Source: Eubacteriales bacterium
GTDB lineage: Bacteria > Bacillota > Clostridia > Oscillospirales > SIG627
Direction of reading: 5' to 3'
Assembly (NCBI GenBank): GCA_045658765.1
Contig: JAZOVP010000099.1
Coordinates: forward strand, 1-55,101
Length of the DNA stretch: 55,101 nucleotides
In this document: positions 1 through 55,101 of the stretch, piece by piece
How the letters are laid out: every line of letters starts with the position of its first letter
Numbering within the stretch: the stretch's first letter is position 1
Translations under genes and position numbers: made by a program
Notes under the pieces: generated by a model
Told to the model about the DNA's origin: nothing
The model's database searches: none
What the model saw: only the letters and a program-made list of their open reading frames with translations

Positions 1-1
1 C

Positions 2-214
2 TATTATGAATTCCTCTTTGTGCGCGGAGCGAAAACACTTTTTACCGATACGCTTAACAACGTTGATTTTACACTTTCAGACCACCCTGCAAACCGTTTT
101 CGTCTCTTGGTTTACGAAAAGGGATTTGATACTCCCGCGTGGTTTCGCCGCAGCGTGATGTATCAGGTTTTCCCTGACCGCTTTGCATTCTCCGCCGATG
201 ACACGGCGAAAAAA
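2..214 (+). pseudogene. GH13 (alpha-amylase family) N-terminal fragment. It is open at the window edge and loses family similarity after about nt 200-230.
   Basis: The translation contains WFRRSVMYQVFPDRF, the typical motif at the start of the neopullulanase/alpha-amylase catalytic domain. Downstream, the frame is just the antisense of the opposing transporter fragment. Confidence 0.4.
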
Positions 215-376
215 GGTGTGGAATACCATCGCGGGAATCAAAAAATTGTTTTCCAGCTTGGAAATCACCTTCGCGCTCTCTTCGGGAATCGCGCGGAAGC
301 GAATCAAGCAAAATCCGAGCAGAATAAAGAAAAAAAGATAAGCCATTTGGCTTAAAGTGGATAAAAATAACTGCAT
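209..376 (-). pseudogene. AEC (auxin efflux carrier) family transporter, N-terminal ~56 aa only
   Basis: MQLFLSTLSQMAYLFFFILLGFCLIRFRAIPEESAKVISKLENNFLIPAMVFHTFF resembles the first two TM segments of AEC permeases. A GGGGA RBS lies upstream of the ATG at 376. The rest of the frame is antisense of the GH13 fragment. Confidence 0.4.
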
Positions 377-439
377 AAAATCCCCTTTTTGTTTTTTTAC
401 TCTCAAAAGTATACTTCTTTTTGATCAAAAAAGCAAGAG

Positions 440-475
440 ATCAGCCCGAGCATTTTGCTCGGGCTGATTTTATCA
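440..475. terminator. Bidirectional rho-independent terminator at the end of the aro operon
   Basis: 12-bp perfect stem ATCAGCCCGAGC / GCTCGGGCTGAT with a 5-nt loop and T-rich runs on both sides. Confidence 0.7.
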
Positions 476-1498
476 TTTTAAGGTATCGGCAATCTTGAAA
501 ATCAGTTCTTCCGATTTTTTCCAGCCAAGGCAAGGATCGGTAATCGATTTTCCAAATGTGTTCTCGCCAATCTTCTGCGCGCCGTCTTCCAGGTAGCTTT
601 CAATCATCAGCCCCTTCACCATACCGCGAATATCTTGGTTGTGATTGCAACTGTAAACCACATCCTGGGCAATGCGAATCTGTTCTAAATATCGCTTTCC
701 CGAATTTGCGTGGTTGGTATCAATAATCACCGCAGGGTTTTGAAGGGTGCTCTCGGCATATAAAGCCGAAAGCTCCAGCAGGTTTTCATAGTGGTAATTC
801 GAAACCGTCTTTCCCGTAAAATCAATATATCCGCGCAAAATCGCGTGGGCATAGGGGTTTCCGTCGCTGTGAACCTCCCATCCGCGATATAAAAATGTGT
901 GCGCTCCTTGCGCGGCATGGATCGAATTCATCAAAACATGAAGATCCCCGCTCGTTGGGTTTTTCATCCCAACAGGAATATCCATTCCACTTGCCGCAAG
1001 GCGGTGCTGCTGATTCTCCACCGATCTTGCCCCCACCGCAACATATCCCAAAAGATCCGATAAATAGCGATGATTTTCAGGGTAAAGCATCTCATCCGCG
1101 CAGGTAAATCCAAAATCGGAAAGCGCCGCGCGGTGCAGTTCTCGAATGGCAATAATCCCCTTGAGCATATCGGGTCGCGAGGCGGGATCGGGCTGGTGAA
1201 GCATGCCCTTATAGCCATCGCCCGTGGTGCGGGGCTTGTTGGTATAAATCCTCGGAATAATCAAAAGCTTTTCTTTGGTTTCTTCTGCCACCCGGGCAAG
1301 TTTTTCCAAATACGAGAGCACCGCCTCGGAGTTATCGGCAGAGCAAGGCCCAATCACCAAAACAAATTTTTGGCTCTTTCCCGAAAAAACATCGCGAAGC
1401 TCATTTAGGGTTTCTTCCCGCTTTTTTGCCCATTCCTCTTTCACGGGAAATTGGGCTTTGATTTCTTTGGGAATGGGAAGTTTGCGAATGAAATTCAT
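473..1498 (-). CDS. aroF: 3-deoxy-7-phosphoheptulonate (DAHP) synthase, class I alpha
   Basis: Full-length similarity to E. coli AroG-type enzymes (GPCS, KPRTT, VGARSVENQ, HANS motifs). Its ATG overlaps the tyrA stop (ATGA). Confidence 0.9.
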   Translation of the reverse strand: MNFIRKLPIPKEIKAQFPVKEEWAKKREETLNELRDVFSGKSQKFVLVIGPCSADNSEAVLSYLEKLARVAEETKEKLLIIPRIYTNKPRTTGDGYKGMLHQPDPASRPDMLKGIIAIRELHRAALSDFGFTCADEMLYPENHRYLSDLLGYVAVGARSVENQQHRLAASGMDIPVGMKNPTSGDLHVLMNSIHAAQGAHTFLYRGWEVHSDGNPYAHAILRGYIDFTGKTVSNYHYENLLELSALYAESTLQNPAVIIDTNHANSGKRYLEQIRIAQDVVYSCNHNQDIRGMVKGLMIESYLEDGAQKIGENTFGKSITDPCLGWKKSEELIFKIADTLK

Positions 1499-2370
1499 TG
1501 TTTTACTCCTTGTTTGTCAAAAAGCGCTCTTCGCGCTGTGGAAAGTCGCATCATCTCTTTCATCTCTTCCACCTTTTCCTCTTTGATGCAAAGGTATAAG
1601 CGATCAAAGGTTTCGCGGAAGCGATCCATCTCCTGAATCAGAGCGCCCTTATTCAATAAAAACAGCTCCGACCACATATTTTCCTGAATCTTGGCAATGC
1701 GGGTTAAATCGCGAAATGAGTCGCCCGTGTAGTCCACCAGCCCCTCATCGTCTCCCGTGCACATCAAAGAAACCGCGATGCAGTGAGTGAGCTGAGAAAG
1801 AAAGGCAATCATTTCATCGTGCTTTTCGGGGGATAGCACCGAAACCGATCTCACCCCGAGCTCTTTCCCGAGCTCTTTGCAAACTTCAATCGCTTCGGGC
1901 GTGTTTTTCTCGGTGGGCACCACAATGTAGTTTGCGCCCAAAAAGATCGCATCGTCGCTGTTTCTCACCCCGCCCGTTTCTTTTCCTGCCATCGGGTGCG
2001 CGGCAATAAATTCCACCCCCATCGGCAAAAGATCTTGAATGTTCGAAACAATTCCGCTTTTCACACCGGTAACATCGGTTAAAATCGCGCCTGCAGGGAA
2101 TTTCTTTGCGTGTTCTTCGATCCATTCAATCAAAACATGCGGATAAAGCGCAAACACCGTGATTGCGGCATCGCGCAAAAATTCTTCCTTCACTTCGGTT
2201 GCCCCGCGATCAATCAGCCCGTTTTCAAGGGCAAATTTCAGCGAATCGGGATCTTTTTCAATGGCAGAAACCGTGTAGCCCTTCTTTTTGAGCGCTCTGG
2301 CATAGCTTCCGCCCAAAAGCCCAAGGCCAACAATTAAAATTTCGGTTTCCGCATTTTTATTCAGTTTCAT
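1495..2370 (-). CDS. tyrA: Prephenate dehydrogenase
   Basis: N-terminal Rossmann motif VGLGLLGGS and a prephenate dehydrogenase-like body; sits inside the aro operon. Confidence 0.85.
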   Translation of the reverse strand: MKLNKNAETEILIVGLGLLGGSYARALKKKGYTVSAIEKDPDSLKFALENGLIDRGATEVKEEFLRDAAITVFALYPHVLIEWIEEHAKKFPAGAILTDVTGVKSGIVSNIQDLLPMGVEFIAAHPMAGKETGGVRNSDDAIFLGANYIVVPTEKNTPEAIEVCKELGKELGVRSVSVLSPEKHDEMIAFLSQLTHCIAVSLMCTGDDEGLVDYTGDSFRDLTRIAKIQENMWSELFLLNKGALIQEMDRFRETFDRLYLCIKEEKVEEMKEMMRLSTARRALFDKQGVKQ

Positions 2371-3565
2371 TTAAAGTTACTTTCACTCCTAATTTTGCAA
2401 TCCGATCAAAATAATCGGGAAAACTTTTTCTCACCGCCTCCGCACCTCGCAGAGTTCCTCCAAATCGCGAAAGGATTATGCTCATCGCCATTGCAATTCT
2501 GTGATCGTTGTGAGAATCGATGCTCTGTTTCGGCGCCGAAATTCCGCTCGGCACCAAAATTTCATTTTCTTTTATTTCAAGGTGTACCCCGCATTTTGCA
2601 AGTTCCTGCTTCATCGCCTCACCGCGATCGCTTTCCTTCAAGCGAAGGCGGGCAGTGCCAAGAAATTTTGCTCCGTGAAAAGAAGCGGCAAGCGCGAATA
2701 AAATCGGAGCAAGATCAGGGCAATCGGCAAGATCAATTTCGGCAAATCCCGCTTTTAAAGCGCGAAAATGCTCCCGATAAATCCGATCCCCTTGCATCGA
2801 ATCTTCTTTCAGCCCCAAAACTTCCACTTCGCCCCCCAAAAGGGTAAAGGCATCCAAAAAGGCGGCATTGGAAAAATCTCCCTCCACCGTAAAGTTTTGC
2901 GCGGCAAAAACGCTTTTTGCGGGAATCAGAAACGCATTTTCTTCTTTTTGAATCTCCACTCCAAAATCTCTCATCGCAGAAAGTGTGAGATCAAGATACG
3001 AAGCACTTTCGGTTTTTCCGATGATCTCGATTCGGCTCTCTTCGGAAAGGAGCGAGAGGGCAAATAAAAGCCCCGTGATAAATTGGCTCGAAAGATCTCC
3101 GGGAATCCGATAACTCCCCGCAGAAAGTTTTCCCTTCAAGGTAAGGGAATCTTCGGTTTTCTCAAAAAGAAATCCGTTTTCTTTGCAAAGGTTTTCATAA
3201 ATCGAAAGCGGGCGCTCAAAAAGGCGCTTCGCCCCGCGCAGCACGATTTTTTCTCCCGTGATCAGGCAAATCGGAATCAAAAAGCGAAGGGTGCTTCCGC
3301 TTTCTGCGCAAAAAAGTTCTTTTCCCGTGGGGCGGGGAAATAAAATTCCCTTCACCCGCACCGAATTATTTTCAATCTTAAATTCTGCCCCGAGTTCGCT
3401 CAGAGAAGCGATCGTGGCCTTAATATCCTCCGAAAATTCAATCGGAGAAATTGTGCTTTCCCCATTTGCAAAAGCCGCGCAAATCAGCGCGCGGTGCGCC
3501 ATGCTCTTGGAAGGCGGTGCCGAAAGAGAGCCCTTTGCAAACGAGGGAGTAAAAATCGCATTCAT
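2357..3565 (-). CDS. aroA: 3-phosphoshikimate 1-carboxyvinyltransferase (EPSP synthase)
   Basis: PPSKSMAHRALI motif, ~400 aa, EPSP synthase-like throughout. Confidence 0.9.
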   Translation of the reverse strand: MNAIFTPSFAKGSLSAPPSKSMAHRALICAAFANGESTISPIEFSEDIKATIASLSELGAEFKIENNSVRVKGILFPRPTGKELFCAESGSTLRFLIPICLITGEKIVLRGAKRLFERPLSIYENLCKENGFLFEKTEDSLTLKGKLSAGSYRIPGDLSSQFITGLLFALSLLSEESRIEIIGKTESASYLDLTLSAMRDFGVEIQKEENAFLIPAKSVFAAQNFTVEGDFSNAAFLDAFTLLGGEVEVLGLKEDSMQGDRIYREHFRALKAGFAEIDLADCPDLAPILFALAASFHGAKFLGTARLRLKESDRGEAMKQELAKCGVHLEIKENEILVPSGISAPKQSIDSHNDHRIAMAMSIILSRFGGTLRGAEAVRKSFPDYFDRIAKLGVKVTLNETE

Positions 3566-4002
3566 GCTTTTTTTCCTTTTTGATCGATCAAAAGATCCAT
3601 CGCTTCCAAATATCCGTCAAAGCCCTTGCCCGAAATTGTTTTTATGCAGGCAGAGCGAACAAAACTGATCCGGCGAAATTCTTCCCGCTCGGAAACTTTG
3701 GAAATATGCACCTCCACCGCCGGAATCGAAACACTCTTCAGCGCATCCAAAATCGCCACGCTCGTATGGGTGTATGCCGCGGGATTGATCACAATCCCAT
3801 CGATTCTTCCATAGGCGCTTTGAATGGCATCCACCAAAGCTCCTTCGTGGTTTGATTGAAAAATCTCCACTTCAATCGCTCTTTTCTTCGCGTGCTCTTC
3901 AATGAGCGCGCAAAGCTCGGCATAGGTGCCCTTTCCGTAGTGTTCGGGCTCGCGAATCCCCAAAAAATTGAGGTTCGGGCCGTTTAAAACCATCAGTTTC
4001 AT
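3562..4002 (-). CDS. aroQ: Type II 3-dehydroquinate dehydratase
   Basis: MKLMVLNGPNLNFLGIREPEHYG and NPAAYTHTSVA motifs; 146 aa. Confidence 0.9.
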   Translation of the reverse strand: MKLMVLNGPNLNFLGIREPEHYGKGTYAELCALIEEHAKKRAIEVEIFQSNHEGALVDAIQSAYGRIDGIVINPAAYTHTSVAILDALKSVSIPAVEVHISKVSEREEFRRISFVRSACIKTISGKGFDGYLEAMDLLIDQKGKKA

Positions 4003-5231
4003 TGCAGTTCCTTCTGTATTTTCAGTAAATTTTCTTCTAAATTTCGCGTGATCGGAATTTTCTTATCGCAAACTGTGCAGTAAATCCCGTAGCGCTCTTC
4101 GTATCGTTTTTTCAGATCCTCGGGCGTGGAGGAAAGCGGTCTTGATGCCGTGCTCTGAAGATCCGAAAGCGGCGCATCCAAAAAGAAAATCCGCCCGTTT
4201 TGCTTCAGTGCCGAAACATTTTCCTCGCGCAAAATCGCGCCTCCGCCCACCGCGATCACGCATCCGCCTTTTTTTGCGATTTCGCGGATCACGCGCGTTT
4301 CAATCTTTCGAAAAGCATCTTCGCCGCCTTCGGCAAAAATTGCGGGAATCGATTTTTTCTCTTCTTTTTCAATCACTTCATCGCTATCGATAAAATCTTT
4401 TCCCAGTAGATTGGCAAGTTCTTTTCCGATCGTGCTCTTCCCGCAAGCGGGCATCCCGATCAAAACAAGATTTTCCTGTTTTTTCAAAATAAAATCAAAA
4501 AGCGGCTCGATCATAGAAGATAGATCCTCTTTTTCGGCAAAAATCTCTGCCGCAAATCCCGCCTGCGCCACCAGCATAAAAAGCCCGCCAATCGCAGGAA
4601 TCCCGCGCTTTTCGGCTTCTCTTAGAAGCTTTGTTTTCAAAGGATTATAGATCACATCCATCACTCCCGAAAGATTCGGAAAAAAGGAAAGATCAATCGG
4701 CAAAGCATCGATTTCGGGGTGCATTCCCACGGGTGTGGTGTTCAGAATCACCTCGGTTTCCGAGCGCCCAAGCGCTTCTTCATAGGAAAGGGAGCCGTCT
4801 TTTTTGGTTCTGCCAACCCGAACTGCGCTTTTTGCGCCAAGAGCGGTGCAAAGCGCCAAGGCGGTTTTGGAGGTGCCGCCCGTGCCGAGAATCAAAACAT
4901 TTTTATTCTGAATCCCAATCCTGCCCTTTTCGAGCGCCGCTTTCATTCCCGCAAAATCGGTGTTGAAGCCAAAAAGCTTGCCATTTCGGTTTACCACCGT
5001 GTTCACCGCGCCGATTTTTTCCGCTTCGGGTGAAATTTTGTCTAAATAAGAAATCACATCGCTTTTATAGGGAATGGTAACATTGATTCCCCGAAAATCG
5101 CGCGATTTCATAAAGGAATCAAATTCTTCTTTTTTCACGGGGCAGAGCTCATATTCATAAAGCCCGATTTTCGAATGAAGGATCTCGGAAAAACTGTGCC
5201 CCAAGGTTTCTCCGATCAGTCCGTATTTCAT
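3999..5231 (-). CDS. aroE-aroK: Bifunctional shikimate dehydrogenase / shikimate kinase fusion
   Basis: The N-terminus is AroE-like (YGLIGETLGHSFS, NVTIPYK). The C-terminus is shikimate kinase-like with P-loop GMPACGKSTIGK. Start reset from TTG 5249 to ATG 5231, which has a GGAGAA RBS. Confidence 0.85.
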   Translation of the reverse strand: MKYGLIGETLGHSFSEILHSKIGLYEYELCPVKKEEFDSFMKSRDFRGINVTIPYKSDVISYLDKISPEAEKIGAVNTVVNRNGKLFGFNTDFAGMKAALEKGRIGIQNKNVLILGTGGTSKTALALCTALGAKSAVRVGRTKKDGSLSYEEALGRSETEVILNTTPVGMHPEIDALPIDLSFFPNLSGVMDVIYNPLKTKLLREAEKRGIPAIGGLFMLVAQAGFAAEIFAEKEDLSSMIEPLFDFILKKQENLVLIGMPACGKSTIGKELANLLGKDFIDSDEVIEKEEKKSIPAIFAEGGEDAFRKIETRVIREIAKKGGCVIAVGGGAILREENVSALKQNGRIFFLDAPLSDLQSTASRPLSSTPEDLKKRYEERYGIYCTVCDKKIPITRNLEENLLKIQKELQ

Positions 5232-5232
5232 G

Positions 5233-6327
5233 TTAGTTCTCCGGTGCAAAAAAATCCGTGCCGAATCGTGCGCTCAGCGCATCAAAAATCACAAGCGCCG
5301 CAATCGCATCCACCACCGCACCCGCTCTGTGCACAATGCAGGGATCGTGGCGCCCTTTTGCGGAAAGCACGCATTCTTTTTTCGTTTTGAAATCCACTGT
5401 GTTTTGCTCTTTTGCAATGGTGGGGGTGGGTTTGATTGCCACCGAAAAACGGATCGGCATCCCGTTTGAAATCCCGCCATTGATTCCGCCGTTGTGATTC
5501 GTGCGGGTTTTGATGGCACCATTTTCATTCAGGCAAAATTCATCGTTTGCCTCGCTTCCGCGCATGGCGGCAAAGCCAAAGCCCTCGCCAAATTCCACTC
5601 CCTTCACCGCAGGAATCGAAAAGAGCGCGTGGGATAAAAGGCCTTCCAGCGTGTCAAACCAAGGTTCGCCCACTCCCGCGGGCATCCCGAGAATGCAAGT
5701 TTCAAGAATCCCGCCCAAGCTGTCGCCTTCGTTTTTGGCAAAAAGAATTTCATTTTGCATCTTCTCGCCCGCTTCTTCATCAAGCACGGCAAATTGCTTT
5801 CCCGAAAGAGAAAGAATATCACTCTCTTCGTTTTCAAATCCGCGATCCGAAATGCTTCCGATCGATTTGATATGAGTGCCGATCAAAATTCCTTTTTCGC
5901 GCAAAGCATCATATAAAATTGCCCCCGCCGCCACAAGTGCCGCAGTGATTCTGCCCGAAAAATGGCCGCCCCCGCGCACATCCTGAAATCCGTGGTATTT
6001 TATCTCGGCGCAAAAATCCGCGTGGCCGGGGCGAAGCGGCATCGAATCATAATCAGAGGAGTTCTGATTTTGGTTTTCAATCAAAAGGCAAAGGGGAGTG
6101 CCCGTGGTTTTTCCATTGCAAACTCCGCTCACAATCGAAAAAGCATCTTCTTCTCTGCGCGGGGTGGAAATTTTTCCCCAAGGTCTGCGCCTCAAAAGCG
6201 CCTTTTTGATGCTGTCTTCCGAAATCGAAATTCCGGGTGCAAGTCCATCGAGCACAAAGCCGATCTTTTCCCCGTGGCTTTCTCCGAAAAGCGTGAGCAC
6301 CACAGAAGAACCAAAACTGTTTTTCAT
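5233..6327 (-). CDS. aroC: Chorismate synthase
   Basis: FGESHG, RPGHAD and GRHDPC motifs; 364 aa. Confidence 0.9.
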   Translation of the reverse strand: MKNSFGSSVVLTLFGESHGEKIGFVLDGLAPGISISEDSIKKALLRRRPWGKISTPRREEDAFSIVSGVCNGKTTGTPLCLLIENQNQNSSDYDSMPLRPGHADFCAEIKYHGFQDVRGGGHFSGRITAALVAAGAILYDALREKGILIGTHIKSIGSISDRGFENEESDILSLSGKQFAVLDEEAGEKMQNEILFAKNEGDSLGGILETCILGMPAGVGEPWFDTLEGLLSHALFSIPAVKGVEFGEGFGFAAMRGSEANDEFCLNENGAIKTRTNHNGGINGGISNGMPIRFSVAIKPTPTIAKEQNTVDFKTKKECVLSAKGRHDPCIVHRAGAVVDAIAALVIFDALSARFGTDFFAPEN

Positions 6328-6331
6328 TTTC

Positions 6332-7339
6332 TTATCCTTTCATTTTGTTCGCAAAAAGCGAAAAAGGAATGGTTTCCATTCGGTGCGAGCCGATTTGATC
6401 CACGCGGATCAGCGTGATCTGATCCCCCGCGGTTTTTTTATCTTTTTGCATCGCCCCGATCAATTTTTCCTTGGAAAATTCACATTCGGTGGGAAGCCCC
6501 ATCTTTTCAAGCACCGCCAAAATTCGGTTTGCCGCCTCGGGAGCACACATCGGAATCATCCCAATCGCCACGCATTCCCCGTGAAGCAGGGGATTTTTGC
6601 CCTTGTGGCTCTCGCGCTCGATCGCGTGGCCAAGGGTGTGCCCGAAATTGAGCACCTTGCGCTTTCCGCCTTCCTTTTCGTCTTCTTCCACCACCATCTT
6701 TTTGATCCGAAGTGATTTTTCAATCACGGTTTCGATTTTTTCCATCGGATCCTCGGTTTCCAAAAACGAAAAGAATTCTTCATCGAAGGTGGAAGCCATT
6801 TTCACCGCTTCGGCAAGTCCCGCCGCGATCTGCCGTTTCGGCAGAGAAAAAAGCGTGTTGGGATCAATCAAAACCGCCTTCGGCGGATAAAATGCCCCCA
6901 CCATGTTTTTATAACCGTCAAAATTCACCGCCACTTTTCCGCCAATGGACGAATCCACCTGCGAAAGAAGGGTGGTGGGAATGTTGTAAAAATCCACCCC
7001 TCGCAAAAACGATGCGGCAACAAAGCCCGCCAAATCTCCGATCACTCCGCCCCCAATGGCAATCACGCAGTCGGTGCGGGAAAATCCCTCCTCGAGCATG
7101 GTTTTGATAATCGCCTCAAAGGAAGCCAAGGTTTTCGATTCCTCTCCTGCGGGCAACACAAAAACTCTGTTTTCCTTGCACTGGGAAGAAATCGTATCAA
7201 TATATTCTTTCGGAATGTTTTCATCGGTGATAATCATGCACTTGCGCGAAAGATCAAGCTTTTCTCCCGCGCTCTTCAGTGCCCCCCGCTCCAAGTGGAT
7301 CGGGTAAGAGCCCGTCGAGGTGGCAACGGATAAAATCAT
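6332..7339 (-). CDS. aroB: 3-dehydroquinate synthase
   Basis: GGGVIGDLAGF, PTTLLSQVDSSIGGK and HTLGHAIE motifs. Confidence 0.9.
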   Translation of the reverse strand: MILSVATSTGSYPIHLERGALKSAGEKLDLSRKCMIITDENIPKEYIDTISSQCKENRVFVLPAGEESKTLASFEAIIKTMLEEGFSRTDCVIAIGGGVIGDLAGFVAASFLRGVDFYNIPTTLLSQVDSSIGGKVAVNFDGYKNMVGAFYPPKAVLIDPNTLFSLPKRQIAAGLAEAVKMASTFDEEFFSFLETEDPMEKIETVIEKSLRIKKMVVEEDEKEGGKRKVLNFGHTLGHAIERESHKGKNPLLHGECVAIGMIPMCAPEAANRILAVLEKMGLPTECEFSKEKLIGAMQKDKKTAGDQITLIRVDQIGSHRMETIPFSLFANKMKG

Positions 7340-8445
7340 ACTTCCTCCTGAATGAAAACGCTTGTGTTTTCAAAAGCACCCAAAATTTTCAGATCGTTGC
7401 AGTTTTCTTTTAATAAAGCAAGCATTTTTTCGCCCTCAGGGCTTCGAATATCGCCCTCGCCCTCGCAGAAAAAGTAGTATTCCCACGAAAGGTTTTTGGT
7501 GGGGCGGCTCTTGATGGCGCGCAGGTTGAATCCGTGCGTTCCAATGGCAGAAATTGCCTTCGCCAAAGCGCCCGCTTCGTTTTTCACGGTAAAAAGCATC
7601 AGAAAATGGCGATCGTTTTCGGAATGGGCCTTCTCCGCGCGGGAAAACACCGCAAATCGAGTGGTGTTTCCGCCTTTTTCGTGAATATGATTTCGCAAAA
7701 TTTCAAGCGAATATTCCTCCGCCGCCTCGGCACTGGCAATCGCCGCAAGGGTGGGATCTTGGCTTTGGGCCACCATCTTTGCCGCTTCGGCAGTGGTGGC
7801 GGCTTCCATGGTTTTCACTCCCATCTTCTTCAAAAAAGCCGCGCATTGGCCAAGCGCTTGCGGATGGCTGATCACGCATTTGATCTCGGAAAGGGAAGTG
7901 CCCTTTTTTGCCAAAAGGTTTTGCACCACTTCTATTTCATAAATTCCGCTCACAAAAAGCGAACCGAAAAACGAAAGATCCATCACTTTCCCAACATCGC
8001 CGTTGGTGCTGTTTTCCAAAGGAAGCACCGCCGCATCGCATTTGCCCTCTTCCACCGCGCGATAAGCGGCGGCAAAATCAGAAAAAGGGCAAAGGGTGGC
8101 ATCGGGGAAAATGCGCTTTGCGGCAAGCTGGGCAAAAGCGCCGGGAGTGCCCGCATAAGCAATCTGCATTCCGTTTAAAAGGCGGGATTGATAGTTTTTC
8201 GAAAGATCCATCAAGGAGTGCAAAAAATTCACATAATAATCGCGCACCGAGTCGCTTTCAATGCGCTCAGCCCCGCGCGCAATCACCTGTGCTTCTCGCG
8301 CAGAATCAAAAATCGGCATCCCCACTTCTTTTTTGTAAAGAGCCACTTTTTTTGCTTCTTTCATTCGCTTTTCAAAAAGGCGAGCCATTTCGGCATCGAT
8401 CTTGTCGATCTCCTGTCTTGCCTCTTCCAAAAGAGATTGTTTCAT
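7336..8445 (-). CDS. pheA: Bifunctional chorismate mutase / prephenate dehydratase (P-protein)
   Basis: N-terminal AroQ-type chorismate mutase helix (IDKIDAEMARLFEKRM), followed by a prephenate dehydratase domain and a C-terminal ACT-like domain (TRFAVF, GALAKA). Confidence 0.85.
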   Translation of the reverse strand: MKQSLLEEARQEIDKIDAEMARLFEKRMKEAKKVALYKKEVGMPIFDSAREAQVIARGAERIESDSVRDYYVNFLHSLMDLSKNYQSRLLNGMQIAYAGTPGAFAQLAAKRIFPDATLCPFSDFAAAYRAVEEGKCDAAVLPLENSTNGDVGKVMDLSFFGSLFVSGIYEIEVVQNLLAKKGTSLSEIKCVISHPQALGQCAAFLKKMGVKTMEAATTAEAAKMVAQSQDPTLAAIASAEAAEEYSLEILRNHIHEKGGNTTRFAVFSRAEKAHSENDRHFLMLFTVKNEAGALAKAISAIGTHGFNLRAIKSRPTKNLSWEYYFFCEGEGDIRSPEGEKMLALLKENCNDLKILGAFENTSVFIQEEV

Positions 8446-9629
8446 TTTTTATATTCCTCCATCAAGGCACGAAATGCCGGCAAGGATTTTTCAATGGTTT
8501 CTTTTTTCACGCAGTAGGCAATTCTCACAAAGCCCTTCACCCCAAAGGAATCACTCGGCACAATCAAAAGCTCGTATTTCTTTGCTTTTTCGGCAAAGGC
8601 AGAAGCATCCTCCTCGGGAGATTTCACAAAAAGATAAAATGCGCCCTGCGGCGGGGTAACGGTATAGCCCATTTCGGTCAGGGCATCTGCCAGAATCGCG
8701 CCGTTTTCGCGATAGGATTCAATATCGCTTGTGAGCCCTTGGCATTTTGCAATGAGCCGCTGCCAAATCGAAGGTGCGCAAACAAATCCAAGAGATCTGC
8801 CCGCCCCGCAAATGGCGGCAAACACATCCTCTTTTTCGGGGCATTTTGCCGATACCATCAAATAACCGATTCGCTCGCCCGGCAGGGAGAGGGATTTGCT
8901 ATAAGAATAAGCCACCAGCGTGCGATCATAAATCGCGGGAAGATAAGGCACCGCGCCTTCTTCATAATAAAGCTCGCGATAGGGCTCGTCGGCAAGAAGG
9001 AAAATTTCAGTTTTGAATTCCTTCTCTTTCTTTTTCAGAATCTCGGCAAGCTTTTCAAGACTCTCTTTGCTGTAAACCGCACCGGTGGGGTTGTTCGGAG
9101 AGTTGAGGAGCAAAACCTTGGTTTTGGGGGTAATTGCCTTTTCAATCGCCAAAAGATCAAGCTGGAAAGAGGGCTGGGTGCATAAAACAGGCACCAAAAC
9201 CCCGCCCGCCTTTTCGCAGAAAACGCGATATTCAGGGAAAAACGGAGCAGGCACAAGCACCTCTTCTCCGGGCAATAAAACCGCGTGGAGCGCGGTGGTA
9301 AGCGATGCCGCGGCACCGCAAGTCATATAAATCAAATTCGGCGAAGCGGGGAAACCAAAGCGATTCTCAATCGAAGAAGCAATCGCACTGCGCACTCCCA
9401 TATCCCCCGCAGAAGAGGTGTAGCCGTGAAGAAGGCAGGGATCGGTGTTTTCCGCAAGATCAATCAATGCCTCGCGCACCGCATCGGGCGCGGGGATCGA
9501 GGGATTTCCGAGCGAAAAATCAAACACATTCTCCGCACCGATTTCGGCCTTTCTTTTGGCACCGTATTCACTGATCGCGCGAATCACCGAACTTTGTTTT
9601 CCAAGCATAAGCATTTTTTCCGAGAGCAT
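8442..9629 (-). CDS. Class I/II PLP-dependent (aromatic/aspartate) aminotransferase; first gene of the aro operon
   Basis: SYSKSLSLPGERIGY lysine motif and NSPNNPTG. Start reset to ATG 9629 (MLSEKML...), preceded by TAGGAGGAAATTT. The ORF-track extension to 9686 runs into the terminator. Confidence 0.85.
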   Translation of the reverse strand: MLSEKMLMLGKQSSVIRAISEYGAKRKAEIGAENVFDFSLGNPSIPAPDAVREALIDLAENTDPCLLHGYTSSAGDMGVRSAIASSIENRFGFPASPNLIYMTCGAAASLTTALHAVLLPGEEVLVPAPFFPEYRVFCEKAGGVLVPVLCTQPSFQLDLLAIEKAITPKTKVLLLNSPNNPTGAVYSKESLEKLAEILKKKEKEFKTEIFLLADEPYRELYYEEGAVPYLPAIYDRTLVAYSYSKSLSLPGERIGYLMVSAKCPEKEDVFAAICGAGRSLGFVCAPSIWQRLIAKCQGLTSDIESYRENGAILADALTEMGYTVTPPQGAFYLFVKSPEEDASAFAEKAKKYELLIVPSDSFGVKGFVRIAYCVKKETIEKSLPAFRALMEEYKK

Positions 9630-9644
9630 AAATTTCCTCCTATC

Positions 9645-9697
9645 AAATAAAAAAGCCCGCACCTTCATACGCTCAAAAGAACGCACAAATTGCGGAC
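9645..9697 (-). terminator. Leader (attenuator) terminator upstream of the aro operon
   Basis: RNA sense: GUCCGCA ... UGCGGGC outer stem (7 bp, one G-U) enclosing an inner hairpin UGUGCGUUC-UUUU-GAGCGUAUG, followed by UUUUUUAUUU. It lies between the leader ORF and the first structural gene. Confidence 0.55.
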
Positions 9698-9719
9698 AAT
9701 CTGAATCCCTTGGAAAGAA

Positions 9720-9788
9720 TTACTTTCCGGAAGACAGGCAGTCCGCTGCAGCATAATAATAAAATCGGGTGGTGTAAAACTGAGTCAT
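9720..9788 (-). CDS. Aromatic-rich leader peptide (22 aa) MTQFYTTRFYYYAAADCLSSGK
   Basis: ATG ACT CAG TTT TAC ACC ACC CGA TTT TAT TAT TAT GCT GCA GCG GAC TGC CTG TCT TCC GGA AAG TAA. GGAGAA lies 8 nt upstream. The ORF sits between the promoter and the terminator; 6 of the first 12 codons are Phe or Tyr. Confidence 0.55.
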   Translation of the reverse strand: MTQFYTTRFYYYAAADCLSSGK

Positions 9789-9820
9789 ACCGCCTTCTCC
9801 TTTTTTCAGAATTTTTAATC

Positions 9821-9849
9821 ATTATATTCCCTTTTTTTCCAACTGTCAA
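9821..9849 (-). promoter_or_regulatory. Sigma-A type promoter of the aro operon
   Basis: On the minus strand: TTGACA, 17 nt, TATAAT (perfect consensus). Confidence 0.7.
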
Positions 9850-9905
9850 GTCAATCAATAAAAAAAGTCCAAAAACCGCCGCCCAAAGTCCGCCCCTCTT
9901 TTTTC

Positions 9906-9940
9906 ACCAAAAAAGAAAAAGTCCGATTGTTCGGACTTTT
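9906..9940 (-). terminator. Rho-independent terminator after sigF
   Basis: Stem AAAGTCCGA / TCGGACTTT with loop TTGT, and a T-run on the minus strand. Confidence 0.7.
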
Positions 9941-10658
9941 AAGAAGCAGAGAAAAATTCTTCCCGCATTTTCTTTAAAATTCTTTTTTCCTCGCGCGAAA
10001 CCTTCACCTGCGTGCATCCCAAAAATCGTGCCGTTTGCGCTTGGGTGAGCGATTTAAAATAGCGCAGTTCAATGAGCATCCTCTCGTTTTTCGGCAAAGC
10101 CGCCACCGCCTCGCGAAGCGCGATCTTCCCAAGCGCTTCCTCAATGTTGTCTTCTCCAATGATCTTCTCGGGCGAAAAGCCCGTGGCTTCATCCTCTTCA
10201 TAAAGCGAAAGCGCGGGTCTTGCCGATTCCAGTGCCATCACCGCCTTTTCCTCGGAAACCGCAAGGGCAGAGCAAATCAAATCAAGGGTTGGGCTTTTGC
10301 CCTCTTTTTTTTCGTATTCTTCCGTGAAGCGAAAAATCGAGGCGGCAAGGGATTTTGTTTCTCGGCTGATCTTGATCCAGCCGTCATCGCGCAAAAATCG
10401 CTTGATCTCGCCCATAATGAGAGGCACCGCATAGGTGGTGAATTTGCAATCCTTTTCGGGCAAAAATCCGCGAATCGCCTTGATCATTCCCATCGTGCCG
10501 ATTTGGATCAAATCTTCCAGTTCCACCCCGCGCCCCGTAAAGCGAAGCGCAATGCTCTTCACCAGCCCAAGATTGGTGGAAACAATCTTCTCCATCGCCT
10601 CGCGATCCCCTTCTTTTGCAAGAAGGAGTGTTTCGGGATCGTTTATGTAAGGCGTCAT
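9939..10658 (-). CDS. sigF: Sporulation sigma factor SigF
   Basis: Sigma-70 regions 2-4 (DLIQIGTMGMIKAIRGF, a C-terminal HTH). Third gene after spoIIAA-spoIIAB. Start set at ATG 10658, which overlaps the spoIIAB TGA by 1 nt. Confidence 0.85.
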   Translation of the reverse strand: MTPYINDPETLLLAKEGDREAMEKIVSTNLGLVKSIALRFTGRGVELEDLIQIGTMGMIKAIRGFLPEKDCKFTTYAVPLIMGEIKRFLRDDGWIKISRETKSLAASIFRFTEEYEKKEGKSPTLDLICSALAVSEEKAVMALESARPALSLYEEDEATGFSPEKIIGEDNIEEALGKIALREAVAALPKNERMLIELRYFKSLTQAQTARFLGCTQVKVSREEKRILKKMREEFFSAS

Positions 10659-11089
10659 CAAAGTTTTTTTCTCATGGTAATCCGAGTAAGCCCGGGCTTT
10701 GAGGTAATGCGCACCGAATTGCAAAAAGCGGCAATAATCGGAAGCCCCATTCCGCTTCGCTCTCCCTCGCGATCGGTGGTGAAAAAGGGCTCCATCGCTT
10801 TTTCCACATCCTCGATCCCGCGCCCTTTATCCGTTACCCGTATCATCAGGGTTCGATTTTCATAAAAGCAGAATTCCAAGGTAACATATACCTTCTCGTT
10901 TTCCATTCCGCGGTATCCGTGCACGATCGCATTGGTAACCGCCTCGCTCACCACAGTTTTAATATCGGAAAGCTCCTCCGGCGTTACCCCGAGGTGCATC
11001 AAAAAGCCCGCCGCCACCACGCGTGCAAAACTTTCGTTTTCACTTCGCGCCAAAAAATGAATCTTCGCAGAATTTTGAATCTTGTTCAT
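10658..11089 (-). CDS. spoIIAB: Anti-sigma F factor (serine kinase) SpoIIAB
   Basis: GHKL ATPase motifs (EAVTNAIVHG, DKGRGIED, GMGL). The start is uncertain between 11089 and 11107; 11089 gives 143 aa and has an AAAGGAAA RBS. Confidence 0.8.
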   Translation of the reverse strand: MNKIQNSAKIHFLARSENESFARVVAAGFLMHLGVTPEELSDIKTVVSEAVTNAIVHGYRGMENEKVYVTLEFCFYENRTLMIRVTDKGRGIEDVEKAMEPFFTTDREGERSGMGLPIIAAFCNSVRITSKPGLTRITMRKKL

Positions 11090-11411
11090 TCTCGTTTCCT
11101 TTCGCATATTGAATTTCCAGCATTTTATCCACCCCCGCAAATTTCAAAATTCTCAAGCAGTCTTTTGCGGGATTTTGGAGCACAAAACCGCACCCCTCTT
11201 CTTCCGTTTTGCGCTTTCTTCCCAAAATAAGCCCGAGCCCCGAAGAATCCATAAAATCCGTTTCGCCAAGATCCAGAATCAGTCGGCGGGGCTTTGCGCT
11301 CTTTAGCTTTCGATCAATCTCATCGCGAATTCCGGGTGCGCTGTGATGGTCAATATCGCCTGTGATACGGGCAATCAAATCGCCGTTTTGTTCTATTGTT
11401 TCCAGTTTCAT
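11040..11411 (-). CDS. spoIIAA: Anti-sigma F factor antagonist SpoIIAA (STAS domain)
   Basis: The DFMDSSGLG phosphorylatable-serine motif is present. The real start is ATG 11411 (MKLETIEQ...); the ORF-track N-terminal extension is rejected. Confidence 0.8.
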   Translation of the reverse strand: MKLETIEQNGDLIARITGDIDHHSAPGIRDEIDRKLKSAKPRRLILDLGETDFMDSSGLGLILGRKRKTEEEGCGFVLQNPAKDCLRILKFAGVDKMLEIQYAKGNENEQDSKFCEDSFFGAK

Positions 11412-11495
11412 CGTCTTATCCTTTCTGTTTCCTTTCCGAGGTGATTGTAGCAAAAAGAAAAAGAGGATTTTGTCATTTTCTGCGTTTTGCCTCGA

Positions 11496-11524
11496 TTGAC
11501 TTTTTTGCCCGCCAAAGTTATAAT
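11496..11524 (+). promoter_or_regulatory. Sigma-A type promoter of xth
   Basis: TTGACT, 17 nt, TATAAT, 25 nt upstream of the xth ATG. Confidence 0.6.
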
Positions 11525-11549
11525 AAAGAAAAGAAAGGGAGGATAAAAA

Positions 11550-12305
11550 ATGAAACTCATCTCTTGGAATGTAAACGGTCTGCGCGCCTGCAAAGAAAAG
11601 GGCTTTTTTGATTTTTTCGAATCGGCTTCTGCCGATCTTTTCTGCGTGCAGGAAAGCAAAATGCAAAAGGAGCAAGCCGAAATCCTCACCCCCAATCACC
11701 TCCAGTTCTGGTCGAGTGCCGAAAAAAAGGGCTATTCGGGCACGGTGATCTTCTCAAAAAAAGAGCCCCTTTCGGTGCAGTATGGCATCGATGGCAAATA
11801 TAGCGATGAAGGGCGGCTCATCACCTTGGAATTCGATTCCTTCTATCTTGTGAATTCCTATACCCCCAATTCCCAAAACGAACTCAAGCGCCTCCCGTTT
11901 CGTATGCAGTATGAAGATGATCTAAGGGAATATCTATCCGATCTCAAGGCAAAAAAAAGCGTGATCCTCTGCGGCGATCTGAATGGGGCGCATCAAGAGA
12001 TCGATCTGAAAAATCCCAAAACAAATATTGGAAATCCCGGCTTTTCCCCCGAAGAGCGCGAAAAATTCTCGCGTCTTCTGGAGGCGGGCTTTGTGGATTC
12101 CTTCCGCTATCTTTATCCCGATCAAACCGATGCCTATTCTTGGTGGAGCTATCGTATGCGCGCCAGAGAGCGAAATGTGGGCTGGAGAATCGATTATTTC
12201 GTGGTTTCCGAAGATCTTGCTCCCAAAATTTGCGATAGCAGAATTCTCCCCGAAATCTTCGGCTCCGATCACTGTCCGGTTGAACTCACCATCAATATCA
12301 AATGA
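11550..12305 (+). CDS. xth: Exodeoxyribonuclease III
   Basis: MKLISWNVNGLRA, CVQESK and SDHCPV motifs; GGAGGA RBS. Confidence 0.9.
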   Translation: MKLISWNVNGLRACKEKGFFDFFESASADLFCVQESKMQKEQAEILTPNHLQFWSSAEKKGYSGTVIFSKKEPLSVQYGIDGKYSDEGRLITLEFDSFYLVNSYTPNSQNELKRLPFRMQYEDDLREYLSDLKAKKSVILCGDLNGAHQEIDLKNPKTNIGNPGFSPEEREKFSRLLEAGFVDSFRYLYPDQTDAYSWWSYRMRARERNVGWRIDYFVVSEDLAPKICDSRILPEIFGSDHCPVELTINIK

Positions 12306-13609
12306 AAAGAAATTCGTTTTTTATTGGGTGTTTTCGTTTTCTTCGTTCGCTCTTTTCTCCCGCGGTGATTTTTTTCTCGCTCACCCTTCTTCTCTTTGCT
12401 TTTTTGAGCGGATATTTATTTACCCCGCCCGAAAAAAAAGAGAATCTTTCCGAAGAAGAGGAATATCGCCTTTTGGAAGATGCCCTTCTTGATATGCAAA
12501 GAAGTGTGGCAAAAGCGCCCACCGAAGAAGCAAAGCGTCCGTTCCGAGAAGGTGTTTTCTTTTATAAAACCGCGATGGAAGAAAAAATCCCCGTGTGGTC
12601 AAGCTCGTTTTATTCCGAAGTGCTCCATCGCCTTTCCATCCTTTTGGCATCCCCCGAAAAAACCGATCAAACCGAAAAGGAAATCAAAAGTTTAAAAGAA
12701 ATCCTCGAAAAGGAAGATCGGGAGGGCTTTGTTTTCTATCTCGAAGAAAAAATGCGCCAATCGGGCAATTTTTCCGAAAAAGAAATCGCGCTTCATCGCG
12801 ATCAGAATTTTCTGATTTTTTCAAAAGATAATCCCGAATCCGCAGGCAGGGAAGAGCTTCTGGAAGATATTTTCCTTTTAAGGGAAAGTCTTTTGGAAGG
12901 AAAAAATAAATTCCACCTCGCCGAAAAAGAAGCAAAATTCGATGAGAGGAAAGCCCAAAAGCTCAAAACCCTCATGAATTTCAAAATCGATCAGTATGAA
13001 TCGGGAAGGTTTTTATCCACCCCCGCAAACGATCAAACCCTCCGCTCGAGCGAATCCTTTTTAGTGCTTCTTTTTGCGCTTGTTTTCCTGTTTGCGGCAG
13101 CAAAAAAAGAAAAAGAGGAAGAAAAATCTCCTCTTTCGGTTAAAATTGTATCCTATCTTTTATTTTCCGTCTTGCATGTTGTGCTCATCGCTTTTGTTTT
13201 GATTTTCAGCGCTCGGCACTTCTCGGCGGACACGGCAATCCCCCTTATTCTCCTTTCCCGAAAATCCTTTTTTTCGATCCCGTTTGCCCTTGGCGTTTTC
13301 CTTCGCCTTCTTTTGCGCGCTTTGCCGTATTTGCCCTTTTTCCTCTTCTTTTTTGCGGAAAAGAAAAATGCACGCCCCGCGGCACTCGGCATTCTTTCTT
13401 GGTATCTTTTCGGTGTTTTTGCCCCCTTTTTCGGCAAAGTGGGAATTCAAATCGGGCAAGTTTTCTTTCTTGCAGATTCCGTTTTCCCCTCTCCTTCGCG
13501 CTTCACCCTTTTGCCCCCAAGCCCCCTCTGGAGCGTGGCGGTTTTGCTGCTTCTTTCGGCAATCCCGATGTTTCTTATCCTCAAAAGCAAAAAAAGAAAA
13601 GATGTGTGA
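12302..13609 (+). CDS. Hypothetical polytopic membrane protein
   Basis: ATGA overlap with xth. It has an N-terminal TM segment, a charged central region, and several C-terminal hydrophobic segments. No recognisable family. Confidence 0.6.
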   Translation: MKRNSFFIGCFRFLRSLFSPAVIFFSLTLLLFAFLSGYLFTPPEKKENLSEEEEYRLLEDALLDMQRSVAKAPTEEAKRPFREGVFFYKTAMEEKIPVWSSSFYSEVLHRLSILLASPEKTDQTEKEIKSLKEILEKEDREGFVFYLEEKMRQSGNFSEKEIALHRDQNFLIFSKDNPESAGREELLEDIFLLRESLLEGKNKFHLAEKEAKFDERKAQKLKTLMNFKIDQYESGRFLSTPANDQTLRSSESFLVLLFALVFLFAAAKKEKEEEKSPLSVKIVSYLLFSVLHVVLIAFVLIFSARHFSADTAIPLILLSRKSFFSIPFALGVFLRLLLRALPYLPFFLFFFAEKKNARPAALGILSWYLFGVFAPFFGKVGIQIGQVFFLADSVFPSPSRFTLLPPSPLWSVAVLLLLSAIPMFLILKSKKRKDV

Positions 13610-13630
13610 ATCAGTTCACACATCTTTTTT
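13601..13630. terminator. Bidirectional terminator shared by convergent genes
   Basis: GATGTGTGAA-tcag-TTCACACATC followed by TTTTTT. The stem overlaps both stop codons. Confidence 0.65.
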
Positions 13631-14758
13631 ATATACCCGTTCCACTCTCGGCATAAAGGTGCAAATCACCTCATAGGAAAATGAGCCGCAAAGGGATCCG
13701 AATTCTTCCGCGGTAATTTCAAGGGTTCCGTTTTTCCCCAAAACCGTGGCAACATCGCCGATTTCAATCTCGTCGATCTCGCTCACATCCACCATAATCT
13801 GATCCATGCAAACTTTTCCAACCAAGGGAGCTTTTTTGCCTCGAATCAAAACATATCCCTTGCCGGTGAGTGCGCGGTTGAATCCGTCGGCATAGCCGAT
13901 GGAAACCGTGGCAATCTTCTTTTCGCAAGGCGCGGTGTAAATCTGCCCGTAGCCGATTTTCGTTCCCGCAGGCACGGTTTTCACGTGAATCACATGGCTG
14001 ATCACTTCCATTGCAGGGCGAAGCGGAATTTCTTTTTTCACTTCGTCGGAAGGATAAAGCCCGTAAAGCGCAATGCCAAGGCGGCAAAGATCGTATTTCG
14101 CATCCAGTTCCATCGCGCCGGCGCTGTTGGAAATGTGTTTGATCGGAATCTTTATCCCAAAGGAATCAATTTTTTCCAAAAAGGAATCAAAAATCGCCTT
14201 TTGCGCCAAAGCGGCGGTTTTATCTTCTTCATCTGCGGTGGCAAAGTGGCTGAAAATTCCCTCAAGAAAAAGATTCGGCAAAAGCGAAATCTCTCTGATT
14301 GCTTCCGCGCTCTTTTCGCTCGGGCAAAAGCCGATTCTTGCCATTCCCGTATCGAGCGCAATGTGGATTTTGGCAATTTTCCCCATTCTTTCCGCCGCAA
14401 GCGAAAGGGCTTTTGCTTCGGAAAGACGATAAATCGTTGCCGTGATCTCGTTTTCAATCAGCACCTTGTAAAAATCGGGCGCAGTATAGGATAAAATCAA
14501 AATCGGCTTTGTGATTCCCGCACGGCGAAGCTCAAGCGCTTCTTCAATGCAGGCAACTCCGAAATAATCGGCGCCCTTTTCCAAAAGGCGCGAAATCTCC
14601 ACCGCTCCGTGCCCATAGGCATTTGCTTTCACCACCGCCATTTTTTTGGTGTTTTGCCCCAAATGTGCCGAAAGAGTTTTAAAATTCTGATCCACAGCAC
14701 CAAGATCAATGCGGGCAAAAGCGCGGTGATACGGCGTTTTTTCTTGTGTAAAGCTCAA
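13616..14758 (-). CDS. alr: Alanine racemase
   Basis: VKANAYGHG PLP motif; alanine racemase-like along the full length. Start uncertain: I prefer TTG 14758 (AGGA RBS 6 nt upstream) over the ORF-track TTG 14794. Confidence 0.85.
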   Translation of the reverse strand: MSFTQEKTPYHRAFARIDLGAVDQNFKTLSAHLGQNTKKMAVVKANAYGHGAVEISRLLEKGADYFGVACIEEALELRRAGITKPILILSYTAPDFYKVLIENEITATIYRLSEAKALSLAAERMGKIAKIHIALDTGMARIGFCPSEKSAEAIREISLLPNLFLEGIFSHFATADEEDKTAALAQKAIFDSFLEKIDSFGIKIPIKHISNSAGAMELDAKYDLCRLGIALYGLYPSDEVKKEIPLRPAMEVISHVIHVKTVPAGTKIGYGQIYTAPCEKKIATVSIGYADGFNRALTGKGYVLIRGKKAPLVGKVCMDQIMVDVSEIDEIEIGDVATVLGKNGTLEITAEEFGSLCGSFSYEVICTFMPRVERVYKKDV

Positions 14759-14775
14759 ATTCAATCCTCGTTTTC

Positions 14776-15618
14776 TTAATTGGTTGCTTCCCAAAATTCG
14801 TTCAGCACTTCATCCTGAAGTGTTTTCACAATCTCGGGCGCCTTGCCGCCGATTTTCTTGCCGTCGATCTCTTCTGCGCAAAGGCAGAAGGTGGAGGAGG
14901 AAGAAACCAGCACTTCATCCGCATTCATCATCTCTTCCACGGTAAAGGGAGTTTCGTCAACGGGAATCCCGTGCTTTTTGCAAGCGCGGATCAGGTGCGC
15001 TCTTGCAATACCGGGCAGAATGAGGTTATCCGTGGGGGCAGTTTTAAATACCCCGTCTTTGATGATGTGCACGTTGCTGTGAGCGCACTCGGTAACCCTT
15101 TCTCCTCTGTGAAGCACAGTTTCAAAACAGCCCGCTTCTTTTGCAAGCTGGGAAGCCATCACCGAAGGAATCAGATTCAAGGTTTTGATGTTGCAATGCA
15201 AAAATCTGGTGTCTTCTGCAGTGATCAGGCGAATTTTCGGATAAATATCCATCAGTTCTTTCGGAGTGATGGTGATCCAAAGATTGGCTTTCGATCCGTC
15301 GTCGGGGAAAACATGCGCTCTCGGGCCCGAGCCGCGGGTGAGCTGCCAATAAACAAAGCAGTTGCCCGTATCCATTTTCGCGAGCATATCATTCAAAATC
15401 TGTGCCATTTCTTCTTTGGTTTGGGCGGGCTCAATTTTCAAAAGAGCGGCGCTGTTGAAAAGGCGATCCAAATGTTCGTCGAGCGCAAAGATTTTATAAT
15501 TGCGGCTGGAGGTGGCTTCATAAACGCCATCGCCAAACCAGCACACGCGATCTGCCATCGGAATGCTCATATTTTCAATTTCATCAAATTTTCCGTTGTA
15601 GTAGCCAAGTCTTTTCAT
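14776..15618 (-). CDS. dat: D-amino-acid (D-alanine) aminotransferase, fold type IV
   Basis: Resembles the class IV aminotransferase family (FGDGVYE, LHRGERVTECAHSN). Lies adjacent to alr. Confidence 0.8.
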   Translation of the reverse strand: MKRLGYYNGKFDEIENMSIPMADRVCWFGDGVYEATSSRNYKIFALDEHLDRLFNSAALLKIEPAQTKEEMAQILNDMLAKMDTGNCFVYWQLTRGSGPRAHVFPDDGSKANLWITITPKELMDIYPKIRLITAEDTRFLHCNIKTLNLIPSVMASQLAKEAGCFETVLHRGERVTECAHSNVHIIKDGVFKTAPTDNLILPGIARAHLIRACKKHGIPVDETPFTVEEMMNADEVLVSSSSTFCLCAEEIDGKKIGGKAPEIVKTLQDEVLNEFWEATN

Positions 15619-15676
15619 AAAAGAAACCTCGTTTTCAAAATAATAAAAAAATCTGTGCGATTTCTCTCAATGCTAT

Positions 15677-15705
15677 ATTATATCCCCATTCTTTCATTCC
15701 GTCAA
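15677..15705 (-). promoter_or_regulatory. Sigma-A type promoter of dat-alr
   Basis: On the minus strand: TTGACG, 17 nt, TATAAT. Confidence 0.6.
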
Positions 15706-15724
15706 TAAACAAGAGCGCAAAAAA

Positions 15725-15757
15725 CAAAAAAGAAGAGCTTTTGCTCTTCTTTTTTTA
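15725..15757. terminator. Rho-independent terminator
   Basis: AGAAGAGC-tttt-GCTCTTCT flanked by A and T runs. Confidence 0.65.
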
Positions 15758-16189
15758 TAAATAACCTCGCAAATCCACCGCAAGGTTTTCTTCGATTGCA
15801 ATCAGGCGCTTTGTGATGTCTTTTGCCGCTTCGTCTGCGGCGGCATATTGATTGAGGTATCGGCTCAAGGATTTTATTCCCATATTGCATCCGTCGGTCA
15901 TCAAATCGGCAACGGTTTGATCGGAATGATTCATTCGCATTTTAAATTCCGTTTTCATTTTGCTCATTCCTTCGGCAATCGGATTCGGATCTTTTCCCTC
16001 ATCGCCGAATCGATCAAGCGCCTTTTCAATTTCGGTGGCAATTTTTTCGTGTTCTTTTTTGCATTCCACCAAAATATCCTTCATCGTTTTGCTTTGAATC
16101 TCATCTCTCACATCATCGATCGATTCAATGCCCATTTTCACTCCCGCATCGCATTCGCGAAGAAGGCGGATCGTATCTTTTTCAATCAT
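15755..16189 (-). CDS. Hypothetical helical cytoplasmic protein (144 aa)
   Basis: Start reset to ATG 16189 (MIEKDTIRLL...), with an AAGGAGAA RBS. Charged, helix-rich sequence; family not recognised with confidence. Confidence 0.6.
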   Translation of the reverse strand: MIEKDTIRLLRECDAGVKMGIESIDDVRDEIQSKTMKDILVECKKEHEKIATEIEKALDRFGDEGKDPNPIAEGMSKMKTEFKMRMNHSDQTVADLMTDGCNMGIKSLSRYLNQYAAADEAAKDITKRLIAIEENLAVDLRGYL

Positions 16190-16258
16190 AGCGTTTCTCC
16201 TTTTTTGAATAGTATGCCGCAAAAAAAGAAAAACTATCACAAAAAAGAAAGAAATCAA

Positions 16259-16471
16259 ATGCCCTATTTCGATTATCACGCCACCGCCAAAAAACTCATT
16301 CGGGAGGGAAAGCTCATTTCATGGCATTTTGCCGAAAATCATAATGGAATTCCAAATGCCATCGTGTTGCATTTTCGCGATGAAAAGCATCCCGTTATGC
16401 CCATCCGCGCCCATCGCCACGAGGAATACCTTTTCCTTCTCGAAAAAGAAGAGCAAAAAAACAAGCCGTAA
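16259..16471 (+). CDS. Small hypothetical protein (70 aa)
   Basis: MPYFDYHATAKKLIREGK... It ends at a strong terminator and has a weak RBS. The upstream part of ORF 15848..16471 is antisense of the neighbouring gene. Confidence 0.45.
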   Translation: MPYFDYHATAKKLIREGKLISWHFAENHNGIPNAIVLHFRDEKHPVMPIRAHRHEEYLFLLEKEEQKNKP

Positions 16472-16490
16472 TCACGGCTTGTTTTTTTTA
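16459..16490. terminator. Bidirectional rho-independent terminator
   Basis: AAACAAGCCG-taatca-CGGCTTGTTT followed by TTTTT. Confidence 0.75.
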
Positions 16491-16838
16491 TAAAATTTTA
16501 TTCCATTCCGCTTCTCGAAAGCCCACCAAAATAAAATCTTCCCCAATCAAAATCGGGCGCTTCACCAGCATTCCGTCGGAGGCAAGAAGCGATATTTTTT
16601 CTTCGTCGCTTGCTTCGGGCAAACGGCTTTTCAGATCCATCGATCGATATAAAAGCCCGCTGGTATTGAAAAAGTTTTTCAGCAAAAGCCCGCTTTTTTT
16701 GTGCCACTCGCGAATTTCCTCTTCCGAGGGGGGATTTTCTTTGATATTACGCAAAGAAAATTTGATTTTGTTTTTCTCAAGCCAAAGAGCCGCTTTTTTG
16801 CAGGTGGTGCATTTCGGGTAGCAAAGAAATGTGATCAT
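16488..16838 (-). CDS. ArsC/Spx-family (arsenate reductase-like, YffB-type) protein
   Basis: N-terminal CxxC-like motif (YPKCTTCKKA), LVKRPIL motif, 116 aa. Confidence 0.7.
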   Translation of the reverse strand: MITFLCYPKCTTCKKAALWLEKNKIKFSLRNIKENPPSEEEIREWHKKSGLLLKNFFNTSGLLYRSMDLKSRLPEASDEEKISLLASDGMLVKRPILIGEDFILVGFREAEWNKIL

Positions 16839-17149
16839 GCCTCTTCTCCTTCTATCACTTCCAGATAAAAACTCACGGGGCGAAATCCGTCGTTGCAGGA
16901 AATCATGGCCGATTTGCGGTTTTTCATCCAGCCGTCAAAAAAATTCTCTTCTCCGTTTGCTAATCGTTCGGCAAACGGGCCCACCGAATCCCAAGCATTC
17001 CCGCAAAACCCATCGGGAATGATCCCGTTTTCGCAGAAAAACACTTTGCCCGGCTCCATTTCGCAGGGATTTTCGAGCGGGTTTTCATATTGTTCCATCA
17101 AATCCGCGTGCTCGGCTTTTCTCATCACCGTAATTCTAACTCTTTTCAT
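16835..17149 (-). CDS. Small Cys-rich protein resembling the TIGR04076 family (104 aa)
   Basis: MKRVRITVMRKAEHADLMEQYENPLENPCEMEPGKVFF... Only the last 104 codons of ORF 16835..17578 look coding. ATGA overlap with the downstream gene. Confidence 0.6.
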   Translation of the reverse strand: MKRVRITVMRKAEHADLMEQYENPLENPCEMEPGKVFFCENGIIPDGFCGNAWDSVGPFAERLANGEENFFDGWMKNRKSAMISCNDGFRPVSFYLEVIEGEEA

Positions 17150-17220
17150 TTCCTCGCCCCTTCCTTTTTTTATCATACCATAAATCCTCTCCCTCGCGCA
17201 AGAAAAAAGAATTTCGAATT

Positions 17221-17363
17221 TTTTCAAAAAATTTTCCCGAAAAAACCAATTGGCAGATTTTTTCGCCGATAACAATAGTGAAAGAGGCAAAAAACGCTTT
17301 TTTTCAAAAAATTTTCCCGAAAAACCCAATTGGCGCATTTTTTCGCCGATAACAATAGTGAAA
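17221..17363. repeat. Tandem direct duplication: two 63-bp copies with an 80-bp period
   Basis: Copy 1 (17221-17283) and copy 2 (17301-17363) differ at 3 positions. Both read TTTTCAAAAAATTTTCCCGAAAAA(A/C)CCAATTGGC(AG/GC)ATTTTTTCGCCGATAACAATAGTGAAA. Confidence 0.85.
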
Positions 17364-17385
17364 ACCGAAAGAGAGGAACTTTCCA

Positions 17386-18015
17386 ATGAAAAAACTTTGC
17401 AGCTTTGTTTTATTTTTGAGTATGGTTGTTTGTATGCTTCCTTCCTTCCGCCTGATCCTTTCCGATTCAAAAGCAGGTTTCGAGCGTAGCATGGGAGGAA
17501 TCGTAACCGAAGAAACAAAAAAATTCTATCTTGAAAAATTCGGCTCTGCCGAAACTCCGGAAGATCTGACCGACGCACTTCTCGCCTTTGCCCTCGAAAA
17601 TTTTGTGTATGATGACAGCGTGGTTTCTCGCCCTCAAATCGCCGATAATCATCGCTTCATTTTCAAAAATTGCTTCCACGGTGTTTGTATGGATTTTTCC
17701 GCGTTTGTGAAAAGTGCCGTTCAAGTGGTTTCCGATGAAAAGGGCTGGGATCATGTTGGCTGCGTGGTTGTTTTGGGGTATGATTCCGTGTTCAGCGAGG
17801 GGCACGCCACCAATTATATCGTGATCGAAAATCCCGATGGCACTGCCAAGATTTTCGTGCTCGATACCACGTGGGAGGTAGACAGAAACAAAAAAGGCCT
17901 CCCCCTGCAAGGACTGAATTTTTATTATCCCGTTACCAAAGAGGAAAATCGCAAAGAAAAAATCAATGCCCTTTTTGATTCCTATTATCAGTACCGCGTT
18001 TCGGTTGTTGTGTGA
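17386..18015 (+). CDS. Secreted or membrane-anchored transglutaminase-like cysteine protease domain protein
   Basis: N-terminal hydrophobic signal. A Cys-His-Asp arrangement typical of the transglutaminase core: GVCMDFSAF, GHATNY, VLDTTW. Confidence 0.6.
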   Translation: MKKLCSFVLFLSMVVCMLPSFRLILSDSKAGFERSMGGIVTEETKKFYLEKFGSAETPEDLTDALLAFALENFVYDDSVVSRPQIADNHRFIFKNCFHGVCMDFSAFVKSAVQVVSDEKGWDHVGCVVVLGYDSVFSEGHATNYIVIENPDGTAKIFVLDTTWEVDRNKKGLPLQGLNFYYPVTKEENRKEKINALFDSYYQYRVSVVV

Positions 18016-18027
18016 GGAGGTGATTTT

Positions 18028-18339
18028 ATGATGAGTTTGTTTTTTTCCGTTCCGTGTATCATTTTTTTCGCTGCGCGCTTGTTTTTCTTCAAAACCATTG
18101 CGGATATGATTTTCTTTCTTTCCTTTGTTATGGTTGCTTTGGTTGATGTGTTTGGCGGAAACCGCGTTTTGCCGCGTGTTTTTTGCGGATTGAGCTCTGC
18201 CTCAATGTGCGCCCTTTCTTTGTTTTTCTTTTCCCAAAACGCCGTTTTCGATGTGTCGTATCTGATTTTTTCCGCACTTTGGTTTGTGATTCTCCTGGTT
18301 CCTGTTTTTTCGGATTCGCCTTGCGTTTCTTCAGACTAA
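18028..18339 (+). CDS. Small hypothetical membrane protein (about 3 TM)
   Basis: GAGGAGG RBS; strongly hydrophobic 103-aa product. Confidence 0.55.
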   Translation: MMSLFFSVPCIIFFAARLFFFKTIADMIFFLSFVMVALVDVFGGNRVLPRVFCGLSSASMCALSLFFFSQNAVFDVSYLIFSALWFVILLVPVFSDSPCVSSD

Positions 18340-18349
18340 GTGTTATAAT
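18321..18349 (+). promoter_or_regulatory. Promoter of the mini-Cas10/CARF operon
   Basis: TTGCGT, 17 nt, TATAAT with an extended -10 (TGtTATAAT), 59 nt upstream of the ATG at 18408. Confidence 0.55.
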
Positions 18350-18407
18350 TATTCCGTATACTTCCTATTATTTTATGCAAATTCAATTCCACTAAGGAGG
18401 AAGCTCA

Positions 18408-20012
18408 ATGAATATTCTTGTTAGTGCTATGAGTCTTTATACCCATCCCGAAGAAAAAGAATACCTTCTTCAAAAAGAGGGAAGAGAAATTCGGGTAAGC
18501 GCCTGCCAAACCAACGAACCCGTTCCCAAAGCACTTTCCCTTTATCTTTCCAAGAAGGGAGAAGCCCTTGATCAAATCGTGCTCCTTTGCACTCCCGCGG
18601 CACTCTCCTTCGATGCAAACGGAAAAAGCGCAGTCGATTATTTCAAAAACGCGATGCGCTCCTCGGGGATCGATGCCGAGATCCACACCCTGCTTCTAAA
18701 TGAAAAAGCCGATTCCGAATCCATCTATTTTACCGGTCTGGAACTCACCACGCTTTGCCGCACCTTTTCCGATCCCAAACTCTATATCGATTCCACCGGC
18801 GGCTTTCGCGATGCGATGATGTTTTTGATTTCCATGATGCAGCTGCTCAAGGAAGAAAAGATTCAAATCGCCGATGTGTTTTATACCGTGCTCGATCGCA
18901 AGGTTGCCTCTCCCCATCCCATTGTAAGCCGAATGGATGCCTATCGGGTATATGATCTCATCTCCGGTTATGAGGATCTTAAAACCTATGGCGATCCCAC
19001 CAAACTCAAAGAATATTTTTCGGCAAAAGATCTTTCCGCTGAAGCCGCAAAAATTCTCGATGCCCTGCAGAGCGTATATCATGAAATGAAGCTTTGCCGC
19101 GTTGCGCAAACAAACTCCGCGCTCCTTCGCCTTTCCCGTCTTCTGGAAGAATATACCCCCGCAGAAAACGCCTTTGATCGCGTGGTGGAACTTGCCGAAA
19201 CCAAATACGGCGGCATCCGCGATGGCTTCACCTATCCCGATTATATCAAGTGGTATTATGCGCATGGCTATGTTCCCCAAACCCTCGCCTTTTTCTATGA
19301 AACTCTTCCCGAAATTCTGGTGAGCGGGAAAATCCTTTATTACGGAAACCACTTAAAAGAAGTTTTGCAAAAGGATTTTGTTTCCAATGTTCCTCATCGC
19401 AAAGAACCATATTCCTTTTTCAATTCCTATTTCAAAAAAACCTTCGGATCCTATCAAGGCAAGGTGAGAAAAGCAAAAAAGGAAGTCCTTTCCTTGGCAA
19501 ATGCCGATTCCATTCCGATCGAGCAGCTTTCCCTTTCCGAATCGGGCAAAAAACTCTATGAAGGGCTTCGCTATTGCCTCCTTGGCAAGCACCATCTGCA
19601 GCTCTTGAAAAAGCCCGAAGCATCTTTCCTTCTCGAAGTGCTCCAAAACGGAAAAATGAAGGGCTTCGAGCGTGCAGAGGATCTTTGGAATTTTGATAAC
19701 ACGAAAAAGATTCTTGAAAGAATTGCGGGAAATGAAAAAATGCTGTGCGCCCTCTATGGTATCGCCCGCGAAGAAAAAGAACTCACCGATCGCGAGCACG
19801 CCCGCCTCATTCTCGCTTCGATCGACGGCAAAAACACCTTCCTCAAAGAAGGGGTCTCCGAAGAGGTGCTGGGAAATCTTCTGGAAAAATATTTCTATCT
19901 CAAGCACCAGCGCGACAGCGTTTTGCACGTTGGCCAAGATAGCGCTTCCCCCAAAACCCTGCGAAAACAGATTGCAGAAGCAATTTCCCTGATGGAGGAG
20001 ATATTAAAATGA
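18408..20012 (+). CDS. CARF (Cas_DxTHG / TM1812-type) plus HEPN protein, Csx1/Csm6-like; putative cyclic-oligoadenylate-activated RNase
   Basis: N-terminus MNILVSAMS..., then LYIDSTGGFRD (aa 128-134, a DxTHGxR-like motif), then VFYTV; this matches the DxTHG CARF pattern. The C-terminus has QRDSVLHVG (R502-X4-H507), an HEPN-type motif at the usual position. AAGGAGGA RBS. Confidence 0.55.
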   Translation: MNILVSAMSLYTHPEEKEYLLQKEGREIRVSACQTNEPVPKALSLYLSKKGEALDQIVLLCTPAALSFDANGKSAVDYFKNAMRSSGIDAEIHTLLLNEKADSESIYFTGLELTTLCRTFSDPKLYIDSTGGFRDAMMFLISMMQLLKEEKIQIADVFYTVLDRKVASPHPIVSRMDAYRVYDLISGYEDLKTYGDPTKLKEYFSAKDLSAEAAKILDALQSVYHEMKLCRVAQTNSALLRLSRLLEEYTPAENAFDRVVELAETKYGGIRDGFTYPDYIKWYYAHGYVPQTLAFFYETLPEILVSGKILYYGNHLKEVLQKDFVSNVPHRKEPYSFFNSYFKKTFGSYQGKVRKAKKEVLSLANADSIPIEQLSLSESGKKLYEGLRYCLLGKHHLQLLKKPEASFLLEVLQNGKMKGFERAEDLWNFDNTKKILERIAGNEKMLCALYGIAREEKELTDREHARLILASIDGKNTFLKEGVSEEVLGNLLEKYFYLKHQRDSVLHVGQDSASPKTLRKQIAEAISLMEEILK

Positions 20013-20629
20013 AAAAATATATTAGCACCATCACCCTTCAAACCAAAGGCGCGATCAAGCACAATTATCGCGATTCCAAAGGAATCGAAACCCCTCGTAT
20101 CCGCACCGCATTCCCCATTCTTCAGCAGATCAGCGATACCGTGGAAAAAGGGGAGGAAATTTCGGTGATCACCATCGTGGTGGGCGGCGAGGAAAACAAT
20201 GAAAATCTTCGCGCCTTCCGCGAGGAATTGGAAGAACTCAAAAATCAAAAGGGCTTCTTCTATACCCAAGAATGTATCCTGAAAGAGGAATCTGAAGAGG
20301 TGGAATCCATTCTTTCGCTCTTTTTGGCAATCACCAAAAAAGTTTCCGATGGCGATCGGCTTTATGCTTGCATCACCTATGGCACCAAGCCCATCGCCAT
20401 GGTTACCAATATGGCGCTCCACTATGCCTATCGCATCAAAAAAGATGTTTTGATCGAAGCGGTCAAATACGGCATGAAAGATTGGAACGCCACGGAAGAG
20501 CCCGTAGGCATTCTCTATGATACCACCGCTCTTTTCTATCTTGATTGTTTGATTGATCGCATTTCCTCCATGAAACTCGAAAACCCCGAAGAAGCGCTTC
20601 GCGCTCTGATTGAAACGGAGGGTGTTTGA
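20009..20629 (+). CDS. Stand-alone CARF-like protein (degenerate DxTHG motif CITYGTKP); candidate ring nuclease or regulatory subunit
   Basis: 206 aa. Same strand-helix pattern as the gene A N-terminus (MKKYISTITL, ISVITIVVGG, LYACITYGTKPIAMV, VKYG). ATGA overlap with gene A. Confidence 0.4.
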   Translation: MKKYISTITLQTKGAIKHNYRDSKGIETPRIRTAFPILQQISDTVEKGEEISVITIVVGGEENNENLRAFREELEELKNQKGFFYTQECILKEESEEVESILSLFLAITKKVSDGDRLYACITYGTKPIAMVTNMALHYAYRIKKDVLIEAVKYGMKDWNATEEPVGILYDTTALFYLDCLIDRISSMKLENPEEALRALIETEGV

Positions 20630-21774
20630 TGAGTTTTTCATCCGAATCCGATTTTGAATGGGAAGATCCCTTGGAGGAAATCTCGGAAGAATTCGAAGAA
20701 ATGTCGGAAGAAACCGAAGAAAAATTGCTTTTTTCCGGCCTTTCTTTCAATTCGAAAGGCAAAAGCGAAATTCAGGAATATATCAAAAAATTGAATTGGC
20801 CGAAACTCAAGGAAGAGCTCAATCTTTGGGGTCGGAAGTTTTCGGAAAGTCAAGGTGCCGAGCGCATCTTTGCCACCGAACGCATCTTAAAGCTTTTGGA
20901 AGACAATATTTTCGAATTCAGTTTTTGCGATAGCGATGCCCTTGCTGAAAATGCCAATTCTATTTTGCACATCAAATTCATCGGTGAACAAGATCATCCG
21001 ATTCGCTTTGTGAAAAGAATCTATCCGAAAAAAGTGTTTTTCGATGCTGTGTTCTATACCCTCGGATATATCACCTCGCCCAATCAATCGCCCGAGCGAG
21101 CCGCGGCGCGCGCGTATCATCACGATCACGAAAAAGGTGCGCAGTATGTTACGTATTTAACTTGGATGCTGGAATATTTCTCCCGCAGAAGAAGGGAAGA
21201 ATTGACCCGTTTGCATAAAAAAAACAAGCAACTTTTCCCCCGAGTTGTTTCGCAAGATGCCTCGTTTGAAGCGCAAAACACCGTCGAAAAGGAAGTGGCG
21301 GAGCGAAGCGAATCTGCCCGCGAAACCGAAGCGATCGTTTCCCTTGCCGCGCTTTGTTTTGATAAAATGCAGCTGGATCAAATGCTTGTGATCGGCGACG
21401 GAGCCATCGGTAAAGTGAAAAAAGTAAGCGGAAAAAACCTGCAGCTTTTCTATTCGTTCCGCCTTGTCAATTTCACCCGTTTTGCCATCGCAAAGGTATC
21501 GGAAAATGAAGATCGCATTCTGATGCGCGCCGCCGAACACGGCTTTTTATCGTTTTCCACCGAAATCACAGAGTTTTGCTATTCGAATCTTGTGAAAGCC
21601 GCTCTTTCTCCGTATATAATCGAAAAAAAGCTTTATTCGTTGGAAGATGGCAAAAAAGTTTTGCAGCAAAGCGCAGTGGCTGATTATCTAAAAATAGATC
21701 CGGGCACCTTAAGCCCGCAATTTCAGGCGGCCGCCCGCTATCTTGCCACCCATTGGAAATACAAACGTCCCTGA
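20629..21774 (+). CDS. Hypothetical protein with an acidic N-terminus; no recognisable domain
   Basis: Its ATG overlaps the upstream TGA by 1 nt, and GGAGG lies 8 nt upstream. The first 30 aa are very acidic (SESDFEWEDPLEEISEEFEEMSEETEE). A possible HTH-like segment near the C-terminus: QSAVADYLKIDPGTLSPQ. Confidence 0.6.
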   Translation: MSFSSESDFEWEDPLEEISEEFEEMSEETEEKLLFSGLSFNSKGKSEIQEYIKKLNWPKLKEELNLWGRKFSESQGAERIFATERILKLLEDNIFEFSFCDSDALAENANSILHIKFIGEQDHPIRFVKRIYPKKVFFDAVFYTLGYITSPNQSPERAAARAYHHDHEKGAQYVTYLTWMLEYFSRRRREELTRLHKKNKQLFPRVVSQDASFEAQNTVEKEVAERSESARETEAIVSLAALCFDKMQLDQMLVIGDGAIGKVKKVSGKNLQLFYSFRLVNFTRFAIAKVSENEDRILMRAAEHGFLSFSTEITEFCYSNLVKAALSPYIIEKKLYSLEDGKKVLQQSAVADYLKIDPGTLSPQFQAAARYLATHWKYKRP

Positions 21775-21789
21775 AAGAAAGGAAGCAAA

Positions 21790-22977
21790 GTGAAATCCGT
21801 TTTACCGTTTGAAACCTTGCCAAAAGGTCTGCCGTTTTGGCGCAATGTTTTATATTGTGCCGTGGATCTTTCCGGAATTCAGAATTTTATCTTTTCTCAA
21901 ATGGATCAGAATACCACCCGCGAAGAGGCAAAATTTCGCTCTGAATTTGTGGAAAGCATCGCGATCAAAGTGAAGGAAAAATTAAAAGAATTCCCCGAAT
22001 ATCTCTTTGGCAATGCTTCGGGAGGGAATTTCACCTGCGCCTTTTCCCCCTCGGTGGATCAGGCGGCGCTCAGGGAAGTTTTGGATCAAATGCAGCGTTC
22101 GCTTTTTGTGGAAACGAGGGGCAATCTCACTTTCTATTATGCACTCCAATCGGCAAAGTGCGTTTCTTCGAAGCGATTCCAAAAAGGTCGCTCCCTCCAT
22201 GTTTCCGCCTTGATCGGAAAATCTTTGGAGGCGGAAAAATATCATTGCAAAAATCTTCTTTCGGCAAAAAATTCCGATGCCGATGGCATGTTTGCGATCC
22301 CCTCCGCGAAAAGCACACCCAAAAAAAGAAGCAGCGATCAAGCGGTGTGCAAATTCGATTTGGATCATCTGGGAGCGTTTTTCCGTGAAATCTCGGAATA
22401 CGATCGCAAAATCTGTGTTGGCCAAGCGCTCGATCAAGCCATCAAAGAAGCCCTGAAAAAAGATCCGCGCATCGAAACGGTTTTTGCAGGGGGCGATGAT
22501 ATCTTTTTCCTTTGCCCGCTCGATTCCGCGCTTTCCGTGATCGCCTCTTTTTACCGTCGCCTTCGAAATTTGTTGAAAAAAAGCGAATTTCTGGCAGAAT
22601 ATGCCGAGCATAATTTTGGCATTTCAGGCGGGGTTTGCGCGCTTCGGAATCAGCTCGATACCATTCCGTTTCTTTCCTATTTCCGCAGTGCGGAAAATGC
22701 CCTTGCCACCGCCAAAACCAAAGGCAAAAAGAATTGTGTGTATTTCAAAATTCCGGGTGGGGAAGAAATGCAAATTTCTTGGAAAAATCTCCTCTTCCTT
22801 GCCGATGCCCTATCGCGGGAAAAAGAAACCGTTTTTTCTCAGTATCGCTTTGGCGGAGCGGATTATATCAATATCCCTCTTCTTTGCGATCAGCTCACTT
22901 TTTGCGAAAAGCAAAAATCAAATTTCTCAAAAAAGGATGTAAAGCGTCTTTATGAAATCAAAAAGATGTCTCTATGA
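21790..22977 (+). CDS. Mini-Cas10-like nucleotide cyclase: Palm1 plus Palm2 with intact GGDD; no HD domain and no full D4 domain
   Basis: AVDLSGIQNFIF (aa 24-35, the Cas10 Palm1 signature), SGGNFTCAF, KFDLDHLGAFF (Palm2 start), FAGGDDIFFL (GGDD at aa 234-237, nt 22489-22500), GISGGVCAL and AENALATAKTKGKKNCVYF. Only 395 aa; GTG start. Confidence 0.6.
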   Translation: MKSVLPFETLPKGLPFWRNVLYCAVDLSGIQNFIFSQMDQNTTREEAKFRSEFVESIAIKVKEKLKEFPEYLFGNASGGNFTCAFSPSVDQAALREVLDQMQRSLFVETRGNLTFYYALQSAKCVSSKRFQKGRSLHVSALIGKSLEAEKYHCKNLLSAKNSDADGMFAIPSAKSTPKKRSSDQAVCKFDLDHLGAFFREISEYDRKICVGQALDQAIKEALKKDPRIETVFAGGDDIFFLCPLDSALSVIASFYRRLRNLLKKSEFLAEYAEHNFGISGGVCALRNQLDTIPFLSYFRSAENALATAKTKGKKNCVYFKIPGGEEMQISWKNLLFLADALSREKETVFSQYRFGGADYINIPLLCDQLTFCEKQKSNFSKKDVKRLYEIKKMSL

Positions 22978-23635
22978 AATTGTTCTCACCCCGCTTGAAA
23001 ACAGCCGTTTCGAGGCGATGCCAAAAGCCGAAGATTTGGAAAAAGCCCTCCCCGAAAGCATTTCCTCGGATTTGTTTGTGGATGGATTTTCCCATAAAAG
23101 AATCGATCTCGGCGTAGGATTTGAAGCAAGTTGCGAGGAGCAATATCATCATCTCAAGCGCCTGAAAGGGGCAAAGATCATTTCCGATCGCGCTCGCAAT
23201 CTTTCGATCGATCAAATGATTTGTCGCCTTGAAGAAGGGGAATTGAAAGTGGAAAACGGTGTGATCGGTTTTTCCGAGGCCTATTCTCGCGCTTTTCGCA
23301 CGATTCGCTTATCGGATTCCGATGCCTTGTTTGGAGTGGAACTAAAAAAAGGCGCCCGCTTTCGCTGTTTTGTGAAAAGCAAAAGCTCCTCCTTCCCCGA
23401 AACGATTCTGATCTCGGGCTCTCCCTTTTTGTTGCAAAAAATATCCCCCCTCTCGCCGCCCGCCTCTCTTGGCGTGTTGCAAAAGAAAGTTTTTCTCTCG
23501 GAAGGAAAAAACTTTGCTTCCAATCCCAAATCCCGATTCAAACTCAGCTTTGACCCCGAAAAAAATCTTCCTGTTTTGTGTGCGGGGAGTGTGCTCGATC
23601 CAAACGAGGTTGAAGGCGTTTTTATTGAAAAATAA
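22952..23635 (+). CDS. Hypothetical protein; possible reduced Csm4/Cmr3 (Cas5-like RAMP) partner of the Cas10-like protein
   Basis: Overlaps the cas10-like gene by 26 nt. The N-terminus CLYEIVLTPLENSRF ... ISSDLFVDGF resembles the Csm4 N-terminal strand plus the S-x-D-x-[IL]-F motif. No clear G-rich loop. Confidence 0.3.
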   Translation: MKSKRCLYEIVLTPLENSRFEAMPKAEDLEKALPESISSDLFVDGFSHKRIDLGVGFEASCEEQYHHLKRLKGAKIISDRARNLSIDQMICRLEEGELKVENGVIGFSEAYSRAFRTIRLSDSDALFGVELKKGARFRCFVKSKSSSFPETILISGSPFLLQKISPLSPPASLGVLQKKVFLSEGKNFASNPKSRFKLSFDPEKNLPVLCAGSVLDPNEVEGVFIEK

Positions 23636-23644
23636 GGAGAATTT

Positions 23645-26600
23645 ATGAAGCCCTATCGAATTTACGACGTAAGAAAAGAAAAACTTTTTCTTCCCTTTGT
23701 TTTTTTGCCGAAATGGGAAAGGGAATACGAGGAATTTCTTTCGGAATACGATCCCGAAACCGGCTTTTTGATGACCAAAACCAAAACAAGAAACAGACAA
23801 AAAAACGAGGAACAGGAAGTGTATTTTCTGTATTTGGGTGCCAAGCATTACCGCCTCGATTTTTTTCAACAAAGATATAGAGATGTGGCATTCGCCATAA
23901 GAAGTTGCGATGGAATTTCCCAAAAAAACACCATCACCATCGCGGCCGAAGCCATCCGCATCATCGGAATTCCCAAGGATTTCTTTTTTATGAGCTCCGA
24001 TTGGCAAAGCTTTTGGGAAAATCATAAGGGATCCGATCTTTTCCCCACCTATGTGCCGAATTTTAGCACCGAAACGATCAAAACCACCTCCGAAGATCCT
24101 GCCGAACTGATTGCTTCCGCCCAGAAAATGTCTCATTTTTTGGAAAACAGTCCGTTTTTCGGAGGATCGTCAATGGCAACTGCCCCCTCGGTCTTTTTCC
24201 GATCCCGCGCTCTGGTCGATGTTTTTCTGGAAGAAAAGAAATCGCGGAAAGAAATCGAGGTCGAACCCGATCCTCTCTGGCAGTTCCTTTTGGAAACCAG
24301 CGAAAAGAAGAAAGAATTCGAATCCAATTTCTTGATCGAATGGCAGTATCTTAGTTTTGATCGCAAAGGAAAGGTCGATGATGCGCACCTTTGCGAATTC
24401 ACCATTGCCGCGCCCGATCAAACCATCCGTCAAAACGAAGCGCGCTTCGAAGCATTCAGAAAAGAAATCGGCATCGCAAAAGAGGATTCTGATTCCTCCA
24501 TCGAAACCTTGCGCGAGAGCTATTTGAATAAACTCGGCTCGGGCACCATGATCGAAATTCCCCTCAATCGTGCCCCCGATAAAAGCGGCAAGCAGCCGAT
24601 GCTGTTTGGCAGCGTGGTGCGCTTTGAATTTCCCGGCATCACCGCCGCAGAAGGCGAAGAAGTAAAACTCCCCGAGGATTACTTTGAAAAAAACGAGCAT
24701 TTTTCCATTCCTTGGAAGATGATTGTTTCTTTCAAAGACGATTCCGATGCCACTTTAAAAGAAATTTCTGCCTCCGGCACGCTCTGTGAAAGGGTTTCCA
24801 CCGATTATCAAAATTATAAATCCGCTCTGGGCGTGATGGTCAATAGAATCGCCGATCTTAGCTGGAAATCCGCGGAAGATATTATCATCCGCCAAAATCT
24901 TTCTCCGTTTGAAGTAAAGCCGGAAGAAGATTTTGTTTCCAAGCGCCTCAATCCCAATCAAAAAGAAGCCATTTCCCTTGCGCTTTCCGCACCCGATTTT
25001 TGCCTCATCCAAGGGCCTCCCGGCTCGGGCAAAACCACCATCATCACGGAAATGGTGCGCAAATTTGTCAATCGCGGCGAGCGCGTTCTCGTGTGCTCGA
25101 AGGGCAATCTTGCAGTGGATAATGTTTTGGAAAAATGGATCGAGGAAAATAAAATGCGCCCCGATTCCCATCTTTGTGTGCGCCTCGGTCAGAATTTCAA
25201 ACTCCCGTTTTTAAAGGATTATACCCCCGCAAAAGTAACCGAACGCGTGCAAGAAAAGGCATACAACAAAACCCGCGAAGAAAGAGATCAGCTTTCCCAA
25301 AAAGTGGAAGACAAAATCCGTTTTTTGGAAGAAAACCGCGAAAAGATCGAAGCGTTTTCCGAGTTTTGCACGTTTGTTTTCGATCTTACCGAAACCCTCC
25401 TTCTTCTCTTGCAGTCGTATCAAAATGCACCTTCCTATCTGAATTGGATGAGCTCCGTTCTCTCCGAAAAAACCTCTCTTGCATCCTCCGCTTATTCGAT
25501 CGTATACAATCAGGTTTTCCTGCCCGTTTGCCGAGCCCTGTTTTCTTCTGAGGTTCCGAGCGAAAAAACCGTAAAAGAATTCGATGAAGGGCTTGATCGG
25601 GTGTTTCAAATCGCGCAAACGCTCAAAGCCCCCGCCGAGTATGATTTCATCGCGCGCCTTTTCGCAAAAAATTGGATTGCTCTTTGGAATCAAAACGAAG
25701 CGGCACTGCTTTCAAAAATTGGCATTGTTTTGGCGAAAAACGAAAAAGAAACCGAATGGAAGAGCATCTCAAATCCCGCCCTTTTGTTGCTTTCGCTTCC
25801 CGATTTCGGCAAAACTCCCGATCCTTTTGCCGTGCTCCGCTTTGCGCGCACCCTTCCCGAAGAAATCAGCCGGTTTTCCGATCGTGAAATCCTCAAAATC
25901 GAGCGCATCCGCACTGTTTTAAATGATTGGCTTCAGGAACTCGGAAGCGGTGTTTCCACCCCCTTGGAAAGAACCGTTGTGCTCGATAGCATCCCCGTGA
26001 TCGGCTCCACTTGCATGGGAATTATGTCCGATAATGATTTTAAAGGCGTAAAATACGATGTTGTGATTGTGGATGAAGCCGGCCAAATCCCGATTTTTGA
26101 TTTGATGGTACCCCTCATCAAAGCCAAAAAAGTGGTTCTCATCGGCGATCATCTTCAGCTTCCTCCGATGAACGAAGATGAGTTTTTAGATTATCTTGAC
26201 AAAACGGAATATTTAGAAACCGAAGAAGGGGAGAAAAAAGAAATTCTTCGGAAAATCGGCGAGTGGTATAATGTGAGTTTATTCGAAAAACTCTATCGAA
26301 CCGCCTCTTTGAATCCTGCCAAAAAAATGCTCGATACCCAGTATCGTATGCATCCCGATATTTGCCAATTTATTTCCAAATCCTTTTATAACGGCGAATA
26401 CAAAGCGCACGATTCCACCAAAAACCGTATTCTTCGGATTGCGGGATTCGATCAGCCCATCTATTTTTACGATACCTGCACCCTCCCCGAAAAAGCGCGT
26501 GCAGAAACCTATCATAATCCCGGCTATTCCAATACCGTCGAAGCAGAAAAGATCTCCGATATTCTCGTCAAAATTCTCCTTGCCATTCGAGAGGGGAATT

Positions 26601-27082
26601 ATGAAGGCGAAAATCTTGTGCTTCGCGATAAAGCCACCGATGAAATCATCGGGTATGATATCGGCGTGATTTCGGGCTATAAAAAGCAGGTCAAAGCCAT
26701 CTCGAATCTCACTCAGAAAAAGCTCGAAGCGTATATGTCTCCCGAAGAAGCCGATCTTCATATGAGCCGCTTTATGATCAGCTCCGTCGATTCCTTCCAA
26801 GGAAGAGACAATCAGATCATCCTCTTCTCAATGACCCGAAGCAACCCCGAAGGCAAGATCGGCTTTTTAAAAGATGTGCGCCGTTTGAATGTGGCAATGA
26901 CCCGCGCCAAATCTCTTCTGATTATGGTGGGCGATTCCGCCACCCTCACCGCCTGCCCCGCATCTTGTGCCCATGATGCCTCCCAAAAGGTGGCCGATCT
27001 TTATCGCGCCCTTATTTTGCACTGCAACCAAAAGCATTATTATCATCCGATGAAAGGAGAAGAATCCGATGGCCAAACCTGA
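23645..27082 (+). CDS. SF1 helicase (Upf1/DNA2-like, AAA_11/AAA_12 type) with an uncharacterised ~440-aa N-terminal region
   Basis: LNPNQKEAI, GPPGSGKTT (aa 457-465), VIVDEAGQ (aa ~807-814), GDHLQLPP, QYRMHPDI, VDSFQGRDNQ and LNVAMTRAKS. A ~290-aa helical insertion separates motifs Ia and II. AAGGAGA RBS. Confidence 0.8.
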   Translation: MKPYRIYDVRKEKLFLPFVFLPKWEREYEEFLSEYDPETGFLMTKTKTRNRQKNEEQEVYFLYLGAKHYRLDFFQQRYRDVAFAIRSCDGISQKNTITIAAEAIRIIGIPKDFFFMSSDWQSFWENHKGSDLFPTYVPNFSTETIKTTSEDPAELIASAQKMSHFLENSPFFGGSSMATAPSVFFRSRALVDVFLEEKKSRKEIEVEPDPLWQFLLETSEKKKEFESNFLIEWQYLSFDRKGKVDDAHLCEFTIAAPDQTIRQNEARFEAFRKEIGIAKEDSDSSIETLRESYLNKLGSGTMIEIPLNRAPDKSGKQPMLFGSVVRFEFPGITAAEGEEVKLPEDYFEKNEHFSIPWKMIVSFKDDSDATLKEISASGTLCERVSTDYQNYKSALGVMVNRIADLSWKSAEDIIIRQNLSPFEVKPEEDFVSKRLNPNQKEAISLALSAPDFCLIQGPPGSGKTTIITEMVRKFVNRGERVLVCSKGNLAVDNVLEKWIEENKMRPDSHLCVRLGQNFKLPFLKDYTPAKVTERVQEKAYNKTREERDQLSQKVEDKIRFLEENREKIEAFSEFCTFVFDLTETLLLLLQSYQNAPSYLNWMSSVLSEKTSLASSAYSIVYNQVFLPVCRALFSSEVPSEKTVKEFDEGLDRVFQIAQTLKAPAEYDFIARLFAKNWIALWNQNEAALLSKIGIVLAKNEKETEWKSISNPALLLLSLPDFGKTPDPFAVLRFARTLPEEISRFSDREILKIERIRTVLNDWLQELGSGVSTPLERTVVLDSIPVIGSTCMGIMSDNDFKGVKYDVVIVDEAGQIPIFDLMVPLIKAKKVVLIGDHLQLPPMNEDEFLDYLDKTEYLETEEGEKKEILRKIGEWYNVSLFEKLYRTASLNPAKKMLDTQYRMHPDICQFISKSFYNGEYKAHDSTKNRILRIAGFDQPIYFYDTCTLPEKARAETYHNPGYSNTVEAEKISDILVKILLAIREGNYEGENLVLRDKATDEIIGYDIGVISGYKKQVKAISNLTQKKLEAYMSPEEADLHMSRFMISSVDSFQGRDNQIILFSMTRSNPEGKIGFLKDVRRLNVAMTRAKSLLIMVGDSATLTACPASCAHDASQKVADLYRALILHCNQKHYYHPMKGEESDGQT

Positions 27083-29000
27083 TACCGAACTAGCCCTCAC
27101 CGCGCTAAAATACGATCTTATCGATGAAAACACGATTCGCTTTGTTCGCATCGGATATCCTCTTCTCAGCGTGCGCGCAGATATTATGACCTATCAGGAT
27201 AGCGCTCGTTTTTCTCTGATAAAAAAATATCTCCACCGTTTGGTTACGGGCGATCAGCCCGATGCCAAAGAGCCGGTTTCTTATGTGAAAGATCGCGTGG
27301 AAGCGGCTTCGCTTCTCGGTTTGGATCAAGAATTGTTTGATGTGGCAAGCTATTATTATGATGAGCTCATCATATCCGGCAAAATCCACGATTCCTCCCG
27401 AGGTGCGCTTGCCGGCGCCGCCCCCGAGGGCGATCCCGCGCTTTCTCGCATCCGCTCCTCCCGCCGCATCGAAACCCGCCTTGTGGTCGATCCTTTCAGC
27501 GCCGAAATCTATGGCAGCAAGATATCCGAACTCCATGCAAGAACTCTGGAAGAGATCGATCGGGCCCATGGCAACGATATTTGCCTTCCCTATCTTCCCG
27601 ATTTCACTTCAAAGCCCGAAGCGCTGGAAGAGTTGATCAATCAAAAAAATTTCTCCTTCGAAGATTGCACCGAAGAATATATGACCGCGCGTTTGATGGA
27701 GCAGAATATGCCCCACGGCACCACGGGTATCGAAATCGTTTCCGAAGAAGAGTGCGATCCCGTTGAGGTTTTCTATCTGCCGTATTATCTTGCCCTCAAG
27801 CGCACAGAAAACGGCGAAGAATTTTTCCTCCATAGCCATTCCAGCACAAAACCCATCGATCTTTTTCCCATCATGGATTCTGATCATGAGTTTTTCCGTC
27901 GCCTTATGAGAGGGTATTTTGAAACCGAGCACCACGGCATTCTCAAATATGTGCTCACCGATCTGGTTCAAATCCCGCTCACCGAAAAAGGAAACAAACT
28001 TGCAGAAAATGTTTCGCTGGATGAAAACGGAAATTATAAGGCATTGCTTTCCGATTTTCAGCTTGCTCTTCTTTGTATGGAAAAAGAAAACGAAGCGCAG
28101 AATTTGATTCACCTCGTTTCCAAAGGTGTTGGCGTGATCCCTTCGCGCGAATCGGGTCGCCTTGTTCATTTTGTTCTTTCCGAGGAGCAAAAAGAGATCT
28201 GTCAAAAGATTGTGGAAAATCCGTCTGAGCGCTATGCCATCGTTCTTCCCATTTTAGAAAAAGCGGCCGAAGAAGGGAATCCCGATGCCGTTTATCATCT
28301 GGCAAATTGCCTCTTCTCGGGCCGCGGCACGAAAGAAAATAAAGAAAAAGCATATTCTCTCTATCAAAAAAATGCCGAAAATGGTCATGCTTGGTCTCTT
28401 TTCCAGCAGTCGGTTTGCCTTCTGTTTGGGGAAGGGGTGGAAATCGATCTTGAAAAAGCGCAGGATCCGCTCGAGAAAATCCCCGCCGATGCTCCTTGCT
28501 ATGGCCTCGCGCTTCATAATCTTGGCGTACTGTATACCAAAAGAGCCAATAAAATCGAAAAAGAAGATCCCGAAAAAGCCAAAGAATTCTATCAAATTGC
28601 CGTCAAAAAACTCCTCCTTGCCTGCAATCAGCGTTTCGTGAATTCCTTCACCTCGGTTTCGGCCGCCGCCTTGTATCACGAGGGTAAGGGCGTGGAAAAA
28701 AATATGGAAACGGCTGTTCAGTATTATGAAGATGGCGCAAAGCGCGGCCATATCTTTGCGCAATATATACTCGGTGCTTGCTGTGTGGCAGGGATGGGAA
28801 TCCAAAAAGATCTTGTGCGTGCAAAAAAATTGCTTTCTGCTGCCACTCGCGCCATTCCCGAGGATAGAATTTTCTTTTTCGGCTCCAAGCCCTTCATTTC
28901 CTATCCGCATCTTTGCATTTCAGAAAAGCAAATTGAAGAGCGCAAAGAAACCATAGAAAAATATCAAAAGAAAGCAAAAGACCTCTTATCCAAACTCTAA
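27069..29000 (+). CDS. Sel1-repeat (TPR-like) protein with an uncharacterised ~400-aa N-terminal region
   Basis: Overlaps the helicase gene by 14 nt. The C-terminal ~220 aa has several Sel1-type repeats (AAEEGNPDAVYHLANCLFSGRGTKENKEKAYSLYQKNAENGH, YYEDGAKRGHIFAQYILGACCVAGMGIQKDLVRAKKLL). Confidence 0.7.
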   Translation: MAKPDTELALTALKYDLIDENTIRFVRIGYPLLSVRADIMTYQDSARFSLIKKYLHRLVTGDQPDAKEPVSYVKDRVEAASLLGLDQELFDVASYYYDELIISGKIHDSSRGALAGAAPEGDPALSRIRSSRRIETRLVVDPFSAEIYGSKISELHARTLEEIDRAHGNDICLPYLPDFTSKPEALEELINQKNFSFEDCTEEYMTARLMEQNMPHGTTGIEIVSEEECDPVEVFYLPYYLALKRTENGEEFFLHSHSSTKPIDLFPIMDSDHEFFRRLMRGYFETEHHGILKYVLTDLVQIPLTEKGNKLAENVSLDENGNYKALLSDFQLALLCMEKENEAQNLIHLVSKGVGVIPSRESGRLVHFVLSEEQKEICQKIVENPSERYAIVLPILEKAAEEGNPDAVYHLANCLFSGRGTKENKEKAYSLYQKNAENGHAWSLFQQSVCLLFGEGVEIDLEKAQDPLEKIPADAPCYGLALHNLGVLYTKRANKIEKEDPEKAKEFYQIAVKKLLLACNQRFVNSFTSVSAAALYHEGKGVEKNMETAVQYYEDGAKRGHIFAQYILGACCVAGMGIQKDLVRAKKLLSAATRAIPEDRIFFFGSKPFISYPHLCISEKQIEERKETIEKYQKKAKDLLSKL

Positions 29001-29031
29001 ATTTTTCATCAAAAAAAGAAAGGAGAAGTAT

Positions 29032-29403
29032 ATGGGAATTTTTATCAATTTATCCAATCATCCCAGTAGGGAATGGGGCGAAAATCAGCTTGCCGCCGCC
29101 CGAAAAATCGGCAAGATCACAGATATCCCCTTTCCTCCCATCGATCCGCAAAGCACCCCCGAGCAAATCCAAAAAATCGCCAAATCTCTTTTCTCCTTCA
29201 TTCGTGCGCTGGGCAAACCCGTGGTGATGATTCAGGGCGAATTTACCTTCACCTATCAAATGGTTCGTTTGCTTCAGGAGGCAGGCATTCGCGCTGTTTC
29301 CTGTGCCACCAGGCGCGTGTGCGAAGAATTTGTAAACCAAAAGGGCGAAACCGTGAAAACCTCTTATTATCGTTTCGAGGGTTTTCGCGATTACTACCTC
29401 TAA
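29032..29403 (+). CDS. Small alpha/beta protein, possibly Csx20-like CRISPR-associated accessory family
   Basis: 123 aa: FINLSNHPSREW...QL, VVMIQGEFTFTYQMVRLLQEAGIRAVSCATRR and a C-terminal YRFEGFRDY. This matches my recollection of Csx20-type proteins. AAAGGAGAA RBS. Confidence 0.35.
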   Translation: MGIFINLSNHPSREWGENQLAAARKIGKITDIPFPPIDPQSTPEQIQKIAKSLFSFIRALGKPVVMIQGEFTFTYQMVRLLQEAGIRAVSCATRRVCEEFVNQKGETVKTSYYRFEGFRDYYL

Positions 29404-29416
29404 AGCATTCTTTCCC

Positions 29417-29447
29417 AAATCCCCTCGGATTCCCGAGGGGATTTTTT
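29417..29447 (+). terminator. Rho-independent terminator closing the mini-Cas10 operon
   Basis: AAATCCCCTCGG-attc-CCGAGGGGATTT followed by TTT. Confidence 0.8.
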
Positions 29448-29466
29448 AAAAGAAAAAAGAAATCCC

Positions 29467-29495
29467 TTGCAAAAAAATTCTAATAATGGTAGAAT
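29467..29495 (+). promoter_or_regulatory. Sigma-A type promoter of the HTH-serine dehydratase gene
   Basis: TTGCAA, 17 nt, TAGAAT with a TGn extension. It places the transcript start after the ORF-track ATG at 29486. Confidence 0.55.
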
Positions 29496-29518
29496 TTTAT
29501 CAGAAGAAGGAAAGGAGA

Positions 29519-30952
29519 ATGAATGTGGATTTTTCCGAAAAGATTCGCTTTTTAAGAAAAAAGAATAAGCTCAGTCAGGCAGAGCTCGGGAAAATGGTGG
29601 GTGTTTCCAATCGCGCCGTTTCCAAGTGGGAAAACGGGGAAAGCTTCCCCTCCACCGATACCCTTCTTTCCGTGGCAACCGCCTTTGGGGTAACCCTTGA
29701 TTTCTTTTTGAAAAACGATGCCAAGGATTCTGCCAAAAAAATTGTGGAAGCGGGAATGGAATCGCTCCGTGAACTTTATAAAATCGGCATCGGCCCCTCG
29801 AGTTCGCATACCATGGGCCCCGCCCGAGCGGCAAATCTGTTTCGCAATCGCTTCCCCGAAGCCACCCGATTTGAAGCGGTGCTTTGCGGCTCCCTTGCAA
29901 AAATGGGCAAAGCCCATCGCGCCGATGTTTGCCTCAAAGAATCCTTTGCTCCGGCCGAATGCGAGGTAATTTTCGATATTAAAATGCGAAAGCTTTCCCA
30001 TCCAAACACGTTCTTTTTATCGGCATATCGCGGCGCGGAAAAGATCGGGTCTTGGGAAGTGGCAAGCGTTGGCGGCGGCAGTATCGAAGTGAAAGGCGAG
30101 AGGGAATATCATCCCCGCCGCATCTATCCCCATAATTCCTTCACCGAAATTGCCGAATTCTGCCGAAAAAATAAAATCCGCCTCTGGCAATATGTGGAAC
30201 ACTATGAAGGCAAAGAAATCTGGGATTATCTTCGCGAAATTTGGCAGGCAATGCTCTCTTCGATCGAAGAAGGTCTTTTAGCCGAAGGCGAACTCTATGG
30301 CGGGCTTGGGGTAAAGCGCAAGGCAAAATATCTTTATTCCCAGCACCATATCGATGAAAATTCCGAAACCCGCGAAAATCGCCTTGTTTGCTCTTTTGCG
30401 TTTGCCGTGAGCGAGCAAAACGCATCGGGTGGCAAGGTTGTTACCGCGCCCACTTGCGGTTCGAGCGGAATTTTGCCCGCAGTCCTCAAATATGTGAGCG
30501 AAAAAAGGGGCTTTGAAGAAATTCAAATCCTTCGCGCCCTTGCCACCGCAGGGCTGATCGGAAATCTGATCAAAACCAATGCCTCCATCAGCGGGGCAGA
30601 ATGTGGGTGTCAGGCGGAAGTGGGTTCTGCTTGTGCAATGGCAGCGGCGGGCTTGGGCGAAATTTATTCCATGTCCGTTTCCCAAATCGAATACGCCGCG
30701 GAAGTGGCGCTCGAGCACCATCTCGGGCTCACGTGCGATCCCATTCGCGGGCTTGTGCAAATCCCTTGCATCGAGCGAAATGCCGTGGCAGCAATGCGCG
30801 CCATCCATGCAATCAATCTTGCCAATTTCCTGGCAGATTCCAGAAAAATATCGTTTGATACCGTGGTAAAAACTATGTATGAAACCGGAAAAGATCTTCC
30901 TCGCCGCTACCGTGAAACAGGCGAGGGCGGACTTGCAAAACTCTATCGGTAA
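29519..30952 (+). CDS. XRE-type HTH domain fused to an iron-sulfur L-serine ammonia-lyase (SdaA-like, single chain)
   Basis: N-terminus IRFLRKKNKLSQAELGKMVGVSNRAVSKWENGES (HTH_3). Then IGIGPSSSHTMGP, APTCGSSGILPAV and SGAECGCQAEVGSACAMAA (4Fe-4S Cys ligands). Start set at ATG 29519. Confidence 0.75.
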   Translation: MNVDFSEKIRFLRKKNKLSQAELGKMVGVSNRAVSKWENGESFPSTDTLLSVATAFGVTLDFFLKNDAKDSAKKIVEAGMESLRELYKIGIGPSSSHTMGPARAANLFRNRFPEATRFEAVLCGSLAKMGKAHRADVCLKESFAPAECEVIFDIKMRKLSHPNTFFLSAYRGAEKIGSWEVASVGGGSIEVKGEREYHPRRIYPHNSFTEIAEFCRKNKIRLWQYVEHYEGKEIWDYLREIWQAMLSSIEEGLLAEGELYGGLGVKRKAKYLYSQHHIDENSETRENRLVCSFAFAVSEQNASGGKVVTAPTCGSSGILPAVLKYVSEKRGFEEIQILRALATAGLIGNLIKTNASISGAECGCQAEVGSACAMAAAGLGEIYSMSVSQIEYAAEVALEHHLGLTCDPIRGLVQIPCIERNAVAAMRAIHAINLANFLADSRKISFDTVVKTMYETGKDLPRRYRETGEGGLAKLYR

Positions 30953-30962
30953 AGGAGAAAAA

Positions 30963-32411
30963 ATGAAAAAATTACTTTGTGTTTTCATCGCAGCGCTGCT
31001 CCTTTTCGGCCTTGCGGCTTGCTCGGAAAAAAATCCGAAGGAAGAGGAGAAAAACAAAGCAGAACCTTCCGTCGAATCCCTTTCGGCAGAAGAACTTTAT
31101 GCCAAGGGAATCGAAAAAAACAAAGCCCTCACCAGTGCAAAGTTTCTCACTGAAATTTTTCTCGGCGGTGAAAAAATCGAAGAAATCACCACCGTTCGCG
31201 TAAGAAAAGGGTATGATGGATTTTCCTATTCCCGCTCGGGCAGAGAATATTTTGCCTTTGCCGACGGTGCGGCTTATATCAAAACCGAAGCGGGCGCCTT
31301 CACCGCGCCTTCCACTTCCCGCGCCTTCGCCGAGTATATCGATTCTTATCTCTTCCCCGTATATGGCTTTTCTCCCCAATTTTTCGCGGAATCGATTCGC
31401 GCGGAAAATTTTGTAAGCTATGAAATCTCGAATGCAGAGGTTCTTGCCCTCTTTTCTTCCATTCTTCCCGAAGCATCGGGCACCTTCTCGCCTTCGGCAA
31501 TTTCAGGCAAAGCAGAATTCAATAAAGAAGCCATTCTCACCGCAGAAGAATTCACCGTTTCGGGCACTCTTTCGGGAAGCGGCGAAGCCAAAATCGAAGT
31601 GAAAACAAAACTGATCGATTACCGCAGCGAAACAATTCAGCCCTCACTACCTGAAGAGAGCGAAACCTTCCTGCAATTAACCGATATCCGCCTCCCGCAA
31701 ATGATTGCCCTTTCCTGCGAATCGCTCTTTGCGCTCCCCGAAGCGCAGGTAACCCTCGTTCGAAGCGAAAAATTTGATCTTGGCGGAAAAATTTATTCCC
31801 TCAACCGCGATATCAATCTTTATAAAAAAGGATCCGCGGATTCGCTCTCCTATTATCGCTCCCTCCAAAGCTTGAAAAACGAACCCGAAAAAGCAGAAGA
31901 AAGCCGCTTCTTGCAGCAAAAATATCAAAATGGAAGCGGAATCTTCAATGAATATAATCTCATCACCGCCGAAAAACTTTCCGAAGGCGCCCTTTCTTCG
32001 GATTTTGCTTGGCAAGAAGATATTTTGGCAATTCTGCCCGCCCTCCATGATTTTTCCGAGATGACCGTGGAAGAAGATGGCTCAATTTTCAGCATTCGCT
32101 TCCGGCTCACCCAAACTGCCGCCAATCAAAGAGTGGCAGAAGCGGCCGCGCTCTTTGGCTTTTCCGCCACCGCCGCCGAAGCAGGCGAGGTTTCGGGGAC
32201 CCTTTTGATCGATCAGGATCGAAATCTGATCACCGCCCTTTCGTATGTGGTAAAAACTTCTGCCGTTTGCGGCGAAGAATCGGGCAGCTTTTCGGGTGAA
32301 TTTTCCATCACCCTCGATCAAACCGAATCCGTTGCCCTGCCGGAAATCCAAATCCCCACTCCCACCACCCCCGGAATGCAAGATCCAAACGGCCACGGCC
32401 CCGAGTGCTAA
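30963..32411 (+). CDS. Hypothetical lipoprotein
   Basis: MKKLLCVFIAALLLFGLAAC lipobox; AAAGGAGAAAAA RBS. The ORF-track extension to 30879 is rejected. Confidence 0.7.
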   Translation: MKKLLCVFIAALLLFGLAACSEKNPKEEEKNKAEPSVESLSAEELYAKGIEKNKALTSAKFLTEIFLGGEKIEEITTVRVRKGYDGFSYSRSGREYFAFADGAAYIKTEAGAFTAPSTSRAFAEYIDSYLFPVYGFSPQFFAESIRAENFVSYEISNAEVLALFSSILPEASGTFSPSAISGKAEFNKEAILTAEEFTVSGTLSGSGEAKIEVKTKLIDYRSETIQPSLPEESETFLQLTDIRLPQMIALSCESLFALPEAQVTLVRSEKFDLGGKIYSLNRDINLYKKGSADSLSYYRSLQSLKNEPEKAEESRFLQQKYQNGSGIFNEYNLITAEKLSEGALSSDFAWQEDILAILPALHDFSEMTVEEDGSIFSIRFRLTQTAANQRVAEAAALFGFSATAAEAGEVSGTLLIDQDRNLITALSYVVKTSAVCGEESGSFSGEFSITLDQTESVALPEIQIPTPTTPGMQDPNGHGPEC

Positions 32412-32430
32412 AATCCGCGAAAGCCGCCCT

Positions 32431-32455
32431 CTTTTTGTGAAAACATCACAAAAAG
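32431..32455 (+). other. Perfect 10-bp hairpin downstream of the lipoprotein gene; terminator-like but lacks a 3' T-tract
   Basis: CTTTTTGTGA-aaaca-TCACAAAAAG. Confidence 0.3.
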
Positions 32456-32483
32456 AAAGGAAAAATTTAGTCAAACAAATCCT

Positions 32484-32512
32484 TGCAAAACATCGCGCTT
32501 TCCCTTATAATA
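32484..32512 (+). promoter_or_regulatory. Sigma-A type promoter
   Basis: TTGCAA, 17 nt, TATAAT, 42 nt upstream of the ATG at 32555. Confidence 0.6.
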
Positions 32513-32554
32513 AGGATAAAGTGTGATCAAAAATCACCTATTTAGGAGGTAATT

Positions 32555-33673
32555 ATGGCAGAAAAGAAAGAAAAAGCCGCTCCCGAAGAAGTAAAAGAAA
32601 CTTTGGAAGAAGCCGCTGAAGCAAAAGAAGAAGTAAAAGAAGCCGCTCCCGCTGAAGAAAAGAAAGCGGAGAAAAAGGCAGAAAAGAAAGAAAAGCCCGC
32701 AAAGAAGGGCGCAGGCAAAATGCCCGTAATCATCGCCGCCGCAGGTGTTTTGGTGGTAGCGCTGGTTGTGGTTCTGCTTGCGGTAATTTCCGGAAGCGGT
32801 GCTGTTAGCGCATTCAACGAAGGTGCAGCCGCACTGAAAAACAAAGCAGAATATCAGGAATCCTTCACTGCAGCATATAGCAAATCCAAGCTCGCCCTCT
32901 TCATGCCCAAGGCGCAGAAAAATCAGATTGCCGAGCAGTATATCCTCAGAGTGCTTTGCGAAAACAATGATTTCTATACCGCTTCCAAAATCATGAAGAA
33001 AATGGATGATGAGCAGAAAGCAAAGCTCTTCAAAGCAGAAGGATCTCTTGCACTTTGCTTTGAAGGCGAAATCGCAACCTTCGGCAAATACAATACCGAT
33101 AATGATCCCAAAAACGGCGCAGAAGATTTGGAATGGATCGTTCTTGATGTGGTGGAAGATAAAAACACCGGCAGAGCAAGAGCATTTATCATGACCAAAG
33201 AGGTAATCAATTCCCCCAAGGGCTGGAATAAATTCGAATCCAATGGTTCTTTCTATAAAGATAGCAATCTCTATGATTGGTGCGAAAAGGATTTCTATCC
33301 CACCTTCAAAATGCAGGATTCTTCTTTGGAAGAAAGAATTTTGTATATGAATGTGGAAACCGAAGATGCTTCCGATGGAAGTGATTCCGGCGAGGCCGTT
33401 CCCGCTCATGCCTATGCTCCCTCCAAGCAGGAAATCGAAACATATCTCACAGGCGATCTTGCGCAATTTATCGCAGCCGAAGCCACCGCCACCGCAAAGG
33501 GCGCAGGCGTGAAACCCGCAACCTATTTCCTTAGAAACTGCGGCATCAAAGAAGATGGCATTCAAAGAGCCGCCGGCGTAAATAAAGATGGCGAAATCCT
33601 CGAAGGAATGAGCATGGCAAACACCCAAACCGGTGTTCGCGTTTGCATCAACGTAGATCTCGGCGAATTCTAA
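32555..33673 (+). CDS. Membrane-anchored hypothetical protein with a Lys/Glu-rich N-terminus, one TM segment and an extracytoplasmic domain
   Basis: TAGGAGG RBS. The N-terminus is low-complexity (AEKKEK repeats), followed by the TM segment VIIAAAGVLVVALVVVLLAVI. The C-terminal domain has an EWIVLD-type motif common in Clostridia surface proteins. Confidence 0.65.
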   Translation: MAEKKEKAAPEEVKETLEEAAEAKEEVKEAAPAEEKKAEKKAEKKEKPAKKGAGKMPVIIAAAGVLVVALVVVLLAVISGSGAVSAFNEGAAALKNKAEYQESFTAAYSKSKLALFMPKAQKNQIAEQYILRVLCENNDFYTASKIMKKMDDEQKAKLFKAEGSLALCFEGEIATFGKYNTDNDPKNGAEDLEWIVLDVVEDKNTGRARAFIMTKEVINSPKGWNKFESNGSFYKDSNLYDWCEKDFYPTFKMQDSSLEERILYMNVETEDASDGSDSGEAVPAHAYAPSKQEIETYLTGDLAQFIAAEATATAKGAGVKPATYFLRNCGIKEDGIQRAAGVNKDGEILEGMSMANTQTGVRVCINVDLGEF

Positions 33674-33687
33674 TCAAAAAGAAAAAA

Positions 33688-33720
33688 GAAAAAGCATCGC
33701 AATTTGCGATGCTTTTTTTC
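33688..33720. terminator. Bidirectional rho-independent terminator
   Basis: GCATCGCAAATTTGCGATGC palindrome flanked by A and T runs. Confidence 0.75.
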
Positions 33721-33730
33721 TTTGCAAAAT

Positions 33731-34885
33731 TTATGTGTTTTCTTCGGAGCTTTCTGCTTCTTCTTGAAGCATTTTTTCTTTCTTTTTCGCATTCACATAA
33801 TCTCTTGTGATTCGGTAAGCGCAGGCCACCAGCGGCACCCCGAGAAACATACCGGGAATGCCCGCCAAGCTTCCTCCTGCAGTAACCGCCGCGAGCACCC
33901 AAATTCCGGGAAGCCCAAGCGAGGAACCAACCACGCGCGGATAAATCAAATTGCCTTCCAGTTGCTGCAAAATCACAAGGAAGATCAGGAAAACAAGCGC
34001 TTTCAACGGGGAAACCGTGAGGATCATAAAGGCGCCGATGGCAGCTCCAATATAAGCCCCCGCAATCGGAATCAGAGCGGTAAAGGCAATCAGAGCGCTG
34101 ATCATCGCCGCATAGGGAAGCCGCAAAATCAGCATTCCGATCCCGCAAAGCGCGCCCAGAATCACCGCTTCCGTGCTCTGCCCGATCAAATACTGACGGA
34201 AAGAAAGATTCAGATTATAAATCACATAAGAAATTCTCTTTGTAATTTTTTCGGGGAAAACAAGCTCTAAAAGCGTGGTAGCTTGAAATTTCAATTTTTC
34301 TTTTCCCAAAAGCAGGTAAATGGCAAAAATGAAGCTGAAAAATCCTGTGATGATGGCACTCACCACTCCCGTGATCGTTTGAATCAAAAGTTCCATCATG
34401 CCGGTAACTCCGTTTGTTACCATATTCAAAATCTGCTCGAAACGGCTCTTCCAATCAATACTCTCAAGCGTTGAGATGACTTCCTCGGAAAGAAGATGGT
34501 GCTTATCAATAAGAGCCAAAGCGCGGTTGATCATATTCGGCAGCAAACTGATCACAAGTTTTATACAAGAAATCAGCTGAGGCACCACCAGCCAAATCAC
34601 CGCCGCGCAAATTGCCGCAAAGGAAAGAAGCGCAAAAAGCAGGCAAATCGGTCGTCGAATCTTTGCCACAAATTTCTTTTTCGCCTTCGGGAAGAAGCGC
34701 TTTTCATAAGCACTCATCAAAAGATTGATCACATAAGCGATGATCAATCCGATAAAAAGCGGGGTCATCGCGGAAAGGAGCGCCTTGAAGAAGGCGGTAA
34801 CTCCGTTCCAGTAGTGCGTGGCAAGATAAAGCAAAAACGCACATCCCGTTATGAGAAAACAGGTTTTCACAGATATTTTTTTCAT
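33731..34885 (-). CDS. AI-2E family transporter (PerM/YdiK-like permease)
   Basis: Polytopic membrane protein. The C-terminal conserved segments (LIPIAGAYIGAAIGAF, QQLEGNLIYPRVVG) are typical of the family. Confidence 0.8.
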   Translation of the reverse strand: MKKISVKTCFLITGCAFLLYLATHYWNGVTAFFKALLSAMTPLFIGLIIAYVINLLMSAYEKRFFPKAKKKFVAKIRRPICLLFALLSFAAICAAVIWLVVPQLISCIKLVISLLPNMINRALALIDKHHLLSEEVISTLESIDWKSRFEQILNMVTNGVTGMMELLIQTITGVVSAIITGFFSFIFAIYLLLGKEKLKFQATTLLELVFPEKITKRISYVIYNLNLSFRQYLIGQSTEAVILGALCGIGMLILRLPYAAMISALIAFTALIPIAGAYIGAAIGAFMILTVSPLKALVFLIFLVILQQLEGNLIYPRVVGSSLGLPGIWVLAAVTAGGSLAGIPGMFLGVPLVACAYRITRDYVNAKKKEKMLQEEAESSEENT

Positions 34886-34886
34886 C

Positions 34887-37040
34887 TTATTCCTTGATTC
34901 CTTTCATGGTCAAGCTGATTTTCTTTCGTTTTAAATCCACTCCCAAAACTGCAACCTTCACCGCATCGCCAACACTCACCACCTGAGAGGGGTGCTTCAC
35001 GAAGCGATCGGAAAGCTGAGAAATATGAACCAAACCATCTTGGTGCACTCCAATATCCACAAAAGCACCAAAATCACACACGTTGCGAACCACCCCTTGG
35101 TAAATCTGGCCTTCCTTTAAATCTTCCATTCCCAAAACATCATCTCGCAAAATGGGCTGGGCAAAATCATCGCGCATATCTCTGCCGGGTTTTTCGAGTT
35201 CGCGAATAATATCCGAAAGGGTGATCTCGCCGATTCCAAGTTCCTCCGCCAGTGTTTTTTTGCCCTCTTTTTCGCAAAGAGCGCCAAAGGCGGGAATTCC
35301 CGCGGCATCCAGTTTTTTCGGGTCAAAGCCGAATTTCTTCAAAAGTTTTTTCGCCGCGTCGTAGCTTTCAGGATGCACTCCTGTATTATCAAGCGGCTCT
35401 TTTCCGCCCGGAATTCTCAAAAATCCCGCGCACTGCTCAAATGCCTTATCGCCGATCTTGGGCACTTTCTTCACCTGCGAGCGGCTTTGGAATTCGCCGT
35501 TTTCCTCGCGATAGCGCACAATATTTTTTGCCGCGGCTTTTCCAATCCCCGCCACATAAGAAAGAAGCATATAGGAAGCGGTATTCAAATCCACCCCAAC
35601 AAGGTTCACGCATCCTTCCACCACGCCGCCCAAAGCTTCTTCCAGACGAGCGGGCTTCAAATCGTGCTGATATTGGCCAACTCCAATGCTTCGGGGCTCA
35701 ATTTTCACAAGCTCCGCCAAAGGATCCTGCAGGCGCCTTGCAATGGAAACCGCGCTTCTTAAAGTAACATCAAAATCAGGAAATTCTTCCGCACCCAAAG
35801 GCGAAGCGGAATAAACCGAAGCGCCCGATTCGGAAACCATGGTGTATTTCACGGGAAGATTGTTTCTCTTGATCACACCCGCAATAAAAATCTCGCTTTC
35901 CTTCGAAGCGGTTCCGTTTCCGATGGCAATGGTATCCACTCCCCATTTGGAAACAAGCGAAAGCACTTTCTTTTCCGCCTCTTCCACTCTTTCGAACGGC
36001 TTTGTGGGGTAAATCACTCCCGTATCCTTCACTTTGCCCGTGGGATCCACCACCGCAAGCTTGCAGCCCGTGCGGTAGCCGGGATCGTATCCGAGCACGG
36101 TTTTTCCTTTAATGGGAGGGCAAAGAAGCAAATTCTTTAGATTATCGGAAAATAAAATCAAGGCCTTTTCGCCCGCATCGTCGGTGAGCGCCGTGCGAAT
36201 CTCGCGCTCAAGCGAGGGGAAAATGAGGCGGCGATAACTATCGTCGATCGCCTTATCCATATAGGAAGCATAGGTGGAAGAAGGATCCACCAAGCGGTTT
36301 TGCAAGAAAAGAAGCGGCAAATATTCGCCCATCTCAAGCGAAACCTTCAAAACCTCTTCCTTTTCGCCGCGATTGGCAGCAAGAATTCGATGGGAAGGAA
36401 TTTTAGAAATTTCCTGCGAGAAGTTTTCATACATTCCGAAAACCCCAATTTCCGCGCCTTCCATAAGCGAGGTAGAAAATTTTCCTTCGCGGAAAAACAT
36501 TTTTCGAAGTTCTCCGCGAATGGCGGCATCATCGGAAATATCCTCCGCAATAATATCAAGCGCTCCCTGAATGGCTTCTTCCTCAGTGGCAACGCCCTTT
36601 TCCTCAGAAAGATAGCCCTGTGCCAAAATCGGAAGTTCTTCTCCTTTTCCTTGCGCGAAGATGATTTCGGCAAGGCCTTCGAGTCCCTTTTCTCTTGCCA
36701 CCGAAGCACGGGTTTTGCGCTTCGGGCGGAAAGGACGGTAAATATCCTCAATTTCAGCAAGAATGGAAGCATTTTCAAGGGAAAGCGAAATCTCTTCCGT
36801 CATCTTGCCCATTTCTTCAATCGCGCATCTCACTTCTTCTCTGCGCTTCTCAAGTCCGCGCAAATATTCGAGGCGGTCGGCAAAACGGCGCAAGGTAACA
36901 TCGTCCATCGCGCCCGTTTTTTCTTTGCGGTAGCGCGCAATAAAGGGGATGGTGTTGCCCGCGTCGAGCAGTTCAATCACATTCTCGATTCGCTCTTCGG
37001 AAAGAGTAAGTTCTGCAGATAAAGTTTTGATGATGTCCAT
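34887..37040 (-). CDS. tex: Tex-like transcription accessory protein (YqgF/HhH/S1 domains)
   Basis: IPFIARYRKE motif and a C-terminal S1 domain (GVVRNVCDFGAFVDIGVHQDGLVHIS). Start reset from TTG 37055 to ATG 37040. Confidence 0.9.
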   Translation of the reverse strand: MDIIKTLSAELTLSEERIENVIELLDAGNTIPFIARYRKEKTGAMDDVTLRRFADRLEYLRGLEKRREEVRCAIEEMGKMTEEISLSLENASILAEIEDIYRPFRPKRKTRASVAREKGLEGLAEIIFAQGKGEELPILAQGYLSEEKGVATEEEAIQGALDIIAEDISDDAAIRGELRKMFFREGKFSTSLMEGAEIGVFGMYENFSQEISKIPSHRILAANRGEKEEVLKVSLEMGEYLPLLFLQNRLVDPSSTYASYMDKAIDDSYRRLIFPSLEREIRTALTDDAGEKALILFSDNLKNLLLCPPIKGKTVLGYDPGYRTGCKLAVVDPTGKVKDTGVIYPTKPFERVEEAEKKVLSLVSKWGVDTIAIGNGTASKESEIFIAGVIKRNNLPVKYTMVSESGASVYSASPLGAEEFPDFDVTLRSAVSIARRLQDPLAELVKIEPRSIGVGQYQHDLKPARLEEALGGVVEGCVNLVGVDLNTASYMLLSYVAGIGKAAAKNIVRYREENGEFQSRSQVKKVPKIGDKAFEQCAGFLRIPGGKEPLDNTGVHPESYDAAKKLLKKFGFDPKKLDAAGIPAFGALCEKEGKKTLAEELGIGEITLSDIIRELEKPGRDMRDDFAQPILRDDVLGMEDLKEGQIYQGVVRNVCDFGAFVDIGVHQDGLVHISQLSDRFVKHPSQVVSVGDAVKVAVLGVDLKRKKISLTMKGIKE

Positions 37041-37076
37041 TTTTTGTCCTTTCAAAAAGGGATTTTCTTCCTTTAT

Positions 37077-37105
37077 ATTTTAACTTGAATTCTTCAAATT
37101 TTCAA
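37077..37105 (-). promoter_or_regulatory. Sigma-A type promoter of tex and the AI-2E transporter gene
   Basis: On the minus strand: TTGAAA, 17 nt, TAAAAT. Confidence 0.5.
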
Positions 37106-37174
37106 GAAAAAGTTTTGAAAAACCGCCCTTTTCCATTCTCTTTTGCAAAAAAATAAAAAAATTTGAAAAAGGTC

Positions 37175-37203
37175 TTGACAAAGTGGTATCTTAGTGCTAT
37201 CAT
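37175..37203 (+). promoter_or_regulatory. Sigma-A type promoter of the amino-acid ABC transporter operon
   Basis: TTGACA, 17 nt, TATCAT. Confidence 0.6.
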
Positions 37204-37261
37204 ACCTTTACCGCTTTATCACGCTAAATTGATAAAGAACCAAAAAAAGGAGATTAGAAAA

Positions 37262-38080
37262 ATGAAAAAACTTCTTGCATTCGTACTTGCCGCTATGATG
37301 CTTCTTTGCCTTGCATCTTGCGCCAATCAAGCACCCGCAACCGAAACCGCCGATGCCGATGAAAAAATCGCTGTGATCGGCTATACCATCTATGAGCCGA
37401 TGAACTATGAAGAAAACGGCGAACTCGTTGGCTTCGATACCGAGCTTGCCAAAGCCGTATTCGAAAAGCTTGGCTATAAGCCCGTGTTTAAGCTCATCGA
37501 TTGGGATCAGAAATATACCGAGCTCAATGCCGGCACCATCACCTGCATCTGGAATGGCTTCACCGCCAACACTTCCGACGACGACGGCGTTGCCCGTGCC
37601 GATAAGGTTGATTTTTCCTATAACTATATGGGCAATAAGCAGGTAATCGTTGCCAAAAGCGATCTTGCAAAATCCATTGCCGATACCGCTTCTCTTTCCG
37701 GCAAAGTAGGCGCTGTGGAATCCAGCTCCGCCGGCGATACTTATCTTACCAAAACCCTCACCGGCGCTATCAAAAAAGGCGTTACCTCTCAGCTCGATGC
37801 CATGAAAGAACTCAGCATGGGCGCTGTGGATTTCGTTGTGGTGGATGAACAGCTCGCCAAAGCATATGTTGGCAAAGGCGACTATGCTTCCTTTGAAATC
37901 GCAGAAAATGTATATAGCGATGCTGAATACTATGCAATCGGTTTCAAGAAGGGTTCTGATCTCACCGCAAAGGTAAACACCGCTCTGGAAGAACTCGCTG
38001 CCGACGGCACCATCACCAAACTTGCTCAGAAATACGATGTTGTGAATACCACCATCATCGATTTTGCCGATCAGAAATAA
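37262..38080 (+). CDS. Amino-acid ABC transporter substrate-binding lipoprotein
   Basis: MKKLLAFVLAAMMLLCLASC lipobox; type 3 periplasmic-binding-protein-like body; AAGGAGA RBS. The ORF-track extension is rejected. Confidence 0.8.
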   Translation: MKKLLAFVLAAMMLLCLASCANQAPATETADADEKIAVIGYTIYEPMNYEENGELVGFDTELAKAVFEKLGYKPVFKLIDWDQKYTELNAGTITCIWNGFTANTSDDDGVARADKVDFSYNYMGNKQVIVAKSDLAKSIADTASLSGKVGAVESSSAGDTYLTKTLTGAIKKGVTSQLDAMKELSMGAVDFVVVDEQLAKAYVGKGDYASFEIAENVYSDAEYYAIGFKKGSDLTAKVNTALEELAADGTITKLAQKYDVVNTTIIDFADQK

Positions 38081-38164
38081 TCGGAATTTAAAAACACAAA
38101 ATGAAAACTGTGCAAGGCGAAAAATTCGCCTTGCCGTTTTCTGTCTTTTGGAAAAGGAAAAAAT

Positions 38165-38881
38165 ATGCAATTTTTATCAATCACGCAAGATCTTTTGCAG
38201 GGCTTTGGCATCACTTGCCTTCTGTTTGCCCTCACCTTGGTCTTTGCCATTCCGCTCGGACTCTTGTTTTCATTTTGCTCGATGAGCAAAATGAAACTCT
38301 TAAAAGCCCCCACCCGCACCTTCATCTGGATCATTCGCGGCATTCCGCTTATGCTCTTTATTTTTGTAATCTATTATCTGCCCTCCCTTTTGGCCGATGG
38401 AAATTCTTCCTTGAATATTTTCAATACCATCGATTTGAAAATGACCGTTGCCGCAGGAAGCAATGAGCTTTTATGGCAGGGAAGATTCTTGGCAGTTTTG
38501 ATCGCATTTGTGATCAATTATGCCTGCTATTTTTCCGAAATTTTCCGCGGCGGAATCGAAAGTGTTTCGCTCGGGCAGTATGAAGCGGGCTATGTTTTGG
38601 GGCTCACCAAAGGTCAGGTCTTCTTTAAAATTGTTTTAAAGCAGGTGATCAAGCGCATTGTTCCCGCCCTTTCCAATGAAATCATCACCCTCGTGAAAGA
38701 TACCGCTCTTGCCAATGCCATCGCCATTCCCGAAATCATCAAATGCGCCAAGGATATGGCTTCTTCTCAGGCACTCATCTGGCCGCTTTTCTATACGGCG
38801 GTATTCTATCTTTTGTTTGTGGGAATTTTAACTGTCGTACTCGGCAGAGTCGAAAAGAAACTTTCCTATTTCAAGGCATAA
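38165..38881 (+). CDS. Amino-acid ABC transporter permease (His/Glu/Gln/Arg family)
   Basis: Polytopic protein. The EAA-like loop ([24 protein letters not shown]) is typical of polar amino-acid permeases. Confidence 0.85.
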
Positions 38882-38891
38882 GGAGGGTGTT

Positions 38892-39671
38892 ATGGCATAT
38901 TTTGAAGTCAAAAATGTATCCAAAAGCTTCGGCAAAACCGAAGTGCTGAAGGGAATTGATTTTTCGATGGAAAAAGGGCAGGTGCTTTCGATCATCGGCT
39001 CTTCCGGAAGCGGAAAAACCACCCTGCTTCGCGCCATCAATTTTCTTTGCGAACCCGATTCGGGCGAATTTTACCTCGAAGGCGAGCGCTTTTTCGAGGC
39101 AGCGGAGCTGGAAGCGCTTTCCGATTCCGAAATCCGCGCAAAAAGAATGAATTTCGGGCTTGTTTTTCAGCAGTTCAATCTATTTCCGCAATATAGCGTG
39201 AAAGAAAATCTTTGCCTCGCTCCGCGCCTGTTGGCAAAAGAAAGAAAAGATTATAAAGAAAAGAAAAAAGAAATCCTTGCCGAAATCTCTGCCCATGCAG
39301 ATGAACTTTTAGAGCAAGTGGGGCTCACCGATAAAGCCGCCAATTATCCGTGCGAGCTTTCGGGCGGTCAGCAGCAAAGAGTTGCGATTGCCCGCGCCTT
39401 AATGCTCTCGCCGAAAATCCTTTGCTTCGATGAACCCACCAGCGCCCTCGATCCCGAGCTCACGGGCGAGGTGCTCAAGGTTTTGCGCGAGCTTGCCGAA
39501 AAAAATATCACCATGATCATCGTAACCCATGAAATGGGCTTTGCGCGCGAGATCAGCGATAAGGTGATCTTTATGGCAGATGGAGTCATCGCCGAAGAGG
39601 GCGATCCCGCGGAAGTATTTTTAAATCCCAAATCTCCTCGCTTAAAGGCGTTTTTATCCAAAACCGAATAA
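38892..39671 (+). CDS. Amino-acid ABC transporter ATP-binding protein
   Basis: Walker [10 protein letters not shown], signature [15 protein letters not shown], Walker [13 protein letters not shown]. Confidence 0.9.
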
Positions 39672-39677
39672 AAAGAA

Positions 39678-39712
39678 AACAGCAGATCATTTGATCTGCT
39701 GTTTTGTTTTTT
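39678..39712. terminator. Bidirectional rho-independent terminator
   Basis: AACAGCAGATCA-tt-TGATCTGCTGTT followed by TTGTTTTTTT. Confidence 0.75.
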
Positions 39713-39719
39713 TGCTTTT

Positions 39720-41603
39720 TTATTTTTCCAAAAGGAAGGGGCAGTATCCGCGGATTTCGGGAAGGGTGATCACGGTTCTGCCGTTTTCGATGCGGGATTC
39801 CACAGGAGTTTTTTCGGGAATGATCGAAACCTGCTTGTATTCTCCTGCCAAAGAAACTTCGTATCCTGCAGGAAGCGGAGTGTGCTCGTTGATCACACCG
39901 CGCTTTGCCCAGTGCTCGGGAATCGAGGTTTTGATCATCAAAAGATCGCCCCCGTTTCCTTCCAGAAGGGTGGCACGGCTCGTGGCGGGAAGATCGGAAA
40001 TCAAAAGCGGATCGGGAAGAAGGGTTTTTAAAAGATCTTCCACAAGGCGGCGGTGGAACAAAGCGCCGAATTCCATATATGCTTCAAAAATGCAGAAGCC
40101 GATATGGGCGCATTTGCCTTTCATTGCCACTGCGCTGTATTCGGTAACTCCTTTCGGGGGAGCATAGAAATAACCGTGCTCACCGTCGAAGTGGCGATCA
40201 CAAAAACCATCCACATAAGGAGCGATGGAAGATTTGGATTTCATCTTCACGCCTGCAAATTTACCGCCAAGCCATTCGGAACCGTATTCATAGAAGGGAT
40301 CGGTTGCGGTATCGTTTTCAAACGAGGTGATAAAACTCCAGGGCTTTCCTTTGGCAATGCTCTTGCCGGTGGAAAGAATGCTGCCCTTGAAGGCAGAAAG
40401 CTTCTTCTGAAGCTCGGGAGTGATGCGAATATAATCGGGAAGAATCAAAAGGCGATAGGGCGAAAAATCCATTTCTTCATTCACAATGTCATACTGGATT
40501 TTCATTTCCGAAAGCATTCTGGCAACGCCCTTATCGGAATTCTTTACGGGCTTTTTCACTTCGTTTAAGGTGAGAATGTTGCGAAGCACGGCAACATCGG
40601 TTTTTGCCTTGCTCGGATAGGTCCACTGTTCAAGCTTTTCCACCCATTCGTAAATCTCGGTAACATCGCGGTAAAGCGCTTTATCAAGTCCGGTGGTGGG
40701 ATGCATCATATCGCCCACAGAAGGCACAAAGCCATACATCAAAGCGTCAAACACATCGGTTTCCAGAGCCGCGCGGGATTTGTTGCCCGCAAAATCGCCC
40801 CAGCCGCTCACCATTCTGCCCGTCATGTAAAGAAGATCTTTTCCTTTTGCGAGCATTCTCTGATAAGGTGCTTGGCAAGGCAAGAAATCGTAGCCCCAAA
40901 TGGAGGTGGGAAGGCACTCAAGTTCAGCGTGGCTGAGCTTGGAGTGAATGGGATCGAAGGGGAAGGAATTGAAGAAGGTGCGAATATCCTGCGGAATCAA
41001 TTCGCGCAGTTCTTCAAACACTTCATAATAAGTTTCCACGGTAAAGGCAAAAACAGCATCGTCGTTGGTATAATCAATGCCTCTTGCCTTCATTTTCTGA
41101 ATGCAGGCAGGGCAGTAGCATGCCTTCGGCAAAAACATATCCAAAAAGATTCCATCGGGCTTATAGGAAAGAATTTCCTCAATTTCTCTTTTCAAATAAT
41201 CGCGGTAGGGAGTATTGAAGCAAGGGATGCGGAAGGTATTTCTCGTAACGGGATCGCCTTCGTAAATCTGATTTTGCGCATTCACGCGGCAATAGCCGGG
41301 ATTGTGCAAAAGAAGCTCATGGTTGAGCCCTGCGTTGCAATAAGCGGTAACCTGAATGCCTCTTTTCTGAAGTGCCTCCAAGGTTTCGCCGAATAAATCT
41401 TTTTTAAGGCCCGGATACATCGTGCCGATTTTGGTGGGATAATAGGAAAAGCCAATGTTGCAGCGCGCGAAAATATTCACATAATCCACGTGCGCCTTTT
41501 CCAAGGTTTCGGCAATCTCTTCTCCGGTATAATCTTTTGCCATATCGGGAATGCCCGGCATGGTGTGAAAGTCAATATGCACAGCTCTTTTGATCGGTTT
41601 CAT
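39720..41603 (-). CDS. Putative glycoside hydrolase (GHL6-like TIM barrel with a beta-galactosidase-trimerisation-like domain)
   Basis: The N-terminus AVHIDFHTMPGIPD... is typical of the hypothetical glycosyl hydrolase 6 family. Start reset to ATG 41603, with a GAAGGAGG RBS. Confidence 0.5.
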   Translation of the reverse strand: MKPIKRAVHIDFHTMPGIPDMAKDYTGEEIAETLEKAHVDYVNIFARCNIGFSYYPTKIGTMYPGLKKDLFGETLEALQKRGIQVTAYCNAGLNHELLLHNPGYCRVNAQNQIYEGDPVTRNTFRIPCFNTPYRDYLKREIEEILSYKPDGIFLDMFLPKACYCPACIQKMKARGIDYTNDDAVFAFTVETYYEVFEELRELIPQDIRTFFNSFPFDPIHSKLSHAELECLPTSIWGYDFLPCQAPYQRMLAKGKDLLYMTGRMVSGWGDFAGNKSRAALETDVFDALMYGFVPSVGDMMHPTTGLDKALYRDVTEIYEWVEKLEQWTYPSKAKTDVAVLRNILTLNEVKKPVKNSDKGVARMLSEMKIQYDIVNEEMDFSPYRLLILPDYIRITPELQKKLSAFKGSILSTGKSIAKGKPWSFITSFENDTATDPFYEYGSEWLGGKFAGVKMKSKSSIAPYVDGFCDRHFDGEHGYFYAPPKGVTEYSAVAMKGKCAHIGFCIFEAYMEFGALFHRRLVEDLLKTLLPDPLLISDLPATSRATLLEGNGGDLLMIKTSIPEHWAKRGVINEHTPLPAGYEVSLAGEYKQVSIIPEKTPVESRIENGRTVITLPEIRGYCPFLLEK

Positions 41604-41699
41604 AAGAATACCTCCTTCTTCCCGCAAATTATACCATACCCCAAACCCGATTGCAAGCAAAAAAAAGGAGAAAGCGAACTTTTCTTGCAAAATCCGACC

Positions 41700-41728
41700 T
41701 TGACGAAAAAATGGGGCTGTGATAAGAT
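41700..41728 (+). promoter_or_regulatory. Sigma-A type promoter of nadE
   Basis: TTGACG, 17 nt, TAAGAT with a TGn extension. Confidence 0.5.
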
Positions 41729-41754
41729 GAAAAAAACGAATTCTGAGGATTACT

Positions 41755-42498
41755 ATGAGAAATTACGAAATAGAAACAAAAGAAAGAGTTGCCTTTATCC
41801 GCTCTCTTTTAGAAAAAAGCCGTGCGCGCGGCATTGTATTCGGCAATTCCGGCGGCAAAGATTGCGCACTGGTTGGCATTTTGTGCAAAATGGCATGTGA
41901 AAACACCGTCAGCGTGATGATGCCGTGTTCCTCTTCGGTGAATTTCGGCAAAGATATGGAAGATGCGATGGCGCTCTGCAAAGCGTTTTCCATCGAAAAC
42001 CGCACGGTGGATCTCACCGCCACCAAAGCCGAGCTTGTATCGGCGCTCGAGAAAGCGGCAGAGCTTAATTCTCAGGCGCTCACCAATATCGCTCCCCGCC
42101 TTCGTATGACCACCCTCTATGCCATCGGTGCCGCAGAAGGTCGCCTTGTGGCAGGCACGGGCAATCGAAGCGAGCGCTTTATGGGATATTTCACCAAATG
42201 GGGCGATGGCGGCCATGATTTCAATCCCATTTCCGATCTCACCGTTGGCGAAGTGTATGAATTCCTTCGCTATCTCGGCGCCCCCGCTTCCATCATCGAA
42301 AAAGCCCCCTCTGCAGGTCTTTTTGAAGGGCAAACCGATGAAAAAGAAATGGGAGTTACCTATGAAGCCATCGATCGCTTTGTTCTCACGGGCAAGGCAA
42401 GCGAAGAAGATCGCGCCATTATCGAGCGCTATCACGCGGCAAGCCGCCATAAGCTCTCTCCCATCCCCACTTTTGAAAATTGGAAAGAAGAAAAATAA
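41755..42498 (+). CDS. nadE: Ammonia-dependent NAD+ synthetase
   Basis: PP-loop GNSGGKDCALV; NadE-like body; 247 aa. Confidence 0.85.
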   Translation: MRNYEIETKERVAFIRSLLEKSRARGIVFGNSGGKDCALVGILCKMACENTVSVMMPCSSSVNFGKDMEDAMALCKAFSIENRTVDLTATKAELVSALEKAAELNSQALTNIAPRLRMTTLYAIGAAEGRLVAGTGNRSERFMGYFTKWGDGGHDFNPISDLTVGEVYEFLRYLGAPASIIEKAPSAGLFEGQTDEKEMGVTYEAIDRFVLTGKASEEDRAIIERYHAASRHKLSPIPTFENWKEEK

Positions 42499-42510
42499 GA
42501 ACCAAATCAA

Positions 42511-42545
42511 AAATGCCTCTGCAAAAGCAGAGGCATTTTCTTTTA
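42511..42545. terminator. Bidirectional rho-independent terminator
   Basis: ATGCCTCTGC-aaaa-GCAGAGGCAT followed by TTTTCTTTT. Confidence 0.75.
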
Positions 42546-43298
42546 AAAAGCATCGGGGTGAATATCGGAATTTTCTTTTGTTTCTTCGGGTTTGTTTTCC
42601 GCGGGGAAGCCGCCGAAGGGTGGCGGTGTGTAAAGCGGGGTGGAAAGCTTTTCGTTTGCATAAAGGAAAAGATCGGAAAGTGCCCAAAGCAAAAATCCAA
42701 GAAACACAGCGAAAAGATCAAATTCCGTTTGAAAATATCCGCTTGTTCTCGTTAAATTGGAAACCAAAGTCATGCAAATTGCGGGAACGGTGGCCTGCAC
42801 CATCAAAAAGATCCCCGCCGTGCGCAAATGCTTTGCCGCCATCGAATCAAAGGGGTTCTGGGCAAGCTTTAAAATCTTAAAAGCCCTTGCAAGGAAAAGA
42901 TAAAGGGAAAAACCAAGAATCATTTCCACAAACGAAGGAATCATCGAAAGCGCAAACACGCGATTTTCCATTGTAAATGCAGGCACCGTTTCCTTCACTT
43001 CAATGCCCTCATCGGAAACCACCGCGTTATCGGGAAGTTCGCCTTGAAGCTCGTCTTTGAGTTCTTCTTCGATTTCCGCATACAGTTCGGGCCATTCTTT
43101 TCCCATTAAACGCTTCAGATTCACCTTCACATCCACCGCAACGGTAGAATCGATCGAGAAGGTGTTTTGAGGAAGTGCCACGAAGTAAAAAATTCCGAAT
43201 AAAAGCCCAATCGCGCCAATGCAGGAAAGCACGCGAATGATCGAAAAAAGCACGTGCGCCCAAGAGCAAACCGAACGGAAAAATCTTAAATCTTTCAT
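42543..43298 (-). CDS. Hypothetical membrane protein (DUF2975-like topology)
   Basis: Several TM segments; ATGA overlap with the upstream DUF218 gene. Confidence 0.55.
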   Translation of the reverse strand: MKDLRFFRSVCSWAHVLFSIIRVLSCIGAIGLLFGIFYFVALPQNTFSIDSTVAVDVKVNLKRLMGKEWPELYAEIEEELKDELQGELPDNAVVSDEGIEVKETVPAFTMENRVFALSMIPSFVEMILGFSLYLFLARAFKILKLAQNPFDSMAAKHLRTAGIFLMVQATVPAICMTLVSNLTRTSGYFQTEFDLFAVFLGFLLWALSDLFLYANEKLSTPLYTPPPFGGFPAENKPEETKENSDIHPDAF

Positions 43299-44035
43299 TT
43301 TTTTGCCTCCGAATTTTGGTTTATTTTAATTCTGCCGTGCAAGAAGTCCACCGAAAAGGTAAAAAACTCACGAATGAATAAATGCGGCAGAAAAAAGTGC
43401 GGGTTTTTCGCGCCCAAAAAGAAAATCGGGCAAGGGGGATTTGTGGAACGGGCAGTCATCTCTGCGCGGAAAAGGTGAAAGGAACTGGTAATCACCGCGG
43501 CGCGTTTTGTGCCCTCGGGAAAAAGGGAAAAAGAAAAAATAAAATTCTCTTTCGTGGTGCGGCTCTTTTCTTCCAAAAGAATCCGCTCTTCTTTGATCCC
43601 GCGCGCTTTTATATGTTTTTTTAAAGTAGCGGCTTCCGATTCGGTTTCACCGAAAACCTGCCCTCCCGAAAGAAGGCATTTGGCCTCGGGATTTGCTTTC
43701 AAAATCCTCTCGCCCAAATCCACTCGCGCCTCAAGGATCGATTCGGGCTGTGTGCCGTCGCACCGAGCCCCCAGAATCAAAACCAAATCCACTTCTCTCG
43801 GCTCCTCTTTATTTTTTCTTCTCCAAAAAAGAAAAAAGAGAAAAAGAAGAAAGAAAAAGAGTGCCAAAGGCGCGGCAAAAAGGATAAAAAATCCCTTTGT
43901 GTGAAAAAGGAAAATGCAGTAGATCCCAAGCAGTCCCCAAAAATATAAAATGGAAGATCGCGGGGAAAACCGCACCGTCAAAACAAGGTGGTAAAGGGCA
44001 AAAATAAGCCCCAAAATCAAAAGGAAAATTTTCAT
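43295..44035 (-). CDS. YdcF/ElyC-like DUF218 domain membrane protein
   Basis: N-terminal TM segments, then LVLILGARCDG...LLSGGQVFGETESEA...TTKENF, typical of DUF218. GGAAGGAGAA RBS. Confidence 0.7.
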   Translation of the reverse strand: MKIFLLILGLIFALYHLVLTVRFSPRSSILYFWGLLGIYCIFLFHTKGFFILFAAPLALFFFLLFLFFLFWRRKNKEEPREVDLVLILGARCDGTQPESILEARVDLGERILKANPEAKCLLSGGQVFGETESEAATLKKHIKARGIKEERILLEEKSRTTKENFIFSFSLFPEGTKRAAVITSSFHLFRAEMTARSTNPPCPIFFLGAKNPHFFLPHLFIREFFTFSVDFLHGRIKINQNSEAKK

Positions 44036-44062
44036 CTTTTCTCCTTCCTTTCGCTTTTATTA

Positions 44063-44091
44063 TATCCCCCTTTTCTTTTTCCGTCAAGAAA
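44063..44091 (-). promoter_or_regulatory. Sigma-A type promoter of the DUF218 operon
   Basis: On the minus strand: TTGACG, 17 nt, TATAAT. Confidence 0.6.
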
Positions 44092-44115
44092 AAGAAGCGG
44101 AATGAAGTCGGCGGC

Positions 44116-44144
44116 TTGACAAAAAAGCACTCTTTGCCTATAAT
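44116..44144 (+). promoter_or_regulatory. Sigma-A type promoter of the CDF transporter gene
   Basis: TTGACA, 17 nt, TATAAT (perfect consensus), about 165 nt upstream of the start codon. Confidence 0.7.
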
Positions 44145-44150
44145 AAGAAA

Positions 44151-44299
44151 ACTCACTCAAACCAATCCAAACTGATCAGGCCAAACGGAGCCGGGTTACG
44201 ATTTGTAACAGTGGATTTTGTATCCGCGGGACAGAAAACTGTTTCCACGGGTATTTTTTTATACATTTTTTTCTTTCTTCCGCATATCATTCCATAGAA
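44151..44299 (+). promoter_or_regulatory. Long structured 5' leader of the CDF transporter; candidate metal-responsive riboswitch or attenuator, class unassigned
   Basis: Three consecutive hairpins: GTTAC-gattt-GTAAC, GTGGAT-tttgt-ATCCGC and GGGACAG-aaaa-CTGTTTC. They are followed by CCACGGGTATTTTTTTATACATTTTTTTC. Confidence 0.3.
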
Positions 44300-44311
44300 T
44301 TGGAGGAATCT

Positions 44312-45442
44312 ATGAAAAGCGAAATTCAAACCGAAAAGCGGATTTTCGTTGGCAAAACCGCGGCCACCACTGGCATTGTTTTCAATCTTCTTCTCTCTTT
44401 GGGAAAAATCATCGCAGGCAATCTTTTCGGTGCCGTTTGTGTGGTTGCCGATGGCGTGAATAATCTTGCCGATGCCGCCTCTTCGTGCGCCATGCTCTTT
44501 GGTTTTGTGCTTTCCGAAAAGCCCGCCGATAAAGAGCATCCCTATGGCCACGCCCGCTTTGAGCATCTCTCTTCCCTTGTGGTATCCATTCTTATTTTTG
44601 TGGTGGGTTTTGAATTTTTCAAAACCTCGGTCATCAAAATCTTTCGCCCCGCTGCCATCGAAGCCACGCCCGTTTTGTTTGGCGTTTTGATCGCATCGAT
44701 TTTGGTGAAAAGCGCACTCGCAGTGTATTTTGATGCCCGCGGCAAAAAAATCTCATCGCAAAGTCTTGCCGCCGCTTCCATCGATAGCCGAAACGATGCC
44801 GTGATGACCACCCTCATCCTTGTTTGTGCCGTGGTGGAAAAAATCTGGAATTTCCGTCTTGATGGATTCGCGGGTGCCGCCCTTTCCGTGTTCATTTTCT
44901 GGAGCGGCATCGGAATCGCAGGCAAAACCATTTCGGCCCTTCTCGGAAGGGGAGCCGATCCCGCCTTGAAGGAAAAAATGATTTGCAAAATCAAATCCGC
45001 GCCCGAGGTGATCGGGTGCCATGATCTGATGCTCCATGATTACGGCCCCGGCAAGCATTTTGCCAGTATCCATGTGGAAATGGATAAAAACACCGATCCC
45101 ATGCTCTGCCATGCCCTCATCGATCAAATCGAGCGTGAATGCAAAGAAGAATTCGGGGTGCACCTTGTGATCCATTATGATCCCGTCGAGCTCGACAATC
45201 CCGAAACCGTTCGCTTGAAAAATTTGGTGCAGGCACTGCTTTCCGTGCGCGATGCCCGCCTTCTCATCCACGATTTTCGGCTTGTTTCGGAAGAAGGGGA
45301 GAGCGTTTTATATTTCGATCTCGAATTCCCGAGCGAACTTTTAAATCAAAAAGATACCATCGAATTGAATCTGAAAGAAGCCCTTTTCAAAATCGAAGCC
45401 AAAGAATATCGCCTCAAGATCACGCGCGATCTCGAAAGCTGA
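44312..45442 (+). CDS. Cation diffusion facilitator (CDF) family metal efflux transporter
   Basis: TM domain with an ADGVNNLADAASS-type metal site and HxxxD-like motifs, plus a C-terminal cytoplasmic domain. Start reset from TTG 44300 to ATG 44312, with a GGAGG RBS. Confidence 0.85.
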   Translation: MKSEIQTEKRIFVGKTAATTGIVFNLLLSLGKIIAGNLFGAVCVVADGVNNLADAASSCAMLFGFVLSEKPADKEHPYGHARFEHLSSLVVSILIFVVGFEFFKTSVIKIFRPAAIEATPVLFGVLIASILVKSALAVYFDARGKKISSQSLAAASIDSRNDAVMTTLILVCAVVEKIWNFRLDGFAGAALSVFIFWSGIGIAGKTISALLGRGADPALKEKMICKIKSAPEVIGCHDLMLHDYGPGKHFASIHVEMDKNTDPMLCHALIDQIERECKEEFGVHLVIHYDPVELDNPETVRLKNLVQALLSVRDARLLIHDFRLVSEEGESVLYFDLEFPSELLNQKDTIELNLKEALFKIEAKEYRLKITRDLES

Positions 45443-45447
45443 AAAAA

Positions 45448-45478
45448 GCAGGAGAAATTTTTCTCCTGCTTTTTTAAA
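45448..45478 (+). terminator. Rho-independent terminator
   Basis: AGCAGGAGAA-attt-TTCTCCTGCT followed by TTTTTT. Confidence 0.8.
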
Positions 45479-45535
45479 GTCCTTTTTATCGGACACCACC
45501 TTCGCTAAAATAAAAGCGAAAGGAAGGGATCAAGT

Positions 45536-45937
45536 ATGGATCAAAGACTCATCGAACTCAAAGAACAAGTAAAAAAAGGCAATATCGCTGCGGCACTTTC
45601 TCTTGCCGAGGCATTCAAATGGGGGTATTATGGCGGAGCCGATCCCAAAAGAGCGGCAAGAATGTATCGCATCTGCTGCCGATCGAAAGATAAAAAGATT
45701 GCCTCGCTCGGATATTATAATCTGGGGGTGCTCTATTATTACGATTATCTTTTAGAATCCGAGGAAATCGAAAAAAGCCGCCGCCTCGCCTTTGAATGTT
45801 TTATGAAAAGTGCGCTTCTGGATCATTCCCCCGAATCGCTCTCGCGCCTTGGGGATATGTATCGCTATGGCCAGTATGTGGAAAAAAATGAAGAAGTTGC
45901 CCTTTCGCTTTATGTTAGGGCAAATGCGGGAGCGTGA
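45536..45937 (+). CDS. Small Sel1-repeat (TPR-like) protein
   Basis: Sel1-type repeats (AALSLAEAFKWGYYGGADPKRAARMY, SLSRLGDMYRYGQYVEKNEEVALSLY). Confidence 0.65.
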   Translation: MDQRLIELKEQVKKGNIAAALSLAEAFKWGYYGGADPKRAARMYRICCRSKDKKIASLGYYNLGVLYYYDYLLESEEIEKSRRLAFECFMKSALLDHSPESLSRLGDMYRYGQYVEKNEEVALSLYVRANAGA

Positions 45938-46271
45938 TTTTCTCTAAAAACAAATCAAGATTTGCTTTCGGATGAAAAATATAATCTTCTCGGTCAAGCA
46001 TCGGCAAAAAATCAAAGAGCAAAGAGGGAGTTTTGATCACTTCCTCTTTTTCTTTTTTCTTGAGTGTTTTAAAGCGAAATTCAAGCTTTGATGCCGTGGA
46101 GCGATTCTCGGAAGACCAAAGCGCCTCCAGTGCCACCACTCTGCGGCAACGCGTGAATTTTGCGCTTTTCTTGCCTTGCAAAACATGCTCCTGCATCCTG
46201 CGAAACATATTGTTTGCAATCCCCGTGTAAAGATCGCCCTTTTCGGTGCGAACGATATAAGTGTAATACAT
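45915..46271 (-). CDS. GIY-YIG nuclease family protein (UPF0213/YhbQ-like)
   Basis: MYYTYIVRTEKGDLYTGIANNMFRRMQEH. Start reset to ATG 46271, with a GGAGA RBS. Confidence 0.7.
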   Translation of the reverse strand: MYYTYIVRTEKGDLYTGIANNMFRRMQEHVLQGKKSAKFTRCRRVVALEALWSSENRSTASKLEFRFKTLKKKEKEEVIKTPSLLFDFLPMLDREDYIFHPKANLDLFLEKITLPHLP

Positions 46272-46395
46272 AGAATCTCCTTTTTTCCATTCTATCATAA
46301 ATTCCGTCTGGCCACAAGAAAAAATGCGATTCTGGTATTTGACCGCAAAGAAATCTTTTGCTAAACTTTTCGTAGTAATTGAAAGGGATAAAAAA

Positions 46396-47229
46396 ATGAA
46401 ACGAATTGTAACTGTTCAAGATATTTCCGCTGTGGGCAAGTGTTCGCTCACCGTAGCACTCCCCATCATTTCCGCTTGCGGAGTGGAATGTGCCGTTATG
46501 CCCACCGCCGTTCTTTCCACCCACACTCAGTTTTCCGGCTTCACCTTCCATGATCTCACGGGCGAAATGCGCCCCGTTGCCGAGCATTGGAAAAAAGAAG
46601 GCATTGATTTTGATGCCATCTATACGGGGTATCTCGGCTCCGAGGAGCAAATTCAGATTGTTTCCGAAATGTTCGATTCCTTCGGCGGCAAAAATTGCGC
46701 GATCATCGTGGATCCCGCCATGGCAGATAATGGCAAGCTCTATTATGGCTTCACTCCCGAATTTGCGCTCAAAATGGCATCCCTTTGCGGCAAAGCCGAT
46801 CTGATCCTGCCGAATCTCACCGAAGCGTGCTTTATGCTCGAAAAGCCGTATCCCGAATCCTATGATCGGGAATATATACGCTCCCTTTTAAAAGAACTCT
46901 GCGCGCTCGGCGCCAAAAAAGCCGCGCTCACAGGGGTTTCTTATGAAGATGGCAAAATCGGTTTTGAAATGCTCGATTCCGAAACCGGCGAATTTTCTTC
47001 CTATTTCGGTCCCCGCCTTCCCGTGGCCTTCCACGGCACGGGCGATATTTTCGCCTCCACCGCCGTGGGTGCTTATTCCCGCGGAAAAAGCGTTCACGAG
47101 GCGCTCGAAATCGCAGTGGATTATACCTATGAATGTATCCGCCTCACCATGGAAGATCCCAACCACCGCACCTACGGAGTGAATTTCGAAGAAGCCATTC
47201 CGTATCTGGTTTCCCGCTTCCATAAGTAA
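46396..47229 (+). CDS. pdxK: Pyridoxal/pyridoxamine kinase
   Basis: Ribokinase-fold PdxK-like (VQDISAVGKCSL, GTGDIFAS). Start reset to ATG 46396. Confidence 0.8.
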   Translation: MKRIVTVQDISAVGKCSLTVALPIISACGVECAVMPTAVLSTHTQFSGFTFHDLTGEMRPVAEHWKKEGIDFDAIYTGYLGSEEQIQIVSEMFDSFGGKNCAIIVDPAMADNGKLYYGFTPEFALKMASLCGKADLILPNLTEACFMLEKPYPESYDREYIRSLLKELCALGAKKAALTGVSYEDGKIGFEMLDSETGEFSSYFGPRLPVAFHGTGDIFASTAVGAYSRGKSVHEALEIAVDYTYECIRLTMEDPNHRTYGVNFEEAIPYLVSRFHK

Positions 47230-47240
47230 AAAGAAAATAA

Positions 47241-47279
47241 AACAACACCCTCGGCAATCATCGAGGGTGTTGTTTTTCT
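47241..47279. terminator. Bidirectional rho-independent terminator
   Basis: AACAACACCCTCG-gcaatca-CGAGGGTGTTGTT followed by TTTTC. Confidence 0.8.
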
Positions 47280-48121
47280 TATTTCTGATTGGGGGTATAA
47301 TAAAGCGTTTTTCCCGCCTCCACAGATCGGGTAAGCCAAACCGAAGCGCCGATCACGCATCCGTCGCCCACAAACGTATCTCCTCCCAAAATGGTGGCGT
47401 TGGCATAAATAATCACGTGGTTTCCAATGTTGGGATGGCGCTTTAAATCCTTAATCGGATTTCCGTTTTCATCGAGCTCAAAGCTCTTTGCACCAAGCGT
47501 TACGCCCTGATAGAGCTTCACATGGTCTCCGATCACGCAAGTCTCACCCACAACAATACCCGTGCCGTGGTCAATAAAGAAGTATTCGCCGATTTTGGCA
47601 CCCGCATGAATATCCACTCCCGTTTTTTCGTGTGCATATTCGGTCATAATGCGGGGCAGAAGGGGAGTTTTGAGTTCATATAATTCGTGAGCCAAGCGAT
47701 AAATGGAAATGGCATAAAATCCGGGATAGCAAAGCAAAACCTCTTCGTGGCTCTTTGCAGCGGGGTCGCCCTCATAAAGCGCTTCAATATCCTTAAAAAG
47801 CAGTTCCTTGATTTTCGGCAGGCGAGAAAGAAAAGCATCCGCCACTTCTTCCGCGTTTTGATCCGTGCCTCGGAAAATAAAGGCCTTTTCCAAAAGCGTA
47901 ATCAATTCGTTGCGAATCTTTCTTAAAAGAGAAAGCCCAAAAAGCCCCTCTTGGGTCACGCTTCTGCTTTTAAAATAACCGGGGAATAAAAGGGATTGCA
48001 AATCCTTAATCAGATCCACCACCTCTTTGCGGTTCGGAAGCGCTTTCTCGGGGGTGCTTTTTCTGATCTTGCCCTCGTTTTCCATTCGATCAAGTTCTTT
48101 TTGTATCTGATTGAGTAACAT
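47279..48121 (-). CDS. cysE: Serine O-acetyltransferase
   Basis: Hexapeptide repeats with the DIHAGAKIGEYFFIDHGTGIVVGET motif. Start reset from TTG 48133 to ATG 48121, with a GGAGA RBS. Confidence 0.85.
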   Translation of the reverse strand: MLLNQIQKELDRMENEGKIRKSTPEKALPNRKEVVDLIKDLQSLLFPGYFKSRSVTQEGLFGLSLLRKIRNELITLLEKAFIFRGTDQNAEEVADAFLSRLPKIKELLFKDIEALYEGDPAAKSHEEVLLCYPGFYAISIYRLAHELYELKTPLLPRIMTEYAHEKTGVDIHAGAKIGEYFFIDHGTGIVVGETCVIGDHVKLYQGVTLGAKSFELDENGNPIKDLKRHPNIGNHVIIYANATILGGDTFVGDGCVIGASVWLTRSVEAGKTLYYTPNQK

Positions 48122-48145
48122 CGATTTCTCCAAAAACTTTTTTTC

Positions 48146-48175
48146 GATTATACAATGATTTCCCCCGCTTTGTCA
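48146..48175 (-). promoter_or_regulatory. Sigma-A type promoter of cysE
   Basis: On the minus strand: TTGACA, 18 nt, TATAAT. Confidence 0.55.
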
Positions 48176-48182
48176 ACGCCGC

Positions 48183-48209
48183 AAAAAACCACGGTGATTT
48201 TCACCGAGG
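48183..48209 (-). terminator. Rho-independent terminator after spo0A
   Basis: On the minus strand: CCTCGGTG-aaaat-CACCGTGG (one mismatch) followed by TTTTTT. Confidence 0.55.
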
Positions 48210-48218
48210 TTTTTCTTT

Positions 48219-48980
48219 TTATCCCGCAAGGGAGCGCATCTTCAATCGAAGGTTATCCGCAATCATCGCAATAAATTCGGAATTGGTTGGTTTGCCTTTG
48301 TTATTTTGGATTGTGTATCCAAAAAAGGAACCAAGCACATCCACATCGCCCCGATCCCAAGCCACTTCAATCGCGTGGCGAATGGCGCGCTCCACCCGAG
48401 AGGAGGTGGTATTAAATTCTTTTGCCACCGAAGGATAAAGCGTTTTGGTTACTTCGCTGATGATGCGGTTGTCGCGCACCACCATCATAATCGCAAAGCG
48501 AAGATATTGATAGCCCTTAATGTGCGCGGGAATTCCCACTTGGTGGATAATCCGCGTAACCTGTGCCTCCAGATCAAAATCATCTTCAATGCGAAATCTC
48601 TCTTCACTTGCCACCTGATGAATCTTATCGGCAAGCACTTCATAGTCAAAGGGCTTTAAAATACAAGCCGAAATCCCTCCCGCAAAGGCATCTTCCAGCA
48701 CCTTGCGATTGTTGATTCCCGTAACCAAAATAAATTTCGGCGCCTTTGCCTTCAGCGTGCGCTTCACCTCGCGAATCAAACTTCCCAAATCATATCCGGG
48801 AAACCAAAGATCGAGCAGCACCACATCCGGCAAAAGATTTTTGATCGCAAGCAGTGCCTCTCCGCCGTCGCCGCTGTCGCCCACCACCGCAAAGCCCATG
48901 TTCATAAGCGTTTCCTTGCAAACAAAGCGAAAATCATTTCCCGAATCAATGATATAAACCTTTTCTTTCATCTCTTTCAT
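48219..48980 (-). CDS. spo0A: Sporulation master regulator Spo0A
   Basis: The C-terminal Spo0A-specific DNA-binding domain is present ([48 protein letters not shown]), with an N-terminal receiver domain. Start reset from GTG 48989 to ATG 48980. Confidence 0.9.
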
Positions 48981-49031
48981 AATAAGCACCTTTCTTGTCT
49001 TTCGTTTTGTGTTTTTGTAGATTGCTTCTAA

Positions 49032-49060
49032 ATATTACCAAAAAATGGTAAAAATTGCAA
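49032..49060 (-). promoter_or_regulatory. Candidate sigma-A type promoter of spo0A
   Basis: On the minus strand: TTGCAA, 17 nt, TAATAT with a TGn extension. Confidence 0.45.
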
Positions 49061-49161
49061 TAGCAAAAAGCAATAAATTACCAATTTTTGCCAATTTTGT
49101 ATGTTTGACCAAAAATCCCCGCGAAAAAGAGGAAGAGTCCACAAATTCGAGAGGGATTTTT

Positions 49162-49168
49162 TGTCGAA
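49162..49168 (+). promoter_or_regulatory. Consensus Spo0A box (TGTCGAA) upstream of spo0A
   Basis: Exact match to the TGTCGAA consensus. One-mismatch variants lie near 49146 (TTCGAGA) and 49264 (AGTCGAA). Confidence 0.4.
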
Positions 49169-49284
49169 GAAAAGCGAAATTTAGCGAAAAATCCCTTTTT
49201 CTTTTCGTTTTTCTTCCAAAAATCTCCTTGTATTTTTATTTTAAAGCTTCCTTTTTGCAAAGAAAGTCGAACCCGCTTCTCGAA

Positions 49285-49320
49285 AAAAGAAAAAAGACCG
49301 TGAATTTCACGGTCTTTTGT
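49285..49320 (-). terminator. Rho-independent terminator after polA
   Basis: On the minus strand: AAGACCGTGA-aat-TCACGGTCTT followed by TTTTCTTTTTT. Confidence 0.75.
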
Positions 49321-49351
49321 TGAAAATGAGTGCTATTTTGTTGTTTTTGTT

Positions 49352-51910
49352 TTATTTGGTATCAAACCAAGAGTGGCCGCTTTTTGATTCGGCAACCAAA
49401 GGCACAGAGTAATTCACGGTGCCCTCCATCTCTTCCGATAAAAGTTTTGCCGCATATTCGGCTTCTTCCTTCGGGCATTCCAGAATCAGTTCGTCGTGCA
49501 CTTGCAAAATCAGTGCGCTTTTCAGGTTTTCTTTTTCCAGTCGTGCATCCACCCGCACCATCGCAAGCTTAATAATATCGGCGGCAGTGCCCTGAATGGG
49601 TGCATTCATCGCCACTCTTTCGCCAAAGGCAATCAAGTTCTTTTTCGGTGCCTTGAGTTCCGGAATCCTTCTTTGTCTGCCGAAAAGGGTGGAAACAAAG
49701 CCGTCGCGGTGCGCCTGGACTTTCACATCCTCCAAATATTCTTTCACCTTCGGAAAGAGGGCAAAATATTTTTCAATGTATTCCTTGGCCACTCGCATCG
49801 GCACCCCAAGATCTTGGCTCAGGGAGTATTCTCCGATTCCGTAAACAATTCCAAAGTTCACCGCCTTCGCGCTCTTTCTCATCTCGGGTGTTACCATCTC
49901 CTGAGGCACATGGAAAATCTCCGAGGCGGTTTTGGTGTGAATGTCCTTCCCGTCAAGAAAATATCCGATCAGGGTTTCATCTCCTGCGATGTGTGCAAGC
50001 AGGCGAAGCTCGATTTGCGAATAGTCGGCATCCACCAAAATATGGTTTTCATCTTTTGCAATAAAGAATTTGCGCATTTCTCTTCCCAGTTCGGTTCTCA
50101 CGGGAATGTTTTGCAAATTCGGCTCCGCAGAGGAAAGGCGTCCCGTTGCGGTGAGCATCTGATTGAAAACGGTGTGAATTCTGCCGTCGGGCGCAATCTG
50201 CCCAAGCATCCCCTCAACATAAGTGCTGTGGAGCTTGGTAAAGGTGCGATAGTTTAAAACCAGATCCACAATCGGGGAAAGATGGCGAATCTTCGAAAGC
50301 GTTTCCGCATCGGTGGCATAGCCCGTTTTCGTTTTTTTGCCCGCAGGCAAAGAGAGCTTTTCAAATAAAATCTTTCCGAGCTGTTTGGGAGAGGAAATCA
50401 AAAATTCTTCGCCCGCCAAATTGAAAATTTCTTCTTTGATTTTTTCTGCCCCGTCTTTTAAAAATGCGCCGTAAGTTTCGATTCCTTCGCGGCTCACTTC
50501 AAAGCCCCGCAGTTCCATCTTCGCAAGCACATAAGCAAGCGGAAGTTCAATCTCTTCAAAAAGCGCTTTCACCGAGCTTTGATCGATCGCTTCTTTCAAA
50601 ACGGGATAAAGCTTTGCCATCAAAGAAAGCTTTGCCGCAGGGTTCTGATCCAAATCAAAAGGTGCGGTCTCTTTTAAATATAAAAGTGCAAGCCGCGATA
50701 AAGTCATCGCGGAATCCTGCGAGTTGAGCACGTATGCGGCAAGGAATAAATCAAATTCCGCCCCAACCCCCAAAATCGTGCCAAACGAGTCGGCAAAGCG
50801 GTGCAAATACGCCTTGTAGTCGCAAACCACGGGTCTGTTCTTTCTCAAAAACGCTTCAATATTTCCCGTTAAGCGATAGGGAATTCCTTCCGATAGCGCA
50901 TAAAAGGCCTCGCTGTCGAAGGTTAAAAATAAAGGGCTTTCCGAAATCTTGTCGGCATCGATCGTATCGATCGGCTTGCCTTCTTCGGCGGGCAGATCAA
51001 AAATCGAGCCCTGCATCGGTTCGGAAGATAAAATTGGTTCCGCCTTTGCCTCTTCCAGCCCAAATCCCTTCAGCATTTTTTCAAATTCCAATTCCAAAAG
51101 CAAAGGGCGCAGCTTTTCGGGCAAAAATCCCTCGTAGCCGAAGGGCTCAATGGAATCAAGCTCGGGAATCTCGCGGCAAATGCGCGCAAGGTATAAGCTT
51201 TTATAGGCATCCTCTTTTCCGGCGGCAAGTTTTTCTTTCGCGCTCGGCCCGATCGGAAGGGTTGCAAGATCCGCATAAACCCCGTCAAGATTTTCCCGTT
51301 CCGAAATCAGCTTCAGCGCGGTTTTTTCGCCGATCCCCCTCACCCCGGGAATGTTGTCGGAAGTATCCCCCGCAAGGGATTTCACATCAATCATCTGCTC
51401 GGGGCGCAGTCCAAATCTCTCGCGAATCACCTCGGGCGTGATCTTATCATCTTTGCCCGTTCCCGCAAGGAAAAGGGTGGTGTGTTCGCTCACAAGCTGA
51501 AAGGAATCGCGATCCCCCGTAACAATCACGGCGCGGTTTCCGCTTTTCTCCGCAATCAGCGATAAAGTGCCCAAAATATCGTCGGCCTCAAAGCCCTCTT
51601 TTTCCACAATGTGAATCCCAAGTGCCTCGGTCGCGCGCTTCAGATATGGCATCTGCGCCGCAAGGTCCTCGGGCATCGGTTTTCTTGTGGCCTTGTAATT
51701 CTCATCGAATTTATGGCGAAAAGTGGGCGCGTGCATATCGAATGCCGCCACCGCAAAATCGGGCTTTATCGCATCCAAATGCTTTTTTAAAATATTGATA
51801 TAGCCGAAAATGGCATTCGTGGGAAGTCCGCTTTTTGTGCTGAGCGGGCGAATCCCGTAAAATGCACGGTTGAAAAGACTGTTTGCATCGAGTACCAGTA
51901 TCGTTTTCAT
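49352..51910 (-). CDS. polA: DNA polymerase I
   Basis: 5'-3' exonuclease N-terminus and a family A polymerase C-terminus (RRxAKAVNFGIVYG, QVHDELILE); 852 aa. Confidence 0.95.
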   Translation of the reverse strand: MKTILVLDANSLFNRAFYGIRPLSTKSGLPTNAIFGYINILKKHLDAIKPDFAVAAFDMHAPTFRHKFDENYKATRKPMPEDLAAQMPYLKRATEALGIHIVEKEGFEADDILGTLSLIAEKSGNRAVIVTGDRDSFQLVSEHTTLFLAGTGKDDKITPEVIRERFGLRPEQMIDVKSLAGDTSDNIPGVRGIGEKTALKLISERENLDGVYADLATLPIGPSAKEKLAAGKEDAYKSLYLARICREIPELDSIEPFGYEGFLPEKLRPLLLELEFEKMLKGFGLEEAKAEPILSSEPMQGSIFDLPAEEGKPIDTIDADKISESPLFLTFDSEAFYALSEGIPYRLTGNIEAFLRKNRPVVCDYKAYLHRFADSFGTILGVGAEFDLFLAAYVLNSQDSAMTLSRLALLYLKETAPFDLDQNPAAKLSLMAKLYPVLKEAIDQSSVKALFEEIELPLAYVLAKMELRGFEVSREGIETYGAFLKDGAEKIKEEIFNLAGEEFLISSPKQLGKILFEKLSLPAGKKTKTGYATDAETLSKIRHLSPIVDLVLNYRTFTKLHSTYVEGMLGQIAPDGRIHTVFNQMLTATGRLSSAEPNLQNIPVRTELGREMRKFFIAKDENHILVDADYSQIELRLLAHIAGDETLIGYFLDGKDIHTKTASEIFHVPQEMVTPEMRKSAKAVNFGIVYGIGEYSLSQDLGVPMRVAKEYIEKYFALFPKVKEYLEDVKVQAHRDGFVSTLFGRQRRIPELKAPKKNLIAFGERVAMNAPIQGTAADIIKLAMVRVDARLEKENLKSALILQVHDELILECPKEEAEYAAKLLSEEMEGTVNYSVPLVAESKSGHSWFDTK

Positions 51911-51921
51911 AAAAATCCTCT

Positions 51922-53550
51922 TTATTTGATCCCCACACTGTGGGCTTTATCCCAATTCGGGTAGCGGATCGCTTTTTTCTCAAATTCGCCTTCGCCCCCG
52001 CGCAAATCAAGCGCGGTCTCGGCAAGTTCGGGAATCTCTTCTCCCGTTTCGAGCCAATTTTCAAAGCGTTCTCGGCAGGATTTTAAGCGAAGAAGCAGTC
52101 CTCCGAGTCGCCCTTCCTGAATTTCAAATCCAAAGGGCTTGTTTTCCTTCATCCAAAGCGTTCTGAATGCAAAAATAAATTCTTCCAAAGATGCGATTGC
52201 CCTATCAAATTCCAAGAGCAGAAGTTTGCCTTCGTCTTTCTTGTTTTCTTGATAAGCGCATCTCAATCTCATTCCGAGCTCCGCCTTGTGGGAAAGGGTT
52301 TTCGCAAGAAGCGAAAGCGCGCGGAAAATATATCCAAAAGTTTCGTTTTCGATCTGCCCGCCAAGCTTTTCGGCAAGCGCGGCATAATATTCGCCCTCGC
52401 CGCCCGCAAGCGTGGAATCGCAAACTCCAAGAAAAGGGTCGTTGTAAAGCAAATATTTTTCAGGATTAAAAACTGCCTCTTTTGCGATCTCATCTGCCAC
52501 TTCCTTGTGCTCGTGCATATCAAGAAGCGTGAATTCATCGAAGGGAATCTTGTATTTTTTCTCAAATTCTTTTTTGATTTTGCCTAAGTCCTCGATTCCT
52601 TCTGCAAATTTTGCCGTGGCAAAAAGGGAAGGGAACACCGAAAATCGAGAGCATTCGCCGCCGTTGTCGCCCCAAAGCGTAAAGATGATATTTTCCACCT
52701 TCTCCTCTCGGCATGCGCGAATCGCGGCAAGGTTTGCGCGCACGGAAAAGCGATTATCGGGCGCAAAGCCCTTCCAAGTCCAAATCCCGCCCGCAAACCA
52801 AATCTCGCGGCCAATTTCTTGGTGGTAATGCAGCATCTTCTGATAGCGCTTTTGATTTGTGGTGTAATAATCCCAATAAGTCAACGCCACTTCCTTGGGA
52901 ATGCGGCATTCCTCTTCGCCGGGCACCACAAGATCTTCTGCTTGATAGTATTGCCCGTTGTTTTTCAAACGGAAAAACATATCGCTCCACATCACGGGCT
53001 TAAAATCGCGCTTTTTTGCCATTTCGCAAACTTTTTCCAAATGGCGCGAAAAAATTTCGAATCGGTTTTCAAATCCGTTCTGATCGAGGTATTTTCCAAG
53101 CCCGAGCATGTGCGCCTCGTCCATTCCGATGTGAATCGTTTTCGAAGAAAAGCATTCTTCCACCGTGTCAAACATCTTTTCAATCAGCGCGTAGCTATCT
53201 TTGTTTCCCGCAAGCAAAATGTTTGCCGTATCGCAAATTTTAGAATATTTCGGCCAGCGGAAAATGGCATCCAAATGCGCCAAGGTTTGAATACAGGGAA
53301 TCAGTTCGATTCCAAGAGAAGCGCAAAAAGCATCGTATTCCTTTAGTTCCTCTTTGGAGTATCTCCCGCGAAAATGCCCGAAATACGGTTCGCCCTCGAT
53401 TTCATAGGTGTCTTCCGTATAAAGCATAATGCAGTTGTAGCCCATCTCGGCAAGCTCTTTTGTGTAAAGCTTCAAAGCAGAAAGATTCATCACCGCGTTG
53501 CGGCTCATATCAATCATCACTCCGAGGCGGCGAAAATCCACCGTTTTCAT
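51922..53550 (-). CDS. GH20 beta-N-acetylhexosaminidase
   Basis: MIDMSRN, IQTLAHL and IHIGMDEAH (catalytic D-E pair). Start reset to ATG 53550, with an AGGAGAAG RBS. Confidence 0.75.
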   Translation of the reverse strand: MKTVDFRRLGVMIDMSRNAVMNLSALKLYTKELAEMGYNCIMLYTEDTYEIEGEPYFGHFRGRYSKEELKEYDAFCASLGIELIPCIQTLAHLDAIFRWPKYSKICDTANILLAGNKDSYALIEKMFDTVEECFSSKTIHIGMDEAHMLGLGKYLDQNGFENRFEIFSRHLEKVCEMAKKRDFKPVMWSDMFFRLKNNGQYYQAEDLVVPGEEECRIPKEVALTYWDYYTTNQKRYQKMLHYHQEIGREIWFAGGIWTWKGFAPDNRFSVRANLAAIRACREEKVENIIFTLWGDNGGECSRFSVFPSLFATAKFAEGIEDLGKIKKEFEKKYKIPFDEFTLLDMHEHKEVADEIAKEAVFNPEKYLLYNDPFLGVCDSTLAGGEGEYYAALAEKLGGQIENETFGYIFRALSLLAKTLSHKAELGMRLRCAYQENKKDEGKLLLLEFDRAIASLEEFIFAFRTLWMKENKPFGFEIQEGRLGGLLLRLKSCRERFENWLETGEEIPELAETALDLRGGEGEFEKKAIRYPNWDKAHSVGIK

Positions 53551-53590
53551 AAAAGCTTCTCCTGTAAAGAATTCTTTCCTTATCATATCT

Positions 53591-53619
53591 ATTATATCGA
53601 ATTTCCTTTCGAAAATCAA
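53591..53619 (-). promoter_or_regulatory. Sigma-A type promoter of the GH20-polA unit
   Basis: On the minus strand: TTGATT, 17 nt, TATAAT. Confidence 0.5.
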
Positions 53620-53624
53620 TATCA

Positions 53625-53656
53625 AAAGAGAAAAGGGAAGCCAAAGCTTCCCTTTC
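53625..53656 (-). terminator. Rho-independent terminator after ychF
   Basis: AAGGGAAGC-caaa-GCTTCCCTT, with a T-rich tract on the minus strand. Confidence 0.65.
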
Positions 53657-53659
53657 TGA

Positions 53660-54763
53660 TCAAACATTAAAACGGAATAAAACCACATCTCCGTCTTGCA
53701 TCACATATTCTTTTCCTTCCGAGCGCAAAAGTCCCTTTTCGCGCACCGCCGCCATCGATCCGAGCGAGGTCAGATCTTCGAAAGATACCACCTCCGCGCG
53801 AATGAATCCGCGTTCAAAATCGGAGTGAATTTTTCCTGCCGCTTGAGGCGCCAATGTGCCTTTGGTAATCGTCCAAGCGCGCACCTCGGGTTTGCCCGCG
53901 GTGAGGTAGCTGATCAGCCCGAGCAAAGAATAACTTGCCGAAACAAGTCTCTCAAGCCCGGCATGCTCAATGCCAAGATCCTCCAAAAAGAGTTTGCGAT
54001 CCTCCGCAGAAAGCTCAGCAAGCTCCGATTCGATTTTCGCGCAAATGGGAATGATCTCATTCTCGCTTTCCTTCGCATAATCGGAAAGTGCGGCAAAGTG
54101 AGGGTTCTTTTCATAAAGCCCATCCCCCTCCACAATGTCCTCCTCCGAAACATTTGCGGCAAAAATCTGCATCTTCATCGATAAAAGCGGCATCTCGGCA
54201 AGAAGCGCTCTCTCGGCATCCGAAAATTCAAGTCCGCGAGGGCTCTTTCCTTCTTCGAGCTTTGCCATCAGTTTTTTGATCAGATCAATTTCGGTTTGCG
54301 CCGATTTATCACCCTTAAGGCGCTTCTGCGCACGATCCATTCTGCGCTCCAAAATTTCCATATCGGAAAGAATTAATTCCATGTTGATCACATCAGCATC
54401 TCTCACAGGATCAATTCCCTTGTCCACATGCACAATATCGGGATCGTCGAAGCAACGCACCACATGCACAATGGCATCCACCTCGCGAATGTGCGAAAGG
54501 AATTTGTTTCCAAGTCCTTCGCCTTGGCTCGCGCCCTTCACAAGCCCCGCAATATCCACAAATTCAATCACCGCAGGGGTAATCTTATCGGGCTCATACA
54601 TTTCAGCAAGCTTATCCAGTCGAGCATCCGGCACCGGCACCACGCCCACATTCGGCTCAATGGTGCAAAACGGGTAATTCGCCGCCTGCGCTCCGCCCCC
54701 CGTCATCGCATTAAAAAGGGTGCTTTTTCCCACATTGGGAAGTCCCACAATTCCAAGTTTCAT
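53660..54763 (-). CDS. ychF: Redox-regulated ATPase YchF (Obg-like GTPase family)
   Basis: MKLGIVGLPNVGKSTLFNA and a C-terminal TGS-like end (QDGDVVLFRFNV). Start reset from TTG 54772 to ATG 54763. Confidence 0.9.
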   Translation of the reverse strand: MKLGIVGLPNVGKSTLFNAMTGGGAQAANYPFCTIEPNVGVVPVPDARLDKLAEMYEPDKITPAVIEFVDIAGLVKGASQGEGLGNKFLSHIREVDAIVHVVRCFDDPDIVHVDKGIDPVRDADVINMELILSDMEILERRMDRAQKRLKGDKSAQTEIDLIKKLMAKLEEGKSPRGLEFSDAERALLAEMPLLSMKMQIFAANVSEEDIVEGDGLYEKNPHFAALSDYAKESENEIIPICAKIESELAELSAEDRKLFLEDLGIEHAGLERLVSASYSLLGLISYLTAGKPEVRAWTITKGTLAPQAAGKIHSDFERGFIRAEVVSFEDLTSLGSMAAVREKGLLRSEGKEYVMQDGDVVLFRFNV

Positions 54764-54796
54764 AGTTGTCAAATCTCCTATTCAAAATACAGATGT

Positions 54797-54825
54797 ATTG
54801 TATCACACCCCCCTGCGAAAAGCAA
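54797..54825 (-). promoter_or_regulatory. Sigma-A type promoter of ychF
   Basis: On the minus strand: TTGCTT, 17 nt, TACAAT with a TGn extension. Confidence 0.5.
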
Positions 54826-54996
54826 GTGCCTCCCCCGCATTTGCCAAGAAAAGATGAAAGCGATGCTTTTTCTCGAAAAATCCCGCATTCCCCTATATAT
54901 AATAATGAAGATTTTTTGAAGAATCGGCGCAAAATCGTATAAAGTGTGAACAGGGTGAAAACAAAGAGAAAATCGTGTTTTTTTTGCAATTTCCCC

Positions 54997-55025
54997 CTTG
55001 ACAAAGGGGAGAAATTTTGGTAGAC
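54997..55025 (+). promoter_or_regulatory. Sigma-A type promoter reading out of the window
   Basis: TTGACA, 17 nt, TAGACT. The -35 element sits in the palindrome CCCCTT-gaca-AAGGGG. The downstream target lies beyond the window end. Confidence 0.45.
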
Positions 55026-55101
55026 TAAAAATCCACCGCCGCAAAGAAGCGGAAGCCGGTTGAGGAAAAAAACTTTAAAAAAAGTTTTAGAAAGTACTTG
55101 A

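Follow-up and report, generated by a model that had tools for sequence, protein, structure and literature searches.

The locus lies on the plus strand of a window of 55,101 nucleotides, the whole stretch of DNA that was analysed, and comprises eight tightly packed, co-directional open reading frames (g1 to g8) between positions 18408 and 29403. Their overlaps of 4, 1, 26 and 14 nt and their gaps of 15, 9 and 31 nt agree with the layout given in the initial annotation, which reported the same overlaps and gaps of at most 31 nt. The proposal of a single eight-gene unit stands as far as the co-directional packing is concerned, but not in its extent. The cassette is really made of ten genes, with gm2 (17386-18015) and gm1 (18028-18339) placed upstream of g1, and this larger unit probably has two promoters. 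A first promoter-like element is found directly upstream of gm2 (17219-17363, plus strand). It consists of two tandem copies of 65 nt, 95% identical and spaced by 80 nt, which were detected in the repeat search as family D2 and share the motif AAAACC[AG]A-N17/18-CGATAA[CT] with an A/T tract before it. This motif occurs nowhere else on the plus strand of the window. It also precedes the gm2 ortholog in the related loci L001, L003, L004, L007 and L009, and looser copies could be recognized by eye at the same place in L006 (two copies) and L049. It further precedes a lipoprotein gene that some loci carry downstream, in L001, L003 and L009 and, as recognized by eye, in L005. A second candidate, a sigma-A-type promoter with an extended -10 box (TTGCGT-17 nt-TG-t-TATAAT, 18321-18349, plus strand), was read from the sequence before g1. 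It is present as originally described, though its -35 box is weak, and it was missed by the consensus scan because this box matches at only 3/6 positions. Extended -10 boxes (TGnTATAAT) are found at the equivalent site before g1 in L005 and L007. The terminator claimed at the other end was confirmed by reading the plus strand at 29421-29447, where an 8-bp G+C-rich stem and a 4-nt loop (CCCCTCGG-ATTC-CCGAGGGG) are followed by a T6 run. Past this intrinsic terminator lie a promoter-like TTGCAA-17-TAGAAT and an unrelated HTH-serine dehydratase gene.

The two upstream genes are conserved parts of the cassette and encode predicted envelope proteins. The 209-aa product of gm2, a predicted lipoprotein or secreted protein, shows an N-terminal signal peptide and a lipobox-like Cys. 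Orthologs are located at the same position in L001, L003, L004, L006-L009, L049 and L052, and their alignment reveals invariant G.C.D, H..N and D.T positions, whose Cys, His and Asp residues could possibly constitute a transglutaminase- or papain-like triad. No match to gm2 was obtained in Pfam, PADLOC or PHROGs. The 103-aa product of gm1 is a small hydrophobic membrane protein. A gene of 101-108 aa occupies this position in all loci but L010, with weak sequence similarity across loci (22-35%).

Three proteins of the cassette belong to families of cyclic oligoadenylate (cOA) signalling. The 534-aa g1 product (18408-20012) is a Csx1/Csm6-type CARF-HEPN protein, with full-length PADLOC matches to CARF2--CARF_HEPN (1.2e-36 and 4.4e-33) and a further match to Csx1/Csm6 (6.6e-25), and is predicted to act as a cOA-activated RNase effector. 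Neither the CARF motif (DSTGGFRD) nor the HEPN motif (QRxSxLHVG) varies among seven orthologs. The earlier assignment of a DxTHG-type CARF with an RX4H HEPN therefore holds for the CARF-HEPN architecture and the R-X4-H motif but not for DxTHG, the motif being DSTGG. The following gene, g2 (20009-20629), overlaps g1 by 4 nt and encodes a 206-aa protein, recognized from the start as CARF-only and now matched over its full length by the PADLOC CARF2--CARF profile (2.6e-52) and by TIGR02221 of the TM1812 family (5.6e-9). No other protein of the cassette is as well conserved (52-71% identity), and g2 is a candidate for a second ring nuclease or for a buffer of cOA. At the opposite end, the 123-aa g8 product (29032-29403), previously noted as possibly Csx20-like, is matched over its full length by the PADLOC Csx20 profile (1.1e-31). 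The NCBIfam CAS_Csx20 match (6.8e-12) reaches 45.8 bits, under the 70-bit cutoff, and precomputed Pfam MJ1673 matches exist for g8 orthologs. Degradation of cA4 by Csx20 has been demonstrated in experiments, and ring nucleases are found together with cA4-dependent effectors only (bioRxiv 10.1101/2024.09.24.614671). The g8 product is predicted to be a cA4 ring nuclease, the off switch of the system.

The putative source of the signal is encoded by g4 (21790-22977), a 395-aa Cas10 with two Palm domains, an intact GGDD cyclase site and no HD domain. This identity, suggested by the initial annotation on the basis of the two Palm domains and the GGDD motif, is supported by Pfam (Cas10-Cmr2_palm2, 3.4e-15), TIGR02578 Csm1 (3.5e-17) and a PDB profile search (9.5e-10), in which Csm1 is aligned to residues 23-68 (Palm1) and 185-374 (Palm2 plus D4). 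When compared by hhalign with the short Cas10 found in type III-A loci of Bacteroidales, residues 22-349 were aligned with a probability of 99.7 (E 1e-26). No variation was seen among 17 homologs in the GGDD, D-x-SGIQ and KLDLD motifs, and GGDD, SGIQ and DLDxLG were seen in every ortholog examined. Identity to the closest canonical Cas10 amounts to only 22-26%.

Two smaller genes adjoin g4. The 227-aa product of g5 (22952-23635) is a small RAMP-like protein devoid of any Pfam or PADLOC match, and its open reading frame overlaps that of g4 by 20-41 nt in every locus, an arrangement indicative of translational coupling. Judging from a single AF2 model (pLDDT 78.6), it is probably a reduced Csm4/Cas5. 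Indeed, the three best Foldseek matches in the PDB (6o75_B, 6o79_B and 6o74_B) are all the Csm4 chain of the crystallized Csm1-Csm4 cassette, the best one having a probability of 0.99 with a borderline E of 1e-3 and a moderate TM of 0.42, and the lower matches are mostly Cas6-, Cmr3-, Csm4- and Csm3-type chains. An N-terminal SDLF motif is akin to the HSDTL of Csm4. The Csm4-like protein initially considered possible is thus backed by the structure model but not by the profile comparison, since hhalign against Csm4 was not significant. On the other side, g3 (20629-21774) is always located directly upstream of the Cas10 gene, and its ATG start at 20629 is that of the database protein P0028. Its 381-aa product is mostly helical with an acidic, disordered N-terminus, and the acidic orphan announced earlier is an orphan indeed, as no match was found in Pfam, NCBIfam, PADLOC, PHROGs or the PDB. 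The AF2 model, also helical, is poor (pLDDT 54), and the fold search based on it was uninformative. The family is restricted to nine clusters among 5.8e9 proteins, and 19 representatives were counted among 1.84e9. Relatives were found only beside Cas10, which holds also for the remote ones of L048, L049 and L051, and g3 is predicted to be a partner or regulator of the cyclase.

The two largest genes encode a helicase and its neighbor. The 1145-aa product of g6 (23645-27082) is an Upf1-like SF1B helicase, whose core (about residues 416-1105) includes an insertion of about 275 aa and is matched by AAA_12 (2e-51), AAA_11 (4e-42), PADLOC MkoA (6e-115) and, in the PDB, by IGHMBP2 (4e-36), DNA2, Upf1 and Sen1. 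All nine orthologs possess motifs I, II, III, IV and VI, and eight of them motif V. The N-terminal 415 aa, which had been called novel, are without match in Pfam, PADLOC and PHROGs. The protein is predicted to be a nucleic-acid sensor or motor. Upf1-like helicases recur in defence systems: g6 matches MkoA, Hhe, ProA and PLuB, and the CoCoNuT system likewise carries such a helicase, CnuH (PMC11090510). The g7 gene (27069-29000) overlaps g6 by 1-14 nt in all loci but L005, an indication of translational coupling. Its 643-aa product combines an orphan N-terminal domain (about residues 1-390) with C-terminal Sel1 repeats (Sel1, 1.7e-19), and PDB profile matches are confined to residues 389-591. 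Coupling and a new N-terminus of about 400 aa had both been described correctly, but the Sel1 repeats are not the conserved part. They are missing from L005, L006, L008 and L049 and are thus dispensable; a role of these repeats as essential sensor is ruled out because of their absence from these four loci. The conserved portion of g7 is the orphan N-terminal domain, unmatched in Pfam, PADLOC and PHROGs and without any occurrence outside these cassettes in a scan of the JGI metagenomes.

An array, Cas7, Cas11 or Cas6 was found neither in the window nor in 13 related loci, each covered together with flanks of up to 10 kb, and the absence reported for the window can be extended accordingly. Within the window, TRF, the repeat search and a k-mer scan revealed no CRISPR-like array, and no tRNA was found. 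The same array scan does detect arrays in ten canonical type III loci. Canonical type III-A HMMs retrieved Cas10 from every cassette (E 1e-17 to 6e-27) and no Csm2, Csm3 or Csm5, and hhalign of g3 and of the N-termini of g6 and g7 gave no Cas7, Cas11 or Cas5 signal.

The neighborhood is kept in other genomes. Because this order of genes is repeated on at least 13 independent contigs, with Cas10 identities of 34-67% and unrelated flanks, the association of these genes is more than chance. Even the distant locus L049 (34% Cas10 identity) keeps the same ten genes, csx20 alone being relocated. The cassette is rare and found in gut Clostridia: all named contigs are Oscillospirales MAGs, all instances come from metagenome assemblies, and 17 Cas10 and eight g5 clusters, besides those of g3, were counted among 5.8 billion. 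Its families have no match in PHROGs, plasmids or phages. PADLOC recognized individual parts (CARF, Cas10, Csx20 and helicase) and no whole system, and a description of the cassette was not found in the searchable literature, so that the gene set appears undescribed, as first supposed. The neighbors of the cassette in the window are genes of a housekeeping kind (alanine racemase, serine dehydratase) and do not form a defence island. Defence-like neighbors were observed in L007 (an N6_N4 methyltransferase with DUF4325) and L004 (an AAA-trypsin giant), and L049 is bordered by SNF2, DUF2201 and AAA_3 genes.

It is given an even chance that this cassette is an array-less, type III-A-like descendant providing an innate cOA defence independent of crRNA. 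The signalling half (Cas10, CARF-HEPN, CARF and Csx20) is well supported by the profile matches. In this half, g4 and g5 would form a minimal Cas10-Csm4 cyclase module producing a cyclic oligoadenylate, most likely cA4. Binding of cA4 to the CARF domain of g1 would switch on the HEPN RNase and lead to growth arrest or abortive infection, and g8, possibly with g2, would degrade or buffer cA4 and reset the system. As for the sensor half, the Cas7/Cas11/crRNA sensor may have been replaced by the Upf1-like 5'-3' helicase g6 with its orphan N-terminal half, the orphan domain of g7 and g3, all of them constant companions of the cyclase. The helicase might engage foreign RNA, ssDNA or a replication intermediate, and the resulting complex might relieve or stimulate the Cas10-Csm4-g3 module and so license the cyclase, the variable Sel1 repeats being perhaps an adaptor for protein binding that is optional. 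It is equally conceivable that the helicase acts downstream as an effector, or that it is an independent Mokosh-like co-traveller. If this scheme is correct, infection is sensed without CRISPR RNA by a system that has retained the alarm-signal half of type III.

In canonical complexes, Csm4 binds the 5' tag of the crRNA. The Cas10/Csm4-like pair could accordingly be an accessory module that joins Cas7/Cas11/crRNA backbones and arrays located elsewhere in the genome, with sensing guided by crRNA and with the helicase and g7 in ancillary functions such as unwinding or turnover of target RNA. Many type III loci without arrays of their own do rely on arrays in trans, according to the legend of Extended Data Fig. 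2 in PMC12669027. Such a dependence is nevertheless judged unlikely. None of the 13 loci has a Cas7, Cas11 or Cas6 gene within 10 kb, the cassette travels self-contained between differing genomic contexts, and docking on a foreign backbone is improbable because Cas10 has diverged so far from canonical enzymes and g5 no longer resembles Csm4 in sequence.

The strong MkoA match of g6 raises a comparably doubtful alternative, that of two or three independent systems habitually adjacent to one another. A cOA set (g1-g5 and g8), with a cyclase triggered otherwise, would then accompany a Mokosh-like g6-g7 pair acting alone on phage RNA or DNA, and nothing would be signalled by the helicase to the cyclase. 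Defence genes cluster, and several stand-alone defence systems are headed by Upf1-like helicases. However, g6 and g7 are embedded in the operon of the main clade, with g5 on one side and g8 on the other (at distances of 9 and 31 nt in the window), the ten genes stay together in L049 despite its divergence, no PLD or other Mokosh nuclease partner was found, and the N-terminal regions of g7 (JGI metagenomes and libraries) and g6 (PADLOC, Pfam and PHROGs) are without match outside these cassettes.

There is only a slim probability of an inverse, guard-type system like Panoptes, in which the mini-Cas10 would make cOA constitutively and phage sponges or ring nucleases would act as trigger by depleting the signal. 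The only characterized array-less Cas10-type enzyme, mCpol, works by this logic (PMC12657230), and g4 shows a weak, sub-threshold match to it (E 0.003, 18.4 bits for a cutoff of 26.4). Over its full two-Palm length, however, g4 aligns with Cas10, the cassette's own Csx20 ring nuclease would counter a constitutive signal, and the helicase would be left without a role. Csx1-type CARF-HEPN RNases, the class of the g1 effector, are moreover activated and not repressed by cOA. Least probable of all is a non-defence function, either a host circuit for cOA regulation or RNA quality control or a selfish addiction module of a mobile element: the housekeeping flanks in the window and the co-travelling gm2, gm1 and optional lipoprotein, which the immune model leaves unexplained, would fit it, but Cas10, Csx1, Csx20, CARF and the Upf1-like helicase all come from families known in antiviral systems, and the cassette occurs rarely and patchily, at varying genomic positions and, at some loci, next to defence-like genes.

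The proposed array-less defence system can be compared with known ones. From type III CRISPR it keeps Cas10, the CARF RNase and the predicted ring nucleases, the guide-RNA part being replaced by a helicase and orphan proteins. With Mokosh it shares a helicase that matches MkoA, but not the PLD or other nuclease partner. It differs finally from mCpol by a two-Palm instead of a single-Palm enzyme.

The eight packed, co-directional ORFs that the initial annotation had placed at 18408-29403 are present with the overlaps and gaps claimed. On the + strand, they encode a CARF-HEPN protein (g1, 18408-20012), a CARF-only protein (g2, 20009-20629), a helical orphan (g3, 20629-21774, whose ATG start agrees with the matching database protein P0028), a Cas10 (g4, 21790-22977), a small RAMP-like protein (g5, 22952-23635), a helicase (g6, 23645-27082), an orphan domain followed by Sel1 repeats (g7, 27069-29000) and a Csx20-like protein (g8, 29032-29403). 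They are spaced by overlaps of 4, 1, 26 and 14 nt and gaps of 15, 9 and 31 nt. The cassette is nevertheless not an eight-gene unit, as first proposed. It starts two genes earlier, with gm2 (17386-18015), whose product is a predicted lipoprotein in which Cys, His and Asp positions are invariant, and gm1 (18028-18339), which encodes a small membrane protein without detectable relatives. This compact cassette of about 11-12 kb is real and conserved and, so far as could be searched, undescribed. PADLOC recognizes individual parts only, five of the ten cassette proteins or domains match no library, and the searched literature, including the 2025 CRISPR-Cas classification (PMC12669027), holds no description of this gene set, a passing mention in the 2020 CARF classification being possible.

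The conservation of the neighborhood is readily observed in other genomes, where homologs of the mini-Cas10 keep the helicase, g7 and the CARF pair. The gene set and its order recur in the related contigs L001, L003-L010 and L052 wherever the contig was long enough, with cassette protein identities to the window of 27-76%. The flanks are unrelated between loci and carry genes for an Opp transporter, Fic, a methyltransferase, a ceramidase or a peptidase M28. A distant branch, L049 (Cas10 34% identical; g3 E 9e-16), retains all ten genes with csx20 shifted to the front, and the partial contigs L048 and L051 are consistent with this picture. In the more distant variant L051 (124-3209), a g3-like protein of 311 aa is followed by a longer Cas10 (501 aa) and by a gene truncated where the contig stops (223 aa called); this short contig suggests that the pairing of g3 with Cas10 may reach beyond the ten-gene cassette. 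The two upstream genes are found with the operon at almost every locus, L049 included. The overlap between g4 and g5 (20-41 nt) is found in every locus and that between g6 and g7 (1-14 nt) in all except L005, which argues for stoichiometric complexes. The families are small: among 5.8 billion non-redundant proteins, the mini-Cas10 has relatives in 17 cluster representatives, g5 has 8 relatives and g3 has 9, and an exhaustive search of 1.84 billion representatives with a g3 HMM returned 19. The named hosts are all Oscillospirales MAGs (Acutalibacteraceae, Faecousia, Oscillospiraceae), and no match to the cassette on phages or plasmids was obtained in IMG/VR, INPHARED or PLSDB.

The proposal that g4 is a Cas10-type cyclase with two Palm domains and a GGDD motif is borne out by Pfam, TIGR02578, PDB profile and hhalign comparisons, which agree. 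This protein of 395 aa lacks the HD domain and possesses the Palm/cyclase fold. It scores 56.8 bits against Cas10-Cmr2_palm2 (PF22335, cutoff 27 bits) and 3.5e-17 against TIGR02578, and its best NCBIfam and PDB matches are Csm1. A profile built on 17 homologs aligns with experimental structures of Csm1 at each of the two Palm regions, and the GGDD, D-x-SGIQ and KLDLD motifs are invariant in the family. The nearest canonical relatives are the short HD-less Cas10s of Bacteroidales type III-A loci such as L016, aligned by hhalign over residues 22-349 with a probability of 99.7; identity to canonical Cas10s is only 22-26%. These unusually short proteins (~425-440 aa), found at L016 9288-17829 and also in L011-L014, L018 and L019, adjoin Cas6, Csm2, Csm3, Csm4, Csm5 and two CARF-PD-(D/E)xK proteins.

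The adjacent g5 product (227 aa) had been described as possibly Csm4-like, a view that finds some support in the modeled fold and none in the sequence. Its AF2 model (pLDDT 78.6) retrieves with Foldseek, as its best three PDB matches, the Csm4 chain of the crystallized Csm1-Csm4 cassette (best match: probability 0.99, E 1e-3, TM 0.42), the lower-ranked PDB matches being mostly Cas6-, Cmr3-, Csm4- and Csm3-type chains. An SDLF motif stands at the place of the Csm4 HSDTL. No sequence-level relatives were detected beyond its own family, nor any HMM match in Pfam, PADLOC or NCBIfam, and identification as Csm4 by sequence was rejected (hhalign probability about 1%). On the strength of the modeled fold, g5 is considered Csm4-like with moderate confidence.

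The components of a crRNA-guided complex were sought systematically, and the reported lack of Cas7, Cas11, Cas6 and array was confirmed for the window and 13 cassette loci. HMMs derived from canonical type III loci recover the Cas10 of each cassette (E 1e-17 to 6e-27); in the six-frame ORFs of the window and of 13 loci, those for Csm3 and Csm5 (Cas7) and for Csm2 (Cas11) recover nothing. Cas7 yields no PADLOC, Pfam or NCBIfam match in g1-g8 and no hhalign match with g3 or the N-terminal regions of g6 and g7, Cas11 is equally negative by hhalign, and no Cas6 match was found at the cassette loci examined. In contrast, the canonical relative L016 has Cas6, Cas10, Csm2, Csm3, Csm4, Csm5 and CARF nucleases. 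No CRISPR-like or other guide array was found in the 55-kb window (TRF, repeat search and periodic k-mer scan) or in the 13 cassette loci, flanks of up to 10 kb included; applied to canonical type III loci, the same scan detected arrays in 10 of them. Since Cas7, Cas11, Cas6 and an array were all sought and not found in this DNA, the cassette does not belong among the CRISPR-Cas effector modules. In its operation it would resemble the signaling arm of type III-A. A dependence on crRNA complexes encoded elsewhere appears unlikely.

The output genes belong to known families. The g1 product (534 aa), recognized over its full length by PADLOC (CARF2--CARF_HEPN, 1e-36 and 4e-33), is of the Csx1/Csm6 type. 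The C-terminal R-X4-H HEPN motif noticed at first is invariant (QRxSxLHVG), whereas the accompanying 'DxTHG' is absent, the invariant CARF motif being DSTGG (DSTGGFRD). The second protein, g2 (206 aa), contains a CARF domain only, as proposed (PADLOC 3e-52; TM1812 family). The likeness of g8 (123 aa) to Csx20 is equally well founded: its residues 3-121 cover positions 1-114 of the 114 of the PADLOC profile (1.1e-31). Its score against the NCBIfam Csx20 equivalog, 45.8 bits, is under the 70-bit cutoff, and g8 is therefore regarded as a divergent member. Csx20 is a cA4 ring nuclease, as shown biochemically, and ring nucleases co-occur only with cA4-dependent effectors (10.1101/2024.09.24.614671). 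Its presence in the cassette makes cA4 the most likely cyclic oligoadenylate (cOA) product.

The remaining genes are additions relative to type III-A. The Upf1/DNA2-like nature of the g6 helicase (1145 aa) and the novelty of its N-terminal half were both correctly anticipated. It is an Upf1-like SF1B enzyme (AAA_11/AAA_12; PADLOC MkoA PDLC03920 6e-115) that also matches NCBIfam PLuB, ProA and Hhe, and IGHMBP2, DNA2, Upf1 and Sen1 in the PDB. Helicase motifs I-IV and VI are found in all nine orthologs examined and motif V in eight of them. The first 415 residues alone have no match in Pfam, PADLOC or PHROGs, which places the similarity to MkoA in the helicase core. An alignment of the orthologs reveals an N-terminal insertion of ~60 aa (window 24020-24240, residues about 126-200), absent from the 1085-aa orthologs; the helicase of the closest relative, L052, is of similar length (1133 aa). 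In g7 (643 aa), the Sel1 repeats are confined to residues 389-591, and the orphan residues 1-390 match nothing in Pfam, PADLOC, PHROGs or a PDB profile search. The novel N-terminus predicted for this protein is conserved, whereas its designation as a Sel1-repeat protein does not extend to the whole family: the repeats are missing in L005, L006, L008 and L049, so that the conserved part of g7 is its orphan N-terminal domain. Assignment of either N-terminal region to a known domain was rejected after the Pfam, PADLOC and PHROGs searches.

The third orphan is g3 (381 aa), an unclassified helical protein whose tail is acidic; its AF2 model is poor (pLDDT 54) and uninformative in Foldseek. Cas11, Cas7 and sigma factor were each considered and rejected for it, PDB, Pfam and PADLOC being negative even at E up to 5, and hhalign against Csm2-5 is negative as well. 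Its C-terminus gives the impression of an HTH, and a protein so helical and so poorly modeled could still harbor a very remote Cas11-like domain. g3 was never found away from Cas10, and a scan of JGI metagenome contigs with the g7 N-terminal region returned no homologs without Cas10.

Regulatory signals were described initially as one upstream promoter and one terminator. Both are present: TTGCGT-17-TGtTATAAT can be read upstream of g1, where a consensus scan missed it because its -35 box is weak, and a hairpin at 29421-29447 (CCCCTCGG-ATTC-CCGAGGGG then T6) lies downstream of g8. Extended -10 boxes occur at the equivalent site in L005 and L007. The cassette has probably two promoters, however, this extended -10 and a promoter-like element upstream of gm2. 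The latter consists of an A/T tract followed by AAAACC[AG]A-N17/18-CGATAA[CT] and is present in tandem copies (17219-17283 and 17299-17363). This repeat, the sole one nearby, was considered as an array and rejected; it is the duplicated element. Further copies of the motif lie in L001 (5539-5571, 17411-17443), L003 (2673-2705, 14543-14575), L004 (1045-1077), L007 (5427-5459) and L009 (1787-1819, 13758-13790), and the element is kept at the nucleotide level across loci with proteins only 40-50% identical. By eye, it is also tandemly duplicated in L006, and looser copies stand before gm2 in L049 and before an optional lipoprotein gene in L005. The element does not fit the sigma-A consensus and vaguely recalls promoters of alternative sigma factors; its conservation suggests that the cassette's envelope genes are under dedicated and perhaps inducible control.

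The optional gene, absent from the window, is an eleventh member located 3' of csx20 (L001 17506-18303; L003 14638-15423; L005 10686-11426; L009 about 13855-14634) and is preceded by the same promoter-like element. It encodes a lipoprotein of ~250-265 aa with a lipobox (LATGCS), one predicted membrane-spanning segment and a tail rich in His and Gln, without significant Pfam or PADLOC match. In the window, the gene directly 3' of the cassette (29486-30952, +) encodes instead an L-serine dehydratase (beta and alpha domains) with an N-terminal XRE-type HTH_3, an unusual enzyme-regulator fusion with a chance-level match (E 6e-4) to the Csm4 HMM. Further along, an ORF (32555-33673, +) carries Lys/Glu/Ala-rich imperfect repeats of 30-36 nt (32560-32715) and a C-terminal DUF6273. 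The window contains no tRNA, and its sole Rfam match is an unrelated NiCo (nickel/cobalt) riboswitch aptamer (44162-44236, +; 50.6 bits, gathering threshold 37 bits) upstream of an ORF at 44300-45442.

On the basis of homology, the Cas10/Csm4-like cyclase would make cOA, most likely cA4, which would switch on the HEPN RNase of g1 before being removed by g8 and possibly g2. The main uncertainty concerns the trigger of the cyclase and not the existence of the cassette. From strict co-conservation and operon architecture only, it is inferred that the g6 helicase, together with the coupled N-terminal domain of g7 and with g3, may respond to foreign nucleic acid and license the cyclase in place of a crRNA filament. 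A cOA system licensed in this way, without a crRNA filament, is the best explanation, and the chances that it is correct can be put at about even. To our knowledge, signaling of the type III CRISPR kind has until now been coupled to the recognition of RNA by a crRNA, and the one known escapee from CRISPR is mCpol, the single-domain enzyme of Panoptes. A bolder formulation, somewhat more doubtful, is that this is the first case of a full Cas10-Csm4 cyclase outside CRISPR. The place of the Cas7/Cas11/crRNA sensor would be taken by an Upf1-like helicase, g3 and the N-terminal domain of g7, and cA4 would be made in response to some general property of foreign RNA or DNA and not to a spacer match. 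The cassette would then be an innate immune system that descends from type III and stands, in evolutionary terms, between CRISPR-guided and CBASS-like signaling. It would also document a second and independent passage from adaptive immunity to the innate kind, with a new mode of licensing the Cas10 cyclase. The envelope proteins gm2 and gm1, conserved along with it, might provide a second, membrane-level output. The hypothesis is directly testable, since GGDD, Walker A and R-X4-H can be mutated and the expected cA4 measured. The cassette would also offer for study three to five families of proteins whose fold and function are entirely unknown, and, having been seen only in MAGs of the poorly cultured Oscillospirales, it is of ecological interest as well.

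One of the closest known systems is type III-A (Csm), especially its Cas10(Csm1)-Csm4 sub-complex. The cassette shares with it a two-Palm GGDD Cas10, an adjacent small RAMP-like protein whose best fold match is Csm4 and the same downstream logic of cOA signal, CARF-HEPN effector and ring nuclease; the Cas10 of loci such as L016 is likewise short (426-440 aa) and HD-less. It differs by lacking Csm3/Csm5, Csm2, Cas6, Cas1/2 and a CRISPR array, by a g5 that falls some 100 aa short of the length of Csm4 and shows no sequence-profile similarity to it, and by the obligatory g3, helicase and g7.

Mokosh, Hhe, ProA, PLuB and CoCoNuT CnuH share with the cassette an Upf1-like SF1B helicase, and such defense helicases have been proposed to engage phage RNA or ssDNA (PMC11090510). 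The helicase could form an independent, Mokosh-like system that merely co-travels with the cyclase. This is improbable: g6 is embedded in a cOA signaling operon, its 415 N-terminal residues match nothing, and no fused or adjacent PLD or other nuclease accompanies it. As no cassette protein matches a PLD nuclease or MkoB, the system is not Mokosh.

Panoptes (mCpol and 2TM-beta) also bases its immunity on a Cas10-family cyclase that needs no crRNA, array or Cas7 backbone, its single minimal Palm enzyme making constitutive 2'3'-c-di-AMP that represses a membrane toxin (PMC12657230). An inverse signaling of this kind is very unlikely here. The match of g4 to mCpol (PF18182) is sub-threshold (18.4 bits, cutoff 26.4 bits) and limited to residues 216-248, and the cassette possesses a two-Palm Cas10 with a Csm4-like partner, an activatable CARF-HEPN RNase, ring nucleases and a built-in helicase; it is therefore not Panoptes. 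A role of the cassette outside defense is more improbable still.

The licensed cyclase remains the preferred reading, and its output would follow the ancillary cOA pathway of type III systems (Csx1/Csm6; Crn1-3, Csx16, Csx20). By profile, g1, g2 and g8 are ordinary members of that pathway, attached to an array-less cyclase module and not to a Csm or Cmr complex. The cassette is rated as a type III-derived cOA signaling system with a replaced sensor.

Follow-up and report, generated by a model that had tools for sequence, protein, structure and literature searches.

Type III CRISPR-Cas is defined by the enzyme Cas10, whose cyclase has, to our knowledge, been studied only within crRNA-guided complexes; the exception is mCpol of Panoptes, with its single Palm. 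A 55,101-nt contig of a Eubacteriales bacterium (hereafter the window, meaning this whole stretch of DNA) encodes a 395-aa protein that a preliminary description, made from the sequence, took for a Cas10 reduced to its two Palm domains. Is this protein a genuine Cas10, and what might it do among the genes that surround it? The features of the island are collected in Table 1.

Table 1. Genes and other features of the mini-Cas10 island, in order along the window
Feature	Positions	Strand	Description	Evidence
Promoter-like element	17219..17363	+	Tandem duplication, 80-nt period	A/T-rich UP-like tract, then TGCGATAAY
Two accessory ORFs	17386..18339	+	209 aa, signal-peptide-like N-terminus; 103 aa, hydrophobic	Synteny
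Csx1-type CARF-HEPN RNase	18408..20012	+	534 aa; predicted effector	PADLOC
CARF-only protein	20009..20629	+	206 aa; Csx1-family CARF without HEPN	PDLC01821, 2.6e-52
X	20626..21774	+	382 aa; acidic N-terminus; accessory	
mini-Cas10	21790..22977	+	395 aa	Translated ORF; Pfam, PADLOC, NCBIfam, family alignment, AF2 model
mini-Csm4 (Y)	22952..23635	+	227 aa; shortened Csm4/Cas5-family RAMP homolog	HMM, hhalign
SF1 (Upf1/MkoA-like) helicase	23645..27082	+	1145 aa; core component	MkoA PDLC03920 (PADLOC), Pfam, NCBIfam
Z	27069..29000	+	643 aa; conserved N-terminal module of ~385 aa (core component); C-terminal Sel1 repeats	
Csx20	29032..29403	+	123 aa; predicted off-switch	PADLOC 1.1e-31; PF27247

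Identity and domains of mini-Cas10

The ORF is real and carries every motif quoted in the preliminary description, each string at its expected place: AVDLSGIQNFIF at residues 24–35, SGGNFTCAF at 77–85, KFDLDHLGAFF at 188–198 and FAGGDDIFFL at 232–241, along with GISGGVCAL and AENALATAKTKGKKNCVYF. Translation begins at a GTG codon, with the Shine-Dalgarno sequence AAGGAAG 5 nt upstream. We consider this start correct because the N-termini of 16 homologs, which start MKTVLPFE, match this one position by position. In an alignment of 17 homologs (40–67% identity), D26, S28-G29-I30-Q31, D190/D192 and G234-G235-D236-D237 are invariant; about 45 of the 47 family representatives retain intact SGIQ, DxD and GGDD. 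The cyclase site had been called intact, and on both counts its GGDD is. Judged by this conservation, the motifs are not chance.

The family comprises about 45 clusters at 50% identity, and its hosts are uncultured gut Clostridia. A metagenome scan added one short contig and no more. Since lengths fall between 364 and 431 aa throughout the family, small size is a property of the family and neither a truncation nor an assembly artefact.

By profile and by model, mini-Cas10 is a genuine Cas10. Pfam, PADLOC and NCBIfam all assign it to Cas10, and the Pfam model Cas10-Cmr2_palm2 (PF22335) scores 56.8 bits against a cut-off of 27 and matches 17 of 17 members. A single-sequence phmmer search of the PDB is only marginal (E 0.03), so the family profile is needed; with it, the only chains found at E<1e-6 are Cas10/Csm1. 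The AF2 model has a pLDDT of 88, and the top 50 Foldseek matches in the PDB are all Cas10. The best of these are crystal structures of the Csm1–Csm4 cassette with ATP, pppApA, cA3 or cA4 bound, such as those from T. onnurineus (PDB 6o7b, 6o75, 6o78; E 2e-13, TM on query ~0.6). Structural and profile searches had been posed beforehand as a refuting test of the Cas10 assignment; their best matches are Cas10, and the assignment was not refuted.

Two other identities were considered and rejected. GGDEF diguanylate cyclases resemble mini-Cas10 in their Palm/cyclase fold and in a metal site of GG[DE][DE]F type, but TIGR00254 scores 19.7 against a cut-off of 37.4, PF00990 weakly matches 1 of 17 members (E 1e-3), and models of viral GGDEF proteins align to one Palm domain only (TMq <0.3). 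The mCpol model PF18182 scores 18.4 bits, below its cut-off of 26.4, covers residues 216–248 only and matches 3 of 17 members, and mini-Cas10 has two Palm domains. The protein is thus a Cas10 derivative, as had been proposed, rather than a GGDEF protein or an mCpol.

Canonical Csm1 has about 750–800 aa, with an HD domain, a Zn-finger D2 and a full D4; mini-Cas10 is half that size. Alignment to L. lactis Csm1 pairs Palm1 (24–67) with residues 251–293 and Palm2 plus D4 (185–374) with 514–703, and it locates the deletions that the preliminary description had presumed: HD and Zn finger are missing and D4 is shortened. An N-terminal beta-strand motif, VLPFExLPKGLP (residues 1–17), is followed by Palm1 (19–126), which contains D26-x-SGIQ. 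With Palm1 starting at about residue 19, Csm1 residues 1–250 have no counterpart and mini-Cas10 has no HD domain, in the PDB profile alignment and the AF2 model alike. Where the Zn-finger D2 normally sits there is a 57-aa linker or D2 remnant (127–183), modelled as one strand, two short helices and a loop; the 17-homolog alignment has no Zn finger or Cys4 cluster here. The spacing from the start of Palm1 to that of Palm2 is accordingly 161 aa, versus 263 aa in Csm1. Palm2 (184–330) holds D190xD192 and GGDD at 234–237. The Palm1 site is degenerate, with SGGNF/SSGKL where GGDD would be, as it is in canonical Cas10. The C-terminal 65 residues (331–395) form four helices. A short tail had been described correctly, but it does not stand in place of D4: it aligns to Csm1 as far as residue ~703 of 757 and is a remnant of D4. 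Mini-Cas10 is apparently a minimal Cas10 of two Palm domains and a D4 remnant, predicted to be catalytically competent.

Type III-A relatives and the Csm4-like partner

A phylogeny places mini-Cas10 within Cas10, beside type III-A. In this neighbour-joining tree (a distance tree with midpoint root and without support values), the mini-Cas10 family is monophyletic and its sister clade consists of 416–443-aa Cas10s from complete type III-A loci. The same proteins are its nearest neighbours in the profile ranking. Like mini-Cas10, they have two Palm domains without HD or Zn finger, and both groups share an N-terminal F-x-N/T-hPxG strand motif, SGIQ, DxD and GGDD. Small size alone is therefore not unique, because Cas10s of 416–443 aa without HD occur in complete III-A CRISPR loci.

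The unusual feature of mini-Cas10 is its genomic context. Sister-clade loci carry Cas10, Csm2–5, Cas6, Cas1, Cas2 and a 21-repeat array, whereas loci of the mini family have none of Csm2, Csm3, Csm5, Cas6, Cas1, Cas2 or the array and carry an SF1 helicase and Z instead. The mini family also lacks the last ~35–45 aa of D4 that the sister clade keeps. D4 is the helical C-terminal domain that docks Cas11 in Cas10, and its shortening fits a loss of Cas11/Csm2. The tree, as a distance-based comparison, favours decay, that is, exaptation of the module from III-A.

The gene that follows cas10 encodes Y, which by profile comparison is a Csm4/Cas5 homolog. The two genes overlap in 10 of 11 loci, in the window by 26 nt between the start of Y and the stop of cas10. 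The Csm4 homology emerged only with sister-clade sequences: hhalign against Csm2–5 of Bacteroidales III-A loci gives a probability <4%, and Y has no PDB profile match, no Pfam match in any member and no PHROGs match. An HMM built from 11 Y orthologs matches only Csm4 genes of type III-A loci, and all five of these matches are confirmed as Csm4 by PADLOC. Aligned with hhalign to sister-clade Csm4, Y reaches a probability of 98% (E 3e-13, 223 columns); as a specificity control, it has no match to Csm2, Csm3, Csm5 or Cas6. Y is ~80 aa shorter than sister-clade Csm4. Its AF2 model, built from two sequences, is poor (pLDDT 50) and its Foldseek matches are mostly RAMP subunits, none significant, which we use only as a consistent hint.

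In Csm complexes, the 5′ tag of the crRNA is held by Csm4. We infer that mini-Cas10 and mini-Csm4 would form the conserved Cas10–Csm4 ‘foot’ of a type III-A effector. As far as their sequences indicate, this pair and canonical Csm1–Csm4 have in common the motifs of the composite Palm1/Palm2 ATP pocket and the pairing of a Cas10 with a Cas5-family protein. Canonical Csm1, for its part, acts inside a crRNA-loaded Csm2–5 complex and is turned on by target RNA.

Composition of the island

Four genes make up a core that stays linked across divergent members: mini-Cas10, mini-Csm4, the MkoA-like SF1 helicase and Z. The helicase matches MkoA (PDLC03920) at 6e-115 over residues 48–1116. Both of its ATPase motifs are intact, GPPGSGKT at 457 (Walker A) and VIVDEA at 807 (Walker B), and it has an N-terminal extension of ~430 aa. 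The Sel1 repeats of Z are optional, being missing in four related loci (L004, L005, L048 and L050). X is restricted to the subfamily closest to the window. Neither X nor Z has a PDB profile match, and no member of X has a Pfam match. With hhalign, X and the N-termini of Z and of the helicase score probabilities <4% against Csm2–5 of Bacteroidales III-A loci. A PHROGs search of X, Y and Z returned one match, to the Sel1-repeat region of Z. Z, X or the helicase N-terminus could be an unrecognisably diverged Cas7.

A CARF-HEPN RNase, either Csx1 or Csm6, adjoins the core wherever the contig reaches upstream of cas10; the type of effector varies. In the window it is a Csx1 with the HEPN motif R502-DSVL-H507 (RxxxxH), and RNxxxH is kept in all orthologs. 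The CARF-only protein encoded next to it is a predicted second cOA-binding protein, which might serve as regulator, buffer or ring nuclease. Csx20 occurs in the window and in L001, L003 and L004; some variants lack it, for example L048, which has Csm6. Members of the Csx20 family are cA4-specific ring nucleases in vitro (PMC12409355). The window thus encodes together a generator, a CARF effector and a ring nuclease, the parts of a predicted cOA–CARF pathway. At the 5′ end of the island, the 209-aa and 103-aa ORFs are syntenic in L001, L003, L005 and L006.

CRISPR arrays were sought across the 55-kb window and ±10 kb around 8 related loci, and none turned up; as a positive control, the same method detected the 21-repeat array of the sister-clade locus L113. 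Searches of the window and the 8 related loci also found no Csm2, Csm3, Csm5 or Cas6 (PADLOC, Pfam, HMM, and hhalign to two Csm2/3/5 sets) and no Cas1/2 adaptation genes. The missing local array is no proof of crRNA independence, because many type III-B/C loci have no array nearby and borrow crRNAs in trans.

The island is flanked by housekeeping genes that differ between loci, and it is a self-contained cassette found at different chromosomal sites. No mobile-element or other defence genes are recognisable beside it in the window, and a search for carriage on phages or plasmids gave no support.

A putative guide-free signalling system

Together these findings suggest a CRISPR-derived defence system that senses infection by another route. 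On balance, we favour a guide-uncoupled cA4 signalling system derived from type III-A and made up of mini-Cas10/mini-Csm4, the helicase and Z, although our confidence is modest. That the proteins form a complex, what triggers them, which product they make and that they serve in defence are inferences here. It is the family-level biochemistry of Csx20 that points, by analogy, to cA4 as the probable product.

In the system we favour, the backbone (Csm2, Csm3, Csm5), Cas6, Cas1/2 and the array would have been lost, with the helicase and Z in their place, and the four-protein module would detect infection without a CRISPR guide. Most likely, the helicase and/or mini-Csm4 would engage foreign nucleic acid, probably RNA. 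Such engagement would switch on the Cas10 cyclase, which would convert ATP to cyclic tetra-adenylate (cA4). Binding of cA4 to the CARF domain of Csx1 would activate the HEPN RNase, with growth arrest or abortive infection as the outcome. To reset the system, cA4 would then be degraded or buffered by Csx20 and possibly by the CARF-only protein.

A bolder version of this proposal could, in our view, equally be right or wrong: that this is the first bona fide two-Palm Cas10–Cas5 (Csm1–Csm4) module to act as a guide-free, CRISPR-free innate immune sensor, which has shed the backbone, Cas6, adaptation genes and array and rewired its cyclase to the helicase and Z, such that helicase engagement of foreign RNA or DNA triggers cA4 and the Csx1 RNase. 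A conserved family of such minimal, apparently active pairs would show that type III signalling can be coupled to another sensor, with a helicase in place of the guide-RNA scaffold. The family has a bearing on the debate over whether type III arose from, or decays into, simple cOA-based abortive-infection modules. At ~390 aa it also offers the smallest natural Cas10 with two Palms in which cOA synthesis can be studied structurally and engineered, and a tractable four-protein system for asking what besides target RNA activates Cas10.

The retention of Csm4 counts against a guide-free reading, since a protein that binds the 5′ tag may still bind some RNA. The locus might encode a type III effector that is extremely diverged but still RNA-guided: arrays at other genomic positions would supply its crRNAs, the Cas7/Cas11 backbone would be replaced by Z or by the N-terminal part of the helicase, and the helicase would be an accessory like DinG in type IV-A. 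We judge this unlikely. Cas7, Cas11 and Cas6 are undetected even by the sister-clade profiles that do find Csm4, the end of D4 that would dock Cas11 is deleted, neither array nor adaptation genes occur in the window or 8 related loci, and the cassette is self-contained at varying chromosomal sites. Yet no fold can be assigned to Z or the helicase N-terminus, related Bacteroidales III-A loci have Csx20 and an SF1 helicase beside a full Csm set, and many type III loci are without arrays of their own, according to PMC12669027.

Other departures concern the signal. A Panoptes-like guard, in which the cyclase is always on and a phage sponge or ring nuclease gives the infection cue by removing the signal, seems very improbable. 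Csx1/Csm6 CARF-HEPN RNases are present here, and in type III systems cOA turns such RNases on, not off. A standing signal would be undone by Csx20, the cA4 ring nuclease that the operon itself encodes, the helicase and Csm4 would be left without a role, and the protein is a two-Palm Cas10 and not mCpol. The precedent is nonetheless real: mCpol, the only characterised CRISPR-independent Cas10-like cyclase, works in this way, including in a cA3/CARF-TM version (PMC12657230, PMC13577387). We also doubt, if less strongly, that the product is a different one (a SAM-AMP-like conjugate, cA3/cA6 or a linear oligoadenylate) or that the role lies outside defence, with the Upf1-like helicase signalling stress or serving RNA-quality-control signalling. 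Several Cas10 products are known (PMC10600005 and PMC12669027), and the L048 variant pairs Csm6 with the lack of Csx20; CARF-HEPN with the Csx20 ring nuclease is, however, the standard cA4 defence toolkit. Similarly, the lack of recognisable mobile-element or other defence genes beside the island in the window would suit a non-defence role, whereas a patchy distribution, effectors that vary and insertion sites that differ from locus to locus are what defence islands typically show.

Among known systems, mCpol/Panoptes resembles the window in having a Cas10-type Palm cyclase outside CRISPR that signals to an effector (PMC12657230, PMC12657218, PMC13577387). It differs in that mCpol is a single, homodimerising Palm, constitutively active, with 2TM-beta or CARF-TM effectors; the window protein has two Palms per chain, a Csm4 partner and CARF-HEPN effectors. 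Mokosh type I shares the helicase, as the MkoA match indicates, yet here it is linked to Cas10–Csm4 and CARF effectors, and Pfam and PADLOC find no MkoB/PLD nuclease in the operon. Our literature search found no description of a mini-Cas10/mini-Csm4/helicase/Z module. III-G/H/I and III-A2 are described in the 2025 CRISPR classification, but nothing resembling the module is. A major type III survey used a 500-aa length filter, and the mini-Cas10 family falls below it (PMC11229360).

The promoter-like duplication in Table 1 consists of 65-nt direct repeats, for which we rejected a CRISPR-like reading. The spacer measures just 15 nt, and what is repeated is a conserved A/T-rich tract with the promoter-like sequence TGnGATAAY. 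Related loci have this element ahead of the first gene of the island and also downstream of csx20.

Identity and architecture of mini-Cas10

To the preliminary description, mini-Cas10 looked more like a genuine Cas10 derivative than an unrelated GGDEF cyclase, and profile and structure searches agree. Its Pfam match to Cas10-Cmr2_palm2 scores 56.8 bits (cut-off 27). We rejected mCpol (Pfam, 18.4 against a cut-off of 26.4) and GGDEF (NCBIfam only, 19.7 against 37.4) because these scores fall below threshold and the profile and structure matches are to Cas10. Across all 17 members, Pfam finds Cas10 in 17, mCpol weakly in 3 and GGDEF weakly in 1. Against PDB, the family profile matches only Cas10/Csm1 chains at E<1e-6. 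The best is Lactococcus lactis Csm1 (1e-9), with mini-Cas10 residues 24–67 aligned to 251–293 (Palm1) and 185–374 to 514–703 (Palm2 and the start of D4). An AlphaFold2 model (pLDDT 88.3, pTM 0.86), built from the alignment of mini-Cas10 with its 17 nearest homologs, retrieves Cas10 as all of its top 50 Foldseek matches in PDB. These are led by Thermococcus onnurineus Csm1–Csm4 cassettes with ATP, pppApA, cA3 or cA4 bound (E 2e-13, TM on query 0.52–0.63). Among viral models, it matched only single-domain GGDEF proteins, weakly.

The gene starts with GTG, preceded by an AAGGAAG ribosome-binding site; this start is right because the N-terminus is shared in an alignment with 17 homologs. They were found among 5.8 billion proteins and have 388–409 aa and 40–67% identity. 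D26-x-S28-G-I-Q31, K188-x-D190-x-D192-x-L-G and G234-G-D-D237 are invariant in the alignment, and every motif string quoted in the preliminary description lies at its given residue number in the translation. When 1.84 billion representatives were searched exhaustively with a profile, 40 clusters matched at E<1e-30. Nearly all full-length members have 364–443 aa, so the small size is a family trait and not a truncation. The claim of an intact cyclase site extends to the family: GGDD, DxD and SGIQ are kept in about 45 of 47 representatives. One representative from outside the window (P0059, 395 aa) has GREE for GGDD and SKVQ for SGIQ and is a possible cyclase-dead variant.

The domain layout (Table) bears out a degenerate Palm1 site, the absence of an HD nuclease and a stretch of about 60 aa at the Zn-finger position. 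The short tail also stands, but not its reading as a replacement of D4, since its four helices are a D4 remnant. Mini-Cas10 lacks about 100 residues between the Palm domains relative to Csm1, and the last ~35–45 residues of D4 relative to its nearest CRISPR-linked relatives. All 17 closest homologs retain cysteines C83, C124, C242 and C316 despite the absent canonical Zn-finger domain; C242 is not kept across the wider family.

Features of the window and of related loci (L numbers; positions are nucleotides unless marked as residues)
Feature	Location	Strand	Description
Non-coding element	17219–17363		tandem duplicate, 5' of first island gene
ORF, 209 aa	17386–18015	+	no assigned family; signal-peptide-like N-terminus
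ORF, 103 aa	18028–18339	+	no assigned family; very hydrophobic
Csx1	18408–20012	+	CARF-HEPN
CARF-only protein	20009–20629	+
X, 382 aa	20626–21774	+	no assigned family
Repeat in X	20677–20722		21-nt tandem repeat
Mini-Cas10, 395 aa	21790–22977	+
N-terminus	residues 1–17		conserved strand VLPFExLPKGLP (alignment and model)
Palm1	residues 19–126		SGGNF at the position of Palm2's GGDD, as in canonical Cas10
Linker	residues 127–183		one strand, two short helices, loop; no Cys4 finger
Palm2	residues 184–330
D4 remnant	residues 331–395		four helices
Y	22952–23635	+
Helicase	23645–27082	+	MkoA-like SF1
Z	27069–29000		conserved N-terminal module
Csx20	29032–29403	+
Serine dehydratase	29486–30952	+	directly 3' of island
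NiCo riboswitch	44162–44236	+	5' of ORF 44300–45442
Non-coding element	L001 5524–5574, 17399–17457
Non-coding element	L003 1019–1094
Non-coding element	L004 10583–10642
Non-coding element	L005 5352–5449
Non-coding element	L006 13742–13794
Large ORFs	L050 6125–9985		630, 651 and 790 aa
Type III-A locus	L011 31–9559		Cas10 of 422–430 aa
Type III-A locus	L112 1382–7614		Cas10 of 422–430 aa
Type III-A locus	L113 10001–17638		Cas10 of 422–430 aa; array

The island and its Csm4 homolog

Island genes, assigned with Pfam, PADLOC and NCBIfam, run in one direction and mostly overlap. The gene downstream of mini-cas10, Y, matched nothing in Pfam, PADLOC, PDB or PHROGs, nor Csm2–5 of Bacteroidales III-A loci. 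An HMM from 11 orthologs was searched against the 1884 ORFs of all compared loci and gave five matches outside the mini family (E 3.7e-11 to 3e-4). All five come from type III-A loci, where they stand at the position of Csm4, and are called Csm4 by PADLOC. Profile–profile comparison of Y with Csm4 gave 98% probability (E 3e-13, 223 columns), with LSDxFP and KxxKKIKFI/LKxLKSARYI in common. The signal is specific to Csm4, since Csm2, Csm3, Csm5 and Cas6 from these loci give no match to Y. By these profiles, Y is a shortened Csm4 (Cas5). Its low-confidence AlphaFold2 model (pLDDT 50) retrieves mostly class 1 RAMP subunits, none significantly, consistent with Csm4 without being independent proof. 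In 10 of 11 loci Y begins ahead of the cas10 stop, an overlap that suggests coupled translation.

The island's gene order recurs in L001–L007. In distant members (E 1e-45 to 1e-75) only cas10–Y–helicase–Z remains, and the effector is exchanged for Csm6 (CARF-6H-HEPN; L048) or Csx1-like proteins (L047, L050). The core is therefore four genes with an exchangeable effector module, as in type III loci. Every Csx1 ortholog keeps the HEPN RNxxxH motif, and the Walker A and B motifs of the helicase are intact. Relatives of X, the Z core and the helicase N-terminus were not found in 53 Cas10-profile loci lacking a family gene. Csx20 proteins degrade cA4 but not cA6 in vitro (PMC12409355), which points to cA4 as the signal. 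As annotated, the cassette carries a full cOA pathway and no CRISPR parts.

Pfam, PADLOC and PHROGs gave no match for the 209-aa and 103-aa ORFs. Both are conserved in synteny with the island in L001, L003, L005 and L006 and are missing from distant variants. In L050 and L051, large ORFs between the Csx1-like gene and mini-cas10 may be alternative effectors or sensors; one of the 630/651-aa ORFs of L050 holds five 93-nt tandem repeats.

Origin and predicted mechanism

In a neighbor-joining tree of 159 Cas10 relatives (distance-based, midpoint-rooted, without support values), the mini family comes out as monophyletic, and its sister clade consists of Cas10s of 416–443 aa that also lack HD and share the N-terminal strand motif. 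Four sister-clade members are encoded in type III-A loci, of which two are complete (Cas10-Csm2-Csm3-Csm4-Csm5-Cas6-Cas1-Cas2; L113 has an array as well). The complete loci thus keep the Csm2, Csm3, Csm5, Cas6, Cas1 and Cas2 that the window's module lacks. A second group of ~430-aa Cas10s lies in Bacteroidales III-A loci with Cas6, Csm2–5, CARF-PD-(D/E)xK effectors, Csx20 and a RecD-like helicase. All outgroups being CRISPR-linked, by parsimony we infer derivation from a compact III-A effector that lost its crRNA backbone and gained the helicase and Z. The Cas10s of L112, L113 and L011 lack HD and Zn finger yet belong to complete type III-A loci with Csm2–5, Cas6, Cas1/2 and arrays. Cas10s below 500 aa were left out of a large type III survey (PMC11229360), a filter that would have hidden the mini family and its compact III-A relatives; the latter may be under-described.

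On balance we favour CRISPR-uncoupled cA4 signalling. Mini-Cas10 and mini-Csm4 (Y) would form a cyclase heterodimer, with the helicase and Z replacing crRNA–target pairing as activating input. ATP would be converted to cA4, activating the HEPN RNase of Csx1, and Csx20, perhaps with the CARF-only protein, would reset the signal. The main rival, which the retained Csm4 keeps in play but which we consider unlikely, is an effector still guided by crRNAs supplied in trans on an unrecognised backbone. Neither the 55-kb window nor the ±10-kb surroundings of eight related loci yielded a CRISPR array; applied to L113, this method detected one with 21 repeats. Less probable again is that the module makes another product or serves outside defence. 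A standing-signal guard resembling Panoptes is very improbable, given cOA-activated RNases as effectors and a ring nuclease in the operon itself.

mCpol of Panoptes is a constitutively active cyclase with a single Palm (PMC12657230, PMC12657218, PMC13577387), whereas mini-Cas10 has two; the hypothetical 'minimal Cas10 + CARF-HEPN' ancestor is mCpol (PMC8730458). Reduced subtypes III-G/H/I have inactive or lost cyclase domains, unlike the predicted active site here, and variant III-A2 has no identifiable Cas11 (PMC12669027). In the literature searched, none of these matches a predicted active two-Palm Cas10 with Csm4 and an SF1 helicase but without Cas7 or Cas11. The module is probably a form of type III-derived cOA signalling and not categorically new.

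Non-coding element, flanks and host

A conserved ~70-nt non-coding element comprises an A/T-rich tract, CAAAAAACCAAAC, a T-run, TGCGATAAY and TAGTGAAAG. In other loci it lies both 5' of the first island gene and just 3' of csx20. It looks like a common UP-element/extended -10 promoter, possibly containing an operator; a small-RNA role is also possible. X, with a strongly acidic, low-complexity N-terminus and a C-terminal segment (LQQxAAxYxGxxxSTLSPxFxAAxRYL) that appears helix-turn-helix-like by eye, could be its regulator.

The host belongs to an uncultured gut Clostridia/Eubacteriales MAG lineage, and family members with taxonomy are from Acutalibacteraceae, Faecousia and Oscillospiraceae. 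Housekeeping genes flank the island: on one side those for alanine racemase, a class IV aminotransferase and an ArsC-like protein, and on the other that for serine dehydratase. From locus to locus the flanks change, which marks the cassette as a mobile island; copies on phages, plasmids or viral contigs were not found. The L-serine dehydratase joins beta and alpha chains to an N-terminal Cro/C1-type HTH_3, an unusual enzyme–regulator fusion. The nickel/cobalt riboswitch further downstream scores 50.6 bits (gathering score 37).

Follow-up and report, generated by a model that had tools for sequence, protein, structure and literature searches.

A Upf1-like helicase and its Sel1-repeat partner in the constant core of an array-less Cas10/CARF cassette

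Genes and upstream element of the cassette

The window, which is the whole stretch of 55,101 nucleotides that was analysed, contains a rare cassette on its forward strand, with genes here labelled G1 to G10. The constant core of this cassette consists of a mini-Cas10, a Csm4-like protein, a helicase and a Sel1-repeat partner. It is array-less, and no CRISPR array is found in the window by TRF or Rfam. A tandem duplicated element lies upstream of the first gene (17219..17363, +). It consists of two 65-nt copies that are 95% identical and spaced by 80 nt, with the 24-nt core TTTTCGCCGATAACAATAGTGAAA. This core occurs exactly twice in the window, against zero expected occurrences, and is likewise duplicated upstream of the first gene in L001, the closest relative. 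The element is a probable candidate for the promoter or operator of the cassette.

G1 (17386..18015, +) encodes a 209-aa protein with an N-terminal signal or TM segment and, by eye, a Cys...His...Asp transglutaminase-like motif; it has no match in Pfam, NCBIfam or PADLOC. This gene is kept in window-type cassettes and in L127 and is missing from minimal versions, as is the accessory gene G2 (18028..18339, +), which encodes a very hydrophobic small membrane protein of 103 aa. G3 (18408..20012, +) is a Csx1-type CARF-HEPN protein (PADLOC CARF2--CARF_HEPN 1.2e-36, Csx1/Csm6 6.6e-25) with an invariant HEPN motif, R502-x4-H507, and is a predicted RNase effector activated by cyclic oligoadenylate (cOA). 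The 206-aa stand-alone CARF protein G4 (20009..20629, +; PADLOC CARF2--CARF 2.6e-52, weak match to TIGR02221) may act as a regulator that binds the signal or as a ring nuclease. G5 (20626..21774, +; 382 aa) is present only in window-type loci and has an acidic N-terminus and a C-terminus that is helix-turn-helix-like by eye, with no family match in Pfam, PADLOC or other family profiles. At the other end of the cassette, G10 (29032..29403, +) encodes Csx20 of the MJ1673 family (PADLOC Csx20 1.1e-31) and is the predicted off-switch. Biochemically, Csx20 is a cA4-specific ring nuclease (PMC12409355).

G6 (21790..22977, +) encodes the mini-Cas10, which is 395 aa long and matches Pfam Cas10-Cmr2_palm2 (3.4e-15), TIGR02578 Csm1 (3.5e-17) and, in two stretches, PADLOC Cas10/Cas10a. 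Alignment to Csm1 structures places it as a Csm1-like core of two Palm domains that lacks both the HD nuclease and the C-terminal D4 domain. No variation is seen in its D-x-SGIQ-x-FI and GGDD (aa 234-237) motifs, and it is predicted to be a cOA synthase. G7 (22952..23635, +; 227 aa) shares 26 nt with the Cas10 gene and is always located between Cas10 and the helicase. Window G7 has no direct match, and its profile finds no Csm4 among PDB sequences. The G7 homologues in L088, L093, L007 and L006 match Csm4 models only (4.7e-7 over nearly the full length, 1.4e-4, 9.6e-5 and 4.7e-3, respectively), and the L091 homologue matches a Cas11 model rather than Csm4 (1.4e-3). The weak to moderate Csm4 matches by HMM in distant members point to a divergent Csm4/Cas5-like protein. 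The likeness was overlooked in the initial annotation.

The helicase and its partner protein

The helicase G8 (23645..27082, +) is a Upf1/MkoA-like SF1B protein of 1145 aa in which all motifs are intact, based on Pfam, PADLOC, a motif scan and alignment to IGHMBP2. G9 (27069..29000, +; 643 aa) overlaps it by 14 nt, with an AAAGGAG Shine-Dalgarno sequence 9 nt upstream of the G9 ATG. Both reading frames and their overlap are as described in the initial annotation. The six motifs that it had quoted for a complete SF1 core are all present and are invariant in 26 homologues: GPPGSGKTT (aa 457-465), VIVDEAGQ (807-814), GDHLQLPP (834-841), QYRMHPDI (899-906), VDSFQGRD (1048-1055) and NVAMTRAK (1082-1089). 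G8 matches AAA_11 (3.9e-42) and AAA_12 (2.2e-51) in Pfam, which finds no kinase domain in it. Its best solved relatives are IGHMBP2, DNA2, Upf1, SETX and Sen1, and its top PADLOC match is MkoA (PDLC03920, 6e-115). The lack of an obvious nuclease motif, also noted at the outset, agrees with the domain searches of G8 and G9, which find no nuclease domain. Domain and fold searches of both proteins likewise find neither a protease domain nor any known cOA-binding domain such as CARF or SAVED.

Domain searches and structure prediction, here by AlphaFold2, for the N-termini of both proteins were checks named beforehand. The 440-aa N-terminus of the helicase, initially taken to be novel throughout, is a composite in which only aa 1-130 and the following linker lack an assignment. 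The first part, ND1 (aa 1-130; 23645..24034, +), is a confidently modelled, family-specific alpha/beta domain with no match in Pfam or the PDB. It is followed by a low-confidence linker (aa 131-205; nt 24035-24259, +). The remainder (aa 206-440; 24260..24964, +) looks like the stalk helices and 1B-type beta-barrel of Upf1, Sen1, SETX and IGHMBP2 in the AlphaFold2 model that covers the N-terminus (pLDDT 80.8). In Foldseek, aa ~206-432 matches the N-terminal stalk/1B-barrel of the SETX, Sen1 and Upf1 cores with E-values of 7.6e-4 to 1e-2 (7.6e-4 to 7e-3 for 8ftm, 8ram, 2gk6 and 2xzo; small beta-barrel proteins also match), with low TM-scores and with shallow alignments (14-17 sequences) behind the structural calls. 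Profile-level sequence homology to IGHMBP2 begins at approximately aa 384. An HMM of the entire N-terminus (aa 1-432) matches family members only (P0001-P0032).

The large insertion reported between motifs Ia and II is evident in the AAA_11 match, which covers aa 435-842 with just 252 model positions, and in the IGHMBP2 alignment, which is interrupted across it. Pfam and an alignment of homologues place it in RecA1, at the position of domain 1C (aa ~501-790; 25145..26014, +), and it is the least conserved segment of the helicase. The CnuH helicases of CoCoNuT systems contain an analogous helical insertion (PMC11090510).

G9 had been described as Sel1 repeats joined to about 400 aa of unknown sequence. 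The repeats are confirmed (aa 396-643; 28254..29000, +; Pfam Sel1 1.7e-19), and the N-terminal novelty is reduced in part by a winged helix and a likeness to the N-terminal part of MkoB. The repeats are confined to the C-terminal third and are optional: approximately one third of partners lack them, and in the architectures of other members they are absent, replaced or separately encoded. The first ~395 aa, G9N (27069..28253, +; AlphaFold2, Foldseek and hhalign), are the conserved part. The G9N model (pLDDT 86.3, pTM 0.73) consists of a winged helix of ~70 aa (aa ~45-118) and an alpha/beta region. For the latter, searches of Pfam, PDB sequences, PDB folds and BFVD folds return no match, and the only matches are to the wHTH. 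G9N is rare, with 47 clusters among 1.84 billion representatives. In hhalign, G9N matches the helicase-adjacent proteins of Cas10-less loci with 97% probability (E 8e-11), and PADLOC MkoB matches are present in 3-4 of 43 G9N members. G9N thus appears remotely homologous to proteins encoded directly after Mokosh-like helicases, and is MkoB-N-like. A PLD nuclease is not indicated in G9, in which the HxKxxxxD motif and a PLD match in Pfam are both absent.

Linkage of the core genes across related loci

Related loci were reached from three starts (the helicase, the partner and the mini-Cas10). All of them come from metagenomes or MAGs, and 10-55 kb were inspected around each. The order mini-Cas10, G7, helicase, G9N is found in 14 of 14 complete loci, and two truncated loci agree with it. 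The overlap between helicase and G9 is conserved as well (-14, -14, -14, -11, -8, -4, -4, -4 and -1 nt). Divergence is correlated among the four core proteins (r 0.85-0.96, Mantel p about 2e-4). Simple co-inheritance would also produce this in linked genes, and it is no proof of physical interaction.

Outside this core, the flanking genes are unrelated between loci and the effectors are exchanged. Window-type loci contain a Csx1-like CARF-HEPN protein, a CARF protein and Csx20. Other loci contain a Csx1-Csx20 fusion (L088-90), Csm6 (L091 and L093), or a CARF protein plus an AAA+ protein or a TerY-P triad (L006 and L007). Thirteen of the 14 loci encode a CARF protein; in the remaining one, L127, none is recognised. 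Unlike the effectors, the helicase/G9 pair is never exchanged or lost among the loci. It belongs to the conserved sensor/synthase module rather than to the exchangeable effector set, because the core is constant across loci while flanks and effectors vary.

No Cas7, Cas11 or Cas6 is recognised in any of the 14 loci, and the compact cassettes of L130, L091 and L093 leave no space in which a Cas7 or Cas11 gene could lie. No CRISPR-like array is found in 15 loci (~330 kb) with a script that detects arrays in ordinary type III control loci.

The initial annotation had allowed that the helicase pair and the Cas10/CARF genes might be two systems brought together by chance. The co-occurrence survey finds this family linked to Cas10 in every complete locus, and it supports the pair as belonging integrally to the Cas10/CARF operon and being inherited with it, not as a chance neighbour. 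Distant helicase and G9N-like pairs without Cas10 are present in seven GTDB loci and in L128/L129, where they occur in kinase-linked, Mokosh-like loci. These distant pairs had been overlooked initially.

Comparison with known defence systems

No description of the four-gene cassette was found in open-access papers and bioRxiv. The cassette resembles type III systems, in particular III-A/III-D-like ones, in its Csm1-like GGDD Cas10, the Csm4/Cas5-like neighbour, the Csx1/Csm6 CARF-HEPN effectors and Csx20, and it contains the whole type III cOA chain of signal generator, receptor and off-switch. It differs from them in that Cas10 is shortened to ~395 aa and lacks HD and D4, and in that no Cas7 backbone, Cas11, Cas6, adaptation genes or CRISPR array are found in the 14 loci. 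Where type III loci have their crRNA-binding subunits, the cassette has the Upf1-like helicase and G9N.

Mokosh type I consists of MkoA, a Ser/Thr kinase-helicase, and MkoB, a PLD nuclease (Millman et al. 2022). The best PADLOC match of G8 is MkoA, the nearest outgroup helicases are found in loci with a kinase, a helicase and an MkoB-like protein, and G9N is at the position of MkoB and remotely homologous to MkoB-like, helicase-adjacent proteins. In contrast to Mokosh type I, G8 has no kinase domain and carries the family-specific ND1, the cassette has no PLD nuclease, and its output is a Cas10 cyclase rather than a nuclease.

The mCpol systems (the minimal-Cas10 and CARF-HEPN operon of Burroughs 2015; Panoptes types I/II) share with the cassette a small Cas10-related cyclase, CARF-type receptors and the lack of an array (PMC8730458, PMC13577387). 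However, mCpol is a single dimerising Palm, whereas the cassette has two Palms per chain and a Csm4-like partner. A helicase and a G9N protein are both absent from Panoptes, whose effectors are 2TM-beta or CARF-TM proteins restrained by the signal, whereas those of the cassette are Csx1/Csm6 RNases.

Another Upf1-like SF1 helicase, CnuH of CoCoNuT types II/III, has an OB/1B barrel and a stalk, and a large helical insertion follows its Walker A motif (Bell et al. 2024, PMC11090510). CnuH is often linked to TerY-P triads (kinase, VWA, PP2C) and HEPN/CARF proteins, and a TerY-P-like set is present in the cassette variant L007. The cassette lacks the McrBC-type CnuB/CnuC GTPase-nuclease pair, CnuE and the coiled-coil nuclease tandem of CoCoNuTs; conversely, CoCoNuTs lack its Cas10 cyclase.

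HRAMP and ARAMP systems are built from RAMP (Cas7/Cas5-like) proteins. Like the cassette, they derive from type III and no longer have a CRISPR array, but their typical partners are HNH or PD-(D/E)xK nucleases (PMC12669027). Neither a helicase nor a cOA pathway has been described in these systems, whereas the cassette retains signalling by Cas10 but not the Cas7 proteins.

Proposed mechanism and alternative readings

The initial annotation had offered the helicase pair as either the infection sensor or a second effector arm. The sensor fits better: the pair stays with the cyclase when effectors are exchanged, and it has no CARF/SAVED or nuclease domain. The Mokosh-type pair probably replaces guide RNA as the infection sensor for cOA defence. 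Most likely, we infer, this Mokosh-derived pair controls cA4 synthesis by Cas10-Csm4 without guide RNA. The full mechanism, in which G8 and G9 are obligate subunits of the sensor/synthase module in an array-less, type III-derived cOA defence cassette, is judged slightly more likely than not. It builds on gene content, motif integrity, homologies and strict linkage, which the analysis establishes directly. The mini-Cas10, G7, helicase and G9N would form a complex, as suggested by their invariant order, overlapping genes and co-divergence. Within it, the ATP-driven 5'-3' helicase and its winged-helix partner would survey RNA or single-stranded DNA, and the Sel1 repeats of many lineages would add a protein-binding surface. 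By analogy with Mokosh, where the nearest relative of the helicase/partner pair is found, the pair would need no guide RNA to detect a state of nucleic acid or nucleoprotein that is associated with phage. Recognition would turn on the Cas10 Palm domains to make cOA, most likely cA4, because the catalytic motifs are intact, the receptors are Csx1-type and Csx20 is cA4-specific. The signal would activate the G3 CARF-HEPN RNase, leading to growth arrest or abortive infection, and Csx20, perhaps with the CARF-only G4, would degrade it and reset the system.

It seems unlikely that the cassette is still RNA-guided, with Cas10 and the Csm4-like protein using a crRNA or another small RNA in trans and the helicase and G9 as accessories. 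The pair would be comparable to the DinG of type IV-A or the Cas3 of type I, and it might unwind or clear the target or replace the Cas7 backbone as an RNA-holding platform. In favour is the likeness of G7 to Csm4, which binds the crRNA 5' tag and, in genuine type III complexes, holds the 5' handle. Nevertheless, no Cas7 is recognised here, and we know of no type III complex that functions without a Cas7 filament holding the guide. Cas11 and Cas6 are likewise not recognised in the 14 loci, and the compact cassettes have no spare genes. Arrays may sit elsewhere in the genome, beyond the 10-55 kb inspected around each locus, and many type III-B, -C, -F and -G loci are array-less and borrow crRNAs (PMC12669027); the ~330 kb of flanks contain none, whereas the control loci do.

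Somewhat more doubtful is a second effector arm, in which Cas10 is activated otherwise and the helicase/G9 pair then targets nucleic acid of phage or host, or host proteins via Sel1. Type III loci often contain several effectors, Upf1-like helicases are able to strip proteins from RNA, and Sel1/TPR scaffolds are present in type III-E effector partners. However, a pair with no cOA-binding, nuclease or protease domain that is never swapped or lost does not behave as genuine effectors do, and Cas10-Csm4 would be left without a sensor.

An inverse, guard-like logic is very improbable. Here the mini-Cas10 would signal constitutively, the system would fire once a phage sponge or a ring nuclease had removed the signal, and the regulatory role of the helicase pair would be a separate one. 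This is how stand-alone mCpol cyclases operate in both Panoptes types, I and II (PMC12657218, PMC12657230, PMC13577387), but G6 is two-Palm and Csm1-like with a Csm4-like partner, and its match to the mCpol Pfam model (0.003) is under the cut-off. The cassette has no 2TM-beta or CARF-TM effector, and its own Csx20 ring nuclease would by itself fire a guard system. Its receptors are Csx1/Csm6 HEPN RNases, a cOA-activated type that, to our knowledge, cOA switches on in all studied cases.

Least credible of all is a Mokosh-like helicase pair lying beside an independent mCpol/CARF-type abortive-infection module in a defence island: each half has counterparts on its own, in the Cas10-less pairs of the seven GTDB loci and L128/L129 and in minimal Cas10 and CARF-HEPN operons (PMC8730458), but the 14 complete loci have identical order, overlapping or closely abutting genes and co-diverging proteins, the helicase clade would alone be without an effector because it has lost the Mokosh-defining kinase and PLD partner, and the helicase N-terminal region, ND1 included, is found only in the Cas10-linked family.

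Gene content of the cassette

In the window, a ten-gene cassette lies at ~17.2-29.4 kb and has housekeeping genes on either side. Upstream are an alanine racemase gene, a class IV aminotransferase gene and an ArsC/Spx-like gene. Downstream are an HTH-serine dehydratase fusion, an AI-2E transporter gene and Tex. In the fusion (29486-30952, just downstream of the cassette), an XRE-type HTH (HTH_3, 7.5e-16) is joined to L-serine dehydratase beta and alpha. This architecture is unusual and is not kept with the cassette in other loci. Fe-hydrogenase/Rex genes are also among the neighbours, and a NiCo riboswitch (44162-44236; Rfam RF02683, 50.6 bits) lies upstream of an open reading frame at 44300-45442. 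By this context alone, the host may be one of the gut or anaerobic Bacillota.

The first two genes (G1 and G2, 17386-18339) accompany window-type cassettes and are missing from minimal versions. G1 encodes a 209-aa protein with a signal or TM segment and a Cys...His...Asp arrangement that, by eye, resembles a transglutaminase-fold peptidase; it has no family matches, and a homologue is carried by one other locus (L127). G2 encodes an extremely hydrophobic small membrane protein (103 aa) with no family match in any library. G3, in which the R-x4-H motif is invariant, is a CARF-HEPN protein of the Csx1 type, and G4 is a CARF-only protein. In G5 (20626-21774, 382 aa), the N-terminus is very acidic and a segment at the C-terminal end resembles an HTH. 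G5 has no family match, is conserved in window-type loci only and may be a regulator of the cassette.

G6 is a mini-Cas10 of 395 aa. It contains both Palm regions, with invariant D-SGIQ-FI and GGDD motifs, and lacks HD and D4. Truncated as it is, it has the cyclase Palm (GGDD) of a Cas10 large subunit. G7 (227 aa) has no direct family match, and its profile returned nothing meaningful against PDB sequences. Its homologues in four distant loci match Csm4 models and no others (4.7e-7, near full length; 9.6e-5; 1.4e-4; 4.7e-3), and G7 is therefore read, as a remote-homology call of moderate confidence, as a divergent Csm4 (Cas5)-like protein. In L091, the G7 homologue matches a Cas11 model instead, weakly (1.4e-3). 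G8 is an Upf1/MkoA-like helicase and G9 is its partner, in which an N-terminal domain (G9N) is followed by Sel1 repeats. G10 is Csx20 (PADLOC, 1.1e-31), a cA4-specific ring nuclease confirmed biochemically (PMC12409355). Pfam searches at E up to 10 gave no match for G1, G2, G5 or G7. Across all ten genes, no Cas7, Cas11 or Cas6 was found with Pfam, PADLOC or NCBIfam, and the 55-kb window contains no CRISPR array.

Just upstream of the first cassette gene, a 65-nt element is tandemly duplicated (17219-17363). Its 24-nt core, TTTTCGCCGATAACAATAGTGAAA, occurs nowhere else in the window (0 expected by chance); in the closest relative, L001, it is again present twice ahead of the first gene (433-456 and 524-547). 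The element is not CRISPR-like and may be a promoter or operator. A search of sequencing runs returned a single gut-metagenome run, which shares 5% of words.

The helicase and its partner

The helicase gene (23645-27082, + strand) encodes 1145 aa. All six SF1 motifs that the initial annotation had read in it are present and are invariant across 26 aligned homologues; the protein has the seven conserved motifs and two RecA-like domains of SF1. Pfam matches AAA_11 (3.9e-42) and AAA_12 (2.2e-51), NCBIfam returns the IGHMBP2 family, and the profile matches IGHMBP2, Upf1, SETX, DNA2 and Sen1 in the PDB (1e-64 to 1e-44). These relatives place the helicase in the Upf1/DNA2-like SF1B group. The insertion described between motifs Ia and II is also seen in the Pfam span and the profile alignment. 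It is oversized, occupies the 1C position and has no Pfam match at E up to 10.

The same annotation had described a novel N-terminus of 440 aa, which holds in part. An AlphaFold2 model of aa 1-432 (17 family sequences, mean pLDDT 80.8) divides the region into three parts: ND1 (aa 1-130), a linker (aa 131-205) and a helix-beta-barrel-helix (~206-432). ND1 is a confidently modelled alpha/beta domain and has zero matches in Pfam (E up to 10) or among PDB sequences. The linker is modelled with low confidence and varies in length. With the same model, Foldseek returns SETX, Sen1 and Upf1 cores from the PDB (E 7.6e-4 to 1e-2) as well as small beta-barrel proteins, and the IGHMBP2 alignment of the full-length family profile begins at ~aa 384, the stalk helix. 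About half of the N-terminus is therefore the family-typical stalk and 1B barrel rather than new. The predicted 1B beta-barrel on a helical stalk ahead of RecA1 is of moderate confidence, the Foldseek TM-scores being low. A profile of the N-terminus found nothing meaningful among PDB sequences, and an HMM of the whole N-terminal region picked out 32 clusters from the set of helicases collected, all of its own family.

At the other end of the helicase (26945-27082, aa ~1101-1145) is a conserved Cys/His-bearing tail, CPASCAHD...HCNQKHYYH. Across the family, H1110 is invariant and C1127 is nearly so. The tail could be a small metal-binding element.

The partner gene (27069-29000, + strand; 643 aa) overlaps the helicase gene by 14 nt, as first reported, and has an AAAGGAG ribosome-binding site 9 nt ahead of its start codon. 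The Sel1 repeats reported in its C-terminal third are borne out (Pfam Sel1, 1.7e-19, aa ~396-643). These tandem ~36-aa repeats are found in many, not all, family members. Comparison of homologues places the conserved part of the protein in G9N, the first ~395 aa, and not in the repeats. In G9N homologues, which range from 380 to 1243 aa, the domain is N-terminal in every case. About one third of them lack a C-terminal part; most others continue into Sel1 repeats, and a few end in sequence of no recognised type. Only 47 clusters (50% identity) make up the family among 1.84 billion representatives, so that it is very rare. Searches with tblastn (G9N against plasmid and phage collections, mini-Cas10 against IMG/VR) gave zero matches and therefore no sign of a plasmid- or phage-borne cassette.

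G9N had been described as 400 aa of unknown sequence. This stands for the domain as a whole: there is no Pfam match at E up to 10, nothing meaningful from a G9N profile among PDB sequences, and no whole-domain match in the PDB or BFVD for its AlphaFold2 model, which is confident (pLDDT 86.3, pTM 0.73). Like that of the helicase N-terminus, this model was built on a small alignment (14-17 sequences). The description does not hold for a ~70-residue winged helix-turn-helix at ~aa 45-118, the sole element recognised by fold search, and the domain probably has remote MkoB-N-like relatives. Invariant residues of G9N are mostly Gly, Pro and Leu and form no obvious catalytic set. The domain is therefore more likely to bind other molecules or act as an adaptor than to be an enzyme. 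G9N is thus far a confidently modelled fold without a solved relative.

Conservation of the core and its Cas10-less relatives

Three starting points led to related loci: helicase homologues, a distant homologue of the partner, and the mini-Cas10, with which metagenomes were scanned. The loci are metagenome or MAG sequences throughout, and the 14 complete ones may amount to nine or ten separate lineages. Mini-Cas10, G7, helicase and G9N occur in the same order in 14/14 complete and 2/2 truncated loci with unrelated flanks, in agreement with the earlier assignment of the pair to the Cas10 operon. The helicase/partner overlap recurs (-14, -14, -14, -11, -8, -4, -4, -4 and -1 nt). Pairwise identity matrices of the four core proteins are correlated (r 0.85-0.96, Mantel p ~2e-4). 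The helicase pair is very probably an integral part of the Cas10 system.

Beyond the core, everything varies among loci. A CARF protein is present in 13/14. Window-type loci contain Csx1-like, CARF and Csx20 genes; L088-L090 contain a Csx1-Csx20 fusion; and L091 and L093 contain a divergently transcribed Csm6. In two distant variants, outputs are exchanged or added. One, L006 (9350-14076), encodes an AAA+ ATPase with IetA/TRIP13-like matches, a protein of the CARF-HEPN type and a separate 208-aa Sel1 protein. The other, L007 (318-3352 and 13997-19818), has a TerY-P-like set of kinase, VWA and PP2C, a further VWA protein and a zinc-ribbon protein, together with a 1188-aa AAA+-CARF fusion and another large Sel1 protein (1123 aa). 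The shortest cassettes (L130, L091 and L093) consist of five or six genes only.

The fusion in L088 (16045-17697; also in L089 and L090) is a 550-aa Csx1 (CARF-HEPN)-Csx20 protein (PADLOC PDLC01843, 1.2e-120). Effector and ring nuclease share a single polypeptide, whose gene immediately follows the four core genes.

The best defence-family match of the helicase is Mokosh MkoA (PADLOC, 6e-115). In type I Mokosh, MkoA is a Ser/Thr kinase fused to an Upf1-like helicase, and the window protein fits the helicase part. No kinase domain is matched by Pfam in its 1145 aa, and its kinase-bearing relatives belong to other clades. Type I Mokosh also has a PLD-family nuclease, MkoB, whereas G9 has no PLD match in Pfam. 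Identification of the helicase as MkoA was rejected despite the strong HMM match, as kinase and PLD nuclease are both missing. The window's helicase family has neither, and is invariably joined to Cas10 and the Csm4-like protein.

Around the nearest helicases outside the family (clusters P0033 and P0036), neighbouring genes encode a fragment of the MkoA N-terminus, a stand-alone Ser/Thr kinase and an MkoB-like protein, and HMMs detect no Cas10, G7 or G9N. A scan of GTDB species representatives with the helicase alignment, which relied on generic helicase motifs, gave no close family member among the matches listed. In at least seven GTDB loci (L009-L014 and L016, at ~8.3-13.4 kb in each), a G9N-like protein of 419-495 aa directly follows a related helicase, and no Cas10 or G7 lies within 10 kb. 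These loci come from Amycolatopsis, two Streptomyces, Thermogemmatispora, Actinoallomurus, Dactylosporangium and Flavobacterium; the sources are cultured Actinomycetota and Thermogemmatispora and one Flavobacterium MAG. In Thermogemmatispora (L011, the one locus checked for an upstream kinase), the gene directly upstream of the helicase has a Ser/Thr kinase domain. The HxKxxxxD PLD motif is absent from the G9N-like proteins of the Cas10-less loci. These loci, and L128 and L129 with them, resemble type I Mokosh in a split form or one without the PLD.

Cas10-type G9N aligns with the G9N-like proteins of Cas10-less loci at 97% probability in hhalign (E 8e-11). Since G9N-like proteins follow Mokosh-like helicases in these loci, we infer that helicase and G9N are an old two-gene unit common to Mokosh-like systems. 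PADLOC MkoB is matched by 3-4 of the 43 partner-family members (best 6e-7). Against the MkoB-like proteins of L128 and L129, the broader 43-sequence G9N profile reaches 80% probability in hhalign; the Cas10-type alignment gives 3.4%, which is not significant, and phmmer and hmmsearch with these two proteins find no matches in the G9 family. Because only the broader profile reached 80%, the link between G9N and MkoB, a remote-homology call, is probable, not firm. From the alignments, this kinship appears confined to the non-catalytic N-terminal part.

In L128 and L129, a kinase and a helicase accompany the MkoB-like protein, which is only weakly related to G9N. In L016, the open reading frame after the G9N-like gene contains an HxKxxxxD motif and has no PDB relative; the putative PLD nuclease there is a motif alone.

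Proposed mechanism, rival explanations and known systems

In defence systems, the sensor and the signal generator usually stay paired and effectors are exchanged. The helicase pair stays with the cyclase and has no cOA (cyclic oligoadenylate) receptor or nuclease, and a sensor role is therefore proposed for it. Cas10-Csm4 lacks the crRNA-Cas7 filament and, were the pair taken away, would be left with no means of sensing. The four core proteins would assemble into one complex. The helicase and its winged-helix partner, with the Sel1 repeats where present, would recognise some state of phage nucleic acid or nucleoprotein, with no guide involved. Detection would turn on cOA synthesis. Both the Csx1-type receptors and Csx20 point to cA4 as the probable product. 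Cell arrest by the Csx1-like HEPN RNase would follow, and Csx20 would reset the system. We infer every step of this sequence, in which a sensor licenses the cyclase, and judge it slightly better than an even bet. The broader reading is more tentative, with a little under an even chance: guide-free, 'innate' type III signalling in which an Upf1/MkoA-like helicase and an MkoB-N-like partner replace crRNA-Cas7 as activators of a Cas10-Cas5 cyclase.

A guide RNA could instead be provided in trans, with the helicase as an accessory. The cassette is like type III CRISPR-Cas signalling in its working, and differs in having no Cas7 backbone, Cas11 or array. The array finder returned 0 CRISPR arrays in the window and the 14 related loci (15 loci, ~330 kb) and was positive on ordinary type III loci from the same scan. 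Cas7 was recognised in none of the scanned cassette genes, and the weak match in L091 is the sole one to Cas11; outside the window, some neighbours were scanned directly and others by precomputed Pfam labels. The compact cassettes have no unassigned gene of a size fitting Cas7 or Cas11. We regard a guide in trans as unlikely.

Slightly less likely again, the helicase pair could be a downstream effector. Effector genes vary among the loci and the pair does not. The initial annotation had noted no nuclease motif in the helicase; neither helicase nor partner contains a nuclease domain, and a cOA receptor is also absent from both.

Guard logic of the Panoptes kind is improbable. Panoptes combines a single-Palm cyclase, mCpol, with a 2TM-beta or CARF-TM effector, whereas in the window both Palm regions of Csm1 find a match in the cyclase and the effectors are of the Csx1/Csm6 type. 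The mini-Cas10 reaches 18.4 bits with Pfam mCpol, short of the 26.4-bit cut-off, and identification of the cyclase as mCpol was rejected. That two unrelated systems are simply adjacent is the least credible explanation; pairs without Cas10 do exist, but the window's family keeps one core order in every locus.

CoCoNuT types II and III contain an McrB-like GTPase (CnuB) and an McrC-like protein (CnuC) with the CnuH helicase and CnuE, whereas the cassette has no McrBC; no operon gene matches AAA_5/McrB or McrC in Pfam, PADLOC or NCBIfam. The architecture of CnuH is akin to that of the window helicase, and a TerY-P association is shared with L007 (PMC11090510). The gene set was not found described in the full-text literature searched, which is mainly open-access papers and bioRxiv. 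The component classes are all known; the wiring appears to be new.

If guide-free sensing by the helicase pair holds, Cas10 cyclases would be controllable by an input other than guide RNA. The cassette would then combine, as a hybrid arisen in nature, sensing of the Mokosh type with a cOA/CARF output, and it would connect Mokosh with type III CRISPR, families of defence systems that have been regarded as distinct. Mokosh would gain a tractable read-out, in which cOA synthesis reports helicase activation. The system would be either a reduced type III descendant or a living model of the step that leads from a minimal Cas10 module for abortive infection to class 1 effectors guided by RNA, and it bears on the origin of class 1 CRISPR effectors from a Cas10/CARF abortive-infection module. 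The five- to six-gene cassettes are compact and thus suited to being moved to laboratory strains for phage-challenge work.

Four further loci (L098, L100, L104 and L114) contain other small Cas10s of 480-494 aa with Csx20 and without the helicase. Long CRISPR arrays are present in L100 and L104. These four loci appear to constitute a compact type III variant of their own.
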